From Candidatus Cloacimonadales bacterium (GTDB lineage: Bacteria > Cloacimonadota > Cloacimonadia > Cloacimonadales > JAFGVF01), in assembly GCA_963667035.1 (NCBI GenBank), contig OY762964.1, positions 384,001-448,000 of the forward strand: a stretch of DNA of 64,000 nt, written 5' to 3'. A program made the translations under genes and the position numbers. How positions within the stretch are numbered: position 1 is the stretch's first letter; each line of letters opens with the position of its first letter. The notes beneath the pieces were generated by a model that did no database searches, had not been told where the DNA came from, and saw nothing but the letters and a program-made list of their open reading frames with translations. Shown here piece after piece: positions 1 through 64,000 of this stretch.

Positions 1-253
1 TAATATCACCGTCTTCATTATAAGTATTTTCATACTTGTATTGCTGAGTTCCTGAATCAATAATCCCATTAAAGGAGATTGTGTAATCAACTAAATTGTC
101 ATCATCTGTGTAAAAATAATCAGTATATCTATTCTGTTGCCAGCCATTGCTATATTCGTAGCTAACTATCTTGTTGATTCTTGGGTCTCCATCAGTTGCT
201 ATCAATATCATAAATGATGAAAGTATTAAAAGTAATAATATAGTTTTTTTCAT
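1..253 (-). CDS. Secreted hypothetical protein, N-terminal part (runs off window edge)
   Basis: ATG at 253 preceded by GGAGG RBS; open frame MKKTILLLLILSSFMILIATDGDPRINK... with a signal-peptide-like start. Confidence 0.75.
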   Translation of the reverse strand, partial: MKKTILLLLILSSFMILIATDGDPRINKIVSYEYSNGWQQNRYTDYFYTDDDNLVDYTISFNGIIDSGTQQYKYENTYNEDGDI

Positions 254-418
254 TAAGCCTCCTTAGCAAAGATGTTTAAAACTATATTTGATTTGTAAAG
301 AAAAAAATATATATCAGTGAAATGTAGTTGAATTGTATCGGATATGAATAAACTTTTGGCTTGTCTCTACCTTTTTTGTTGACATCCAGGCATTAACTTT
401 TTTTTCTGCATATCAGAT

Positions 419-494
<76 letters not shown>

Positions 495-505
495 CCTTTT
501 AGAAT

Positions 506-534
506 AGGGCTAACAATGAGTTAGCCCTTTTTTT
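506..534 (+). terminator. Intrinsic terminator after tRNA-Lys
   Basis: AGGGCTAAC-AATGA-GTTAGCCCT followed by a T-run. Confidence 0.85.
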
Positions 535-894
535 GTGTTGAAAATACCCTATTTACAAGTGTTTATGACTCTTCTTACTTGTAAATTAGTTATACTATAC
601 ACTAATAATTGCAGAAGATAAAGAAAATCTAATCTGTTTACAAATTGGATAAAGTCATTATAGATGCCTTGTTTTATAACCTATAGATTAGCAATTGTTA
701 GGATATAGATATTCATAGCGAGTTTCGGAAATGCCACTTAAAAAGCAAGTATAGATGAAATGGGCATATGTGTCAGTAAACTTACTAATCTAAACATAAT
801 CAGTCACAAAGCCTATAATAGTTTACTTAGTATAATCATTGTTTAGTACCTAATATCCTAATAGTGCTATAAATAGTTATTTTCAACTCCGACT

Positions 895-1232
895 AAAAGA
901 AAACCTCCTAGAGCGGAGGTCAATTTCAACTTTTTGGCATTGAAATGGTCTATGTCCCAACAGGGGCATTTGTCGTAACCCCTCCTTATGCGGAGGTCAA
1001 TTTCAACCTCAAATTCAATCCAAGAGAACTCGGAATGGCTAGTGTGTCGTAACCCCTCCTTATGCGGAGGTCAATTTCAACATGAAATGGTAGAAGAATA
1101 TATTGGATACTTTGAATAATGTCGTAACCCCTCCTTATGCGGAGGTCAATTTCAACACTAGGCATGGCTGTAGTGATGTCTTGTCTCATACAGAAAGTCG
1201 TAACCCCTCCTTATGCGGAGGTCAATTTCAAC
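895..1232 (-). CRISPR. CRISPR array 1: 5 repeats (36 nt, GTTGAAATTGACCTCCGCATAAGGAGGGGTTACGAC; trailer degenerate), 4 spacers of 38-41 nt
   Basis: Repeats at 895 (degenerate), 972, 1046, 1121, 1197; leader on the high-coordinate side and degenerate trailer on the low side imply minus-strand transcription. Confidence 0.97.
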
Positions 1233-1518
1233 CGCTACCATTTTCAACCCTCTGATAATGCACGTTTAAAATCCCATTTCTGCGAGTCTCCAAAAAATGA
1301 CCTAAAAAAAACCATTTTTAGAGAGGTCTGCAGGATTTCGTGTAACTCATTGATTACCAACAAGATACAAAGAAAGACAATAAACATAGATAAATGCTTA
1401 TTATACAATAGCTTACACGAATAGTCGGAAATAGTTTGCTGTATTAAATATAAGCAAAAATCGATTCACCGAAAAATTAGGTAATCTGCGGTACAGGTTG
1501 CTATAACCTGCACTTTGC
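1233..1518 (-). promoter_or_regulatory. CRISPR leader 1
   Basis: Homologous to 14420-14708; first 28 bp next to the repeat identical; IHF-consensus-like AATCAATGAGTTA at 1343-1355 (minus strand). Confidence 0.8.
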
Positions 1519-1634
1519 ATGATTCTTAAAAAACTACTCAGCTTACAAACACATCTATCACACTTTCAATTAGCAATATACGATATATACTTAAATCATA
1601 AAAACAGTCAATATAAATCAGTTTTTCAGAGTGA

Positions 1635-1901
1635 TTATTCAACAAAAAAGAAAAGTTCCGGTAATTCTTCGCCAATCACTTTCGAGTTTTTAGTACAATT
1701 CTTACACAATCTGAAGATATGAACTATGCCATCATCTTTTCTAATTGTTTCAATATCTCTCCTGATATGTTTAATCTTATTAGGTGTAGCTTCAACCAAA
1801 AACAAAGACTTCTGAATTCTTAACCCTTTCTTTTCTAAGTAGTGAGCAAGCTTAGTTCTTATCTTGTCACATGTAATATCGTAAGCGATAATATATGTCA
1901 T
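1635..1901 (-). CDS. cas2: CRISPR-associated endonuclease Cas2
   Basis: 88 aa, YIIAYDI N-terminal motif, RIQKSLF; downstream of cas1. Confidence 0.95.
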   Translation of the reverse strand: MTYIIAYDITCDKIRTKLAHYLEKKGLRIQKSLFLVEATPNKIKHIRRDIETIRKDDGIVHIFRLCKNCTKNSKVIGEELPELFFFVE

Positions 1902-4465
1902 AAGAATCTATAAGCTTTAAACTTAACACCAAGCAATAGAGAATTTTTAAATGATCTGACCATCTTCTCAATCCATACTTCATAGGTATATGATTGATTT
2001 TTAACGCTAATCTCTCTCTTCATAGTTGACTCAAATGCTCTGATAAAAGTTCTGAAACCTACAGAGTCAAGTTTCAAATATGACGAACCATCTATACTAT
2101 AAAAATTACTCTTAGTTATCTGCTTCTTGTGAATCAATGAAAGAACTATTCTATCAATAAGAAAGCGGAAGCATTCCATTAAGTCAGAAGCCAGTGCTTC
2201 ATGCGTTCCTCTTCCCATGTGAAAGATTCCGTTAAAAGAGTTGATTCCGTTTGCAATTAGTGACTCAGAGAAACGCCTATAGAGTAGTGAATATCCAAGT
2301 GATAAAAGAACATTGACCGGACCAATTGGAGGATGGTAGGATCTTGATTCAAATGGCATGGGAGCTATTAAATCTCTAAAATGCTTGAAGTATGTCTTAG
2401 CGGCATAACCTTCCATACCTCGGATTGATTCTATTGAGTTAGACTGTTGAATCTTATTTAGCATGGAGCCTAGTTGCTTCTCATTAATCTTTAATCTTTT
2501 AAGTAGTCGATACTGGTTTACAATCTTTGTATAGGCAATTTCTCTAACAAAATCAAGTTTGAAATTTGAATAGTCATAAGAGTTACTAGCATTGAATAAC
2601 TCAGCGGTATTCGATATCTTGTTATGAGTTAGATATCCCCCCAAGGGTCTTCCATGAATAGAAAGAAAGTAGATAGGTATCTGCTCTCTTATAGCTCTGT
2701 AGATAATTCCTCCGCTTATGCGAGGTTTACCAAAGATAAGGATTCTGCTTATCTCCTTCCATGTATATTTTGTTGTAGATTCTTTTGATTCAACGAATAT
2801 ATAATTTCCCCTTGTGCTTGCATACTTAATCGAAAATGACAAATATAGCGGTTTGGAATTGCAGTTTGTCAGTTTAGAAAAATCAGACCAATCGGTATTT
2901 TCAATCGGTTTTCTCTCAGGAATGAAGATGGATGATTCAGAGATTCTGTAGCCTAGGAAGCTTAATTGTGATGCTTGGGTAAACTCCAAATACTTATCCT
3001 CGTTTATCTTCAATCCTAAGTGTGTTAGCATTTGCTTTATCTGATTCAATATTTCTTCTTTATTATCGGTTTTACCTACAATAACCATATCGTCAGCATA
3101 TCTGATAAGTTTTAAATCTTTCCTGTTTCTAAACCAACGGTCAAATGCTAGCATTGCAAAGTTAGATAGAAGAGGTGAAAGTGTATTACCTTGAATAAGT
3201 TTCTTGGAGAAATACTTAGCTATAAGTTCTATCTCTTCCTGAGCAACAGATTGTGCTTTAAGCATAAGAATAATTTTAGAGATTGATATAGAATCAAAAA
3301 ATGCACTTACATCAAGCTTCAGGCCCCATTTAAAACCTATATCAAACTCTTTTTTTACTGCAGAGGCAGCTAAATGATGAGAGTATCCCTTTCTATAAGC
3401 GAAGCAACTATATGTTAACAACCTTTGGAGTCTCTTGTCAAAGATGTCTGTGAGAATTGAAAGAACCAGTTTATCTATAATCCTATAAGAGGCAATGTTT
3501 CTATAGTTCCCGTTCTTCTTTTTTGCTCTGAACATATCCGGAGGTGAAGGATTGTAATCCGACATTACTATCTGATTGGATAGCTTTCTTAAATAATCGG
3601 GATGCTCTAAGAGTTCTGCACCTGTCATATCATTCCCGGACTCATTGCTTTCTACAAGCTCTTGCAATTTTGAGTGGAGATTGGAAAATGAGAATTTTGA
3701 GTGATGAAGAGTATTCATATCATATATCGGGTTAGGTAATTCTTCAACATAATAGAATCCGAACCCAAAAGTTCTATTCTTTCCAAGACCGGTAAATTGC
3801 CCCCAATGAAACAGTTTCAGTAACTCTTGAGAAAATGTTCCTCTTAGTACTATCCCTCCAATAATCCCACCAATTGTTTTTTTATACTCAATATCTAACC
3901 AGATGAAGGAGCTATTGCTCATACAGATTCCTGAAGTATCGGGAACAGAAAGTTCAAGAGCATTACTTAAGTGCTGTATGAATTCAGCTAAATCAAAGTG
4001 AAAAGGGTGAAAGAATCTTCCTTCTGATTTATCCATTCGTTTTAAACGTAGAGGAGCTTGAAAGATAAGTGTTATCTTCTTCAAGTTCTGAGTAGTAAGA
4101 TTTGAGTCTGCATGGGGTTGAAATTCAAAATAGTTCCAGTTCTCTAATACAATAGTTTCATTTAATACAAAATGATTGCCTCTAGTGATATAGTTCTTCT
4201 CATTAGTTTCAAACCATTTCAATAGTACTAATCTTCCTTCATTATTTGTTGCTATGTTGACCGGGACAATATCATTTTTCTTCAAAGTATCAGGAGATGG
4301 ATATGGAATAATGTTTATTTCCAGTTCTTTTGCAGAATTATCAGAGACTTTTCTAAGCTCGTTTCTAAATAAAGCACTCCAATGTATACCTGTATATATT
4401 GGCAAGTTAGTTATATCATTAATAACTTTGAATTGAATGTTGAACCAGTAACGATAGTACTTCAT
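1898..4465 (-). CDS. cas1: Cas6-reverse transcriptase-Cas1 fusion
   Basis: Cas6 G-rich loop GLGKNRTFGFG (~aa 225-235); RT motifs FAYRKG, LDVSAFFDSI, QGNTLSPLLSN, RYADD; Cas1 motifs RGMEGYAAKTYF, NVLLSLGY, GIFH, LASDLME. Confidence 0.93.
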   Translation of the reverse strand: MKYYRYWFNIQFKVINDITNLPIYTGIHWSALFRNELRKVSDNSAKELEINIIPYPSPDTLKKNDIVPVNIATNNEGRLVLLKWFETNEKNYITRGNHFVLNETIVLENWNYFEFQPHADSNLTTQNLKKITLIFQAPLRLKRMDKSEGRFFHPFHFDLAEFIQHLSNALELSVPDTSGICMSNSSFIWLDIEYKKTIGGIIGGIVLRGTFSQELLKLFHWGQFTGLGKNRTFGFGFYYVEELPNPIYDMNTLHHSKFSFSNLHSKLQELVESNESGNDMTGAELLEHPDYLRKLSNQIVMSDYNPSPPDMFRAKKKNGNYRNIASYRIIDKLVLSILTDIFDKRLQRLLTYSCFAYRKGYSHHLAASAVKKEFDIGFKWGLKLDVSAFFDSISISKIILMLKAQSVAQEEIELIAKYFSKKLIQGNTLSPLLSNFAMLAFDRWFRNRKDLKLIRYADDMVIVGKTDNKEEILNQIKQMLTHLGLKINEDKYLEFTQASQLSFLGYRISESSIFIPERKPIENTDWSDFSKLTNCNSKPLYLSFSIKYASTRGNYIFVESKESTTKYTWKEISRILIFGKPRISGGIIYRAIREQIPIYFLSIHGRPLGGYLTHNKISNTAELFNASNSYDYSNFKLDFVREIAYTKIVNQYRLLKRLKINEKQLGSMLNKIQQSNSIESIRGMEGYAAKTYFKHFRDLIAPMPFESRSYHPPIGPVNVLLSLGYSLLYRRFSESLIANGINSFNGIFHMGRGTHEALASDLMECFRFLIDRIVLSLIHKKQITKSNFYSIDGSSYLKLDSVGFRTFIRAFESTMKREISVKNQSYTYEVWIEKMVRSFKNSLLLGVKFKAYRFL

Positions 4466-6045
4466 TGCTTGGGAAATGGTGACAACTTCAATATTCTATC
4501 AATTAGTACTTCTTTAAGTATTGGTAGCCAATTGATAAAAGTAATATGCTTCATGCTTTCTATTTCGGAGATAATCAGTTTAATTGTTGAACTTTGTTCT
4601 TCTATCTTGTTAGTACCGTGATTCAAATTAATGCCTAGACATTCTTCTATAGTTCCTAAGTTTATTGGCTTTCCTTGATGAATAAAATCATTACGTTCTA
4701 ATGAAAGTCTTTTAATCTTATCCATAATGGACATTATTGAATCAAAATTTACGCCTTCTTTTATCCCTTGGCTAATAATCATGTTATAACTTATCCAATT
4801 GGTTTTATAATAAGTTTGTTCATCTGCAGTTTTCCTATCATTAGTAACTGTCACTTTTAAAAAATAAGGTAGCTCTACTTTAAAGGGGATATGTCTCAAG
4901 TCGAAGAAGAACTTCTTAGGTTTATTTCTATCAGCCTGTATAAAAACAACGGATTTAGAACCAATAGTTTTAATCTTATCCATTATCAGTAACTCACCTG
5001 TAGAAATAAGGGTAGTACTCATACCCCACCAATTTCCTTTTCTTGATTCCTGAATTGATCTCAACAAGTTACAACCGACAGCATTTTTAGAATCAAGCAT
5101 CTCATTCATTGTTATCAATCGTGTAATCAGATTACTATTCTTATGTTCTTTCTTGTAAACATCGATTAATTTCTCTGTTTCCTTTTTATCTCTATACAAC
5201 CATGATACCGCAATCTCCAGTAATCTGAAAGCATGAATGTCAAGTCTCTTCAGTTTAAGCTCATTAGCAATACTAATAGCACCTAAGAAGTCATAATCTT
5301 TAACTCTTTGTAACAGTGCAAATTTAAGGGTATATTTATTTTGAATATCCTTTTTCCGGCTGATTCTTATCCTACCCTTAGATTGTTCCATTAAACAATT
5401 TCTGTTTGGGAAGTAAGCATTGATAGCAGTATCTAGAGCATTAGAGATTCTTGGCATTCCTCCGGAACTGAAGACTTGAACAGATGAGATATTTCCATTA
5501 TCTTGCTTCAAAATATCCTGCATGAAAGAGTCTATTTGTCTATATGCAAATTCGTCTGTTATATCTGCATTTCTTGCATTACAATCTTTACAAAGATTAA
5601 TAACACTTATATCATTTATATACTTTTCATAATGATTCATCATCTCATCTATAAATGATTTGATAATGCTTGAGTATAAATATGGTTCTTTTTCTAGAAA
5701 CCCTTTTAGATGAATAGATAGATTCTCTTTACTTATATGACTTCTATCAGTAGTTAGCAAAACAAGCTTGTATTCTTCTTCATTACTAAGAGATTGCAAC
5801 ATAGCTTCTGTCAAAGGGAATGTAAGACACTTATCACTTTCTATAAAGTCCTTAAGTGTTTGTTCTTGTTCTCCTTCTTTTCCAAACATAGGATTCCAGT
5901 TTAGCTCTTTCTTTTTTAATGCACATGATAGCTCACTTTGAACTTCATTAAGTGAAGTTTTATTAAAGCTGTCATAGTTATAATTTCTTCCGGATACATA
6001 TAATTGAACATCTCTCTGTCCTATGGTTTGTATCAACAGAATCAT
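4462..6045 (-). CDS. Csm6-like CARF-HEPN ancillary ribonuclease (putative)
   Basis: N-terminal LIQTIGQRD and SSGGMP CARF-like motifs, YDFLGA helical segment, C-terminal RNDFIH (R-X4-H HEPN); lies within the cas operon. Confidence 0.7.
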   Translation of the reverse strand: MILLIQTIGQRDVQLYVSGRNYNYDSFNKTSLNEVQSELSCALKKKELNWNPMFGKEGEQEQTLKDFIESDKCLTFPLTEAMLQSLSNEEEYKLVLLTTDRSHISKENLSIHLKGFLEKEPYLYSSIIKSFIDEMMNHYEKYINDISVINLCKDCNARNADITDEFAYRQIDSFMQDILKQDNGNISSVQVFSSGGMPRISNALDTAINAYFPNRNCLMEQSKGRIRISRKKDIQNKYTLKFALLQRVKDYDFLGAISIANELKLKRLDIHAFRLLEIAVSWLYRDKKETEKLIDVYKKEHKNSNLITRLITMNEMLDSKNAVGCNLLRSIQESRKGNWWGMSTTLISTGELLIMDKIKTIGSKSVVFIQADRNKPKKFFFDLRHIPFKVELPYFLKVTVTNDRKTADEQTYYKTNWISYNMIISQGIKEGVNFDSIMSIMDKIKRLSLERNDFIHQGKPINLGTIEECLGINLNHGTNKIEEQSSTIKLIISEIESMKHITFINWLPILKEVLIDRILKLSPFPKQ

Positions 6046-6121
6046 ATATATTTCCTCAATTAAAGTTTAACTATGATTAACGAGTCCATTTAAGAAGCTA
6101 TTATGACTATTTGAGATTGTT

Positions 6122-8026
6122 TTATTCACAATACTCTTGCCTTCTTAACTTAGCATAATCCCCACGAATTTTTGCATGCCAACTCATTATTTGCCCATTC
6201 TCTTTTGGATAAGAACCTGTTTGAGATACAATTTTGAAATATTTCCCTATTGACTCTATAAAAGTTTGTTGCATTTTTTTATAATTAATTCTTAAGTCTT
6301 CGTTGAAACTTTTATAGTCTTCATTATTGATAAAACCATTATCAACAAAGAATTTTACTGTACCTAAACCTTTGTTTTTAGCATAACCTATCTGATGAGC
6401 ATATTTAGCTTCCTCAAATTTTTCTTCTCCATCAAGCTCTAGTGCAAGTTTAAGTAGTAAGTATTCATTTATAGTTAGGTTATTAAAGTTTACTCTAAAC
6501 TTGAAATGTATCGGTTTGTTGGGAGAGGCTTCTATAGCCTCATGCATTATCACACTATAATCTATCGGATTGCTTAGTGAAGGAGCAGGGTTTGTAGTTC
6601 TCTTGAACACTTTTCTTCCGGAGAGTCTTGTACATCCATTTCTGTTTAACGGTTCACCATAAGTAACAACTTTATTTCTATTGTTTTGTTGAAGATAAAA
6701 TTCATAAGATGATGGTTTCGGAGAACCTGTTCTAGGTAGAATAATATCTGTGGTTTTTAGATCCTGATCACAAATAGCGAAGTTAAAATGAACTTTACCG
6801 GACTTACTGTTATTATCAACCGAGTAACCAAACATTTCATCTACAATTGATTTCCCATCATCTACTTTGATATCATCAGGGAAATCTTGGGAGTTTATTT
6901 CTTTGTCAAATGCCCATGGATAGTAGAATGTTTTACCAAAAGTCTTTACATGTATAAGAGTTTTTTCAATAAACTCCTCTGAGTTTTCCCTAAGAACTCG
7001 TTTACTGCTCTCTGTATACTCGTAGAAGATTACGTCTCCTTGTTTTAGCTTAATCATAGCATCCCAGTTCTTTTTTATTTCTTTCTCATGTACATTAACA
7101 TCAAGAGGATGATCCTCTAGATGATATTTTTTAAGAGTTAAGAATGTGCTCTCGTACCCATTTTTAGTTTCTTTGTTTATCGAATGTTGGTTACCCGTTA
7201 TTCTGAAGTATTGTTTTGGAATATAGATACAGTCATGGTTCCCTGTATGTATATTACCGTTAAATAATCTTGCAAAGGTTCCATTACCATCTAGACCATT
7301 TGAATACTTGAGACAGTAAAGAGTAGTTTCTTGAGCATTGTCATCATAGTTACGTATTCTCCAACGTCCTTGTTGATTATGAAGCCTATGATTGTAAGGA
7401 TTCAAGTTAAGTCTATTATTATGTATCGTAGTGTAATTCTCATAGTCTTGCTTAGTAGAGTATATGACAGGGACATCCTTCAATGAACCAAAATGCGAAA
7501 AAGTAAGAGAATTATCATGTGTGAATAGTACTATCCCTATTCCCATTTTAACAGAATCTGATGGACGAAAATTCAAGTTAGGTCTCATGATAAATCCTTT
7601 ACTGTTAACTCTTCTCATTTTCGTGTTAGTATATGAAGCAATAAATGAGCTGATGCAACCTTTAAGGGTGTAAGGAGAAATGAGTATTCTATCGTTAACT
7701 TTGAGGGGATATATGTGTGTTGAATTACTCTCCCCATCAGAATGTTCATTTCCGACTAATAATTGGTTCAAAGCATACATTGAACAGTTTAGATAACCGG
7801 TATATAGTTTATTTCCATCCATCTCTGTTGTATTAAACTTAGCTTGTTTGATATCTTCGTGGTTCTGATTATTCTTAATCGGAATAAATGTATATGGTAA
7901 TCTGTCTCTATTGAATCTAATTCTGTTTTCCAGCTCAGTAGGATTAACATCAGTTGTATTGTTATGATTACGGTTTCCACGGTTGTAGTTTTGGTCATGG
8001 TTATGATGTTCACTTCTGTTGTTCAT
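6122..8026 (-). CDS. cas7: Type III-D Cas7 with large insertion (TIGR03986-like RAMP)
   Basis: PYTFIP, PYTLKG, MFGY, SGKVHF, SPKPS-YEFYLQQ, SGRK, IGYAKNKGLG motifs. Confidence 0.85.
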   Translation of the reverse strand: MNNRSEHHNHDQNYNRGNRNHNNTTDVNPTELENRIRFNRDRLPYTFIPIKNNQNHEDIKQAKFNTTEMDGNKLYTGYLNCSMYALNQLLVGNEHSDGESNSTHIYPLKVNDRILISPYTLKGCISSFIASYTNTKMRRVNSKGFIMRPNLNFRPSDSVKMGIGIVLFTHDNSLTFSHFGSLKDVPVIYSTKQDYENYTTIHNNRLNLNPYNHRLHNQQGRWRIRNYDDNAQETTLYCLKYSNGLDGNGTFARLFNGNIHTGNHDCIYIPKQYFRITGNQHSINKETKNGYESTFLTLKKYHLEDHPLDVNVHEKEIKKNWDAMIKLKQGDVIFYEYTESSKRVLRENSEEFIEKTLIHVKTFGKTFYYPWAFDKEINSQDFPDDIKVDDGKSIVDEMFGYSVDNNSKSGKVHFNFAICDQDLKTTDIILPRTGSPKPSSYEFYLQQNNRNKVVTYGEPLNRNGCTRLSGRKVFKRTTNPAPSLSNPIDYSVIMHEAIEASPNKPIHFKFRVNFNNLTINEYLLLKLALELDGEEKFEEAKYAHQIGYAKNKGLGTVKFFVDNGFINNEDYKSFNEDLRINYKKMQQTFIESIGKYFKIVSQTGSYPKENGQIMSWHAKIRGDYAKLRRQEYCE

Positions 8027-8516
8027 GGTACAACCTCCATTCGTCTTTATCTCTTAATACTAATATGTCATTCGAATCCAAATTTTCAGGAATAGCTCCA
8101 ATGTCTTGAGCAAAAGAGAATCGATAATTTCTGTTTGCAGATTTTGAATCCAAAACTTTACTCTTCCCTTCTTTCTTTGAATGTAGTATTTCAAATTCAA
8201 ATTTTTCTGCTTTATCCCTGCTTATTTCAGATAGATGATAAACATAGTCTTTGCAAGAGCTATCTGTTGCAATAAATAGGAATTGTACATCATTGTTAAA
8301 AAATACTAATCTGATACAATCAGAGTAGCTTTCAAATGAATCATAATTGATTTCTTTATGTAGAAATATACCTGTATTGCCTTTCTTAGCTTTTCCCTTC
8401 TCTTTCTCAAGGACTATGTTAGCAAGACATATTGTCCATCTTCTTTCTCCTACAACCCAAAGGTTTCGGTACTTGTTCACTAGATCCTTTATCTCTTCAA
8501 ATCTAACGATATTCAT
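8010..8516 (-). CDS. csx19: Csx19-like type III-D subunit
   Basis: ~168 aa from ATG 8516 (GAGGAGG RBS); canonical position between cas7-cas7 and cas7-insertion; assignment mainly positional. Confidence 0.6.
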   Translation of the reverse strand: MNIVRFEEIKDLVNKYRNLWVVGERRWTICLANIVLEKEKGKAKKGNTGIFLHKEINYDSFESYSDCIRLVFFNNDVQFLFIATDSSCKDYVYHLSEISRDKAEKFEFEILHSKKEGKSKVLDSKSANRNYRFSFAQDIGAIPENLDSNDILVLRDKDEWRLYHEQQK

Positions 8517-9726
8517 TGTCACCCTCCTCAATGCTGATATTTGGATAACAGCCATTTGCCCCTAGTGATATAAGTCTTTTATTACAACCTTCACTAATGA
8601 AATTCATTAGATCTCTAGCATCTATATCACACGGAATTCTTATCAAACCCATAGCATTAGCATGAAACAGTCGTTCTTCATTAAATTTCCCACTCCCATA
8701 AACAGCTCTGGTAAATTCATCTTCCGCATGACGTTCAATATTGATTAAGTGCTTTCTTATATCATCGTGATTTACGTTTACCATTAAATCGGGAAAGTAG
8801 ACATTCCCATGATTTGCTCCATCTTGCCCAAAGAATTCTTTCAACCATTTACTATATCCATACTTCTCCAAGTACATTGAGAATGTACCTTTTAAAGATG
8901 AACCCGGTATGTAGAGGTGTTTTCCTGTATTAACAAAAATCCCGGTAGAAGGATTATCAGCGAGACTACTATGACTAACACCACCCTTTATTAGAAGGGC
9001 ATTGGTTCCATATCCATCTTCTTCATCATCTACTGATACAACTATTTCCCAAGTATTATAACGTTTTTTTGCTTGATGATTCAGAGGTACATCAATTGAT
9101 TCTAAAGGATTTCCATCCAGATAATCACGATAGTTTTCTTTGGATATGCAAGTTTTTGTAGCTTTCTCTAATCTGCAAAAACCGTTACCGGATGTACTAT
9201 GACCTCCAAAGAAAGCTCCTTCCTTTTCCCAAGAAGTTAATACTGTTTCTACCCATCTAGTAAATGACTCAATACTCTGTTTCTTGTTCTTGAGAGAAAG
9301 ATTGTCGATTGTTATCGAGATATCGAAATCTACATTTTCAGGTTCTATTTCCCAATAGCTGAAAAGTTGTTTTTGCTCAGCCGTTTTTGTCTCTCTATTA
9401 ATTTTAACTCGATTTCTTATCATAGCGTTCGAATTGTATTGCATTAAGGATACAGTTCTAAAGATTAATGGTGATGCGTATTCTTCTTCATCTTCGGATT
9501 TAAAAAGCTTATTCCAAAGTGTTGTTTCATCTTTCGTAGGAGTAACGACATTCTTAAGAGTATCAAAGAAAACACCTGAGATAGAAGTTCCCGGTATAAC
9601 TAATTCCCCCAAACCATTCCTTATGATTTCGAAGGCACCAATAGGAGATTTCTGCCCACAACCTATATGAAGAGCAGATTTTAACTTAATCTTTGCATTA
9701 TAAATAATTTTAATCGGATTACACAT
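8503..9726 (-). CDS. cas7: Cas7-Cas7 double RAMP fusion
   Basis: Two RAMP units: LHIGCG...IPGTSISG...GGHSTSGNG and IKGG...IPGSSLKG...SLGANG; start refined to ATG 9726. Confidence 0.85.
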   Translation of the reverse strand: MCNPIKIIYNAKIKLKSALHIGCGQKSPIGAFEIIRNGLGELVIPGTSISGVFFDTLKNVVTPTKDETTLWNKLFKSEDEEEYASPLIFRTVSLMQYNSNAMIRNRVKINRETKTAEQKQLFSYWEIEPENVDFDISITIDNLSLKNKKQSIESFTRWVETVLTSWEKEGAFFGGHSTSGNGFCRLEKATKTCISKENYRDYLDGNPLESIDVPLNHQAKKRYNTWEIVVSVDDEEDGYGTNALLIKGGVSHSSLADNPSTGIFVNTGKHLYIPGSSLKGTFSMYLEKYGYSKWLKEFFGQDGANHGNVYFPDLMVNVNHDDIRKHLINIERHAEDEFTRAVYGSGKFNEERLFHANAMGLIRIPCDIDARDLMNFISEGCNKRLISLGANGCYPNISIEEGDNEYR

Positions 9727-11809
9727 TCTGCCCCCTTTTGCTCTCAATTCTCTTTTTTATTCCTAAGAATAAGAGCCTAATTAATTCATACTTATCATTT
9801 CTCTCGTTAAACTCTGAAGCATTAAATAGCTTTTCAAACTTCTCCCATTTTTCTTTATTCAATGTTGTTTTACCATGTGCTATCTCTTCCAAGATTTTTT
9901 CTGAGTCATATTTTGAATCCATGTATGAGATAATTTTACTACAGAAAGTAACTGAGCTCTCATCGGATTTATACTCTGAGAGACCTTTATTACTATTCTT
10001 AAGTTTTTCAATGAATTGAAACTGCTCATTAATTCGGTTTAGCTTTTTTATTTGGTGTATAGCAATTTTAGGGTCACTCTTTACTGTTGCATTAAACTCA
10101 GGAGTAGTAAAATTGAAATCATGGACAGGCAGGTTAACTATAAACTTACCAAATCCCTCATTTGTATTGAATCCTAAACCTTTACTTCCCAAGCTAACTA
10201 AATTCGTTATGTTTATGTTATCAGATTTCGACTCAAATAAAAAACATGAGCCTTTTTTTATCACTTTTTCTGAGAATCTTCGTAAACCTGATGTTCCAGA
10301 GAAACTCTGATGGAGTTCAGTTTCAACTTTGCTATCGATCAATTCGTATGAGTCAGGTAATCCAAAGTCTTCAGCTTTCAGCATGGTTTTGGGGTTTAGT
10401 TTATCATCATACAAGATAACATCAGATGTGAGGGTGATGGTTATCCTATCTGTTGACTTAGGAGGTTGAATGCTATCTTCTGAAACAGAGGTTATTTCAA
10501 CTATTTTTACAGGTTGAGCTCCACGTCCCACATGTAAGTTATATGTACCATTCAACCAATCATGATAGATTACTTTAAACATCTTTGCGTCTTCTATTGA
10601 ATTAAAAGAGATGTTCCCAATAAATCTTGTTCCCTTATATATCATTTCCTGAGTGAAAACAGCATTTTTCTCTGTAGTTTGAGTCGATTCCGTAATCCTG
10701 TTTCTTAGAACTAGTTCTATTTTAGGAGAATATACTTTAGCGTTTTCAGGACACATCTTTTTATCAACAAAAACTATATACTCATCACTGAAGCTTTTAT
10801 CACTTTGAGAGTTCATACTTTTATACGTTAGGGTATTGCGAGTTACGAGATTAGGAAATGCTTTTTTATCCATTGTCGTAGGAGTAATGTTCAATAACCA
10901 ATGAGGTATCTCATATTCATAACAGTCTTTTTTCCTTTTATTCAGGTAGTAATTTTTATATGAGTTGGTACTCTTACGTTTACGTAATGATAATGGAATC
11001 GGTATAACCTCGTGTTTCGCACTGGATTCTTTAGGTATAGGATAAAAGTTTGTTATTCTTATATTATCGTGGTCTATGATACTTGATTCGGATCCAAGTT
11101 TAAGAAGTACATTTCTAAACATACCTAAGGCAGTTGTTCCTTTTATATAGTTTAGAGTATGGATGATGTTTCCTGTTTGCCCTGCACCTGCGATACAGGT
11201 ATTATTCAGTAATTCAAGAATAATTCTGTAATCCTTTATATTCGTTACACCATCAAGAGATTTTACATCCTTGTCTTTATTGGGTATAATGGTTGTCTTA
11301 ATTGCACCAAAACCTCTTCGCCTTAATCCTCCAAATAGCTTTAGATTTTTGATCCCGAGTTTTAGTAAACCTTCAATTTCTTTTTCATTATTACCGAGAG
11401 TTTGGAATTCCAGGCTACAATCAAAGATTGCCCCTTTAGAACCAAATTCAATATCCCTCAAAGCACCTTTATCTTCGTCTTCGATAATGTCATCAACTTT
11501 AGTGAAAGTATGAATAACGAATGGGTTTAGGGCTGTTTCATCTTGATTATAGTTAACAGAGACATCCAAAGAACCAAGATTACCATATTTAAAGATAGAA
11601 TTGTATGATTCCCTATATTCAGTAAGAACATTTTTTACTTCTCGACAAGATTGTCTTAACAAACCTTTCAATGTCTCAGTATTCAGAGCAGGATTCCCTT
11701 CATCATCTTTCATCTGACCATCACTATATAAACCAACACAATCCATACCTGTACCTATATGAAAATCCTCAAGAGTTTCTATTTTAAAATTAATCCTAAT
11801 GAGTTTCAT
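9719..11809 (-). CDS. Cas7-Cas5(Csx10)-Cas11 fusion
   Basis: Cas7 (FHIGTG, TLKGLLR, GGLRRRGFG), Cas5-like (YIKGTTALG, VGRG, GLGFNTNEGFG), ~110-aa helical C-terminus inferred to be Cas11. Confidence 0.8.
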   Translation of the reverse strand: MKLIRINFKIETLEDFHIGTGMDCVGLYSDGQMKDDEGNPALNTETLKGLLRQSCREVKNVLTEYRESYNSIFKYGNLGSLDVSVNYNQDETALNPFVIHTFTKVDDIIEDEDKGALRDIEFGSKGAIFDCSLEFQTLGNNEKEIEGLLKLGIKNLKLFGGLRRRGFGAIKTTIIPNKDKDVKSLDGVTNIKDYRIILELLNNTCIAGAGQTGNIIHTLNYIKGTTALGMFRNVLLKLGSESSIIDHDNIRITNFYPIPKESSAKHEVIPIPLSLRKRKSTNSYKNYYLNKRKKDCYEYEIPHWLLNITPTTMDKKAFPNLVTRNTLTYKSMNSQSDKSFSDEYIVFVDKKMCPENAKVYSPKIELVLRNRITESTQTTEKNAVFTQEMIYKGTRFIGNISFNSIEDAKMFKVIYHDWLNGTYNLHVGRGAQPVKIVEITSVSEDSIQPPKSTDRITITLTSDVILYDDKLNPKTMLKAEDFGLPDSYELIDSKVETELHQSFSGTSGLRRFSEKVIKKGSCFLFESKSDNINITNLVSLGSKGLGFNTNEGFGKFIVNLPVHDFNFTTPEFNATVKSDPKIAIHQIKKLNRINEQFQFIEKLKNSNKGLSEYKSDESSVTFCSKIISYMDSKYDSEKILEEIAHGKTTLNKEKWEKFEKLFNASEFNERNDKYELIRLLFLGIKKRIESKRGQNV

Positions 11810-13298
11810 TCTGTCCTCCGGATTTGACTTTACAGAAATCCATTAACTCAATAATATCTAGAGCTGTATTCAAAAGTATGTTGTCACCTAAGGAATGATA
11901 TTCAATTAGATTGCTCGGGAAATTTAAATACTTGCTTAATAGTTCAGTATTAGCTTTTCCTGTTTTCAGTATAGTTCTTAATTGCTTGTATTTGTTTCTA
12001 CCTGCAGCATCTTTTTCATTGGTAGCTAAATTGTGTTCATTTTTTGATTGTTCCCATATTTTCATAGCTGTCTTAATTCTACAAGGTCTCTGAGTTAGTA
12101 TTTCGATTGTATCTTCATATTTGTTTAGATAGTTTATCTCTCGAATGGTTTCAATATCTTCGGAACCTGATGGGAAATGTACATGCCAGTCAATTGTATT
12201 TACGTATTCAATACTATCATCTACATTCCAAATTCTACTTTTAACTTTTGCTGAAGAAAGTAAAGACTCTGCTAATGCGTGAGCTTGTGAGAACGGATAT
12301 GTGTATTTCGTGAAAGCTATTCCCGCTGAAATGGTTGTATTAGATAAAGCTGTACAAAACTTGTCTACAATATCAAATGCGATTTCAGGAACCGATATTA
12401 TTAACAAATCATCTCCTCCCAGCATTAAGACCTGATATTTATGATTGTCATGGATTTTACATGATGCTTCCAGAGCCTTTCGGTAAGCTTCTCTTCTCGA
12501 GAACCAGAACTTTTCATATTCAACTAATGTCTCAAACATGGGCTTTAGTTTTAATAACTCTCTTTTATCTTTGAAACAGTCCCCCATTGCATTACCATCA
12601 ATTGCAATTACTGCCATTTTATTGTTTGACGGAATTATTGAAGCCTTTGCAAGACTCTCAAAGTCAACTGGCATATTATCTGCTTTATTTGTTTCTTTTA
12701 GAAAAGTGGATAGAAAATCTGAAGTTTTTCTACTGTAGAAGTCTTCCCCCTGTTTCTTAATATGTTTAGAAAACTGGCTTTCATTTTTACTTTTTACTAG
12801 TTGAGGATTAATCCCATCATCCGAGGGGTAAAAGTACGGATTATCAATAAATATGTCGCTTGGCTCTTTACACAGTGTTTCTGTTCCTTTATCCTTGAAA
12901 TCATCAAGTGTCTTTATCTCCTCAAAATCACATTCAATGCATCTTATTGAGAGACTAACTCCCGGAATTATTTCCTTTCCTCTATTAAAAGCTGATAAAG
13001 CGAACTCCTTTGCCTCTTCAGATGTAGTAAATAAAGAATCGAAATGCCCACCTGCCGAACTGATTATCCCTTTCTCGAAATTTGCTTTCAAATCATCAGT
13101 TTCCCACTTCTCGTTAATCTCTATACTTGATATATAGTTAGTCCACTCTTCTGGAACATCATATTTTTCTCGAAGCTTCGGAAGTTCCTTCACAAAGAAT
13201 TCTCCAAGCAGAGAGTTTGCACCCAACATTGTTTTAAGTTTTGGAAGTTTAAAGATAAATGATTGTACTTTATTTGTTTTTAGGAATAAATAGACCAT
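11796..13298 (-). CDS. cas10: Cas10 (no HD domain, intact GGDD)
   Basis: 500 aa; VQSFIF N-terminus, SAGGH palm-1, DGNAMG and LGGDDL palm-2, ISAGIAF, IDWH. Confidence 0.92.
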   Translation of the reverse strand: MVYLFLKTNKVQSFIFKLPKLKTMLGANSLLGEFFVKELPKLREKYDVPEEWTNYISSIEINEKWETDDLKANFEKGIISSAGGHFDSLFTTSEEAKEFALSAFNRGKEIIPGVSLSIRCIECDFEEIKTLDDFKDKGTETLCKEPSDIFIDNPYFYPSDDGINPQLVKSKNESQFSKHIKKQGEDFYSRKTSDFLSTFLKETNKADNMPVDFESLAKASIIPSNNKMAVIAIDGNAMGDCFKDKRELLKLKPMFETLVEYEKFWFSRREAYRKALEASCKIHDNHKYQVLMLGGDDLLIISVPEIAFDIVDKFCTALSNTTISAGIAFTKYTYPFSQAHALAESLLSSAKVKSRIWNVDDSIEYVNTIDWHVHFPSGSEDIETIREINYLNKYEDTIEILTQRPCRIKTAMKIWEQSKNEHNLATNEKDAAGRNKYKQLRTILKTGKANTELLSKYLNFPSNLIEYHSLGDNILLNTALDIIELMDFCKVKSGGQNETH

Positions 13299-13519
13299 TG
13301 AAATCCTCCTTCATAGCATTGACTTGTTATCCTACATTTATAATTAAGTAAACTGCTGTTTTCGAGCAATTACCCTTTGAGCTTAGATTTACCTGATTAT
13401 TCAAAACCATGAATCTATAGATAAGCAATTATTCTTTCCGGTATCAAGTAGCCTTATAGAAAATACCTCAATGCCGAAACTCCGTATTATTCTCTTGGCT
13501 CCCGCTTCTTTTTGATCTT

Positions 13520-13596
13520 TTGGTCTACTCTTGCATTACCCTTGGGTTTCCCTTGCAAAGTAAGGGAAACCCAAGGGTAATGCAACGGAAACCTAA
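13520..13596. repeat. 11-bp-phased palindromic element with a perfect 24-bp inverted repeat
   Basis: TTGCATTACCCTTGGGTTTCCCTT (13531-13554) / AAGGGAAACCCAAGGGTAATGCAA (13562-13585). Confidence 0.85.
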
Positions 13597-13805
13597 GCTT
13601 ACTTTTTCAAATTCAATCCTCTAATCGTTATCTTATCGTTTAAGGTGAAGTGTGTAACTTATCAAGATTAAAACCCGATTATGGAACTGATAAACTGAGA
13701 GCCAATCAAATCGATGAAGGACTGATTGCTTGGATTTATCAATGTAATTGTATTTAGAGGAATGGGATTATTAATTAATCTCTAATGAAAACTGTTTATA
13801 TTTTC

Positions 13806-13829
13806 AAAAATCCTCTGCCGAAGCAGAGG
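13806..13829 (-). terminator. Probable terminator for the array 2 transcript
   Basis: Minus strand CCTCTGC-TTCG-GCAGAGG-ATTTTT. Confidence 0.7.
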
Positions 13830-13955
13830 TCATTATCTTCTGAGATTCTTCTTATTATCGCATTATTGCAGAGTTCTTTCGCAATATCAGTCCTCAGTTA
13901 TATAAATAATAACAACAATTAACAATCCGGCAATCAATTACTTTTCCCCTTAAAT

Positions 13956-14419
13956 AGACTAACCCCTCCTTATGCGGAGGTCAATTTCAACAAATTTGCA
14001 AAAGTGGAAAAATCCTTCTGATGTCGTAACCCCTCCTTATGCGGAGGTCAATTTCAACACAAGACTCACTAAGAGATCTTTGATAAAATTAAGCAATAGT
14101 CGTAACCCCTCCTAGAGCGGAGGTCAATTTCAACTCTCGAAGATAACGAGGGTAACCCGATAGCCGTGTCGTAACCCCTCCTAGAGCGGAGGTCAATTTC
14201 AACTTAAAGAGTGTGGTTTATTTATGAGCAATTACATTAGGTCGTAACCCCTCCTAGAGCGGAGGTCAATTTCAACTCCTATAAAGGACAAGGAATTCTT
14301 GGCAAATGTAAAAGTCGTAACCCCTCCTAGAGCGGAGGTCAATTTCAACTATTTGAAACAATTCTAAGAGCAACCAACTGAAGGTCGTAACCCCTCCTAG
14401 AGCGGAGGTCAATTTCAAC
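13956..14419 (-). CRISPR. CRISPR array 2: 7 repeats, 6 spacers of 31-40 nt
   Basis: Repeats at 13956 (degenerate), 14023, 14099, 14168, 14241, 14314, 14384; same repeat family as array 1. Confidence 0.97.
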
Positions 14420-14708
14420 CGCTACCATTTTCAACCCTCTGATAATGTACGTTTAAAACCCCATTTCTGTGAGTCTCCCAAAAAAGACTCAAAAAACACC
14501 CTATTTTGGAGAGATCCGCAGGATTTTATATAACTCCATGACTGTCAATAAGATATAGAAAAAGACAGAAAAAGTGACTAACGTTAGCATTTACAAAGAG
14601 TTATGCCAATATCCATAATCCTTTTGCTCTATCAAAGACAAGCAAAAAACGATTCACCGCAAAATTCGAAGAAGCTGCTGTACAGATTGCTTTAACCTGC
14701 ATTTAGCA
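14420..14708 (-). promoter_or_regulatory. CRISPR leader 2
   Basis: Homologous to leader 1 (1233-1518). Confidence 0.8.
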
Positions 14709-15114
14709 AACTTCAAAAACATAAGCACATTGGGTGATAAGTTTACAAGCACTTCTATAATATTAACAATGATCTAGTTTAAATAAGTAACAAAACCGGA
14801 AGATGTCAATAAAAAAATGTTTTAATAGATATTAAAATAAATTATGAGGTTATTATTGATGATGTATAACTGGTAAAATCCCTAACCGGAATATTTTCCA
14901 ATATGTTAATAGGCTCATCAAGGGTACAGAAACCTTTTAAAGGAAAAGTTAGTATATGACTTGGCAGTTTCTTTAGTAGCAGTTACAGCAATTATAAGAG
15001 TTGTTCTATTTATGAGAAAATTTATTAATCGGATAATGATTCATGCTTCTTCCCAATAGAAAACGATTTCGTCTATTATGATTATAATTTAAATATGTGA
15101 GCAATTAGATTAAT

Positions 15115-15340
15115 TTGTTTTATACATTGACTGTTGAAAATGATTCCTTGATATCGAGTTGGGATGATGTAGGAGCTAGTAGTTATTCTGTATTCAATGC
15201 GAATACTTCTTTCCCAATAATGTGGGGAAACATCTCTGAAATAGGTTCTTTCGAAACTAACGGAAATAGAGTTAGTTGGGTTATTAATCTACCTGAATTA
15301 CCTATGTAGTATTATAGAGTAACCGCTACAAATAATGTTG
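15115..15340 (+). pseudogene. Fragment of a secreted-protein gene (Ig/Fn3-like 'SW..VGASSYSVF...YYRVTA' module)
   Basis: Frame continues YYRVTATNN past an in-frame TAG at 15307-15309; no good start or RBS. Confidence 0.45.
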
Positions 15341-15525
15341 TTATTAGAGAAATTGGACAAGCTTTATGGATTAACAATCTTAGATAAAAGAGGTAAGATA
15401 AATGCATCTCAACCACTTCATAGTTCTCTTATTTTGTAATACAAAATAGAATGCCAACAGAATTCGTAAAATAGAGAATATTTTGTTTATTATAGCACTG
15501 AAGGCTATAAACAATACTTCCACTT

Positions 15526-15577
15526 ACTCTTAATCAACGGGTCTAGGGTTCTAGTCCCTACAGGAGTACAACCTTTT
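15526..15577 (+). repeat. Degenerate copy of tRNA-Lys 3' half (attR-like)
   Basis: ACTCTTAATCAACGGGTCTAGGGTTCTAGTCCCTACAGGAGTACAACCTTTT, 48/52 identical to 449-500. Confidence 0.92.
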
Positions 15578-15578
15578 A

Positions 15579-16307
15579 TCATTTCCAAGTAAGTTTCATC
15601 TTAAAGAGTTCTTTATCATTATAAAGTATCTGGTGCTCATGAATAGTGTCACTTAGTTTGCCGGAGACTATCTCTAGTTCCTGACCAAGTTTTGCCTCAT
15701 TAATGAACAATAGCTCAATTTTCTTAAGCTCATGATCGGCTATGTATTCAGGCTTGTAATAGTCAAGGCACCAAAGGGAATAGCATGAGTTGTTAACGTG
15801 GTTGTTAACGTCTATATCGAATAGTTTCACAGTTACATTATGCTTAATGGAGAGGTCTGATTGCAAGACAATTTTATCTTTAATGGTATTACCAAAGAAC
15901 AGTTTTGAAATATCGATAGGTGCTTGTTCATAGAACTCTGATGTTCTAACAGGTTTCCTGGAATCTCGTCTTATAACAAACCAGGAACTGGAAGCATATC
16001 CTATGACTTTATCTTCCAGAATAATCTCGAATTCTCTGTAGCAGAAAAGTCTATCCATACCGGGTGACCAAGTCTTGATTGTAATCACATCACCCCATTT
16101 AGGCCATTCTTCCATATTAATCATCTGTTTATGTAGAACCCATGTCATACCTATTGCTTCCAGGTCATGATATCCCAGTCCCAGGTCTTTAGAGTGTTTC
16201 CAAGCAGTTTCTTGTAGAAATCTGGCTAATACAGGTAAATACAGTTTTCCTTTAAAATCAGTATTAAAGGATCTGACTTCATATTTGTCTTCTCTCATCT
16301 GTTTCAT
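15579..16307 (-). CDS. Acyl-ACP thioesterase (FatA-like)
   Basis: FLQETAWKHS, WPKWGD, DIDVNNHVNN; start refined to ATG 16307 with GAGGTG RBS. Confidence 0.9.
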   Translation of the reverse strand: MKQMREDKYEVRSFNTDFKGKLYLPVLARFLQETAWKHSKDLGLGYHDLEAIGMTWVLHKQMINMEEWPKWGDVITIKTWSPGMDRLFCYREFEIILEDKVIGYASSSWFVIRRDSRKPVRTSEFYEQAPIDISKLFFGNTIKDKIVLQSDLSIKHNVTVKLFDIDVNNHVNNSCYSLWCLDYYKPEYIADHELKKIELLFINEAKLGQELEIVSGKLSDTIHEHQILYNDKELFKMKLTWK

Positions 16308-16475
16308 ATTCACCTCACTTCTACTAGAAAACAACTGTTAACTTGAATGTCAAATAGTATTATCATTTTCTGAGAGTTCATTCATTTTTATTGCTGTGTT
16401 AGCCAATTCATGGGAGGTAACCCTCCAATCTCCAGATTCTCTCATGACATATAACCACAACCAACTTACGAGACT

Positions 16476-16526
16476 CTTGCATAATCCTTGCATAAATCTT
16501 GCATAACTATGCAAGAACGATGCGAG
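16476..16526. repeat. 11-bp-phased CTTGCATA repeats followed by inverted copies
   Basis: CTTGCATA at 16476, 16487, 16498; TATGCAAG at 16508, GATGCGAG at 16519. Confidence 0.75.
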
Positions 16527-16630
16527 TTTTTTGTGACATGTATGCTTTGATTTTGTGCTTGTTAATCACGGGCAAAACGGGAGATCATAACGTGAAAGTT
16601 TCATGGCAAACTCCATCACAGCATAATCAT

Positions 16631-16755
16631 CCCACTGTTTTTCCACTGTGCAGGCACTGCTAACCCGGTGTTTCAGTGCGTGGATAGTGGGATTACAGTG
16701 CCTGCACAGTGCGAGCACAGAGCGTTGACAGAATAGGGAGTGTGAGAGAACAGTG
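16631..16755. repeat. 11-bp-phased CACTG/CAGTG element, copy 1
   Basis: CACTG at 16633, 16644, 16655; CAGTG-like at 16674, 16685, 16696, 16707, 16718; homologous to 48717-48839. Confidence 0.8.
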
Positions 16756-16949
16756 AGGGGGCTGAAATGACGTAACTTATTGGAAAACTCACTGCTTACG
16801 GTTCTATGATAACGAGTACAGCGTAAAAACTAAGAAATCATATCGTTATTGCTATTCGAGTGAAGATTTAAAGTCATAATTATAAGCAATTAATTTATTG
16901 ACAATGTTATCTAATATCTAATAATCTTAATCCATAACTGGAGGTATAC

Positions 16950-19900
16950 ATGAAGAAAACTGTACTTTTATTTATTCTATGTTTATTTACACTTCTAACT
17001 GCAGTCCCTGCATCACCATACCCAATATCGGTGAAACAACCGGACGGCTCAAAGCTTACCATCAAATTGAAAGGTGATGAATATGTGAACTGGGCACAAA
17101 CGGAAGACGGATATACTCTTCTGAAAGATAGCGGTTTTTACTGCTATGCAACTAAGAGCGGAGAAGACTTGGTGAGTTCCGGAATTCGAGCTCATGATAA
17201 CGAAAAATCTGTTGAACGTAGTTTCCGCAGTATGAATGAACCGGATTTACGCTTTTCCCAAAGACAAATTGATGAGAAATTAGCTACTTTTCCTAAAAGG
17301 GACTACTTGCAAAGAGTGAGTAGATTTCCAACTAGCGGAACACGTAATCTGCTTATGATTCTAGTTAACTTCTCTGATACAAGTACACTTTACTCTCAAA
17401 ACGACTTTAACAATTATATGAATCAAGTGAACTATAACGGAACTGGTAGTTTCAAGGACTATTATCTTGAATGTTCACATAATCAACTGACAGTGAATAC
17501 AACCGTTACTGCATGGGTAACAGTTAGCGGTACACATGATTCTTACGGTCCCGAATCTATGTGGGATATTCTTGCTTATCAAGCCGTTCAAGCAGCTGAT
17601 GCAGCAGGGGTTGATTTCTCATTGTTTGATAATGATAATGACGGTTCGGTTGACGGAGTAGCCATAATTCATCAAGGCTCCGGTCAGGAAGCTACGGGTG
17701 ATACCGATGATGTTTGGTCTCATAGTTATACTTTGGAAGCTAGGTATAGTACGGGACAGAGGACATTTGACGGTGTATTGGTAGGCGAGTATACTATGCA
17801 ACCTGAGATATACGGAACAGGAACAACAATGTCTACTATAGGTGTTATGTGCCACGAGTTTGGTCACAATCTAGGTGCACCTGATTATTATGATACGGAC
17901 TATTCAGCGAACGGTCAACAGTCGGGAACCGGATACTGGGATTTAATGGGTAGCGGATCATGGAATAATAACGGATACACTCCTGCACATCATAATCCGT
18001 TTACTAAATGGAAACATTATGGCTGGACATCTCCTGCACTTTTGCAAGCATCTAGCAGAAAGACTCTTGATAGCGTAGTGGACAGTAATAATGATTTCTA
18101 CTATTTTGAGACTTCAACCGCCGATGAATACTTTCTTTTGGAAAACAGACAGAAAGTTGGATTTGATGCTTCACTTCCCGGACACGGTTTGATGATATAT
18201 CATGTTGATGAAGACTATATTTTTGCACATCAAAATGCTAATGATATCAATGCTACAAGTCATCAGGGATTATATCCTAAAGCTGCAAACGGTACTGTAA
18301 ACTATAGCTCATGTCCTTTCCCCGGTACATCTAATAATACCCTCTTTAACGATGACTCTACACCGAACAGTAAGTCTTGGGCTGGTGAAGATAGTTATCA
18401 GAATATTGTAATTATCAGCGAATCAGGTGGAAATGTAACCTTTGATTATCTCTGGGATACAGCTATTGCAGATATAACAACTCCAGATACTGACGATTAT
18501 GTTTATCGTGGTACATTTGTTCCGGTGGCAGTAGACGTCTCGACTTTCTATTGTGCTGTCAATTATGTAAGCTTAACTATTAAGAATTCAAGTGGTGTAA
18601 CTACACGTTCACTATATGACTATACTGCACCATATTCTTTCATATTGAATACCGAGAGTTTATCTGTCGACAGATATTCTCTTACAGCACAGGCTCATAT
18701 TGACGGTGGTATCACTTTAACAGACCTTATACATTTAAATGTTAATAGTGATCCGGAACCTGCCACTAATCCAACTCCCGAGGATTTAGCAGTTGACGTA
18801 GAGCCGTCTACACTTCTATCATGGTTACAGTCAACAACCGGAATAGACCCGGATGCTTATAAACTATACCTCGGGACAACCAATCCACCCACGACTTTGG
18901 TTATGAATGATAATGTAACAAGCTTTAATCCTACTCTTAACTATGGAACTACATATTACTGGCAGGTTGTTCCTTATACTGTAGAGGCTAAGTCTGCTAA
19001 GGGAAATGCCACAAACTGCCCTGTTTGGTCATTCACAACAATGGAAATCCAAGCAACGGATGATACACCTTCGGGGAATATTACTCCGGTGAATGATTCC
19101 GAAATTCCGGAAGGAACAGCTATCACTGTAGAAGACCCACCTGTAACACCGGAAGTTCCCGAAGGCTCGATAGCCATTGAAGACGTTGTAATCTCCGTTA
19201 CTTCTTCGACTCCTGTTGAGCTTACTGTTACAATCTATTTTGATAGTTATGCAACAAGTGTCTATTATGTTGAGGGTGGAGTGTATATACCGGACGAAGA
19301 CTTAACCTGGGATATTGATAATGTCTCCTTTGATTATATGTTTGCAGGGACAACAAAAGGTAGTTATACATTTGTTGTGACAGAGGAAGGTATTCCGTTG
19401 GCAATATCATTTTCTTTGTTTGAGGCTGAAGTGTTAACTGCCGAAGATGTTGAGATTCATTGGGTAACTGAATCGGAAGCTTACATTAATCATTATAATG
19501 TCCTAAGAAGCAAAGAAGATCCTGCGGAAGAGATGACGAATTTGACTATAGATTCACCTATCTTTGCTAAACATAATGAAACGACAACCGACTATTACTA
19601 TACTGATAAAGAGTTTAAGCAAGGCGAAACCTATTTCTACTGGTTAGAGGCTGTTGATTACAGTGGGCATTTCTCGCTGTACGGTCCAATAGAAGTGACT
19701 TGTGAATATAATGAAAATCCTGAGGATATTCCCGAAGCAAGTGTCACATCACTCACAAGTTTGTACCCTAACCCGTTTAATCCTAATCTGAATATCAGCT
19801 TTAGCTTGAAAGAGGAGCAGGATGTCTCAATTGAAATTTACAATACCAAAGGACAATTAGTATCTACCCTTGCAGGAGAACATCTGCAAGAAGGTGAATA

Positions 19901-20018
19901 TACAAGAGTCTGGAATGGATTGGATAACAAACGAAAAGCGGTTCCGTCAGGGATTTACTTTATCAGATTAATGACAGATAGTAAGGTGTTTACCAATAAA
20001 GCGGTATTACTAAAATAA
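16950..20018 (+). CDS. M6 family (immune inhibitor A-like) metalloprotease with C-terminal FlgD/T9SS-like domain
   Basis: Signal peptide, QPDG...GDE propeptide, CHEFGHNLGAPDYYD, WDLMGSGSWN, YPNPFNP C-terminal domain. Confidence 0.92.
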   Translation: MKKTVLLFILCLFTLLTAVPASPYPISVKQPDGSKLTIKLKGDEYVNWAQTEDGYTLLKDSGFYCYATKSGEDLVSSGIRAHDNEKSVERSFRSMNEPDLRFSQRQIDEKLATFPKRDYLQRVSRFPTSGTRNLLMILVNFSDTSTLYSQNDFNNYMNQVNYNGTGSFKDYYLECSHNQLTVNTTVTAWVTVSGTHDSYGPESMWDILAYQAVQAADAAGVDFSLFDNDNDGSVDGVAIIHQGSGQEATGDTDDVWSHSYTLEARYSTGQRTFDGVLVGEYTMQPEIYGTGTTMSTIGVMCHEFGHNLGAPDYYDTDYSANGQQSGTGYWDLMGSGSWNNNGYTPAHHNPFTKWKHYGWTSPALLQASSRKTLDSVVDSNNDFYYFETSTADEYFLLENRQKVGFDASLPGHGLMIYHVDEDYIFAHQNANDINATSHQGLYPKAANGTVNYSSCPFPGTSNNTLFNDDSTPNSKSWAGEDSYQNIVIISESGGNVTFDYLWDTAIADITTPDTDDYVYRGTFVPVAVDVSTFYCAVNYVSLTIKNSSGVTTRSLYDYTAPYSFILNTESLSVDRYSLTAQAHIDGGITLTDLIHLNVNSDPEPATNPTPEDLAVDVEPSTLLSWLQSTTGIDPDAYKLYLGTTNPPTTLVMNDNVTSFNPTLNYGTTYYWQVVPYTVEAKSAKGNATNCPVWSFTTMEIQATDDTPSGNITPVNDSEIPEGTAITVEDPPVTPEVPEGSIAIEDVVISVTSSTPVELTVTIYFDSYATSVYYVEGGVYIPDEDLTWDIDNVSFDYMFAGTTKGSYTFVVTEEGIPLAISFSLFEAEVLTAEDVEIHWVTESEAYINHYNVLRSKEDPAEEMTNLTIDSPIFAKHNETTTDYYYTDKEFKQGETYFYWLEAVDYSGHFSLYGPIEVTCEYNENPEDIPEASVTSLTSLYPNPFNPNLNISFSLKEEQDVSIEIYNTKGQLVSTLAGEHLQEGEYTRVWNGLDNKRKAVPSGIYFIRLMTDSKVFTNKAVLLK

Positions 20019-20031
20019 GATTCTAAAGATA

Positions 20032-20062
20032 CGAGAGGGTCAGAGTCTGACCCTCTCTTTAT
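20032..20062 (+). terminator. Intrinsic terminator
   Basis: GAGAGGGTCAGA-G-TCTGACCCTCTC + TTTATTT. Confidence 0.75.
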
Positions 20063-20169
20063 TTCTCTACATCGGTAGTAATGATTATGCTGCATGAAGA
20101 GATATAAGCCATTTTCCTTGACACTATTAAACCATAGTTTAAACTTCAAAAAAATCATAAGGAATTAAA

Positions 20170-22890
20170 ATGGCAAAAGATACGCTATATCTCATAGATG
20201 GAACCGCAGTTTTATATAGAGCTCATTTTGCATTCATAAAAAATCCGTTAATCAACTCAAAAGGTCAACATACAAGTGCTTTGTTCGGGACAATAAACTC
20301 ATTTCTGAGGTTACTTGATGTGTCGGAAGGGAAGCACTTTGCAATAGCCTTCGATAGGAAAGAACCTACTTTCAGAAAAGAGATTAGCAGTGACTACAAA
20401 GCAAATAGACCCCCTATGCCGGGTGAACTTGTTTCTCAATTAGAACCAATAAGGAATTTCTTTGAGTTAATTGGCATGGAGGAATACTCCCTAGCGGGTT
20501 ATGAAGCTGACGATGTGCTTTGCACTATGGCAGAGCGTTATAAAGATAAATACGATATTGTGCTTGTGACCGGTGATAAAGATTATGCTCAGGTTGTAAG
20601 CGAAGGCGTTAGTATCTATGACCCTAAAAAAGAGCAATATCTAAATCCTGAGAAAGTATATGAGAAATACGGAGTGAGACCTAATCAGTTTGTTGATTAT
20701 CTGGCATTAATGGGCGACTCGGCGGACAATATACCCGGTGTGAGAGGAATAGGACCTAAAACAGCATCAGCATTGTTACAGGAATATGATACTTTAGAAG
20801 GTATTTATGAGCATATCGATGATATTACCGGTTCAAAACAGAAAAAGCTAATTGAGTTTAAAGAGGATGCATTTACATCAAGAAAATTAGCTAAGATAGT
20901 ACTGGATGTACCTATTGAAACTGATGATACAGACTTTTTATTTGAACCCAAAGAATTTGATAAAGTTTGTGAGTTTCTTGATACCTTTGAGCTTTCGAGT
21001 TTGAAAAAGAAGCTTATCTCATTGTTTGATGTTAACCCTGATGAGTATAGTGATAGCGAAGAAGTGGAAGAAAGTAGTACAGTAAGCTTTAAACCGGTAC
21101 TTATTAATACGGAGTCTTCATTTCTTACAATGCTGAACAAGATGAGCAAATATGAATATATTGCTTTTGATACGGAGACAACAGGTATAGACCCTCACGA
21201 CTGTGAACTGGTAGGTGTCTCAATTGCTTTTGATAAAGGAGAAGGGTATTATCTACCTTTCAGGCATTTGGAAGCTGAGAATCTGGATACTAAAAAACAT
21301 CTGCCAAGTCTAGTTAAAGCTTTAAAGAATAAGGTGATTATCGGGCATAACATTAAATACGATTTGCACGTGTTACATTATGAAGGATATGATTTTAAGA
21401 ATAAGCTCTTTGATACAATGGTAGCAGCTTATCTATTGGATGCGGGTCGTGGTGCATACTCACTTGATAAGTGTTCTGAGATAGAGCTTAACTATAAGAT
21501 GGTTCCTATATCGGAATTGATAGGCAAAGGACAGAATCAACTAACCTTTGATAGAGTGCCATTGCAAACCGCTACTAAGTACTCTTCGGAAGATGCATAT
21601 ATAACTTTGGAATTATTCGAAATATATAAAGAAAGGCTTATTAACAGCAATCTGGATAAGCTCTTTTATGATATGGAAATGCCACTCATATCAACCCTCT
21701 TGATAATGGAACAAAATGGAGTCTTTTGCGATACTGACTTCCTGAAAGAATTGGAAACAAAGATAGAGAAGTTGAGAGTGGAATTGGAAGATAAAATCTA
21801 CGAGATTGCAGGATATGAGTTTAACCTTAACTCGACCAAGCAATTGGGCAAACTTCTTTTTGAAGAGATGGATATTCCGCCTGTAAAGAAAACAAAAACA
21901 GGATATTCTACCGACACAACCGTTCTGGAGAAACTTGCTAATGAATACGAGGTTGCTAAGTATATCAGTGACTATCGTCAACTAACTAAACTACTATCTA
22001 CTTATGTAATGGCTTTACCGAAGTTGATAAACAGCAAAACCGGAAGAATACATTCCTCATTTAATCAGACTATTGCTTCTACAGGAAGATTATCCTCAAC
22101 TAATCCGAACTTACAAAACATTCCTATCAGAACTGAGATGGGAAGAGAGATTAGAAAAGCGTTCCATGCACAAGAAGCATCGAGCAAGATTATCTCAGCA
22201 GACTACTCACAAATAGAGTTAAGGTTACTTGCCATATTATCAGAAGATAAAGAGATGATTCATGCCTTTAAAGAAGGTATTGATATTCACACAAGAACTG
22301 CGGCATTGATATTTGACATACCTGAAGAGCAAGTAACTAAAGAGCAACGTTCTCAGGCAAAGACAATCAATTTCGGAATAATATACGGTATGGGTTCGGT
22401 TAAGCTATCACAAACTCTTAATATTTCCAGAGCAGAAGCCAAAAAGTTTATTGAGAACTATTTCAAAACATTCCCTACAATCAAGAACTGGATGGATGAA
22501 GCTGTACAATTTGCTAAGCAAAACGAATACTGTGAGACGATGTGGGGAAGAAGACTATATCTGCCTGAAATAAACAAAGATAACCGTTTTGCTTCTGATG
22601 CAGAAAGGGTTGCAGTGAATATGCCCATTCAGGGAAGTGCAGCCGATATAATTAAGACAGCTATGAATAATCTTCAAAAGAGACTTACCGAAAAATATGA
22701 TAATGATGGCGTTAAGATGATTATTCAAGTTCATGACGAGCTAATCTTTGAAGTGGAATTCTACTATGTAGATGAAGCTAAAAACATTATAAGAGAGGAA
22801 ATGGAAAGAGCCCTTCCTGATAAATATAGAGGCGTTATTCCTTTAACGGTTGACATCGGAGAAGGTGACAATTGGTATGAAGCTCACTAG
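20170..22890 (+). CDS. polA: DNA polymerase I
   Basis: 5'-3' exonuclease (LIDG, EADD, GDSADNIPGVRGIG), 3'-5' exonuclease FDTET, polymerase motifs ADYSQIELR, KTINFGIIYG, QVHDEL. Confidence 0.98.
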   Translation: MAKDTLYLIDGTAVLYRAHFAFIKNPLINSKGQHTSALFGTINSFLRLLDVSEGKHFAIAFDRKEPTFRKEISSDYKANRPPMPGELVSQLEPIRNFFELIGMEEYSLAGYEADDVLCTMAERYKDKYDIVLVTGDKDYAQVVSEGVSIYDPKKEQYLNPEKVYEKYGVRPNQFVDYLALMGDSADNIPGVRGIGPKTASALLQEYDTLEGIYEHIDDITGSKQKKLIEFKEDAFTSRKLAKIVLDVPIETDDTDFLFEPKEFDKVCEFLDTFELSSLKKKLISLFDVNPDEYSDSEEVEESSTVSFKPVLINTESSFLTMLNKMSKYEYIAFDTETTGIDPHDCELVGVSIAFDKGEGYYLPFRHLEAENLDTKKHLPSLVKALKNKVIIGHNIKYDLHVLHYEGYDFKNKLFDTMVAAYLLDAGRGAYSLDKCSEIELNYKMVPISELIGKGQNQLTFDRVPLQTATKYSSEDAYITLELFEIYKERLINSNLDKLFYDMEMPLISTLLIMEQNGVFCDTDFLKELETKIEKLRVELEDKIYEIAGYEFNLNSTKQLGKLLFEEMDIPPVKKTKTGYSTDTTVLEKLANEYEVAKYISDYRQLTKLLSTYVMALPKLINSKTGRIHSSFNQTIASTGRLSSTNPNLQNIPIRTEMGREIRKAFHAQEASSKIISADYSQIELRLLAILSEDKEMIHAFKEGIDIHTRTAALIFDIPEEQVTKEQRSQAKTINFGIIYGMGSVKLSQTLNISRAEAKKFIENYFKTFPTIKNWMDEAVQFAKQNEYCETMWGRRLYLPEINKDNRFASDAERVAVNMPIQGSAADIIKTAMNNLQKRLTEKYDNDGVKMIIQVHDELIFEVEFYYVDEAKNIIREEMERALPDKYRGVIPLTVDIGEGDNWYEAH

Positions 22891-22905
22891 TTAGAGGAAG
22901 GATGA

Positions 22906-23682
22906 ATGAAAGAATTTGATAGATTAGTAGAGATAATAGCAAAATTACGTGACCCGTCAGACGGTTGTCCTTGGGATTTAAAACAAACCCATAAGTCACT
23001 TGTATCGGGCTTTATAGAAGAATTGTATGAAACTGTTGAAGCAATCGAAGATAGTAATCCGAAAGCACTTCAAGAAGAACTGGGTGATTTGATGCTACAT
23101 ATCTTGTTACAATCCAGAATTGCAGAGGAAAACAGGGAATTCACCATAGTTGATGCTTTAACCGGAATCAGTGATAAATTGATTAGACGTCATCCCCATA
23201 TCTTTGGTGATACAGAGGAAACCGATGCAGGACAAGTCAAAGTAAATTGGGAGCGAATCAAGAAGGAAGAGAAGAAAAGGGAACGAGAATCAATCCTTGA
23301 TGGAACTCCTTTATCCATGCCTGCTTTGTTGGTTGCTCACAGAGTCCAAGAGAAGGCTGCTTCAACCGGATTTGATTGGGATTCGGTAGAACCTATATTT
23401 GATAAAATAAATGAAGAGCAGGAAGAGATAAAGGAAGCTGTAGAGTTAGGAGAACAGGATAAGATCGAAGAAGAAATCGGTGATTTGATATTCTCTGCAG
23501 TTAATCTTGCCAGAAAGCTGAATGTAGATTCCGAATCAGCTCTAAGAGTCACAATTAATAAGTTCATTAGAAGGTTTAAACAAGTAGAGAAGATTTACTC
23601 TGAGAATGGAGATAAAATGTATGAATCAACTCTTGAAGAGCTTGATGAAACTTGGGAACAAGTTAAACGCACAGAAGCATAA
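22906..23682 (+). CDS. mazG: Nucleoside triphosphate pyrophosphohydrolase MazG
   Basis: GCPWD, EELGDL, KLIRRHPHIFG, EEEIGDLIF. Confidence 0.96.
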   Translation: MKEFDRLVEIIAKLRDPSDGCPWDLKQTHKSLVSGFIEELYETVEAIEDSNPKALQEELGDLMLHILLQSRIAEENREFTIVDALTGISDKLIRRHPHIFGDTEETDAGQVKVNWERIKKEEKKRERESILDGTPLSMPALLVAHRVQEKAASTGFDWDSVEPIFDKINEEQEEIKEAVELGEQDKIEEEIGDLIFSAVNLARKLNVDSESALRVTINKFIRRFKQVEKIYSENGDKMYESTLEELDETWEQVKRTEA

Positions 23683-25162
23683 TAACCTACTCCAACTTTA
23701 TTTCATCGTAGGCAGTATAGTCTTAATAGGTTTTTACATCACCTATACCAATGTTTTGCTTAAAAAAGCTAAGCAGGACTCGGAGTTTATACCTAGAAGT
23801 TTTGCTAATTACATTGTATATATTGAATCACAGATGCTTGAAGCAGAGAGTAATTCAAAACTAATCTCGGAGTTATTCGCAAAATATATAAAATCGTTAA
23901 CCGAAGACGATTACGAAGATATACTAGTTGAGTATATTAGAGATGATTTTGTTACTAATATAACTATGCCTGTGATAATAGCAGATGATAAGAAACAACC
24001 GCTTTACTGGAGAAATCTGGATATACCTGAGTCCGTACAATTTAAAGACCTTAGTTCCGTATATAAGGAGCACATAGAAAAGATAGAAGCTCAGATGGAC
24101 CAAATACCATTGAAGTATGAAAACAAAATTGTTGGATATGTGTTCTATAGAAGTCAAACGGGATTTGAGGATTTTGTACAGGATGTTAACTATCCCTTGA
24201 TAGTGACAGATGAATTCAGAAAACCCAGATATTGGCGTAATATGGGCATTCTTGAAAATGTTAAATATGAAGCTCTGAATGAACCTAATAAGAGCTACAT
24301 AAACAAGCAGATGCATAAGATGGTTGAATTTCCCCTTGAAGCTAATGGAAAGCGAGTAGGCTTTGTTTATTTCGAAGAATCAGGATCATTAAAAAAGATA
24401 CGCTCCTTAGTGTATGTCGAGATACTCTTAATTGTCCTGTTTGTTGCTTTTGGAAGCTATGGCTTCCTGATGATTAAGAACTCGGAAAAGGATTCTTTAT
24501 GGGTTGGATTAGCTAAAGAAACAGCACATCAATTCGGGACTCCCATAACATCTTTACAGGGTTGGACTGATTACTTAAAACTACATTTTGAGGATAGTCA
24601 GGAAGCTGATGAAATTAACCCTATGCTAGAGAATATTGCTGAGGATGTAAAGCATCTTCAGAAGATAGCTTCTCGTTTTGGGAAGGTTGGATCTAATGTT
24701 AAATTACAACCTGTGAAAATCTGCGAAGTTGTTAATGAAACAGTTAGTTATTTTGAGACAAGATTGCCTCACTTTAGTGCTAAAATAAATATTAAACTAA
24801 GTTGTGAGGATACGGAACTGAGAGTTATAATGGAAAAAGAACTGTTTCAATGGACTTTAGAGAATCTTGTTAAAAATAGTATTGATGCAATGACAGCTAA
24901 AGGTGGATTAATCACAATCTCTGTGCTTAAAGAAAACCAGTACATGTCTTTAAGATTGCAAGATGAAGGTAAGGGCATACCTAAAAATATGTTAAAGAAG
25001 ATATTCGAACCCGGTTTTACAACTAAGAAGAGAGGTTGGGGACTGGGACTTAGTCTTGTAAAAAGAATTATTGAAGATTATCATAATGGTGAGATTAGAG
25101 TTGTGGAGACTTCTCCCAAAGGAACAACATTTGAAATCCGACTTAAGGAGCATTTAATATGA
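23606..25162 (+). CDS. Membrane sensor histidine kinase (start uncertain)
   Basis: ETAHQFGTP H-box, NLVKNSIDAM, DEGKG, GWGLGL; two TM segments. Confidence 0.9.
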   Translation: MEIKCMNQLLKSLMKLGNKLNAQKHNNLLQLYFIVGSIVLIGFYITYTNVLLKKAKQDSEFIPRSFANYIVYIESQMLEAESNSKLISELFAKYIKSLTEDDYEDILVEYIRDDFVTNITMPVIIADDKKQPLYWRNLDIPESVQFKDLSSVYKEHIEKIEAQMDQIPLKYENKIVGYVFYRSQTGFEDFVQDVNYPLIVTDEFRKPRYWRNMGILENVKYEALNEPNKSYINKQMHKMVEFPLEANGKRVGFVYFEESGSLKKIRSLVYVEILLIVLFVAFGSYGFLMIKNSEKDSLWVGLAKETAHQFGTPITSLQGWTDYLKLHFEDSQEADEINPMLENIAEDVKHLQKIASRFGKVGSNVKLQPVKICEVVNETVSYFETRLPHFSAKINIKLSCEDTELRVIMEKELFQWTLENLVKNSIDAMTAKGGLITISVLKENQYMSLRLQDEGKGIPKNMLKKIFEPGFTTKKRGWGLGLSLVKRIIEDYHNGEIRVVETSPKGTTFEIRLKEHLI

Positions 25163-26661
25163 CATTGCTAACACCTGAACAAATGTATAAATTAGATAAG
25201 AAAACTATGGATGATTTCGGCATTCCTTCAAGAGTCTTGATGGAAAATGCAGGGAAAGGTTGTGCCGATTATATCAATATTAATTATCCCGATAAATTAG
25301 ATGTAAGTGTTGTATGCTCTACGGGTAATAATGGTGGGGATGGCTTTGTTATAGCGAGATGGTTACATAGCTATGGATATAACTGTACTGTGTATGTGAT
25401 TGGAGATGAAAGCAAGTTTTCAGAGGAGACCAGAGAGAATTATAGCTTATTAAGTAAGCTTAAAATACAGGTTATTAATATAAAAGACGAGGAAGGCTGG
25501 AAAGCCAATAGATTACCTTTACTGACTTCACAATTGATAATCGACAGCATCTTTGGTATTGGTTTTAAAGGTGAGATAAGAGGTATTGCTAAACAGATTG
25601 TTGAATCAATCAATAGGGTTAAAGCGATTGTTATTAGTATTGATATTCCAAGCGGCTTAAATGCTCTGACCGGTAAAACCGCTATTTGTGTAAAAGCAGA
25701 TGAAACTCTTACCATGGCATCATTGAAAACAGGGCATATCTTAGGTGATGGTATGATTTACTGTGGGAAAACAACAGTGATTCCTATTGGTATCCCTAAA
25801 ACTTATTTTTTTGAGGAGAATCCGGTAGTACTGGTAAATGATGAATGTGTCTCTTTACCTGCAAGAAACAAAGTCTCTCATAAAGGTAGCTATGGAAGAA
25901 TCGCCATTATTGCCGGTTCAAAAGGATATACCGGTGCAGCTATTATGTCATGCCAATCAGCTTTGAAGAGTGGTGCTGGATTGATAACTCTTTTTCATAG
26001 AAAGGAGTTGTCCAATATCTTTGAGGTTACTTTGAAAGAGGTAATGACGAAAGAAATTCCGGAAGAAAACGGTATGCCTGATACATACAAATTGATATCA
26101 TTATTGGAGAACTACGATGCTATATTGTTTGGCCCAGGCATTGGTAATAATGAGTATTCCAAACACATTTTGGAAGAAATGATTGTTAAGATTGACAGAC
26201 CCGTTGTGATTGATGCCGATGGTCTAAATATACTTTCCGAGAACTCACATCTGATGAATCAATTAGCTTATAAGGATATTATACTTACTCCTCATATTGG
26301 AGAATTCGGTAGATTAGCCGGTATCTCAGTTAAAGATGTTATTGATAATAAGATTGATGTACTTAAAAACTTCGTTAACAACTACAAAGTGAAAGTTTTA
26401 CTCAAAGATAGTACTACTGTTTTTATGGACGGAGAGAGTACTTATATCAATATTAGTGGAAATGATGGACTTTCTACCGGTGGATCTGGAGATGTTTTAG
26501 CCGGAATCATAGTATCTTTCATAGGTCAGAGGGTGCCGTTATCTGAAGCTCCTATCTCAGCTTCATGGCTTCTTGGTACAACCGCCGAGAAAATAAATAG
26601 AGTGAAAGAGACTAACTCGATCACTCCATCCGATATTATTGATAATCTATTTGTTAGATAA
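25159..26661 (+). CDS. nnr: Bifunctional NAD(P)H-hydrate epimerase/dehydratase
   Basis: LMENAG, GNNGGDG, DIPSG, HKGSYG, DADGLN, TPHIGEF, GGSGDVLAG. Confidence 0.95.
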   Translation: MTLLTPEQMYKLDKKTMDDFGIPSRVLMENAGKGCADYININYPDKLDVSVVCSTGNNGGDGFVIARWLHSYGYNCTVYVIGDESKFSEETRENYSLLSKLKIQVINIKDEEGWKANRLPLLTSQLIIDSIFGIGFKGEIRGIAKQIVESINRVKAIVISIDIPSGLNALTGKTAICVKADETLTMASLKTGHILGDGMIYCGKTTVIPIGIPKTYFFEENPVVLVNDECVSLPARNKVSHKGSYGRIAIIAGSKGYTGAAIMSCQSALKSGAGLITLFHRKELSNIFEVTLKEVMTKEIPEENGMPDTYKLISLLENYDAILFGPGIGNNEYSKHILEEMIVKIDRPVVIDADGLNILSENSHLMNQLAYKDIILTPHIGEFGRLAGISVKDVIDNKIDVLKNFVNNYKVKVLLKDSTTVFMDGESTYINISGNDGLSTGGSGDVLAGIIVSFIGQRVPLSEAPISASWLLGTTAEKINRVKETNSITPSDIIDNLFVR

Positions 26662-26883
26662 TTAATCTATAACAAATAATCCATCTGCATCCCTGAAGTT
26701 TTTGGTTGCTATCATGATTATGTCATATATCCACCAGATACCAAAACCTCCTCCGGTTACCATCATTAGCAGTCCGCTAAATATCTTACCGTTATAAAAT
26801 CTGTGTATACCTAATTCGCCTAAGAATATGCAAAGTAGTAGAGTAGCTAACCAGCTTCTCTTACTGTGTATCTCATTATTCAT
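26662..26883 (-). CDS. TM2 domain protein
   Basis: LLCIFLGELGIHRFYNGK...GGFGIWWIYD. Confidence 0.9.
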   Translation of the reverse strand: MNNEIHSKRSWLATLLLCIFLGELGIHRFYNGKIFSGLLMMVTGGGFGIWWIYDIIMIATKNFRDADGLFVID

Positions 26884-26906
26884 GGAAACTCCTGTTTGAA
26901 TAAGTT

Positions 26907-28184
26907 CTATTTAACCAATATAACTTTCTTTGTCATTGACGCATTATTTAAATCTACTTTCCAAAAATAGATTCCTGAAGGATAGTTCATAGAGCTGAAC
27001 TTGAAACTGTTAATACCTTGATTAAGAATCCCATTATGTACATTCTCAACTAATCTACCTTTAACATCATAGATGTTAATGTTTACACTTTCTGACTTAC
27101 TGTTCACAATTTCTAGAGTACTGTAATCGTTGAAAGGGTTAGGATATGTACTGAGTAACATTGGATGGGCTTGTTGTATCTCTTCATTCGAAGCAGTAGG
27201 GGAGAGTACAATGTTTAATACTTCATAGTCCCCATCAATGGTTACTTGCTCTTCATAAGTATCGTAACCTAAGGCAACTACACTTACATTGTATGTCCCG
27301 TCTTCTAAACCACGATTGAAAGTACCATCTTCACCTGTTAAAAAATAATCTTCGAAATCAGGATTAGAGTCCATTGTTATATAAAAAGCAACATAACCGA
27401 GAGGATTCCCCAAGTTATCTTCAACAGTACCTTCAATTCCTCCTTCCAAATCAGGATATAGGAAGTTGATACCGGATTCATGTCCGTTTACCGTCACTAC
27501 TTGTTGAGGAGGAGTTTGTGTATTTTCTCCTTGTATATCAAGATAGCTGTATACATTTACTGCACATTCAACATTTGGTATAGTATCCGGTACATAAACT
27601 TGATATGAACCTAACATACTACCGAATTCCATTATCAAGTACTCTCCTTCCGGCATTGGGTCAAAGAAGTTAGCTATGCAAGTCATTAATTCGAGATTAG
27701 AGAAGTCGTCTGAATTGTAATTTATATATACAAGAGGACTGGGGACCGGTAAGTCAATCCATCCACCTTCCTGTAACACAGTTCCAGATACGGAGTAATT
27801 AGTGTCTAATTGATTGTAATGAACCAACACACTGTCAGCAACATTGCCATCTTCCAATATGATTGTTACAGGTACGGAGGAAGGTAAACTCATCTCGCAT
27901 TCGAGATTAGCTGTAAAATGACCATCGAAGCCTGTTTCATCGTAACCGAGTCCATCCTGGAATAGACTGAAAGGTATCTCAATTGTGGGGATCTCAAGGA
28001 GTGGAATGTCTATAGAAATGCGATATCCTGCATTCCCCATAACAGACTCAAAGTCAAAATCATATACCATAGTATCGCCAATTGATACGGTTACCTCTTC
28101 TTGTCCGTTAATTGTAAAGTTATGTACTGAGAACAGTGACCCCATAATTGCAAATACTGAAACCAATAATAGCAATTTCTTCAT
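26907..28184 (-). CDS. Secreted protein with carboxypeptidase-regulatory-like domain and FlgD/T9SS-like C-terminal domain
   Basis: Signal peptide, IEGTVEDNLGNPL...GTYNVSV, YPNPFN C-terminal domain. Confidence 0.8.
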   Translation of the reverse strand: MKKLLLLVSVFAIMGSLFSVHNFTINGQEEVTVSIGDTMVYDFDFESVMGNAGYRISIDIPLLEIPTIEIPFSLFQDGLGYDETGFDGHFTANLECEMSLPSSVPVTIILEDGNVADSVLVHYNQLDTNYSVSGTVLQEGGWIDLPVPSPLVYINYNSDDFSNLELMTCIANFFDPMPEGEYLIMEFGSMLGSYQVYVPDTIPNVECAVNVYSYLDIQGENTQTPPQQVVTVNGHESGINFLYPDLEGGIEGTVEDNLGNPLGYVAFYITMDSNPDFEDYFLTGEDGTFNRGLEDGTYNVSVVALGYDTYEEQVTIDGDYEVLNIVLSPTASNEEIQQAHPMLLSTYPNPFNDYSTLEIVNSKSESVNINIYDVKGRLVENVHNGILNQGINSFKFSSMNYPSGIYFWKVDLNNASMTKKVILVK

Positions 28185-28382
28185 AGTTTTTCTCCATATT
28201 TTGTTTATTCAGTTCTTTTTATCCCTTCTTATCCAAGAGTCAAGGAAATTGTCTAGCATGTCTTTATCAATTTTCATCAAAAGAAAATGTGCATTAAGAA
28301 AGAAGTACAATTATAATATTTATATTGACTAAGTAAAACCGAGATATCCAATTATCATAAAAACATAGAAAGGGATTGATTT

Positions 28383-29546
28383 ATGTACGACTTCGATACA
28401 CTATATAAAAGAAAAGGTACAGGCTGTTATAAATATGATGCTTTAAAGCTTGTTTACGATAATGAAGATTTACAACCTCTATGGGTTGCAGATATGGACT
28501 TTGCTATTGCTCCTGAGATTACAAATTCCCTTCAGGAAAGATTAAAGCATCCTATTTATGGATACAACCTAAGGCCTGATAGTTATTATCAATCAATCAT
28601 TAACTGGCTAAAGAGAAGGCATTCTTGGGATATAGAACAATCATGGATATGTAATAGTCCCGGTATAGTTCCCGGAATAAACATGGCTTTGTTGGAGTTA
28701 ACCAAGCCCGGAGATAAAGTTTTGATTCAAGAACCTGTTTATAGCCCTTTTAGGCAAGCTGTCTTGGATCATGGAAGGGAATTGGTTGTGAATCGTTTAG
28801 TCGATAATCTTGGAAATTGGAGTATTGACTTTGTACAACTTGATAAGCAACTTGAGGGAGTAAAGATGTTTATCTTCTGTAGTCCTCATAATCCTATCGG
28901 TCGATTGTGGACAGAAGAAGAATTATTAAAACTGGGTCGATTATGTAAGAAACATAATGTTATTATTTTCAGTGATGAGATACATAACGATTTGATACTG
29001 TCTGATAAAAAGCATATTCCTATAGCAACATTAGAGGATTTTAGTGAGTTCACAATCACGGGTATTGCTCCCAGTAAGACGTTCAATATCCCCGGTTTGA
29101 TTGCATCTGCGTTGATTATTCCTAACAAGATGATTCATAAACGCTTAATGGATTATATGTTTAAGTTACACATGTTCTCACTAAACTCATTTGGGATGGT
29201 AGCTCTAGAAGCTGCTTATAACAAGGGAGAAAAATGGCTTGAGGAATTGCTTGAGTATTTGAGAGGAAATGCTAAACTAGTTAGCGATAAGTTGTCATCT
29301 CTACATCCTGATCTAAAAGTAGCAAAACAGCAAGCGACTTATCTTGCTTGGATAGATCTCCGCTTCACAGGTATGACCAGTAAAGAACTCAACAAACTGT
29401 TTGTAGAGAAAGCAGGTGTTGCCTTAAGTCCCGGTGATGAATTTGGAGTGTCAGGTGACGGATACATGAGATTAAATTTTGCTTTACCGAGAAAAGAATT
29501 AGAATTAGCATTAGATAAGATAATAAAAGCAATAAAAGAAAACTAG
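28383..29546 (+). CDS. PatB/MalY family PLP-dependent C-S lyase
   Basis: [38 protein letters not shown]. Confidence 0.93.
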
Positions 29547-29556
29547 GGAGGCAAGA

Positions 29557-30375
29557 ATGGATTTACATAAGAAAATTAAAGATCTTTATGATAAGGCTGA
29601 TAACTCGGAATATTATGAAGAGAAATTAACTATTTTCGAAGAGTTTAAGTTTAGATTGAACAACGGTCTTATTCGCTCTGCTGAATATACCGAGAATTGT
29701 TGGAAAGTCAATGAGTGGGTCAAGAAAGGTATTCTTCTTGGTTTTCAAATAGGAGCTATAACTGAGTATCCTCTGGAGAAAGGTAACAGCTTTTGGGATA
29801 AGAACACATATCCTCCCAAGCAATTTACTCTTGAAGATCATGTACGTCTAGTGCCGGGTGGCTCAGCAGTAAGAGATGGAGCTTATATTGCACCAAGCGT
29901 GATAATAATGCCTCCTGCTTATGTGAATGTAGGAGCTTATGTCGATGAAGGTACTTTGATAGATTCTCATGCCTTAGTAGGAAGTTGTGCACAAGTTGGC
30001 AAGTATTGCCATATATCTGCCGGAGTGCAGATTGGCGGAGTTATTGAGCCAATCGGTAGTAAACCGGTTATTATTGAAGACAATGTCTTTCTTGGTGGAC
30101 AATCAGGTCTGTACGAAGGAGTTGTAGTTAAAGCAAATGCCGTACTTGCTCCAGGAACTATTATCTCATCATCAACACCTGTCTATGATGCGGTTAATAG
30201 CTGTTATCTTGAAAAGAAAGACGGCTCAATCGTTATCCCAGAAGGTGCTGTTGTTGTTCCCGGAAGCAGACCATTAAAGGACAATCCTGCTCACCAGATC
30301 TACTGTCCTGTCATTATAAAATACAGAGATGAAAGCACTGATCAAGCATTAGAACTTGAAGAGTATATCAGATAG
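29557..30375 (+). CDS. dapD: Tetrahydrodipicolinate N-succinyltransferase
   Basis: [42 protein letters not shown]. Confidence 0.94.
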
Positions 30376-30419
30376 CTAGAATATTATCATTGTAAAAAAG
30401 GGCACAGTTTTGTGCCCTT

Positions 30420-32081
30420 CAGACCGTTTACAAACCCAGTTATGAAAATGACTGGGTTTTTACATTGTAAGTTTATTTCTGATTAGTTGAGTACAATATC
30501 AGGATAATGAGATTTAGCTCTATATTCGTCTAAACCAGAGCATATATTAACATAAAAAGCTAATAACATTGATGCCACTTTCCCTGATATGCCATTGAAA
30601 AGGTATTTAACCAGTTTCTTTATGTTTTGAACTACTGATGTCATATATGCTTGTTCTCGAACTCGTTCTATACCTCGATATTTCGCATACCGATAACCAT
30701 GAAGTTGCTTTGCATTTGCAAAGCTTCTCTCAATGGTTTCTTTTCGTTTTTTGTATATCTCTTTGCCACAAAAGGTTAACCTGTTTTTATGGATAATCTC
30801 TCTACTGTCTTCCCATACATGACGCATGATAACTTTTTGATGGTTCTTGCTCTCGGTGCATTTGTTAAGCATTGGACAGTTTTTACAATAGCTACTCTCG
30901 GATGCATATTCATCATAACCGTTACGGTTTGTTGTTCGATATTTAAGCTCTTTCCCTTCTGGACAGATGTATATGTCTCTATCTGAAATGAACTTAAAAT
31001 CACGCTTCTTGAAAAGACCTTTTTTACCTCCAAGTCGACGATAACCTATTACTCCCATGATTCCCATATCTACTAATTCTTTGCATATATTAGCTGTATC
31101 ATACCCGGCATCAAGACCTACTGCCAGGACATCAAAACCAAAACGCTCTTGCTGCACTTTTAGCCTATCAATATAGCAAGAACTGTCATTCACATTGCCG
31201 GCGGTAATATGAACATCTGTTATGAAGTTTACTTTAGGATCTACGGTTCTATGATCAAGATAGAAGAAACCTTGTGGTTTCTTGTCTCGCGTCATGAAAC
31301 CACTGTCAGGATCTGTTTTACTAGACTTAATCTCTTTAACTTTGGGTGACGAACCGCCTTTAAAGTCATTGTCTTTAGGTGGGAGTGGCTTCTTACCGTG
31401 AGCTTTTCGGTTTTCATCCACTGTTTTATTTAGATCTTCAAGATAACTCTGAGGTGTGGTCTCTACTTTAATTGATTCATATTTGCCTTTATTAGCATTA
31501 GCTTTCAGATGAGTTGAATCGCTATAAAGAACCTTGCCATCTACCAAACCATTCTCGATACCAAGTTTTACAATATCAATGAAAATCTCTTCAAAAACAG
31601 TGCTATCAGTAAAGCGTCTGCGACGATTCTGGCTGAAGAGAGAATGACTCGGTATTTTATCAGTAAGCCCATACCCTAAGAACCAGCGATATGCTACATT
31701 GACCTGAATCTCTCTGATTAGTTGTCGCTCAGAACGGATACCAAATAGATAACCAATAAAAAGCATTTTGAAGAAAGTTATGGGATGCACTGGGGGACGA
31801 CCGTTGTCGGGGCAATACAAATGAGCAGTTCGGTCCATAATAAAACTAAAATCTATTACCCTGTCAATCTTGCGTAGAATATGATCTTCCGGGACAAGAT
31901 CATCTATTATTACAAATTCCATTTGGGACTGTGTGTCAGAAACTTTTTTAAGCATAACCACCTCTAATTATGATGGTTTAAGTATAAACTAAGGGGGTTT
32001 TTGTCAATGATTGATGTTCTTATTTTAAGCTAAAAAAAGACAAAGCTATGAAATCTTACTCATAGCTTTGTCAACAGTCTG
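30420..32081 (-). mobile_element. IS1182-family insertion sequence
   Basis: Imperfect terminal IRs CAGACCGTTTACAAA / CAGACTGTTGACAAA; flanked by 22-bp direct repeat AAGGGCACAGTTTTGTGCCCTT (30398-30419, 32082-32103). Confidence 0.92.
30483..31961 (-). CDS. IS1182 family transposase
   Basis: DDLVPEDHILRKID, GRPP, GIRSERQL, DSTHLKANA, DAGY, YICPEGK, RKETIERSFANAK. Confidence 0.95.
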   Translation of the reverse strand: MVMLKKVSDTQSQMEFVIIDDLVPEDHILRKIDRVIDFSFIMDRTAHLYCPDNGRPPVHPITFFKMLFIGYLFGIRSERQLIREIQVNVAYRWFLGYGLTDKIPSHSLFSQNRRRRFTDSTVFEEIFIDIVKLGIENGLVDGKVLYSDSTHLKANANKGKYESIKVETTPQSYLEDLNKTVDENRKAHGKKPLPPKDNDFKGGSSPKVKEIKSSKTDPDSGFMTRDKKPQGFFYLDHRTVDPKVNFITDVHITAGNVNDSSCYIDRLKVQQERFGFDVLAVGLDAGYDTANICKELVDMGIMGVIGYRRLGGKKGLFKKRDFKFISDRDIYICPEGKELKYRTTNRNGYDEYASESSYCKNCPMLNKCTESKNHQKVIMRHVWEDSREIIHKNRLTFCGKEIYKKRKETIERSFANAKQLHGYRYAKYRGIERVREQAYMTSVVQNIKKLVKYLFNGISGKVASMLLAFYVNICSGLDEYRAKSHYPDIVLN

Positions 32082-32121
32082 AAGGGCACAGTTTTGTGCC
32101 CTTAACTATTTATTGTTATAA

Positions 32122-34500
32122 CTAGAATGCTATTTCTAGGATATCTTTGAAGTAATCAACAAAGTGAGCTTCAACTCCTTCCTTAATGTAGTCGGGAAGC
32201 TCCTCGAAATCCTTCTTGTTATCTTTAGGGAATATCAATTCATTAATACCGACTCTCTTAGCAGCAATTGTTTTCTCTCTTAATCCACCTATGGGGAGAA
32301 CCTTACCGGTTAAGGTTAATTCTCCAGTCATAGCAAAACCTTTTTTTACCGGTTTGTTATGTATAAGTGAGTAGAGAGCCAAAGCCATTGTTACACCTGC
32401 TGAAGGACCATCTTTAGGGGTCGCTCCTGCTGGGACATGGATATGAATGTAGTTATCATTGTAATAGTCACAGATATCACTGTCTTCACATACAATCGAT
32501 CTGATATATGAATATGCAATTTCTGCAGATTCAAGCATTACTTTACCAAGCTGACCGGTCTGCTTGAAACCTCCGCCTTTACGTTTAAAGGAAGAAGCCT
32601 CAATATATAGTGTAGAACCGCCGTAAGGAGTCCAAGCAAGTCCAAGTACAACTCCTGGTATCTGCTTTTTATAGATGTATTCGGCACTAAAAAGTGGTTT
32701 ACCTAGATACTCAGAAACATTCTTAACGCTAACAGTGTAACTGTCACCTTTACCTTCTGCCATTCGCAAAGTAACTTGACGCATTATTTTTTTAATCTGT
32801 TGCTCAAGATATCTTACACCCGCATCTCGTGAGTAATCCTCTATAATCTTTTCAAGACCTTTATCGGTAATCTTAATCTCAGAAGCTTTTAGCCCATGTT
32901 CTTTGCGATGTCTTGGAATCAGATATTGCTTAGCAATTTCCTTCTTCTCTCTCATAATATATCCGGGGAGAGAAACTATCTCCATACGGTCTCTTAGCGG
33001 ACCAGGAATCGTATCAAGTTGATTGGCAGTAGTAACAAAAAGTACTTTTGACAAGTCAAACCTTACATCCAAATAGTGATCAAGAAAGTCCTTGTTTTGT
33101 TCAGGATCAAGTACTTCAAGCAAAGCTGAAGCCGGGTCTCCCTGAAAACTCTTGCCGAGTTTATCTATTTCATCAAGCATAATTACCGGATTTGAAGTTC
33201 CCGTACGCTTGAGACTCTCAATTATCTTGCCCGGCAAGGCTCCGATGTATGTTCTCCTGTGACCTTTGATTTCAGCTTCATCTCTCATACCACCAAGACT
33301 AAATCTATAGAATTTACGATTTAATGACCTAGCAATAGATTTCCCGATGGAAGTCTTTCCAACTCCGGGAGGCCCGACAAAGCAAAGGATTGTCCCACTT
33401 AAGTTACCACTTTTTATAATGGTTGAGATATATTCCAGTATTATTTTCTTAACGTCTTGTAAACCGAAGTGGTCCTGATCAAGAATCTTTCTTGCTTTGG
33501 GCAAATCAAGATTATCTTTGGAGTAAACACCCCAAGGTAGTTCTGTCAGTTGGTTCAAATAGTTTTGAGTAACTGTGTATTCCGGACCACCGGGTTGCAT
33601 TATCTTCAATTTACTAATTTCACGTTCAATGACTTCTTTAACTTCGTCAGTCAATTTCAGCTTCTTGACTCTCTTTTCAAGTTTTTCTATCTCAGCAGTA
33701 GCATCATCAATTTCCATACCGAGTTCTTTCTTAATCACTCTTAATTGTTCTCTTAAGAAAAACTCTCTCTGCTGTTTTGACATTTTCTCTTCTATTTGCT
33801 TCTCTATCTCTTGCTGAATTTTACCGACTTCTATCTCTTTGCGTATCATCATCAGGAGTTTCTTCGCTCGTTCGATAATATCAATGGATTCAAGAAGATC
33901 CTGCATATCATACGTCTCACTTTGAATAATATTTGAAACCATATCCAGGAACATAGAAGGCTTATCGTATGACACTTGTGTAAAGAGCATCTTTATCTGC
34001 TGCTGAACAACAGGATTAACATTCAACAGTTCCTTTATACTATTCATAATCTCGAGTAGATATGCTTTTATCTCAGGAGTCACAGGAGGTTCTTTCTGAT
34101 CTAAATACACTACTTCCCATTTCAAGAACGGGTCATTCTCCTTTTGCTTAACTCTTTTAAAACGCCTCAATCCCTGAGCAATTATTTGAATAGAATCATT
34201 TTCCAAATGTATAACTTTAAAAATCTTTATAACTGTTCCGATACTGTATAAATCATCGTCATCAAGCTCTCCCTCAGCAGTTTGTTTTAGGAAAACAGCT
34301 CCAAGAAGTTTATCCTCACTATCCCATACTTCATCTATCAATTCTGTGTAGAAAGAACCGGAGAATGTTATAGGTATCATCAATCCCGGGAATATTGGTC
34401 TTTGTATTAGCGGGATAATATGTAGTTCAGGAGGAAAAATCTCCATTGCAAGAATAAGACCTTCTTCAATCTCTTTGTTTCTTTTTTCTTTATCGTCCAT
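32122..34500 (-). CDS. lon: ATP-dependent protease La
   Basis: GPPGVGKTS, DEAEIKGHRRTYIGA, PKDGPSAG, IGGLREK; start refined to ATG 34500. Confidence 0.97.
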   Translation of the reverse strand: MDDKEKRNKEIEEGLILAMEIFPPELHIIPLIQRPIFPGLMIPITFSGSFYTELIDEVWDSEDKLLGAVFLKQTAEGELDDDDLYSIGTVIKIFKVIHLENDSIQIIAQGLRRFKRVKQKENDPFLKWEVVYLDQKEPPVTPEIKAYLLEIMNSIKELLNVNPVVQQQIKMLFTQVSYDKPSMFLDMVSNIIQSETYDMQDLLESIDIIERAKKLLMMIRKEIEVGKIQQEIEKQIEEKMSKQQREFFLREQLRVIKKELGMEIDDATAEIEKLEKRVKKLKLTDEVKEVIEREISKLKIMQPGGPEYTVTQNYLNQLTELPWGVYSKDNLDLPKARKILDQDHFGLQDVKKIILEYISTIIKSGNLSGTILCFVGPPGVGKTSIGKSIARSLNRKFYRFSLGGMRDEAEIKGHRRTYIGALPGKIIESLKRTGTSNPVIMLDEIDKLGKSFQGDPASALLEVLDPEQNKDFLDHYLDVRFDLSKVLFVTTANQLDTIPGPLRDRMEIVSLPGYIMREKKEIAKQYLIPRHRKEHGLKASEIKITDKGLEKIIEDYSRDAGVRYLEQQIKKIMRQVTLRMAEGKGDSYTVSVKNVSEYLGKPLFSAEYIYKKQIPGVVLGLAWTPYGGSTLYIEASSFKRKGGGFKQTGQLGKVMLESAEIAYSYIRSIVCEDSDICDYYNDNYIHIHVPAGATPKDGPSAGVTMALALYSLIHNKPVKKGFAMTGELTLTGKVLPIGGLREKTIAAKRVGINELIFPKDNKKDFEELPDYIKEGVEAHFVDYFKDILEIAF

Positions 34501-34850
34501 ATTTTGCTCCCTCATTTTTATTAAAACAAAGTATGTTTCACTGTATAAAATATCATTCTATATCTAATGTGCAAATAAATTATATGTTTTACTTGAGAAT
34601 ACATTGAGAACATTACTTTTATAGAACTGTGTTCCAAATACTTCCATTTCAATCTGTTTAAGAGTATTGTTTTCTATTTGTAGACTAGAATTTAACTCTA
34701 ATAGTATCATGAATGGTGTATATTACTTTCAGAGACTTTCATTCTTAATAGGTTATGTTTTATCAGTTTTAGTATCTTTAGGTTATCTTCACACTCCGGA
34801 AATAAATTGATTATCTGGAAAGTATACTAACAACGCACTCTTTCAATACA

Positions 34851-34952
34851 CGGGACACACTCGGGAATCTCGCGGGACTCTCACGGGAATCACTCGGGAC
34901 TTTGCCCGAGAAATTCTCGAGAAATTCTCCTGTAAATCTCGTATGATCCCCG
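34851..34952. repeat. 11-bp-phased CGGGA repeats followed by inverted TCTCG/CCCG copies
   Basis: CGGGA at 34851, 34862, 34873, 34884, 34895; inverted units at 34904, 34915, 34926, 34937, 34948. Confidence 0.85.
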
Positions 34953-35150
34953 AGGGTTGAATATGGGCAGTATGAGACCGGAATTGCAAAGTAAAACTTC
35001 ATTTACCGGATTAAATAGAATTATCGAAGAAGATAAAGAGGCTAATAATGGATTAAGTTAGTTTTCTACTTGACACTAATAAAGACTGTTTGTAATTATT
35101 AATGTTTGCCTCTATCAGAACTTCGAGAATATTATATAGAGGAGGTTTTA

Positions 35151-35804
35151 ATGCAAAAAACTTTTTTTACTGACCGAACAAAAGAGATCCAGATTGGAAT
35201 AGATCATTTTCTTTCTCATGTCGAGCACTCAGGATTGATTTTCTTAGAAGGCATAAAATCATATCTAGCCTGGGATACCGAAAAGTTTGAAGGTTATCGT
35301 ACAGAGTTGTGCGAAGTTGAAGAGGCGGCAGATGCTCTGAGAAGAGACATCAAAGTAAAGCTTTATGCTTATATGTTAATTCCTGAATCAAGAGGAGACG
35401 TGCTTGGTTTGCTGGAGACTTTAGACAATGTGATTGATGTTTGTCACAAAGTTATGGAACAGCTTTCGGTTGAGCATCCTGATATCCCTGATGATTTAAG
35501 AAATGATTTCGGAGAGTTAGCAAGATTTTCGCAACTCACAGTAGAAGCTGTTGCTAATGCTTCCAGAGCTTTTTTTACTGAGCTAAAGCTTGTTAGCAAT
35601 TTCGTAGGTAAGGTTTATTTTTATGAGCATGAAGTTGATAAAATGGAAGACAGTATTAAGAGAAAAGTTTTTGATTCTAAGGAGTTAGAACTCAGTAAGA
35701 AAATACATCTTAGATACATTGTTGATAGAATAGCCATGCCGTCAGATGAATCTGAAGAAGTGGCAGAAAGACTAGAGATTTCAGCAATTAAAAGAAAACT
35801 CTAA
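35151..35804 (+). CDS. DUF47/PhoU-like phosphate transport regulator
   Basis: EEAADALRRDI, LIPESRGD, YEHEVD; upstream of a Pit transporter; ATG 35151 with GAGGAGG RBS. Confidence 0.88.
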   Translation: MQKTFFTDRTKEIQIGIDHFLSHVEHSGLIFLEGIKSYLAWDTEKFEGYRTELCEVEEAADALRRDIKVKLYAYMLIPESRGDVLGLLETLDNVIDVCHKVMEQLSVEHPDIPDDLRNDFGELARFSQLTVEAVANASRAFFTELKLVSNFVGKVYFYEHEVDKMEDSIKRKVFDSKELELSKKIHLRYIVDRIAMPSDESEEVAERLEISAIKRKL

Positions 35805-35814
35805 GGGAATGTAG

Positions 35815-36870
35815 ATGTTCACTATCTTAATGTATTTATCGAGCGGACTGTTTTTAGGATGGTCTTTAGGTGCTAATAATGCAGCTAACTTCTGGGGAAC
35901 TGCGGTTGGGACCAGAATGGTCAAGTTTAGGACTGCTGCCATTATTTGTAGCATACTGGTTATACTTGGAGCAGTGATAAGTGGAGCGGGAGCTTCTCAG
36001 ACAATTGGGAAGCTGGGTGGCATTAATAGTTTAGGCGGGGCTTTTACTGTTGCTCTTGCTACTGCTGTTGTTTCGCTTATAATGACTAAATCAGGAATAC
36101 CCATCTCAACCAGCCAAGCTGTTATTGGTGGCATAATAGGTTGGAACATATTTACTCAATCAGCGACGGATTATTCGGTACTAGGTAAAATAGCTATGTC
36201 TTGGGTATTCTCTCCCGTACTAACGGCTTTAACTGCATTTGTGATGTTTTTTATAGTTAAGCTTATATTGGATAACGGAAAGTGGCACATGCTCCGGATA
36301 GATTCATGGACACGAGCTTTATTGGTAATAGTTGGAGCTTTCGGTTCATATTCACTTGGTGCCAATAATATCGGTAATGTCATGGGTGTATTCATAAAAG
36401 CATCACCATTTAATGACTTGGAGTTTTTTAACCTCTTCACACTAAGCTCCATACAACAGCTTTTCTTAATCGGTGGAATAGCCATTGCTGTAGGGGTAAT
36501 CACTTATTCCAAGAGAGTAATGACAACGGTAAGCACGGATATTTACAAGCTTTCTCCTGTAACAGCATTAATTGTTGTTTTCGCAGTATCGGTTACGATG
36601 TTCTTATTCGCCTCGGTGGGATTGAAGAATTTTCTAACTTCTCACGGACTTCCATCTTTGCCTCTCGTGCCCGTTTCCAGTTCACAAGCAATTGTCGGTG
36701 CGGTAATAGGTATAAGTCTTGCGAAGGGTGGTAAGAATTTACAGCTCAGGATACTTGTGAAGATTGTCCTAGGATGGATTATAACACCTATTGCAAGCTG
36801 TTTGCTAGCACTTGTATTACTTTATATAACCCAGAATGTCTTTATGATGGAAGTGTTCTCTGATTTATAG
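35815..36870 (+). CDS. pit: Inorganic phosphate transporter, PiT family
   Basis: GANNAAN and GANNIGN signatures, PISTSQ and PVSSSQ. Confidence 0.92.
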   Translation: MFTILMYLSSGLFLGWSLGANNAANFWGTAVGTRMVKFRTAAIICSILVILGAVISGAGASQTIGKLGGINSLGGAFTVALATAVVSLIMTKSGIPISTSQAVIGGIIGWNIFTQSATDYSVLGKIAMSWVFSPVLTALTAFVMFFIVKLILDNGKWHMLRIDSWTRALLVIVGAFGSYSLGANNIGNVMGVFIKASPFNDLEFFNLFTLSSIQQLFLIGGIAIAVGVITYSKRVMTTVSTDIYKLSPVTALIVVFAVSVTMFLFASVGLKNFLTSHGLPSLPLVPVSSSQAIVGAVIGISLAKGGKNLQLRILVKIVLGWIITPIASCLLALVLLYITQNVFMMEVFSDL

Positions 36871-36874
36871 TTTA

Positions 36875-37240
36875 TCAGATTTCTCTTTTTAAGTTATAGG
36901 CGAGTATATAACCTGAAATAGCCCCGATAACATAGTATATAAAATCACTTGGTACGAATGTGGTTCCCAGTAATGAGGCACCTATGAAGGTACTTCTTAT
37001 CAATTGTAGGAAAGGTGGTTTCCATAACTGTAGACACTCTAATAGTGAAGTGATTAATAATACTAGAATGCTAATTATCCATATCTTCTTTTTAGAGACA
37101 ATCAAGCTGAACACCAAAATGAAGAAGATTACGTAGAACACTCCGCCTAGAGAGTTATTAGCCCATTCATGACCTATCCCTTTGTATAGCTTGGAAATGA
37201 AACCTAGAGCAGTGACAATAGGTAGCTCTATCAATATCAT
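36875..37240 (-). CDS. DUF2809-like membrane protein (start uncertain)
   Basis: SLGGVFY, LECLQLW, LLGTTF..SDFIYY. Confidence 0.75.
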   Translation of the reverse strand: MILIELPIVTALGFISKLYKGIGHEWANNSLGGVFYVIFFILVFSLIVSKKKIWIISILVLLITSLLECLQLWKPPFLQLIRSTFIGASLLGTTFVPSDFIYYVIGAISGYILAYNLKREI

Positions 37241-37259
37241 ATAGTTAGCTTTTAATGAA

Positions 37260-40200
37260 CTAGAGAACCTCGACTTTAACATATTCTGTTTCAATACTGT
37301 AGTTTCCTTTCTTAATATATGGGATTGACTCAACTATCTCTTTATAGTTTTCCAATTGATCCTTATCGTTAATGCTTCCAGTCTTATAATCAATAATGAC
37401 AATCTTTTTATGATTTTCCGAAATCTGTAATCTATCTATCCTAAACTCCTGTCCGGTAACCGGATGATAAATAGTGAATTCATTAAAAACCTTATCCCAT
37501 TTCCTTGAATATAACTCTGGATTATCGGTGATAAAAGCTTTAGCATATCCAATGCAAGTGTTGATATCCTTTGCTACAATCAGGTTGCCATAAGTAGCAA
37601 TTGTTTGTTTATAAGCTAATTTATGATACCTATCCTCATCATATTCAATAAATGATAGGTAATGATGTACGATGGTACCGATTATGTTTCTTTTACCCGT
37701 TATGTACAATGCTTCAAGTTCAGACTTGTTCTTTAAATCTGATTCATCAAGCTTCTCTCTAAACAGGTTCTTATCCGGATTAAAATACTCACTGATATCA
37801 ATTACATTCTTTACATCTTCATTTTTTATATCCAATTCATCAGATGGATTAGTAAATGTTTCGGAAGAGGAAATTAACTCTTTCGCAGAATTGTATATTG
37901 CCATACTTAACTCGCTATCTGCTCCCGGAACTCCTCCCTTAACAAGTTTAACTGAATAGAATAGAAAGAGATTGTCTTCTGCTCTAGTAAGGGCGACATA
38001 ATTAGCATTGAGTTCTTGTATTTCATTACTCATAGCTTTTCTGGCAACAACATCCGTGACAGATGTCTTCTTAAGTATATGCTTACATCTCATAGAGATG
38101 TGGTAGTCCAGTAAATGGTTATACTGATCATCGAATTGATAATTAACAAAGATATCATCTATGTCACGGTTACCAGTTCCTAACGAACTGTAGAAGAATA
38201 CTGTTTTGAATGCCAGACCTTTTGATTTATGGATACTAATAAGAGTAATTGCATTTTCATCTATCACAGTTTCTTGTCTGTTTGCTTCATCTTTTTCTGT
38301 ATCATGGCAATATAGTAAGAAACCTTGTAAGTTGTTTGCGTATTCATGTCTATCATGAGCGAAGCTATAAGCAATATTTAAAAACTTATCTAAGTTCTTT
38401 TGTTCATTGTCGGTAGGGAATAGGTTAATGAAATTGAATCGCTCCATCACTTTTAAACTGAACATGAATGGATCTGAAACATAGTCTCTTAAACTCTCAA
38501 TTGTATTGAATCCCGGCAATGTCAGCAAGTACTCATTGAATTCATCATTGGTTAGCGTGTGACTGTTGCCGATGAAGGTTTTCATGTCATGAGAAGATAG
38601 AAGATAAGCATCTGAGCGATAGAACTTCAGAAGTGAAAGCCTATCACCGTAAACAATCCAATCCATTAGAAAGAGTATAGGTTTTATGGCATTGTGTTTA
38701 AACAATGGATTGTTGCTTTCTTGTACATAAGAAATACCGGATTGAGTTAGAATATCAGCTATTGCTGTAAGCTCCTTATTGGTTCTTGCAATGACTGCAA
38801 TTCCTTTACAGTTATAACCTGAATCTGTTTCGATGAACGAAATCAAATACTCATTAACAAAGACTTCAAAGCCTTCCTGTTTGCTTCCCTCTCCATTATT
38901 GTAAGTATATTCTTTAAATGATACCTTTCCCTCAATTTCTTCCCGAGCACATTCCACATTATCATAACTCCAATCAAGCTGTAGTGATTCTTTTACATTC
39001 AACATCTCACTAGAACTGAAAATATTGTTGATGAAATCAATAATGGAGTTAGCACTTCTATAGCAGGTGTCAAGCCTATCATTAACAACTTTATACCTTT
39101 GAGATAGCTTCAAAATGAGATTCATCTCTCCACTACGCCATTGATAGATGGCCTGTTTCTCATCACCAACGATAATGACACCTCCATAAGGATAAATGCC
39201 ACTTCCGCTGACAAGCTCATCAATCATGGGTTGGAAGAGTTTATATTGAACGATACTGGTATCTTGGAATTCATCCAGTAGTAGGAATCTGGTTCTATAC
39301 GATAATGCTTCGTAAAAGCGATTGGTTACCGTACCGGTATCCTGATCTATTATTGATAACTCTTCATCAAACAAATAGTTAAACGTATAATCCGTAATAT
39401 CGCTATAGGTAAGTTTCCCTGATGAGAGTTTGATTTTGTCATATTCTTGAACAAGTTTATTCCAGAAGTTCTTAATCTCAATCCATTCGTTGAAGTATAT
39501 ATAATAGTAGAGTAAATCTGCCAAAGCAGTTATTAACTCTTTAGAAGCCTCTTTCAAATCAGTACTTCTAAGCTTTGCACCATTATAAAAAATGATATTG
39601 TCTAGGATTGATTTATAGTTCTGCTTTAGATAATCCAAATCAGTAAATTTGTTCTTCATGGAAGATAGTAGCTCTTCAATATCATCATAAGGAAATTCTG
39701 ATTTAACTCCCTGCTTTATGTAATCCCTGACGCTAGACTTTCCTTTTTTGTCGTATTCTTGCTTGAAAAGTTCAAGAAACTCTGAAAGTATGTCATTGTA
39801 TTTGTAATAAGCGAGTTTAAGTTCTTCAATAGGAGCATCTGTGGAGAACTTGTTTAAGAAGTATAATTGCCATCTGTTATCAATTAGATTACTTAAATCT
39901 TTTGTATGCTGGTCAGGTCTAATACGTAACTCGGTGTTCAAGAATGATAGAATCTCTTCGTTTATCATTCCTTGTTTCAGAAGAGTCTCCATTATTTGAG
40001 GTAGAATCTTCTCATTATATTTTAGGTCTAATTCAAACTCATTGATTCCCTTCCAAGGAGCAATTACGCTCTTGAATATGCTTCCTGCAAATGAATCAAT
40101 AGTAGAAATGTGAACATCCTGCTTGTTAAGAAGCATTTTAAGATAAGTACTTTTAAGATTAAGTATTTCTTCATTAGTAATCTTACGATTCATTAAGCGT

Positions 40201-40445
40201 TCAAGATTAGTAATTATAGTCTTTGCTTGTTCGTTATCGCAATATATTGATTCCAAGTGCTGAAAGATTCTCTCTTTTATCTCAGCAGTGGCCTTCTTAG
40301 TGAAAGTAATAGCAAGTATCTGTGAGTAATGAAATTCATCAAAAACACTATACTCAATTATGATTCTAATATATTCCAAGGAGAGTCTGTAAGTTTTACC
40401 GGTTCCTGCAGAAGCAGTTATAACTTTAAAGAAATAATCGTTCAC
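37260..40445 (-). CDS. addA: UvrD/AddA-like helicase-nuclease
   Basis: ASAGTGKT, ITFTKKAT, LDEFQDTS, VGDEKQAIYQWR, SIHKSKGL, YVALTRA, RIDRL...IDYKTG. Confidence 0.9.
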   Translation of the reverse strand: MNDYFFKVITASAGTGKTYRLSLEYIRIIIEYSVFDEFHYSQILAITFTKKATAEIKERIFQHLESIYCDNEQAKTIITNLERLMNRKITNEEILNLKSTYLKMLLNKQDVHISTIDSFAGSIFKSVIAPWKGINEFELDLKYNEKILPQIMETLLKQGMINEEILSFLNTELRIRPDQHTKDLSNLIDNRWQLYFLNKFSTDAPIEELKLAYYKYNDILSEFLELFKQEYDKKGKSSVRDYIKQGVKSEFPYDDIEELLSSMKNKFTDLDYLKQNYKSILDNIIFYNGAKLRSTDLKEASKELITALADLLYYYIYFNEWIEIKNFWNKLVQEYDKIKLSSGKLTYSDITDYTFNYLFDEELSIIDQDTGTVTNRFYEALSYRTRFLLLDEFQDTSIVQYKLFQPMIDELVSGSGIYPYGGVIIVGDEKQAIYQWRSGEMNLILKLSQRYKVVNDRLDTCYRSANSIIDFINNIFSSSEMLNVKESLQLDWSYDNVECAREEIEGKVSFKEYTYNNGEGSKQEGFEVFVNEYLISFIETDSGYNCKGIAVIARTNKELTAIADILTQSGISYVQESNNPLFKHNAIKPILFLMDWIVYGDRLSLLKFYRSDAYLLSSHDMKTFIGNSHTLTNDEFNEYLLTLPGFNTIESLRDYVSDPFMFSLKVMERFNFINLFPTDNEQKNLDKFLNIAYSFAHDRHEYANNLQGFLLYCHDTEKDEANRQETVIDENAITLISIHKSKGLAFKTVFFYSSLGTGNRDIDDIFVNYQFDDQYNHLLDYHISMRCKHILKKTSVTDVVARKAMSNEIQELNANYVALTRAEDNLFLFYSVKLVKGGVPGADSELSMAIYNSAKELISSSETFTNPSDELDIKNEDVKNVIDISEYFNPDKNLFREKLDESDLKNKSELEALYITGKRNIIGTIVHHYLSFIEYDEDRYHKLAYKQTIATYGNLIVAKDINTCIGYAKAFITDNPELYSRKWDKVFNEFTIYHPVTGQEFRIDRLQISENHKKIVIIDYKTGSINDKDQLENYKEIVESIPYIKKGNYSIETEYVKVEVL

Positions 40446-43213
40446 TATTGCTCTCCTACTCTACTTCTAATCATTTTAAATCTACTCAAAGCATCAATAT
40501 GATCTTCATCATAAGCAGAAAGTCTTTTTACTTCAAATCCATTATGGAAAAGACTATCTAGGCAATCAGTAATTATATCCTCTATTGAAGTCCTTTTATT
40601 ACCGGGTTCTTTGAGTTTGTTCTCCCTAAAATACCAGAAAAGGGGAATAGTTGTTTTGTTTAGCAATTGTTCATAAACACTCTTGTACATAATAAGCTGA
40701 TAGTTCATGAAAGGATTGTCTCTTCCTGTCTTATAATCGACAATTAAACATACTTCCTTGTCCTCAATCCTAAGATCTGCTTTCCCGACAAGATAAACAG
40801 GTAGCTCCACCTTATCGGCCTTAAAAGTTATTATTGGTTCAGGAGAGGTTGTTAAATCGCTGGTATTCTCTTCTTCCGGAACAAATCGGTATTTCATAGA
40901 GGAAAAAATCTCATGTTTCTCTTCCATATTAGTGAAGAAAGCGAGGATACTGCTACTAAGAATCGGTTTAACTACCTTCTCAAAATAGAACTTCCCAACA
41001 CTTTGAGGTATTCCATAGTACTCTTTTGAGTTTGAGTCCATTAGAGTATTGATAGTAGTTTCTACATACTGATGATTGAACCATTCAGGTTTGTGCTTTA
41101 TATAACCACTATAAGTGTCGTTAAGTCTTTTAACAATTCTGCTCATGAGGATATGAATGAATCTACCGAACATCAAAGCTCCGAAGTTCTCTTCAGAACG
41201 CTTTGTCATTTCTCTTTGCTTACAAATGTTCTCGAGATAATACTTGAAGGGGCAGTTGTATAATGCAGAGAAGGCAGTAAAAGAAAGCAGATACTTGTTA
41301 TTATACAATGGTAAATCATCCTGATTAAAATCAAACCTCGCAAAACTGTTATCTAAAGGTGTGGAACTTTGTGCCCAATTACTTTTGGTTTTACAGAGAG
41401 ATTGTAGATTTCTTGTGTGACCTGAACTGTCTGAATCCAATCTCTTAACTTTAATATCAGTAAAGTTAACTACTAGCTCATCTATGAAAGAACTTACTTC
41501 TGTACCATTATCACTATTCTTTAATCCGTAGAGATACACAACGTCAGATGCAGTTAAGAGGCGATAGAAATAGTACTTCTCTCTGGCTTGGATTACTTCA
41601 AAAGTTTTCATTCCTAATGCTTTACGTTGAACATCCGTAAACAGATAAGGTTGGTTTCTTCGTCCGGGTAATAATCCTTCTTTGAGATTAAGGATAGCTA
41701 TACTGTTATAACTTGCGTTTCTGGTATCAAGAAAATTATGATATTTACTTCTTTTTGTATCAATCTTGCTACCAAACTTAATCTTTCTACTGCTAAGGTT
41801 CTCGAGTAAGAGAGAAATCAGATTTGGGGCTATCAGTCTTTTGTTTCCATCAACAAACTGTGTCCAACTATCAACAATAGAGAATTCATCTATTGTTCTG
41901 AAATTCGCTAAACCCTCATAGAAAACAGAGATTGCGTTTGAGTATTTCAGTTCCCAATCATTCAATATTTTCTCGGGATTTACACGATGAGTCATGAAAG
42001 TAACTAGTTTTTCAATGCTATTGAGAGATTTAAGTGATATAATCAGGTTCCCAATCTCATTTAAGAAATCTAAAAGTAAGCTGGAATCTATCCACCTTTT
42101 GCAACGTTTAACATTTAAATCCAGATAGATGAATCCATCATCTATGAGTTTAGTTAATTCTTTGATAAGTAGTAGGCTTTCAAATCCAAAGTATTCAGTG
42201 AAAGCATCTTCGCTCAATGTATCAATCAAGCAATTAATCTTGATTAGCTCAAGTTGCTCGTAATATATGATTCCTTTAAGTAACACAGAAAGTGTATTAA
42301 CAAATCGATACAATCGGGAATGAGTAAATGTATTATCTACGGGTAGATTAAAATACTTCTCAGAAAGCATGTTGCTTGAGAAGGAGTCCTCATAATTTAA
42401 GTAAACAATACTATCTGGTAGCTTTCCTAAACTAACATCTTCACAGAATGCTTGGTTCATTGACGTTTCATTATCTGTTAGTGTGATATTAATCTTACTT
42501 GAATCTATGCGATCAATATAATCGTTTCTTAGTACTTGATATGAACTCTTATCGAAATACTTTTCAGAACCGAAAAACAATAGTTCTACACTTATTTTAG
42601 AGCTTAACTCTTTTATAATCCTACGTTCTAATCCTGAATAATACACTTGATTAACAAACACTATCTTATCATACGAATATGCGTAAGTGTCAATATACGA
42701 ATCCAATAGAAATATCTTGTCCGTTAATCCCTTATTTTTTATATATACTTTATATGATTGTTTAATCTCAATCAATCTGTCCAGATGTGTTAATTGCCAG
42801 GGACTTGTTTCAACTAACTTACTTGAAAGTATTTCTGCTATAGTCTCAGGTATAATCTCTTCATCCCTAAGTTCTTCAAAGAAGGAAAAGAAGGAGTTTG
42901 CAAAAGACACAGATTCCTGATAGCTGTTGCAATTGAACAAATCTTTGGCTTCTTGAGATAATGAGCAATATAGAGCTATATAGCGTTTTTGATCTTCCAA
43001 TACTGGTTTTGCAGGTAAAAACAGTACTCGCTTAAACTCATCCATGCTAATGCATTTGAGGGTATTGAATTGCCAATCTTTCTGGAGAGCTCTTTGAACT
43101 TGGCTAGCATTTGCTTGAGTAGGGAAGATGAGGAGTGTATTTGATTTGGAGTAATTATCAATAATAAGTTGAGTGCAATTTACTTGGAAAGGTTGAAAAA
43201 CGAACTCCAACAT
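40445..43213 (-). CDS. addB: AddB-like PD-(D/E)XK nuclease family protein
   Basis: C-terminal CPFKYY, GKADLR, IVDYKTG; directly upstream of the addA-like gene. Confidence 0.75.
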   Translation of the reverse strand: MLEFVFQPFQVNCTQLIIDNYSKSNTLLIFPTQANASQVQRALQKDWQFNTLKCISMDEFKRVLFLPAKPVLEDQKRYIALYCSLSQEAKDLFNCNSYQESVSFANSFFSFFEELRDEEIIPETIAEILSSKLVETSPWQLTHLDRLIEIKQSYKVYIKNKGLTDKIFLLDSYIDTYAYSYDKIVFVNQVYYSGLERRIIKELSSKISVELLFFGSEKYFDKSSYQVLRNDYIDRIDSSKINITLTDNETSMNQAFCEDVSLGKLPDSIVYLNYEDSFSSNMLSEKYFNLPVDNTFTHSRLYRFVNTLSVLLKGIIYYEQLELIKINCLIDTLSEDAFTEYFGFESLLLIKELTKLIDDGFIYLDLNVKRCKRWIDSSLLLDFLNEIGNLIISLKSLNSIEKLVTFMTHRVNPEKILNDWELKYSNAISVFYEGLANFRTIDEFSIVDSWTQFVDGNKRLIAPNLISLLLENLSSRKIKFGSKIDTKRSKYHNFLDTRNASYNSIAILNLKEGLLPGRRNQPYLFTDVQRKALGMKTFEVIQAREKYYFYRLLTASDVVYLYGLKNSDNGTEVSSFIDELVVNFTDIKVKRLDSDSSGHTRNLQSLCKTKSNWAQSSTPLDNSFARFDFNQDDLPLYNNKYLLSFTAFSALYNCPFKYYLENICKQREMTKRSEENFGALMFGRFIHILMSRIVKRLNDTYSGYIKHKPEWFNHQYVETTINTLMDSNSKEYYGIPQSVGKFYFEKVVKPILSSSILAFFTNMEEKHEIFSSMKYRFVPEEENTSDLTTSPEPIITFKADKVELPVYLVGKADLRIEDKEVCLIVDYKTGRDNPFMNYQLIMYKSVYEQLLNKTTIPLFWYFRENKLKEPGNKRTSIEDIITDCLDSLFHNGFEVKRLSAYDEDHIDALSRFKMIRSRVGEQ

Positions 43214-43287
43214 AGAAATAGCCTTTTAAAGTTAAGAAATATTAATATACATGGAAGAAAAGGAAGGGGTGTGAGAGCTTATGATTT

Positions 43288-43521
43288 TTAATAGTATTTT
43301 TCTTCCTGATCCGGTTCGTCTACTGTTTTCATAAGTTCGTCAACATAATGGATGTGCTTTTTCCAGCCTAATGTAGGCTCAATGTCAATCTCAGAACTAC
43401 CGTAAAACTCTGATAATGTTGCTGCTTCTCTCATCTGGTGAATATCTCTGGAAATTTTAGCTAAGAGTCTTGTCTGCATCTTAATTTCTTCAAGCATTTC
43501 TTTCATTAATTCTTCGTTCAT
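43288..43521 (-). CDS. Hypothetical protein
   Basis: 77-aa ORF with GGAGG RBS; no recognisable motif. Confidence 0.65.
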   Translation of the reverse strand: MNEELMKEMLEEIKMQTRLLAKISRDIHQMREAATLSEFYGSSEIDIEPTLGWKKHIHYVDELMKTVDEPDQEEKYY

Positions 43522-43795
43522 TACTATCTTACCTCCGAATATTTTGTAGCAACCTCACACCTTATTCAAGATTATGTAATTATGCCTTTATAAGTCAAAC
43601 TAAATTATCTTTTTTTTAGGGAACACTAGTTTACTTATTCACTTAGTGTTTATTGACAATAATATAGGTGCGAAGGTATTGTAAAAGTATATCTCTTCCC
43701 GATGTTTGCTTAAAGAGTTAAGTAAACAATTAATTCTCTCGACAAAATAGGATTAGAAGCTTAATATTGTCGGTTAACAATGAAAAGGATGTTAT

Positions 43796-44353
43796 ATGGA
43801 ATTTATAGATGTGATAAACACTAGGCATAGTGTTAGGGATTTTATTTCGGATCCAATTCCTGAAGATGTGCTTGAAACTATTCTTAGAGCAGGACAATCA
43901 GCACCATCAGCTCAGAATAGACAAGAGTGGCGATATTTGGTTATCAGAGATAAAGAGAGCATTAAAAGTCTTAGTATAAACTCCGGATTAATCGGATTGA
44001 GTAATCTTTTCATCCGAAATGCTCCATGTGTTATGATAGCTTGTGCAGATACACAGAAGAGTATTAAACTCAATGCTCAAGATTATTATCTTGTTGATGT
44101 GGCAATATCATTTCAAATGATGATGCTTACTGCTTGGAGTATGGGAATAGGATCTTGCTGGTTAGCTGCCTTCAACGAGAAGAGTATTAAGAAACACCTA
44201 AATCTGCCTAACCATATAAGGATTGTAGGAATCAGTCCATTTGGATATCCTGCAAAACAAGATAAACTATATAGCAAGGCATTAAAGAAGTTTGCGGGAA
44301 GTAATAACAGATTAAGTTTAGATAAAATAGTAAAATATGAGAAATGGAAATAG
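43796..44353 (+). CDS. Nitroreductase family protein
   Basis: RHSVRDF, APSAQNRQEW, GIGSCW, PFGYP. Confidence 0.93.
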   Translation: MEFIDVINTRHSVRDFISDPIPEDVLETILRAGQSAPSAQNRQEWRYLVIRDKESIKSLSINSGLIGLSNLFIRNAPCVMIACADTQKSIKLNAQDYYLVDVAISFQMMMLTAWSMGIGSCWLAAFNEKSIKKHLNLPNHIRIVGISPFGYPAKQDKLYSKALKKFAGSNNRLSLDKIVKYEKWK

Positions 44354-44363
44354 GAGGATATTT

Positions 44364-45437
44364 ATGAAGATAACAAGAGAATTAATACACGCATTACCTA
44401 AAACTGATTTACATGTTCATCTTGATGGTTCTGTTAGGATAAGCTCTCTGATTGAAATGGCAAAAGAAAGAGGAATAAAGCTTCCTGAAACTAATCCGGA
44501 TAAACTGATGAAACTGGTTTCTTGTGACGAAAATACGCAAAGTTTGGAAGAATATCTACAAGGATTCCATATTATTAACATGGTTTTGCAGGATAGAGAA
44601 TCTTTATTCAGAGCTGCATATGAGTTAGCAGAAGATGCAGCTAATGAAAACATAAGATATATGGAGGTTAGATATTCTCCGATACTACATACTCAGAAAG
44701 GTATGAAGCTCACTGATATTTCTGATGCAGTTATAGAAGGTCTGGCTCAAGCTGAAAAGGATTTTAATATTAAGACAGGTGTAATTATCTGCGGTATCAG
44801 AAATATGGATCCTGAAACTTCCGAGATATTGGCAAGATTGGCAATAATGTATAAGAATAGAGGAGTAGTAGGTTTTGACTTAGCCGGTGCCGAGTATAAT
44901 AATCCTGCAATAGTTCATGAAGATTCTTTTAAATTGGCGTTGAAGAACAATCTCAACATAACTATTCATGCAGGTGAAGCTTATGGACCGGATAGTATTC
45001 ATCAGGCTTTACATTATTGTGGAACTCACAGAATAGGGCATGGAACAAGACTTTTCGAGGACGGTGATTTGCTAAATTATGTCAATGATCATCGTATTCC
45101 TCTTGAAGTTTGCCTTCTCTCAAACTTGCATACGAAAGCGGTTAGTTCTTTGAAAGAACATCCTGTATCGTTCTATCTATCTTACGGATTGAGGGTTACC
45201 CTTAATACCGATAACAGAATTGTATCAAATACGACCTTAACAAATGAATACATGATAGCTGTTGAAAAGTTAGGATTCACCTACCAAGATGTTAAGAATG
45301 TAATTATAAACGGATACAAGAGTGCTTTTATCCATTATAAAGAGCGTGTAAACTTACTCAATAGAGCTTTAGCTGAAATCAAGGAAATAGAAACTCAATT
45401 CAACGAACATAGTCCTGAAGTCGATACAGTTATATAG
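44364..45437 (+). CDS. add: Adenosine deaminase
   Basis: PKTDLHVHLDGS, GFDLAGAE, HAGE, RIGHG, NTDN; ATG 44364 with AGGAGG RBS. Confidence 0.95.
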   Translation: MKITRELIHALPKTDLHVHLDGSVRISSLIEMAKERGIKLPETNPDKLMKLVSCDENTQSLEEYLQGFHIINMVLQDRESLFRAAYELAEDAANENIRYMEVRYSPILHTQKGMKLTDISDAVIEGLAQAEKDFNIKTGVIICGIRNMDPETSEILARLAIMYKNRGVVGFDLAGAEYNNPAIVHEDSFKLALKNNLNITIHAGEAYGPDSIHQALHYCGTHRIGHGTRLFEDGDLLNYVNDHRIPLEVCLLSNLHTKAVSSLKEHPVSFYLSYGLRVTLNTDNRIVSNTTLTNEYMIAVEKLGFTYQDVKNVIINGYKSAFIHYKERVNLLNRALAEIKEIETQFNEHSPEVDTVI

Positions 45438-45443
45438 TAATTA

Positions 45444-47702
45444 TCAAATATGCTTCTTATCATGGTTTACCTTATAGGAAGCATATTTATTTATGCTTTC
45501 TACGAGTTTCTTTTTATCAATAGGTTTAGATACATAATCATTTGCCCCTTTCTCCAAGATTCTTTCTTTATCTCCACTCATAGCTTGGGCTGTTAGAGCT
45601 ATTATATATAAATTATTATAGTTTTTATTGCTTCTGATCATTTCTAACGTCTCATAACCGTCCATTATAGGCATTTGAATATCAAGTAAAAGCATATCAT
45701 ATTTATTACCAGCATGTAACTTTTCAAGAACTTTCTGCCCATTATCAACGATATCAAATCTATGATTTAAACTCTTAATCAAGAAGCCTATTAGTCTTTG
45801 ATTTACGTAGTTATCTTCCGCAATCAAAATATTGTATTTCTTGTCAACAGAAGTGTTGGCTGCTCCTTCACTCTCATTTTTCTCTTTAAAGTTCTCTGCA
45901 ATTTCTACCGGAATTACAAGCATAAAAATCGTCCCCTTTCCACTCTCAGATTTAAAAGTAATCTCGCCACGCATTAAATCTATCATTCTTTTAGTAATTG
46001 CTAAACCGAGTCCGGTACCTCCATATTTGTTGTGATCCTGTCCTTTAACCTGTTTGAATGGCTCAAACATGTTAGGATAGAACGCTTTGGGAATACCAAC
46101 TCCGGTATCTTCAACTCTTAGCAACAGATTCCCATCGGTGAAAGAAACTTTACATTTTACATATCCTTTATCAGTGAATTTCACTGCATTATTCATTAGG
46201 TTAACTAATACCTGTTTCAATTTCTGGTAATCTACGATTACATTCTGCGGAACATTATCATCAATCTCAAGTTTGAAACTGATGTCTTTGTCCTTACACT
46301 CCGGAGTAAAAAGACTGTATAGGTCATGGAAGAATTCTTTTGTATTAGTAATAATTCCAACTAACTCCATAGATCCTGATTCAATCTTTGAGATGTCCAG
46401 AACATCATTAATTATGTTCAATAGATAAGCAGCAGAATTCTTAATATGTTTAAGGAATTCTCTGTTTTGTTGTTCCTCAATGTTTTCGAGTAGTATATCG
46501 GTAAACCCGATAATTGAATTCATAGGAGTTCTAACATCGTGGCTCATATTTGCTAAGAAAAGACTCTTAGATCTGTTTGCCTGCTGAGCTTCTTTAGCCA
46601 GAAATTCTGCTTTTATCCTACTCTCGTAGAGTTCTTCTTCAATTAGTTTTCTCTTTTCAATCTCTACATTCAATTCTTTATTCTTATGTTTAAATCTGAT
46701 ATTCTGTTCAGCTCTTGTTTTAAGCTTAACCGACAAAGCATGGTTTTTTAAATGTACTCTCTCTAACACAAATAACAGAGCCATCAGAATGAAGCCTAGA
46801 ATTATTACTGTCCAAGTATACACTTTGTGGTCAGGTTTAGTATAGACTAACTCAAAAGGTTTAACATTGAACATCTCTAATTCTGTGTCACTAATCATCA
46901 TCCTGGAGAGAACAACGGTTTTATTGGTACCATACATATCTTTCACATTAAGTTTATAGCAAACATTCGTTTTTAAATCATTATATTTAGGGAAAGTGGA
47001 GACATCATAAACAATCCCAATACCATAGTTGTATAGGTACTCTTCAAGTCCCGGGATGGTAAGAATAGTCATCTGACTTGATTCACTCATGTGCTTCAGA
47101 GGGAAGTAGATATAGTTGTTAATTACAGTTACAAGTTTTCCTCTGATATCGCCTCTGTATGTTACGGGTTGAACATACATGATGTTGTAAGACTTCTCGT
47201 CTATGAAACCTATAAGTTTCCCTTCTTTAAACTCTGACGATAGGATATTTTTAACATCTTCCGTATTACTGTCTTGAAGTTTCAGATCTCCTTGAGACTC
47301 TGAAACGATTATCTCTCCATTACTATCTGTAAACAGAATTTGCCTATAGAAGAACTCATTATCTAAAATCTGATAATCCAGATAATTCTTAAATAGCTCT
47401 CTAATTTGATATTTACTGTACCCCAATCCATACTTCTCAGACATTCCAAGGTCTATATTCGTGAAATAAGTTAAGATGGTTTGATTCAGAGCGAGTCTCT
47501 GCATGTCATTTTTGAGTAGTCTTAACAGTTCCGAGCTTCTGTTAGCTTCAATAGTTCTATCTTTTAAATAGTTCTCAAGTGCTGCGGCTTCAAGTCTCCT
47601 GCTATCTTTCTGTGATATACGAGCCAGAATAAATATAACTCCGAAGAGTATACTTATTGCCAGCAAAATTGGGACTATAGTGGTAATTATTTTCTTTGAC
47701 AT
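45444..47702 (-). CDS. Hybrid sensor histidine kinase/response regulator
   Basis: FLANMSHDVRTP, NAVKFT, GGTGLGL, receiver EDN...LDIQMP. Confidence 0.93.
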   Translation of the reverse strand: MSKKIITTIVPILLAISILFGVIFILARISQKDSRRLEAAALENYLKDRTIEANRSSELLRLLKNDMQRLALNQTILTYFTNIDLGMSEKYGLGYSKYQIRELFKNYLDYQILDNEFFYRQILFTDSNGEIIVSESQGDLKLQDSNTEDVKNILSSEFKEGKLIGFIDEKSYNIMYVQPVTYRGDIRGKLVTVINNYIYFPLKHMSESSQMTILTIPGLEEYLYNYGIGIVYDVSTFPKYNDLKTNVCYKLNVKDMYGTNKTVVLSRMMISDTELEMFNVKPFELVYTKPDHKVYTWTVIILGFILMALLFVLERVHLKNHALSVKLKTRAEQNIRFKHKNKELNVEIEKRKLIEEELYESRIKAEFLAKEAQQANRSKSLFLANMSHDVRTPMNSIIGFTDILLENIEEQQNREFLKHIKNSAAYLLNIINDVLDISKIESGSMELVGIITNTKEFFHDLYSLFTPECKDKDISFKLEIDDNVPQNVIVDYQKLKQVLVNLMNNAVKFTDKGYVKCKVSFTDGNLLLRVEDTGVGIPKAFYPNMFEPFKQVKGQDHNKYGGTGLGLAITKRMIDLMRGEITFKSESGKGTIFMLVIPVEIAENFKEKNESEGAANTSVDKKYNILIAEDNYVNQRLIGFLIKSLNHRFDIVDNGQKVLEKLHAGNKYDMLLLDIQMPIMDGYETLEMIRSNKNYNNLYIIALTAQAMSGDKERILEKGANDYVSKPIDKKKLVESINKYASYKVNHDKKHI

Positions 47703-48523
47703 TCTTTAAAAAACTCCGGATAATACTCAATCATGAACGGATAGTATTTTTGAACCAACTCCATGTATCTCCCGTTTTGTTTGCTCTCGGCATAAAACTG
47801 ATTAAATCTGTCTTTTAATTCGGGAGAACTTTTACGAAATGCTACTCCTATGTATTGTAAATCAGTTATTGGTCCGATAATTTTAAACTTTCCGGGCCAA
47901 CGTTGCATTGCAATAAGGGCATCTCCAATATCTACAAGTCCTGCATCTGCTTTCCCTTGAATAACAGCAGGGATAATATCATCAACAGAACCATCAAATG
48001 GCACAACTTCATAACCATCCCGGTCAATGTTATATTCAGCTAAGTCAAGTGATGTTCCCATTAAACATGCAACCCTATTACCTTTTAATTGCGAAACAGT
48101 GTCTTTATATTCCTGTTCAAAGTCAGATGTTTTAACAGTTTGCATGTTAGAAGAAAGAGAAGCGACAACCAGTACTTGAGTTGGAAATATTGGGTCTGAG
48201 AAGTCAACTAAATCCTCTCTCCATGGCAATATTGTCATACCGGTAGAGATTAAATCTCCTTTGACAACGCCGTTCTTTTTACCGGTTAAATCCTCAATTA
48301 TGATATTCCAATCAGATTCATAAAACTTATGTTCCACTTTTAACTCATCACAGAACATATTAATGAATTCATAGCAAAATCCATTAGACTTAGCTGTGTT
48401 AAAATTGGCAAAGTTAATTCCTAGATGAACTAATTCGCCTTTTTCAAGAATCGTTTGTAAATCTTGTGAGTGAATAAAAGATGTTGAAAACACCAGTATT
48501 ATAAAAAAAAGAATTCGCTTCAT
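47687..48523 (-). CDS. Extracellular solute-binding protein (family 3-like)
   Basis: Signal peptide, GMTILPWREDLVDFSDP, VAFRKSSPEL. Confidence 0.85.
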   Translation of the reverse strand: MKRILFFIILVFSTSFIHSQDLQTILEKGELVHLGINFANFNTAKSNGFCYEFINMFCDELKVEHKFYESDWNIIIEDLTGKKNGVVKGDLISTGMTILPWREDLVDFSDPIFPTQVLVVASLSSNMQTVKTSDFEQEYKDTVSQLKGNRVACLMGTSLDLAEYNIDRDGYEVVPFDGSVDDIIPAVIQGKADAGLVDIGDALIAMQRWPGKFKIIGPITDLQYIGVAFRKSSPELKDRFNQFYAESKQNGRYMELVQKYYPFMIEYYPEFFKECQRK

Positions 48524-48716
48524 ATTTATCTCTGAAATTATGTTTTGTTGATTAAGTTACTATTGTCAAGAAGTATCATACTTTGTTGATGTCTAGCACT
48601 TTTTTAGAGCTAAGCAGTGATACTTGGAGTACATTTTACTTCCTGAATAGAATCATTTATCAATTTATGCATTATCACATCATACTGTTAAAACGACTTG
48701 CTAAAGCCCAATTTTC

Positions 48717-48839
48717 CCACTGTGCTCCCACTGTGAAGGCACTGTGAACCCGGTGTTTCAGTGCGTGGATAGTGCGTTCACACTGGTTGAACAGTGCAAA
48801 TTCAGTGCGTTGGTAGAGTCGGGAGTGTGAGAAAACTGT
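48717..48839. repeat. 11-bp-phased CACTG/CAGTG element, copy 2
   Basis: Colinear with 16631-16755; shared core AACCCGGTGTTTCAGTGCGTGGATAGTG. Confidence 0.8.
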
Positions 48840-49521
48840 ACTGTCCTGGATAGGTTACCCTAAAAAGGAACAGGAGAAATGATGAGTAAAGAGACAACGA
48901 AAAGGTACCAACGCAGTTATAGTGTTGTATTTAAAATGAAAGTAGTGGACGAAATTGAGAACGGATATTTAACTCAAGGAGAAACTCAATAAAGAGATAT
49001 TGAATTAGGACTTATGTATCTGTTTTATTAACAGATTACTATCCAAGAAAGATAGCTGGTCACTACTTATCGGATACTATGGAAACAACGGGAGCAGTAA
49101 AGGCAATTAATAAAGCAAAAAGTGGTACAAAAATCCCTCGAGGGATAATACTTCACTCTGATCATGTAGTTCAGTACTGTAGTAAACAATACATCGGATT
49201 ACTCAAAAGAAACCAAGCAAGAGTTAGTATGACAGTAAAGAATCACTGCTATGATAATGCAGTAGCTGAACGAGTAAATAGAACATTGAAGCATGATCTT
49301 GGAATGATATTGAAATTTCCAAACAAGAAAGTTACTTTACAAGCAACAGAAGAAGCAATAGATATATATAATAACAAAAGATATCATTCTTCACTTGAAT
49401 ACAGCACTCCGGGAAGTGTAAATACTTCGTAGTAAATCAATATAGAAAAGATAGAATTATTTCAATCAAATGAAGTAAACTGACTAACTAAAACTTTGGT
49501 AAACTTATTCAGGACACTACA
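48837..49521 (+). mobile_element. Internally deleted, non-autonomous IS3-family element
   Basis: TG...CA ends with IRs TGTACTGTCCTGGATAG / TGTAGTGTCCTGAATAA; orfA start MMSKETTKRYQRSYSVVFK(*) joined to a decayed orfB core (HSDH..QYCS, CYDNAVAER, YNNKRYHSSL). Confidence 0.85.
49079..49432 (+). pseudogene. IS3 orfB (DDE integrase core) fragment
   Basis: rve-type motifs; 5' part missing or frameshifted. Confidence 0.8.
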
Positions 49522-49921
49522 CTATGCGGTAATGGATACAGATGAAGCTAGATTTATTACGAAGAAGTATAGAATTGACACCAACAGTGACCATGCTTAT
49601 ATCTCTTTTAATCGTGATGATATTGTCAGTGGGGCAATTCCTGTGATCACATCACTCGAAGGTAACTACCCTAATCCGTTCAATCCAACAACAACAATAA
49701 ACTACAATATCGCAAATGAGACAGATGTGAAACTTGATATTTACAATATTAAAGGTCAAAGAGTGACTACTCTCGTAAATGAACATCATGAACCGGGTTA
49801 TCATTCTGTAATCTGGAATGGTAAAGATAGAAATAACAAATCAGTTGCCTCTGGTGTCTATTTCTATCGCTTGAAAACAAATGACAAAGTCTTGACAAAG
49901 AAAATGATGTTGCTCAAATAA
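49522..49921 (+). pseudogene. 3' remnant of a secreted FlgD/T9SS-like CTD protein truncated by IS3
   Basis: NYPNPFNPTTTI...KKMMLLK only; ORF start lies inside the IS end. Confidence 0.75.
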
Positions 49922-49969
49922 CCAAATAGTTATTTGAAATTATGAATTAGAAATTACTAATTAGAAATT

Positions 49970-50094
49970 GGGCAGGCATGTCCTGCCCTTTTTTGGAACG
50001 CAGGCATCTTTAGTCGGTAAAATTGCATTGCACCAACTATGTTGGATTTTACTGACTTGCCTGCAAAGAATGCGGACAGGATGTCCGCGTTCCC
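49970..50094. repeat. Terminator hairpin + REP-like doublet with a 48-bp insertion
   Basis: GGGCAGGCATGTCCTGCCC-T6; GGAACGCAGGCATCTT[insert]GCCTGC...GCGGACAGGATGTCCGCGTTCC. Confidence 0.8.
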
Positions 50095-50115
50095 AGTAAT
50101 ATAAAAGCAGGTCCA

Positions 50116-52533
50116 ATGAGAAAAATATTATTAGTTTTACTTTTTGCCGTGTCAGTGTTATACATTAATGCAACAATTAGAGAAGTATCTCTTGATGGTA
50201 CACATGAATATACTTCTATTCCTTGGGCAATATATGAGTCAGTCGATGGTGATACAGTTCTTGTTCATCCCGGAAGATATCTGCAACATATTGATATTAT
50301 TGATAAGGAGATTACACTGATTAGTAATTACTTTTATTCTGGCAATAGAGATGATATTTACAATACAATTATTGATGCAAATTTTGACTCAAACTGCTTA
50401 AGATTGAATAATGGAGCTATTGCAGTTGTTAATGGTTTTTTAATGGAAAATGGTGTCGGTTTTCAGTCAAGTGGACAATACATCTACGGTGGAGGTATAA
50501 TGGTTTTTGAGAGTTCTTTGGAATTATCAAATAGTATTGTACAGAACTGTTCTTCAATTAATACAGGAGGAATTGGTGTTTATGAGAATAGCTATCTATC
50601 ATTATCTTCAAATATAATTAGGAACAACAAAGCTACTAATCAAGGAGGAGGGATTGGAGCAGTAAGTGGATGTATATTGTATTTTGATCCAATAAATCTT
50701 AATAGTATTTTTGATAATTATGGACAAGTACAAGATATTTATATGTACAATTCGACATCAAACAGTATCACGCTTGATACACTTAGTGTAGATATCTCTG
50801 CACCGGATGGATACTTTGTTTCCTACAATCATTATAGCGAACCTGCTCCTTCTATCTCAAGTAACAACCACTACACCACCCAAGTTGATTCTGATCTATT
50901 CGTATCTACGGTTGGAGATGATAGTAATGATGGCTTAACACCAGAAACAGCCTTAAAAACAATCGCCTATGCAACCAAACTAATTCAACCCAATGAGGTG
51001 AATCCCAATACAGTATTTCTTCTTCCGGGAATATATAGCAAAGAGTTGAATAATCAATTCTTTCCTGTGGCTGTTCAATCGAATACAAAACTATTGGGTG
51101 CAGGTGATGTTCCATTTGATGTCATTATTGGTGATGAGTTGAGTAATAATTCGATTTCAGTTTTCTATGCTGAAAATGTTGAAGTCGGAAACTTTCAGAT
51201 TAGAAGACACAATATGCATGATACATGGGCTTTCAATGTGCATAAGTCTGAGAGTATTCTTGTCAGAGATATTGATTTTGATGAAGCACAGAATAATAGA
51301 CCTGGATTTTCTGTAACTCATTCTACGAAGTTACAACTTAATAATTGCAGTTTTCATGATGTAATTGGAAATTATAGATTCATATATTTGAATACTTATC
51401 GTAGTGATGTTGTTATGAACAATATTATATTGTACAACAATGAAAGTACTGCATCCAATGGACATGTATCTTGCATTTTTTTAGACGACAGCTCAACTAT
51501 TGCTAACAATGTTATACTAGCCAATAATGTTCAAGCATATCCAGGTGCTCTTTTCCAATACGCAAATATTGAGTATAGTGGATTTGAAGATGGTTTAAGT
51601 TTAAGTAATTTTCTTATGTTCAATAATACATCAACAAACGGTACTTTACCAATGACAGTTTTCTTGTGTAACTATAACCCCAGTATTCTTTACAATATGA
51701 CTATTGCCAATAATACAGGACCAACAGGAGTACTTAGATTAGGGGGCGACTACACAGTTAGAAACAGTATTTTATACAACCCAAATGCAGGAGCAGAGTT
51801 AAACATCTGGGAACCAAGTTCCGGAGATTCAAATCCTTTATACTCTTATGTTGATGCAGATTATAACCTTATACGAGGTGGATTAGATGATGTTAATGGT
51901 ACTGAAGAACCCAATAACACCTTAGTATGGGGAAACCACAACATAGATACAGACCCACTATTCCGTGGAGATGTATATGGGGATGTGGAACTTGAAGATA
52001 TAAGATGGGTGCAACTGACGCAAGGATCACCCTGTGTGAATGCAGGAACACCGGATACGCTTGGTATGAACTTACCAACAGTAGATATTGCAGGAAATCC
52101 GAGAGTATGGGATAATATAATCGATATGGGTGCTTATGAATACAATTCCACCCCTAATAGTGATGAGACTGCTCCTACACCACCTGCGACAATACAGGTG
52201 TCTCATTTCCCTAATCCTGTTACACCGAATGGCAGTAACGGGAAAGTAGCATTCATAGAGTTTACACTACCTAAGAAACCGATAGGGAAACCAACCATAG
52301 AAATATATAATATCAAAGGGCAGAAGATTAGAGATTTAAAGATAACCCAGAGTTTCTCACAACTTGTAAGAAGTGCAGGATTATCATCAGAGGAGAAGCA
52401 AACCGGAGAGCATTACTCTAAGATATGGGATTGTAAGGATAATAATCGTAAGACGGTAGCTTCAGGGATATATTTCTATAAGGTTAGTTGTGAGGGTGAA
52501 GAAGCGATTGGTAAAATGATGCTACTAAAATAG
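50116..52533 (+). CDS. Secreted beta-helix (DUF1565/pectin-lyase-like) protein with FlgD/T9SS-like CTD, paralog 1
   Basis: Signal peptide, GDTVLVHPGRY, GGGI repeats, GDDSNDG, SPCVNAG...IDMGAYE, CTD. Confidence 0.85.
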   Translation: MRKILLVLLFAVSVLYINATIREVSLDGTHEYTSIPWAIYESVDGDTVLVHPGRYLQHIDIIDKEITLISNYFYSGNRDDIYNTIIDANFDSNCLRLNNGAIAVVNGFLMENGVGFQSSGQYIYGGGIMVFESSLELSNSIVQNCSSINTGGIGVYENSYLSLSSNIIRNNKATNQGGGIGAVSGCILYFDPINLNSIFDNYGQVQDIYMYNSTSNSITLDTLSVDISAPDGYFVSYNHYSEPAPSISSNNHYTTQVDSDLFVSTVGDDSNDGLTPETALKTIAYATKLIQPNEVNPNTVFLLPGIYSKELNNQFFPVAVQSNTKLLGAGDVPFDVIIGDELSNNSISVFYAENVEVGNFQIRRHNMHDTWAFNVHKSESILVRDIDFDEAQNNRPGFSVTHSTKLQLNNCSFHDVIGNYRFIYLNTYRSDVVMNNIILYNNESTASNGHVSCIFLDDSSTIANNVILANNVQAYPGALFQYANIEYSGFEDGLSLSNFLMFNNTSTNGTLPMTVFLCNYNPSILYNMTIANNTGPTGVLRLGGDYTVRNSILYNPNAGAELNIWEPSSGDSNPLYSYVDADYNLIRGGLDDVNGTEEPNNTLVWGNHNIDTDPLFRGDVYGDVELEDIRWVQLTQGSPCVNAGTPDTLGMNLPTVDIAGNPRVWDNIIDMGAYEYNSTPNSDETAPTPPATIQVSHFPNPVTPNGSNGKVAFIEFTLPKKPIGKPTIEIYNIKGQKIRDLKITQSFSQLVRSAGLSSEEKQTGEHYSKIWDCKDNNRKTVASGIYFYKVSCEGEEAIGKMMLLK

Positions 52534-52666
52534 GGTAGGTTTGTCCTGCCTGTTTCTAGATTTTGGGAGTGCATCGTCTTTGTCGATGCTTTAGTTAATG
52601 TACTCTTTTGTATGTCAACCACACTTAATAGATATTCGTTCAAGAGGAGCGATAACAATGTGTTTT

Positions 52667-52718
52667 GGAACGCAGGCATCTTGCCTGCTAAATATGCGGA
52701 CAGGGATGTCCGCGTTCC
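52667..52718. repeat. REP-like doublet
   Basis: GGAACGCAGGCATCTTGCCTGC...GCGGACAGGGATGTCCGCGTTCC. Confidence 0.8.
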
Positions 52719-52737
52719 CAGTAACAAAGCAGGTTCT

Positions 52738-55158
52738 ATGAGAAAAATATTATTAGTTTTACTATTTACCGTGTCAGTGTTATACATTAATGCAACAATT
52801 AGAGAAGTGTCACTTGATGGTTCACATGAATATACTTCTATTCCTTGGGCAATATATGAGTCAGTTGATGGAGATACAGTGCTGATTCATCCTGGAAGAT
52901 ATCTGCAACATATTGACATTATTGATAAGGAGATTACGCTGATTAGTAATTTCTTTTATTCTGGCAATAGAGATGATATTTACAATACAATTATTGATGC
53001 AAATTATGAGAATAATTGTATTCGTGTAGAAAATAATGCTATCGCAAAAGTAAATGGTTTCAGTTTCACTAATGGTATTGGTTATAGCTATTCAACATCT
53101 ACGTCATACGGTGGTGCCATTACAGTAAATAATTCTTCTGAAATGGAGCTCAATAATAGTATCATATCTAATAACTCAGCTGATTATACTGGAGGTGTAA
53201 ACTGCAATAATTCCAGCATACTTAGACTTTCAGGAAATGTAATAACCAATAATAGTTCCGTTAATGATGCAGGTGGTTTAAGTGCTACTGGAGAAGCAAC
53301 TTTATACTTTGATTCAATCAATTTGAATAATATATATGACAATTATGGGAAGATTCAAGATATTTATATGTACAATTCGACATCAAACAGTATTACGCTT
53401 GATACATTGAGTGTTAACCTAACAGAACCGGATGGCTTTTTTGTCTCTTTTGAGCATTATAGTGAACCTGCTCCATTAGTTTCTTGCATAAACCCCTATA
53501 TGACAAGAGTTAACTCTGATATTTATGTGTCACCCGATGGGGATGATAGCAACGATGGGCTAACTTCTGACACAGCATTACAAACTATTGCGTATGCTAC
53601 AAGGTTAATTGAGCCCAATGAGCAAAATTCTAATACAGTTTTTGTATTACCCGGGACATATAGTAAAGAGTTAAACAATCAGTTTTTTCCTGTCGCAGTT
53701 CAATCGCATACAAAACTATTGGGTGCAGGTGATGTCCCATTTGATGTGATTATTGGTGATGAGTTGAGTAATAATTCGATTTCAGTTTTCTATGCTGAAA
53801 ATGTTGAAGTCGGAAACTTTCAGATGAGAAGGCATAATATGCATGATGCCTGGGCGTTCAAAGTACATGAGTCTGAAAGTATTATTGTCAGAGATATTGA
53901 TTTTGGAGAATCTGTAAATAATAGAGCCGGACTTTCAATCTTTTATTCAAACAGAATAGACATACTTAATTGTTGCTTTCATAACTTCTTTGGAGCATCC
54001 AGATTTAGATCCTTAGTATCATATCGTAGTTCAGTTTTACTAAATAACATATTGATTTATGATAATGAAAGCACTGCAACTAATGGTAGAGTATCATGTA
54101 TTGATCTAGGAGATTCGGCTATTACTGCCAATAATATTGTTGTTACAAATAATCAGCAAGCATATCCTGGAACTCTTTTTCAATATGGAAACACTGGAAG
54201 TAATTCACCCGGTGGAAATATTGAGTTAAGCAATTTCTTAATGTATAATAACATATCGACAAGTAGTTCTTTGCCAATGATGATAATTCTAAATGACTAT
54301 GAACAATGCTATTTAAATAACATGACGATAGCAAACAATTCAGGACCTACTGGTGTGTTAAGATTAGGAGGCGACTACACAGTTAGAAACAGTATTTTAT
54401 ACAATCCAAGTGCCGGGGCTGAGTTGAATATCTGGGAACCAAGTCCCGGAGATTCAAATCCTTTATACTCTTATGTTGATGCAGATTATAACCTTATACG
54501 TGGTGGATTAGATGATGTTAATGGTACTGAAGAACCCAATAACACCTTAGTATGGGGGAATCACAACATTGATACTGACCCACTATTCCGTGGTGATGTC
54601 CATGGTGATGTGGAACTCGAAGACATAAGATGGGTGCAACTTACACAAGGTTCACCTTGTGTGAATGCGGGAACTCCTGATACACTTGGTATGAACTTAC
54701 CAACAGTAGATATTGCAGGGAATCCGAGAGTATGGGATAACATAATCGATATGGGTGCTTATGAGTATAATTCAACACCTAATAGTGATGAAACAGCACC
54801 AACCCCACCAGAAACGATACAAGTATCTCATTTCCCTAATCCGATAACACCTAATGGAGCGAATGGGAAAGTAGCATTTATCGAGTTTACCCTACCTAAG
54901 AAACCAATCGAAAAACCTTCACTGGAGATATTCAATATCAGAGGGCAGAAGATTAGAGATTTAAAGATAACCCAGAGTTTCTCAGAGCTTGTCCGTTCAG
55001 CAGGATTATCAAGCGAAGATAAACAGTCTGGTGAGTACTATTCCCAAGTATGGGATTGCAAGGATAATAATCGTAAATCTGTAGCATCCGGGATATACTT
55101 CTACAAGGTTAGTAGTGGTGGGGATAGTGCGATTGGTAAAATGATGTTACTCAAATAA
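52738..55158 (+). CDS. Secreted beta-helix protein with FlgD/T9SS-like CTD, paralog 2
   Basis: Start refined to MRKILL at 52738 by homology with paralog 1. Confidence 0.85.
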   Translation: MRKILLVLLFTVSVLYINATIREVSLDGSHEYTSIPWAIYESVDGDTVLIHPGRYLQHIDIIDKEITLISNFFYSGNRDDIYNTIIDANYENNCIRVENNAIAKVNGFSFTNGIGYSYSTSTSYGGAITVNNSSEMELNNSIISNNSADYTGGVNCNNSSILRLSGNVITNNSSVNDAGGLSATGEATLYFDSINLNNIYDNYGKIQDIYMYNSTSNSITLDTLSVNLTEPDGFFVSFEHYSEPAPLVSCINPYMTRVNSDIYVSPDGDDSNDGLTSDTALQTIAYATRLIEPNEQNSNTVFVLPGTYSKELNNQFFPVAVQSHTKLLGAGDVPFDVIIGDELSNNSISVFYAENVEVGNFQMRRHNMHDAWAFKVHESESIIVRDIDFGESVNNRAGLSIFYSNRIDILNCCFHNFFGASRFRSLVSYRSSVLLNNILIYDNESTATNGRVSCIDLGDSAITANNIVVTNNQQAYPGTLFQYGNTGSNSPGGNIELSNFLMYNNISTSSSLPMMIILNDYEQCYLNNMTIANNSGPTGVLRLGGDYTVRNSILYNPSAGAELNIWEPSPGDSNPLYSYVDADYNLIRGGLDDVNGTEEPNNTLVWGNHNIDTDPLFRGDVHGDVELEDIRWVQLTQGSPCVNAGTPDTLGMNLPTVDIAGNPRVWDNIIDMGAYEYNSTPNSDETAPTPPETIQVSHFPNPITPNGANGKVAFIEFTLPKKPIEKPSLEIFNIRGQKIRDLKITQSFSELVRSAGLSSEDKQSGEYYSQVWDCKDNNRKSVASGIYFYKVSSGGDSAIGKMMLLK

Positions 55159-55209
55159 ACCTTTAAAATGGTCTTTTGACCTTCTAAATGGTTGATTAGA
55201 TATTAATAT

Positions 55210-55287
55210 GGGCAGGCATGTCCTGCCCTTTTTTGGAACGCAGGCATCTTGCCTGCAAAGAATGCGGACAGGGATGTCCGCGTTCCC
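55210..55287. repeat. Terminator hairpin + REP-like doublet
   Basis: Same sequence as 49970-50094 without the insertion. Confidence 0.8.
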
Positions 55288-55306
55288 GGTAATAGCAAAG
55301 CAGGAA

Positions 55307-55420
55307 TATAAAACACTTTGTTTGATAATATCTTATTAACAGCACTGATTGCTATCAATGCAACCACTCTCAATGTTTCTATAGACGGGACTTGTCCATT
55401 TACATCATCAAGATGCAGTT
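55307..55420 (+). pseudogene. 5' remnant of a third paralog of the beta-helix family
   Basis: LLTALIAINATTLNVSIDGTCPFTS resembles YINATIREVSLDGTHEYTS; frameshifted; same position after a REP doublet. Confidence 0.6.
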
Positions 55421-55619
55421 AACAGAACACGTCAATAGATATCTTAACTAATCCAGCTTAAATAGAACATAATGTAAGGTCAACATGGTCATGCAATAGC
55501 TCAGCTTTAACATTATCAAATAACTATTTATTACCTCGTCATCTTCAAAGTATTTGACAATTTAGAATTTAGTAGATTTTTGTGACAAACTAACTAAATA
55601 CTATAAGAGAAGGTAAACA

Positions 55620-56822
55620 ATGGCATTTGATAAAGAGATGCAGATTATACTAAAGGGTGTTGAGGAGATAGTTCCCAAAGAGGAATTGTTAAAAAAACTT
55701 GAGAAATCAGAGAAAACCGGGAAACCGCTAAGGATAAAATATGGAATCGACCCAACCGGTTCCGAAGTGCATATAGGGCACCTTGTGCCAATAAGGAAAA
55801 TGCGTGAGTTTCAAGATTTAGGTCATATCGGTGTTATCATTATCGGTGATTTCACTGCTCAGATTGGTGACCCTACCGGAAAAGATGAATCACGTCCTCC
55901 TTTAACTGCTGACCAAGTAAATGCTAATGCAGAGAGATACATGGAGCAACTATACACTGTGCTTGATCCGGAAAAAACAGAAGTAAGATGGCAGAGCGAA
56001 TGGTTTGGAAAAATGGGTCTGGATGATGTATTGAAGATGCTAGGTAAATTCACATTAGCTCAATTTTTAGCTCATGATACTTTCAGAAGAAGATATGAAT
56101 CTGGGACTCCTCTTGGAATGCATGAAATCATGTACCCGGTTCTTCAAGGTTATGACTCGGTTGCAATTGATGCGGATATAGAATTGGGAGCAACAGAGCA
56201 AAAGTTCAATATTCTTACCGGTAGAGATATGCAAAGATACTTCGGTATGGAAGAGCAGATAGCAGTACTTTCTCCTATTCTAATGGGGACTGACGGTGTG
56301 AACAAAATGAGTAAGTCACTCAATAATTATATTGCCGTGTTTGATACACCTAAAGATAAGTATGGCAAAACAATGTCTATCCCGGATGATCTTATAATAA
56401 ACTATTTCAACTATGCAACACTACTTAGTGTTGAAGAGATACAAGCAATTGATGCGGAACTAAAATCTGGTTCTAACCCGAAATTTATAAAACAGCGTTT
56501 AGCCCGTGAGATTGTAAAAATGTATCACGGTGAAGAGGAAGCTAAAAAGGCAGAAGAAGAGTTTAATGCAGTCTTTAGTCAAGGCAAGATACCAACAGAT
56601 ATCCCAGAGTTTACATTCACTGAGAATGAGATGGATATTCTTTCACTTTTATCAGAAACAGAACTCTGCACATCCGGGGGAGAAGCTCGTCGTATGATAA
56701 AGCAAGGAGCTGTTTCTCTTGATGGCAACAAGATTGCCTCAAAGGACGAAATCATTAAACTGGAAGGAGAAATGATACTCAAGGTCGGTAAACGCCGTTT
56801 TGCAAAGTTAATTAAAGGATAG
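55620..56822 (+). CDS. tyrS: Tyrosine--tRNA ligase
   Basis: GIDPTGSEVHIGH, IGDPTG, KMSKS, C-terminal S4 domain. Confidence 0.97.
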   Translation: MAFDKEMQIILKGVEEIVPKEELLKKLEKSEKTGKPLRIKYGIDPTGSEVHIGHLVPIRKMREFQDLGHIGVIIIGDFTAQIGDPTGKDESRPPLTADQVNANAERYMEQLYTVLDPEKTEVRWQSEWFGKMGLDDVLKMLGKFTLAQFLAHDTFRRRYESGTPLGMHEIMYPVLQGYDSVAIDADIELGATEQKFNILTGRDMQRYFGMEEQIAVLSPILMGTDGVNKMSKSLNNYIAVFDTPKDKYGKTMSIPDDLIINYFNYATLLSVEEIQAIDAELKSGSNPKFIKQRLAREIVKMYHGEEEAKKAEEEFNAVFSQGKIPTDIPEFTFTENEMDILSLLSETELCTSGGEARRMIKQGAVSLDGNKIASKDEIIKLEGEMILKVGKRRFAKLIKG

Positions 56823-56824
56823 TA

Positions 56825-57478
56825 ATGTTTAATATACTATTGATAGCCGTAATTATCTACTCTATCATTTTGCATGAGATAAGTCATGGATTTGTTGCTC
56901 ATTTACTTGGAGATGACACAGCTTACAGACAAGGTCGATTAAGTCTTAATCCATTGAAGCATATAGATACTTTCGGAACAATTATACTACCATTGATGAT
57001 GTATTTGTTCACCGGAATGGCTTTTGGATATGCTAAACCTGTTCCTGTTAATCCATACAATTTTAAATCATATAAAAGAGATATGGGGCTTACCGCTCTG
57101 GCAGGTCCAATTTGTAACATCTCCATCTCAATTTTAATGGCATTTGTATTTGCTCTTCTAGTGAAATTTGGAGCTGTTAATTCTGCTGTAGGAGCTAAGT
57201 TCTGGCAGAACTTAATCCTGATAAATCTCTTCCTTGCATTCTTTAATCTGATACCATTCCCGCCTCTGGACGGCTCAAAAGTTCTGGGGATGTTTCTTTC
57301 AGATGAAGCTTATGTAAAATATACAATGCAAGAACGTAATGGAATGATAATTTTTATTGGTTTGATTATTGCATCCAGATTATTTAAATTCTCCATATTC
57401 AGTTATGTAGTACTTCCACCGGTTATGTTTGTTTACAGACTGATAATGGGATTAATGCAGTTATTACTAGGAATATAA
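56825..57478 (+). CDS. Site-2 protease (M50) family protein
   Basis: HEISHG, GRLSLNPLKH, AGP, FNLIPFPPLDG. Confidence 0.93.
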   Translation: MFNILLIAVIIYSIILHEISHGFVAHLLGDDTAYRQGRLSLNPLKHIDTFGTIILPLMMYLFTGMAFGYAKPVPVNPYNFKSYKRDMGLTALAGPICNISISILMAFVFALLVKFGAVNSAVGAKFWQNLILINLFLAFFNLIPFPPLDGSKVLGMFLSDEAYVKYTMQERNGMIIFIGLIIASRLFKFSIFSYVVLPPVMFVYRLIMGLMQLLLGI

Positions 57479-57496
57479 AAAATATAGGGAGGAATT

Positions 57497-58918
57497 ATGA
57501 CCTTAGATCAGATTAAAGAGATGATTGCTGAAGGTATGCTCAAAACAGTAGACCTGAAGTATGTAGGTCTTAACGGAAACTGGTATCACATCACATTCCC
57601 AGCAAGACGTTTAGAAGACGTTTTGGAATTTGGTGTTCCATTTGACGGATCAAGTATACCAGGAATGAGGGCTGTGGAATCAGGTGATATGGTTCTTATG
57701 CCGGATATCGAATCAGCTCATCTTGACCCTCTTAGAGATAACCCTACTTTACGTTTCATTTGCTCAATATGCGATGCCGATACAAGAGTTGGAGTTAAAA
57801 AGGACCCGAGAAGTGTTGCTAAAAGAGCACAGGCATACATGGAATCAACCGGTATTGCCGATACATCACTTTGGACTCCTGAATTTGAATTTCATTTATT
57901 TGATTCTGTAGAGTATAGCAATGACCAATACCAAGCCGGTTTTTCAATCTCTTCTTCGGAAGAAAAAAAAGCTATGAGTATGGATATTGAAGATACTCAA
58001 GGTTTATCTCAACAAGATGTTAAAGGCTATCACATGGACGATCCTTTTGATAGCTTTTTTGACCTAAGAGAAGAAGTTGTAACTCTACTCGAAGATATGG
58101 GTATCAAAATTCGTTATCATCATCATGAAGTCGGTCTTGGGTCTCAACAGGAGATTGAAACAGAGTTACTTCCTTTCCCGAAAATTTGCGATGATACAAA
58201 GGTTATCAAAGACCTTATAAGACGCGTTGCCTTAGAATACGGAGCTACAGCTACATTCATGCCTAAACCTGTATATAATGAAGCGGGTAACGGTATGCAC
58301 TTCCACATTATGCTTACAAAGAACGGTAAAAACATATTCTGGAAGAAAGGCGGATATGCGGACCTCTCTGACGAAGCTATCTGGTTTATGGCAGGTATTC
58401 TTAAACACGGACGTTCTATATGTGCTTTCACAAATCCAAGTACAAACTCTTATAAGAGATTGCTCCCGGGATTTGAAGCACCTGTTAAGCTCTTTTTCGG
58501 ATTAGCTAACAGAAGTGCTTGTATCAGAATCCCTAAATATGCGACTGAAGAAGATACAAAGAGATTTGAATTCAGAACAGGTGATGCTACTTGTAATCCA
58601 TACCTGGCAATGAGTGCTTTATTGATGGCCGGTTTGGACGGTATCAAGAATAGGTATAATCCTGCAGATTATAACTTTGGACCTTACGATGATAATATCT
58701 TTGCATGGCCTGAAGATAAAAAATCAACACTCAGCTCAGTACCTGCTAATCTGGAAGAAGCCTTGGTGGCATTGAAAGAGGATCATGAGTACCTACTTGT
58801 AGGTGATGTGTTCAACAAAGAACTCATTGAGAGTCATATCAATGAGAAAATGAAAGAATTAAAAGAGATTAATAATAGACCTCATCCTTACGAGATGAAT
58901 TTATACTATAACGTTTAG
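57497..58918 (+). CDS. glnA: Glutamine synthetase type I
   Basis: FDGSSIPG, HHHEV, ATFMPKP, GNGMHFH, NSYKRL.PGFEAP, NRSACIRIP. Confidence 0.97.
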   Translation: MTLDQIKEMIAEGMLKTVDLKYVGLNGNWYHITFPARRLEDVLEFGVPFDGSSIPGMRAVESGDMVLMPDIESAHLDPLRDNPTLRFICSICDADTRVGVKKDPRSVAKRAQAYMESTGIADTSLWTPEFEFHLFDSVEYSNDQYQAGFSISSSEEKKAMSMDIEDTQGLSQQDVKGYHMDDPFDSFFDLREEVVTLLEDMGIKIRYHHHEVGLGSQQEIETELLPFPKICDDTKVIKDLIRRVALEYGATATFMPKPVYNEAGNGMHFHIMLTKNGKNIFWKKGGYADLSDEAIWFMAGILKHGRSICAFTNPSTNSYKRLLPGFEAPVKLFFGLANRSACIRIPKYATEEDTKRFEFRTGDATCNPYLAMSALLMAGLDGIKNRYNPADYNFGPYDDNIFAWPEDKKSTLSSVPANLEEALVALKEDHEYLLVGDVFNKELIESHINEKMKELKEINNRPHPYEMNLYYNV

Positions 58919-58927
58919 AAAAGGAGA

Positions 58928-58952
58928 AGGGGGTTAAACAACCCCCTTTATT
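58928..58952 (+). terminator. Probable terminator after glnA
   Basis: AGGGGGTT-AAAC-AACCCCT + TTATTT. Confidence 0.55.
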
Positions 58953-58958
58953 TATATT

Positions 58959-59729
58959 ATGATTGATTTAATAAAACAACAATTTGAGACTCTTACTGCT
59001 AAATACCTGAAAAATGAACCGGATTATGATATTAACATCAATCTGAAAATTGAGCACTCTATTAGAGTTGCTGAACTAACAGAAAAAATTGCTACTTTAG
59101 AAACCAGATTTAACTTTGACCCAGAGCTTGCCTACACGGCAGGACTTCTACATGACATTGGTAGATTTGAACAATACAGACGTTATGCTAGTTTTAATGA
59201 CAGATTATCTGCCAACCACGGAGAGTTAGGCTATGAAATGCTTAAAGACTCCGACATGCTTGTCAATACAATGCCACTTGTATGGAGAGAGATTGTTTTA
59301 GCTGTTACGAGAACTCATAATGCTTTAAAAGTTCCAAGGGATTTAAATATTGTATCCAGAGAATATGTTAATCTTGTAAGAGATGCAGATAAGATTGACG
59401 TCATCAGATTATTTCTGAAATTGTTTAATGAGAAGAAGATTACCGAGTGCTTAGTGCACAAACTGCCTATAACTGATGATTACACTGAAAAATTAGCACA
59501 TAAGCTTATTAAAAATAAACCGATACTCGGCAAAGAACTTAAGACTGTAACAGACTTTAAACTCTTACTTCTTAGTTGGCTTAAGGATATAAATTATTCG
59601 TCTTCTGCCCGGATAATGATTGATGAGAAATTGGGACATGAGATAAAGAATACTCTTCCTAAAGACCAACTTATTGAAGATGCATATCAAGCTGTTCTTG
59701 GGAGTCTGAAACGCAAGTTCTCATTATAA
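58959..59729 (+). CDS. HD domain-containing protein
   Basis: LKIEHSIRV, LLHDIGRFEQY, HN, RDADKID. Confidence 0.9.
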   Translation: MIDLIKQQFETLTAKYLKNEPDYDININLKIEHSIRVAELTEKIATLETRFNFDPELAYTAGLLHDIGRFEQYRRYASFNDRLSANHGELGYEMLKDSDMLVNTMPLVWREIVLAVTRTHNALKVPRDLNIVSREYVNLVRDADKIDVIRLFLKLFNEKKITECLVHKLPITDDYTEKLAHKLIKNKPILGKELKTVTDFKLLLLSWLKDINYSSSARIMIDEKLGHEIKNTLPKDQLIEDAYQAVLGSLKRKFSL

Positions 59730-59796
59730 AAGAAAAGAAAGCTTGACAGGGTATTTTTTTTGATACTTATACAGAATTTATAAGGATGGTAGGAAA

Positions 59797-60750
59797 ATGA
59801 TAGTATTGACAGGAGGAGCTGGTTTCATAGGTAGTGCAATGCTATCTAGATTAAATGAAGCCGGCTATGAAAATATAATAGTTGTTGATTCTCTAAAAAG
59901 TTCATCCAAATGGAAGAATCTTCAGGGAAAAGTCTTTAATGATTATCTAGATAAAGCAGATTTATTTAGTTATTTAGCACACTTCGATACAGTTGAAGCT
60001 ATAATCCATATGGGAGCCTGCTCTTCAACAACTGAGATGAATGCAGACTACTTGATGGATAACAATTTTAAGTATTCACGTAGATTAGCAGAATGGGCTC
60101 TTGAGAAAGGAGCTAGATTCATTTATGCCAGCAGTGCGGCTACTTATGGAGATGGCTCAAACGATTATTCCGATGAATCCGTATTTGGGCTACGGCCATT
60201 GAACATGTACGGATATTCCAAGCAGTTAATGGACGAATATGTTTATAGAAACAGACTTGAGACAAGACTCGCCGGATTCAAATTTTTTAATGTATACGGG
60301 CCTAATGAATATCATAAAGGTAGTATGAAGAGCGTGGTATACAAGTCTTATCATCAGATTATAGCAAAGGGTTCGGTTGAGTTGTTTAAGTCCTACCATA
60401 TGGATTACTCAGATGGAGAGCAAAAAAGAGACTTTATTTATGTTAAAGATGTAGTGGAAGTTCTATACAAGTTTTTAACAAAACCGGAATGGAATGGGAT
60501 ATTTAATCTTGGAACAGGAGAAGCAAGAAGCTGGAATGATCTGGTAAAAGCTGTTTTTAAAGCACTTGATTTACCTGCTAAGATTAATTACATAGATATG
60601 CCGGATAATCTAAGAGGTAAATATCAGTATTTTACTCAAGCTAATACTGAAAAGCTTTTATCTTTAACCGGATATAAAATGACGTCTCTTGAAGAGGGTG
60701 TAAGAGATTATGTTATTAATTATTTATTAAAAGAGGATGGTAATTTATAG
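59797..60750 (+). CDS. hldD: ADP-L-glycero-D-manno-heptose-6-epimerase
   Basis: TGGAGFIGS, HMGACSSTTE, YASSAATYG, YGYSK, FFNVYGPNEYHKG. Confidence 0.95.
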   Translation: MIVLTGGAGFIGSAMLSRLNEAGYENIIVVDSLKSSSKWKNLQGKVFNDYLDKADLFSYLAHFDTVEAIIHMGACSSTTEMNADYLMDNNFKYSRRLAEWALEKGARFIYASSAATYGDGSNDYSDESVFGLRPLNMYGYSKQLMDEYVYRNRLETRLAGFKFFNVYGPNEYHKGSMKSVVYKSYHQIIAKGSVELFKSYHMDYSDGEQKRDFIYVKDVVEVLYKFLTKPEWNGIFNLGTGEARSWNDLVKAVFKALDLPAKINYIDMPDNLRGKYQYFTQANTEKLLSLTGYKMTSLEEGVRDYVINYLLKEDGNL

Positions 60751-60760
60751 TGAGGTTTGT

Positions 60761-61873
60761 ATGGATAAGTTAACATTTTTAAGCAATGTTAAGATTTTTA
60801 AGCAAATTGAGAGTGATAAGCTTCAAAGATTTGCTGAGAAATTTAAGCTTGTTTCTTTAGAGAAGGGGACTGCTTTAATTAGTGAAGGAACAGAAGACAA
60901 TTCTTTATGGATAATTAAATCCGGTTCGGTTGAAATCACGAAAGGCTTGAACCAAACCGGAGATGAAGCCCGTTTAACTATATTAGAGGAGTATGATTGT
61001 GTAGGGGAGATGTCGGTTTTTGGTTTAGGAGAAAGAAGTGCCAATGTTATAGCTTTAACTGACATTGAAGCATATCAGATTAAGGGTGAAGATTTCTTAA
61101 AGCTATGCTATGCAAATCCAATTACTATGTTTAACTTACTTAACACGATGTCAGAAAGACTCTCTCAGACTAATAACAAGATAGCTGAGATGGTGGATTC
61201 CTTTATCATGAAGAACAAACTGTTCACTTTAAGTCAGACACTAAGTAAAATAATGCATGATGTTAGAGTACCTCTGACTTCTATCTTCATTAGTTGTCAA
61301 TTGATGAGTGATGAATTTCCAGAGACTTCTGAATACTTAGGGGAAATTAATAAAAGTGCAGAAAAAATATCGGAAATTATTGAAGAGATAGTAGAGTTTG
61401 TTAAAGGTAATCAAGTTGATTTATACTTTGAAAAATACAGTACAAAGCAACTTTTCCCGGCAATGGAAAGTTACATAAAGAAACTTAGTAAGTTTAAGAA
61501 TCTAACTATTCATTGGGATAACAATGCTCCTGAGCACTATTATCTTGATATTGTCAGATTTAGAAGGCTGTTTGATAATCTAGCTAAAAATGCAGTTAAT
61601 GCCGTAGCTGACGACGGAAACATATATCTGAGTTTTTCGGGAAGAGAGGACTATATTAAGTTTTCAATTAAGGATGATGGACCAGGAATCTCAGAAGAGA
61701 AGCTAACTCATTTATATGAACCTTTTAAAACTAATTCTACACAAAAGGGTAAAGGGATAGGACTTGCTATTTGTAAGAAGATAGTTAATGACCACGGAGG
61801 TACAATCAGTTATTCAAGAGCCGATACCGGTGGTGCAGAGTTTTATGTGGAATTGCCAATTATAATGAATTAG
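60761..61873 (+). CDS. cNMP-binding domain histidine kinase
   Basis: GEMS...RSANV cNMP domain; HDVRVP, DDGPG, GIGLA. Confidence 0.88.
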   Translation: MDKLTFLSNVKIFKQIESDKLQRFAEKFKLVSLEKGTALISEGTEDNSLWIIKSGSVEITKGLNQTGDEARLTILEEYDCVGEMSVFGLGERSANVIALTDIEAYQIKGEDFLKLCYANPITMFNLLNTMSERLSQTNNKIAEMVDSFIMKNKLFTLSQTLSKIMHDVRVPLTSIFISCQLMSDEFPETSEYLGEINKSAEKISEIIEEIVEFVKGNQVDLYFEKYSTKQLFPAMESYIKKLSKFKNLTIHWDNNAPEHYYLDIVRFRRLFDNLAKNAVNAVADDGNIYLSFSGREDYIKFSIKDDGPGISEEKLTHLYEPFKTNSTQKGKGIGLAICKKIVNDHGGTISYSRADTGGAEFYVELPIIMN

Positions 61874-61925
61874 AAAAGCATTTGGCTTGACATTTACATT
61901 ATTACATTAAAAAGGTCTCAGATGT

Positions 61926-62002
61926 GTCCCCGTAGCTCAGCTGGATAGAGCGTTTGACTCCGGATCAAAAGGTCGTGCGTTCGAATCGCACCGGGGACGC
62001 CA
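61926..62002 (+). tRNA. tRNA-Arg(CCG)
   Basis: Acceptor GTCCCCG/CGGGGAC, anticodon arm TTTGA-CTCCGGA-TCAAA, GTGCG-TTCGAAT-CGCAC, CCA. Confidence 0.97.
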
Positions 62003-62008
62003 CAGGCT

Positions 62009-64000
62009 TTACTTGTTGTTTATTTTCAAATAGGCTTTTTCCAATCCCTTTCTAAGTGAATTAACTGACACTGGCTTTGTTAGATAAGAATCCATATCAT
62101 CTGTAATTATCTTTTCCAGTTGATCGGCAATTGCGTGGGCTGTTAGCGCAATAATATACGGTTGTTTAATTTTATTACCCATAGCTCTGACTCTTGCAGA
62201 GGCTTTTACTCCATCCATAATCGGCATTTGAATATCCATAAGTATTACATCAAATTCCCGTTTATCTATTGAAGTTAAAACACCTTCTCCCGACTCAACT
62301 ATCTCCGGCTCATAACCTAAGCGCTCCAATATCTTCCTTATCACTTTCTGATTTATATAATTATCCTCAGCAACCAGAATCTTGAGAGGGAATTTTTCTG
62401 CCATATTTCTATCGAATCCAATCTCTTTATGTTCATATTCAACTTCCTCGTCACTGTTTGAGAATAGATTATGTATAACTCGATATAGATTAGATATCTT
62501 CACTGGTTTTGTAAGTACTCTGTCACAAAATGGTTTGCACTCTTCAATGTTGCCTGCTGAAGTTAGAATTAAAAGAGGAAGGTTCGTAAGTTTCAAATCT
62601 GTCTTTATATTTCTACATAACTCAGCTCCATCCATCTCCGGCATCAAATAATCGGAGATAACAATATCAAATTCCTCTTCCTTTAGAAACTCTAATGCTT
62701 CAAAAGGAGTCTCAACCGCTACCGAACTCATTCCCCACCAAGAGAGTTGGTGCTTCAAAATCTGTCTGTTTTTATCATTATCATCTACTATCAAAGCATG
62801 CTTACTTTCAAGATTAGGTTGCTCTTTTTTGTTAAAGATTTTTTCTTTGGTCTTACCTGCAATTACTTGTATATCAAAATGGAATATAGAACCTGAGCCG
62901 AACTTGCTTTCTACCCACATTGCTCCACCCATCATTTCACTCAATCTCTTTGATATTGCTAGCCCAAGACCTGTTCCACCGAATTTTCTGGTAGTGGAGG
63001 CATCTACTTGACTAAAGGATTTAAAAAGCCTGTTTAACTTATTTTCTTCTATTCCTATTCCTGTATCGGCAACCTTGAACTCAATTCTGTATACATCATC
63101 AATCTTTTCACTGGATAATTCAATCAGTATTTCTCCTTTATCAGTAAATTTTATAGCATTTCCAACAAGATTGATGAGGATCTGTCTCAATTTATTCTTA
63201 TCTCCGACGATTGTACGAGGAACATCATCACAGATTTGATAGATAAGCTCTATTCCTTTCTTATTAGCAGCACTGGAGAAGATATCAAGAACTTCTTCAA
63301 CTAGTTCTACTATTTCAAATGGAATATTCTCTAGTTCAAGCTTACCTGCTTCTATTTTTGAGTAATCCAGAATATCATTAATAATTGCCAGGAGAGCATC
63401 ACTACTGATTTTTATTGTCTCAACAAAGTCTTTCTGTTCATCACTCATTTTGGTGTCGAACATAAGATAGGACATCCCTATTATAGCATTGAGGGGAGTT
63501 CGAATCTCATGACTCATATTTGCAAGGAATGAAGACTTGGCTCTATTTGCTGCCTTCTCCGCTCTCATTGCCTGTTTCGCAGCTCTTTCTGCTTTCTTTC
63601 TATCTGATATATCTGTAAGTGTAACAATAGTTTCTTGAGAATCAGGAAGCATTACTACAGTAGCTAGCACGTCTTTAACAATTCCCTTTTTATCAATAAA
63701 CTTAAACTCGTACTTATTAGGGATGTGTGGATCACCTTCCCATCTACGCTTTTGATATTGTTGTATCTTCTCAATCTGGGAAGGATGGACAAATTCGTAC
63801 CATTTCTTCTTACCTATGACTTCTTTTCTTTTGTAGCCAGATAGTACTTCGAATTCAAAATTAACCATCGTTAAAAAGTTATCATTAGATACAGAAATGG
63901 TTGCTGAACCATTGTTCTCGAAAACTCTTCTGAATCTTTTTTCTTTTAATATGATTTCTTGTGTTGCCTTTCTCTCTTTAGTTACATCGAGTCCTGTCAA
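62009..64000 (-). CDS. PAS hybrid histidine kinase with two receiver domains (5' end outside window)
   Basis: PAS, FLANMSHEIRTP, GGTGLGL, two REC domains (DYLMP, DIQMP). Confidence 0.92.
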   Translation of the reverse strand: MTGLDVTKERKATQEIILKEKRFRRVFENNGSATISVSNDNFLTMVNFEFEVLSGYKRKEVIGKKKWYEFVHPSQIEKIQQYQKRRWEGDPHIPNKYEFKFIDKKGIVKDVLATVVMLPDSQETIVTLTDISDRKKAERAAKQAMRAEKAANRAKSSFLANMSHEIRTPLNAIIGMSYLMFDTKMSDEQKDFVETIKISSDALLAIINDILDYSKIEAGKLELENIPFEIVELVEEVLDIFSSAANKKGIELIYQICDDVPRTIVGDKNKLRQILINLVGNAIKFTDKGEILIELSSEKIDDVYRIEFKVADTGIGIEENKLNRLFKSFSQVDASTTRKFGGTGLGLAISKRLSEMMGGAMWVESKFGSGSIFHFDIQVIAGKTKEKIFNKKEQPNLESKHALIVDDNDKNRQILKHQLSWWGMSSVAVETPFEALEFLKEEEFDIVISDYLMPEMDGAELCRNIKTDLKLTNLPLLILTSAGNIEECKPFCDRVLTKPVKISNLYRVIHNLFSNSDEEVEYEHKEIGFDRNMAEKFPLKILVAEDNYINQKVIRKILERLGYEPEIVESGEGVLTSIDKREFDVILMDIQMPIMDGVKASARVRAMGNKIKQPYIIALTAHAIADQLEKIITDDMDSYLTKPVSVNSLRKGLEKAYLKINNK

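Follow-up and report, generated by a model that had tools for sequence, protein, structure and literature searches.

How does a single cas operon come to lie between two CRISPR arrays whose repeats carry two sequence variants in mirror order, one variant facing the operon from both sides and the other facing away from it? The question arises in the window, the 64,000-nt stretch of DNA that was analysed and to which all positions below refer.

Two arrays with mirrored repeat variants

A pattern search finds the 36-nt repeat 12 times in the window and not once in 100 shuffles, and these 12 copies are the sole matches across the single-contig 3.10-Mb genome. They form two arrays, both annotated on the minus strand and running in the same direction on either side of the cas operon, each with repeats, unique spacers, a leader and a degenerate end. 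Array 1 (895..1232) comprises five repeats, starting at 895, 972, 1046, 1121 and 1197, and four spacers; array 2 (13956..14419) comprises seven, starting at 13956, 14023, 14099, 14168, 14241, 14314 and 14384, and six spacers. The 10 spacers are 31–41 nt long, each is unique in the genome, and the two arrays have none in common. Searched against their own genome, the spacers find nothing beyond 13–17-nt chance matches, and against 50,697 phage records array 1 yields one chance-level match (E 0.3) and array 2 none. Terminal repeats of CRISPR arrays are usually degenerate, and here the leftmost copies are, the one at 895–930 in its left 9 bases and the one at 13956 in its left 5. On the minus strand the repeat at 895 forms a hairpin plus UUUUCUUUU and is terminator-like. 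A 13-mer resembling a repeat end at 875–887 was dropped, its score lying within the shuffle range.

The 10 full repeats are identical outside the loop, where exactly three adjacent bases separate variant A (TTATGC) from variant B (TAGAGC). Read from the left, the loops are B,A,A,A,A in array 1 and A,A,B,B,B,B,B in array 2, the first A of the latter belonging to the degenerate repeat. Inner A and outer B is what the initial annotation had described, and this pattern is borne out by all 12 copies. Because repeats with loop A and loop B have identical folds (−11.2 kcal/mol), the loop looks neutral and usable as a lineage marker. Six A and six B repeats can be distributed over arrays of five and seven in 924 ways, of which 20 show no more than one switch in each array, and 8 are nested; since blocks of one variant are expected from repeat duplication anyway, it is the mirror order that is informative. 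Independent mutation would have had to turn A into B in one array and B into A in the other at the same three adjacent loop bases. It has nothing in its favor beyond the neutral-looking loop; it needs an exact three-base reversal, there are no intermediate forms among the 12 repeats, and we consider its chance negligible.

It could also be asked whether the mirror arose in assembly, through repeats resolved wrongly. Short-read Logan contigs (contigs, not reads) from three runs of one source sample, at a depth of about 4–7 per run, bear on this point. A 559-nt contig corresponds to 447–1005 and runs from the tRNA side through the B repeat at 895 and its spacer into the loop of the A repeat at 972; a 12,759-nt contig corresponds to 1231–13989; and a 102-nt contig corresponds to 14027–14128, spanning an A loop, a spacer and a B loop. 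All three match with 0 differences. Because each chimeric junction sits within a single contig, both arrays are chimeric however their leaders are joined. The links from leader to last repeat fall outside the Logan pieces listed, which do not bridge them because the first 28 leader bases are common to both arrays, and this, together with the low depth, is what an artefact would have to exploit. Against it stand the two junctions in single contigs, a genome that is one 3.10-Mb contig, and the lack of any alternative joint among the Logan contigs listed, and we judge misassembly very improbable. Run X4, from another sample that bears this species label, had no Logan contigs that map to the stretch.

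The cas operon, the leaders and the flanking DNA

The genes between the arrays all lie on the minus strand. Next to array 1 is cas2 (1635..1901; PF09827, 61.4 bits; TIGR01573, 57.9 bits), which overlaps the 3′ end of a gene (1898..4465) encoding Cas6, reverse transcriptase and Cas1 domains in one 855-aa protein (PF10040, 37.6; PF00078, 99.6; PF01867, 190.4 bits; all above cut-offs), that is, an RT-Cas1 module with a fused Cas6. A 527-aa gene (4462..6045) follows that matches no Pfam or NCBIfam family and has no tblastn match in the locus of G185, the closest relative with enough contig. Beyond it are a type III RAMP protein of 634 aa (6122..8026; TIGR03986-like at 127.7 bits, below the cut-off of 161); a small protein of 181 aa (8010..8555), without a family match in Pfam or NCBIfam and present in G185 at 39% identity, whose gene position invites the guess of a Cas11-like role; a Csx7/Csm3-like RAMP of 414 aa (8503..9747; PF03787, 69.2 bits; TIGR02581, 61.2 bits, below its cut-off of 108); a Csx10-like RAMP of 696 aa (9719..11809; PF03787, 35.2 bits; TIGR02674, 41.8 bits, below its cut-off of 177); and a short Cas10 of 500 aa (11796..13298; PF22335, Cas10 palm2, 44.2 bits), to which the G185 homologue aligns over residues 1–500. 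Csx19 was not found with Pfam and NCBIfam models. With the Cas10 palm2 and RAMP Pfam models above their cut-offs and the type III-D subtype models (Csx10, Csx7, TIGR03986) below theirs, the operon is best called III-D-like.

The right flanks of the two arrays are homologous, 1233–1519 and 14420–14708 aligning over 291 nt at 76% identity and without a difference in the first 28 nt, and a leader profile built from three relatives only finds both (E 6e-17 for leader 1, E 1e-13 for leader 2). Each array has its leader on the right and its degenerate terminal repeat on the left, which fixes the polarity of both. On the minus strand, leader 1 and the intergenic DNA that reaches the cas2 stop codon occupy 1233..1634, and leader 2 together with a stretch colinear with that intergenic region occupies 14420..14815; the two sides stay alignable to about 1617, which brings the colinearity of the B-side and A-side blocks close to the end of cas2. 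Further right, 14816..15522 is non-coding and holds no recognisable gene remnant (29% G+C over 14720–15522); none of the nine stop-to-stop frames in 14842–15523 has a Pfam match better than E 0.06. In tblastn searches with the Cas proteins, neither the DNA to the right of leader 2 nor the two trailer flanks gave a cas gene remnant. Array 1 has a trailer flank (534..894) that occurs only in this genome, with no DNA match in G001–G005, and that shows no similarity to its array 2 counterpart.

Between the region upstream of cas10 and the trailer of array 2 lies a further element, here called element E (13805..13900, minus strand), which consists of a repeat-like hairpin and a conserved block of about 60 nt. 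Its hairpin aligns to the G185-type repeat with a score of 17, above all 200 shuffles, it is terminator-like on the minus strand, and it is single-copy in the genome. Element E is homologous to the stretch between cas2 and the leader in the relatives G182, G015 and G185, and all three have it in that placement; here it stands beside the array 2 trailer, and neither leader has it as a neighbor. Another candidate decayed repeat, at 13867–13884, was dropped, its score falling within the shuffle range, and the leader profile finds no leader-like remnant in 13299–13811.

The outer borders partly resemble those of a tRNA-integrated island. On the left is a tRNA-Lys (CTT) gene (419..494, plus strand; ARAGORN; Rfam tRNA, 69.5 bits), the only thing an Rfam search returned, followed by a terminator-like hairpin at 506–528. 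At the far border a decayed copy of the tRNA-Lys 3′ half (15523..15578, plus strand) matches 446–501 at 51 of 56 bases and abuts a thioesterase stop codon; ARAGORN does not call it. The DNA from 534 to 15572 is unmatched in G001–G005. No integrase or remnant of one was found. The tRNA and its terminator, up to 533, are conserved in the same-genus genome G001, and the terminator still stands beside the intact tRNA on the left, where an island would have displaced it to the far side.

Proposed exchange inside the repeats and the local alternatives

Four considerations bear on how the mirror arose. First, with both leaders on the right, the reasoning of the initial annotation stands up: leader-templated duplication cannot yield both a B end in array 1 and an A end in array 2, since copying of the leader-proximal repeat cannot place a B repeat at the oldest position of an array that is otherwise A. 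Array 2 taken alone could have evolved in place from A to B, but the B terminal repeat of array 1 is not explained in this way. Because leader-proximal copying fails and mutation needs a three-base change with its exact reversal, exchange inside the repeats between an A-type and a B-type locus is the most economical reading of the mirror, one we hold with slightly better than even confidence. The repeats are arranged as an exchange of cas genes of the kind proposed for E. coli would leave them, with array 1 reading B and then AAAA next to leader 1 and the cas genes, and array 2 its mirror. Of the earlier proposal that an A-type module entered a B-type locus, it is the exchange inside repeats that stands as the best reading; the exchange event itself, the cas cassette as what was transferred, and the route of entry, circle or double crossover, we only infer.

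The proposed history would run as follows. Two diverged versions of one CRISPR-Cas locus would have existed, version A with loop TTATGC, leader 1 and the present cas operon, and version B with loop TAGAGC and leader 2; the 24% divergence of the leaders fits two long-separated lineages. These versions would have exchanged DNA by crossover inside the 36-nt repeats. At its simplest, a single reciprocal crossover may have joined an A-type circle, carrying an array of six repeats, leader 1, cas2 to cas10 and the trailer region, to a B-type array of six repeats. Such an event would set the cas operon between B|AAAA and AA|BBBBB, both chimeras arising from the one crossover. A double crossover replacing the interior of a two-array B locus would give the same picture. 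A model in which Cas1-Cas2 integrated the whole 13-kb piece between two B repeats as a giant spacer was rejected, because both ends of the insert would have to fall within spacers and because known systems keep prespacers to a narrow range of lengths. Against exchange counts that a crossover would have had only 14–18 perfectly matched bases to use on each side of the loop. The position of element E, moreover, means that the inner module departs from a straightforward copy of the unit found in the relatives, so that additional rearrangements are required.

Second, the same observations can be turned toward a stepwise local history with no imported cassette, in which two or more copies of the array-leader block, or of complete loci, long lay in tandem at this site until duplications, deletions and unequal crossovers left the pattern now seen. 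The array-leader block may have been duplicated in residence, because its B-side and A-side versions are colinear nearly as far as the end of cas2; the stray copy of element E that abuts the array 2 trailer together with cas2-proximal sequence looks like the remnant of a further locus copy; and the more distant relatives G027 and G219 have duplicated array blocks with terminal repeat and leader included. Array 2 itself would be an addition in this lineage, since G185 has no array in the 7.3 kb upstream of cas10. By our reasoning, though, no single intrachromosomal or sister-chromosome exchange between two pure arrays gives the mirror, and at least three events are needed; nor do the arrays share a spacer, and no cas remnant lies right of leader 2. 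We regard a purely local origin as unlikely.

Third, two separate short-patch gene conversions, each templated by the other array, might have turned the leader-proximal repeat to A in array 1 and to B in array 2, after which new spacers would have spread the converted form. If a converted first repeat were copied, runs of one variant beside each leader would be expected, and the two arrays of G027, with identical repeats and near-identical leaders, suggest that arrays of one locus can be homogenised. This course takes two events with tracts confined to one repeat, and a starting state in which array 1 was all B and array 2 all A; the leaders, at 76% identity, were not homogenised. We think it distinctly improbable, more so than the stepwise local history.

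Fourth, exchange inside the repeats, if accepted, invites a bolder extension. The unit of about 13.4 kb comprising the cas10 upstream region, cas10 to cas2, the leader, the array, and the trailer with element E might be a self-contained cassette that exits as a circle by array-to-array recombination and lands in any array of the same family. This is a speculative idea, and we doubt it; were it true, orphan arrays would be landing pads that re-arm genomes with cas genes.

Relatives and precedents

Both parental versions might survive in other genomes. The initial annotation had proposed looking in related genomes for an uninterrupted B array or an all-A locus; the search, made in relatives, phylum genomes, contig collections and Logan contigs, turned up neither, nor a circle junction. 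None of 60 relatives has the repeat as an array, the nearest thing being one single match with three mismatches in G002; the three loci matched in genome_contigs and the two in metagenome_contigs are chance single matches inside other sequence, not arrays, and viral_contigs gave 0 matches. A looser pattern of the repeat family occurs in 4 of 232 phylum genomes, the window's own and G015, G182 and G185, the relatives with another loop. The Cas6-RT-Cas1 protein retrieves 16 proteins at E ≤ 1e-50, the best non-self one 59% identical. In the three closest loci the loop is GCATGC, which has 4 of its 6 bases in common with A and 2 of 6 with B, and as A is the nearer, B most probably derives from A. 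G219, whose Cas6-RT-Cas1 is 35% identical, has one array with two variant sites, ordered (L3,R1),(L1,R1),(L1,R3),(L3,R3), beside a neighbor that is all (L3,R3); hybrid repeats at both ends of the inserted block indicate that crossover inside repeats occurs in the wider family.

The idea that a cas module can be exchanged at CRISPR repeats has already been published for E. coli and is not new. At CRISPR-I of E. coli, the cas-E1 module gave way to cas-E2, which has a leader and CRISPR units of its own (Almendros et al. 2014, PMC3903273; Touchon & Rocha 2010, PMC2886076), and passages of these papers argue for exchange within CRISPR repeats and propose degenerate terminal repeats as anchor units. 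Both there and here a cas set and its linked leader come with leader-proximal repeats of their own type beside older, resident-type leader-distal repeats. The E. coli case, as those passages present it, concerns type I-E, one array at the exchanged side, many strains and IS elements, whereas here the system is III-D-like with Cas6-RT-Cas1, both junctions persist as mirror chimeras, and a single genome carries them. The process is thus one already proposed for E. coli, of which the present locus adds another example; it opens no new question, and the exchange stays an inference from a single genome. If the reading is right, the locus neatly preserves, within one genome, the trace of a cas operon set between arrays by crossover inside repeats, both junctions included, in a little-studied lineage and for a CRISPR system that can take spacers from RNA. 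It would then extend the E. coli proposal that arrays, notably their terminal repeats, are sites at which cas modules are lost and regained.

Exchange between homologous arrays has also been described as a source of mosaics in which spacers are gained by recombination (Kupczok et al. 2015, PMC4524480). There it was inferred from spacer order across strains and involved spacers only, no cas operon, and the signal was rare, at 5 of 70 S. thermophilus strains. An architectural parallel is Vibrio vulnificus YJ016, whose type III-D locus combines an RT-Cas1 fusion with two arrays (Gonzalez-Delgado et al. 2019, PMC6821258). The passages on that locus describe no variant pattern or exchange; according to them the arrays flank the adaptation module only, the repeats are identical, and the leaders are similar and diverge only beyond 119 bp.

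Mirrored repeat variants around the cas operon

The window holds a complete CRISPR-Cas locus (895-14419, minus strand), in which two arrays sharing one 36-nt repeat lie in the same direction on both sides of the cas operon. Array 1 (895-1232) has five repeats with loops B,A,A,A,A, and array 2 (13956-14419) has seven with loops A,A,B,B,B,B,B, loop A (TTATGC) and loop B (TAGAGC) being separated by three adjacent differences. Outside the loop, the ten full repeats show no sequence differences, and the predicted fold of both variants is the same (-11.2 kcal/mol). Arrays 1 and 2 account for all 12 copies in the 3.10-Mb single-contig genome, and the repeat pattern search gave 12 matches in the window versus none in 100 shuffles. 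Nested arrangements make up 8 of the 924 ways to place six A and six B repeats. The mirror pattern described in the initial annotation, with A inside and B outside, is real. The spacers of both arrays had no match in phage records.

The stretch is also present as Logan contigs (contigs, not raw reads) in three runs of one sample. A 559-nt contig equal to 447-1005, with zero differences, connects the tRNA side, the B repeat at 895, a spacer and the A loop at 972; a 102-nt contig (14027-14128) runs from an A loop through a spacer into a B loop, and a 12,759-nt contig spans 1231-13989. No alternative joints occur among the Logan contigs listed; these pieces stop short of joining the leaders to the last repeats, and the other possible join would still leave both arrays chimeric.

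The eight genes of the operon run from 13298 down to 1635 on the minus strand and encode a short Cas10 (500 aa), a Csx10-like and a Csx7/Csm3-like RAMP, a 181-aa protein, a TIGR03986-like RAMP, a 527-aa protein without family match, an 855-aa Cas6-RT-Cas1 fusion and Cas2. Because the NCBIfam III-D subtype models match below their cut-offs, while the Pfam families for Cas10 palm2, the first two RAMPs, Cas6, RT, Cas1 and Cas2 score above theirs, we class the system as type III, III-D-like. Two arrays also occur in the RT-Cas1 locus described from V. vulnificus, a type III-D system (PMC6821258). A 95-aa open frame (1137-1424, plus strand) spanning array 1 and its leader lacks a family match and is almost certainly no gene.

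Array polarity and the order of the variants

New units join on the right side of both arrays. The ~290 nt to the right of each array, leaders 1 and 2, are 76% identical to each other, with the first 28 nt identical; a leader profile from three related loci alone detects both right flanks (E 6e-17 and 1e-13); the leftmost repeat is the degenerate one in both arrays; and at both left ends the minus strand has a hairpin and then a T run, formed by repeat 895 in array 1 and by a hairpin at 13812-13829 in array 2. Since these four lines agree, the old-to-new repeat order initially proposed holds. In array 1, degeneracy at the end of the terminal repeat (895-930; minus strand 921-902) changes the repeat hairpin to a hairpin with a U-tract, and this repeat may double as an array terminator.

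Across 232 genomes of the phylum, the nearest Cas6-RT-Cas1 proteins share 57-61% identity with that of the window and come from three genomes of the same order and other families (G185, G015 and G182); the 11 genomes in the window's own family contain no match, and the best non-self protein among 5.8 billion is 59% identical. These three relatives have repeats of the same family with loop GCATGC. Because this loop shares four of six bases with A and two of six with B, the shortest path would run from the relatives through A to B. On that order, in-place evolution could account for array 2, with old A and new B repeats, but not for the B repeat that ends array 1; mutation alone, without any exchange, would take an exact three-base reversal. 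The exact repeat is absent as an array from 60 relatives. IMG/VR, the GTDB species genomes and the JGI metagenome contigs also lack it; the five matches in the latter two sets are chance hits in other sequence.

A proposed exchange within the repeats and its complications

Repeat-mediated exchange of cas modules has already been proposed in print, and the present locus adds a further, partly supported example. Touchon and Rocha (2010; PMC2886076) proposed replacement of a whole cas locus by recombination at flanking CRISPRs and took runs of repeat variants as evidence of adjacent-repeat duplication, and Almendros et al. (2014; PMC3903273) concluded that a cas-E2 module had integrated at an array, bringing a leader and CRISPR units of its own, and suggested terminal degenerate repeats as anchors. 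Here, an A-type circle carrying six repeats, leader 1, the cas operon and the trailer region would recombine with a six-repeat B array, and one reciprocal crossover would create both chimeric arrays in a single step; equivalently, a double crossover would swap the inner part of a B locus with two arrays. Taken as one family, such histories seem to us moderately probable. By our reasoning, two pure arrays on the same chromosome cannot reach the mirror pattern through one exchange.

A more distant relative, G219 (Cas6-RT-Cas1 35% identical), has one array with two variant sites, reading (L3,R1),(L1,R1),(L1,R3),(L3,R3), beside a neighbour that is all (L3,R3). Hybrid repeats at both block ends are what crossover inside repeats leaves behind, and they support the proposal. 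The two arrays (L045:12035-12281, with the hybrids, and 12536-12929) are in tandem with near-identical leaders and terminal flanks. Another distant relative, G027, has same-direction arrays with identical repeats around its Cas6-RT-Cas1 gene (L044:13092-13418 and 16904-17160); their leader starts match, as do their degenerate terminal repeats, and the entire array block was duplicated.

The entry of an A-type cassette into a B-type locus, as initially annotated, is partly supported. It is complicated by element E, a repeat-like hairpin plus ~60 nt with the invariant minus-strand blocks CTGAGA, TTGCGAAAG and TCTCAGAAGAAAATGACC. In all three close relatives (L033:480-585, L043:5587-5692, L042:19375-19480) the place of this element is between cas2 and the leader; the window has no copy next to either leader, and the element is found at 13805-13900 instead, against the array 2 trailer and upstream of cas10. 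This position points to further rearrangements and perhaps to a remnant of a third locus copy; the element itself may have arisen from a repeat and may serve as a signal for processing or termination. Homology between the two array sides continues beyond the leader to ~20 nt from the cas2 stop, so the B block would formerly have been cas2-adjacent or copied from such a context; no cas remnant was found to its right. As no array is present within 7.3 kb upstream of cas10 in G185, array 2 is an addition in the window's lineage. Because of this block homology, the displaced element E and the added array 2, some weight falls on a local, multi-step history at the site, which we consider unlikely, and on two short gene conversions, which appear more doubtful still. 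In G015, a 61-64-nt unit occurs four times in tandem (L043:1490-1711) between the leader and cas2-side genes, and array and cas2 are ~4.5 kb apart.

Genomic setting

Same-genus genomes have no counterpart of 534-15572; one of them, G001, has the same flanks (a T9SS-sorted protein and tRNA-Lys on one side, a thioesterase on the other) around ~10 kb of other genes, including a 1410-aa STAND-type NTPase. In the window, 15 kb of genome-specific DNA containing the whole CRISPR-Cas locus lies between tRNA-Lys with its terminator (419-533) and a decayed 56-nt duplicate of the 3' half of this tRNA (15523-15578; 51 of 56 bases match). The classic tRNA-island model does not fit, since no integrase was found in this stretch and the native tRNA terminator is still on the left, beside the intact tRNA-Lys. 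G+C content is low (33.6% versus 35.6% for the genome) and tetranucleotide make-up ordinary. A dispersed intergenic repeat of ~100 nt (16627-16727; longer form 16409-16728) lies upstream of an M6 metalloprotease gene with a T9SS sorting domain, and has 38 further matches in its own genome and dozens in G001.
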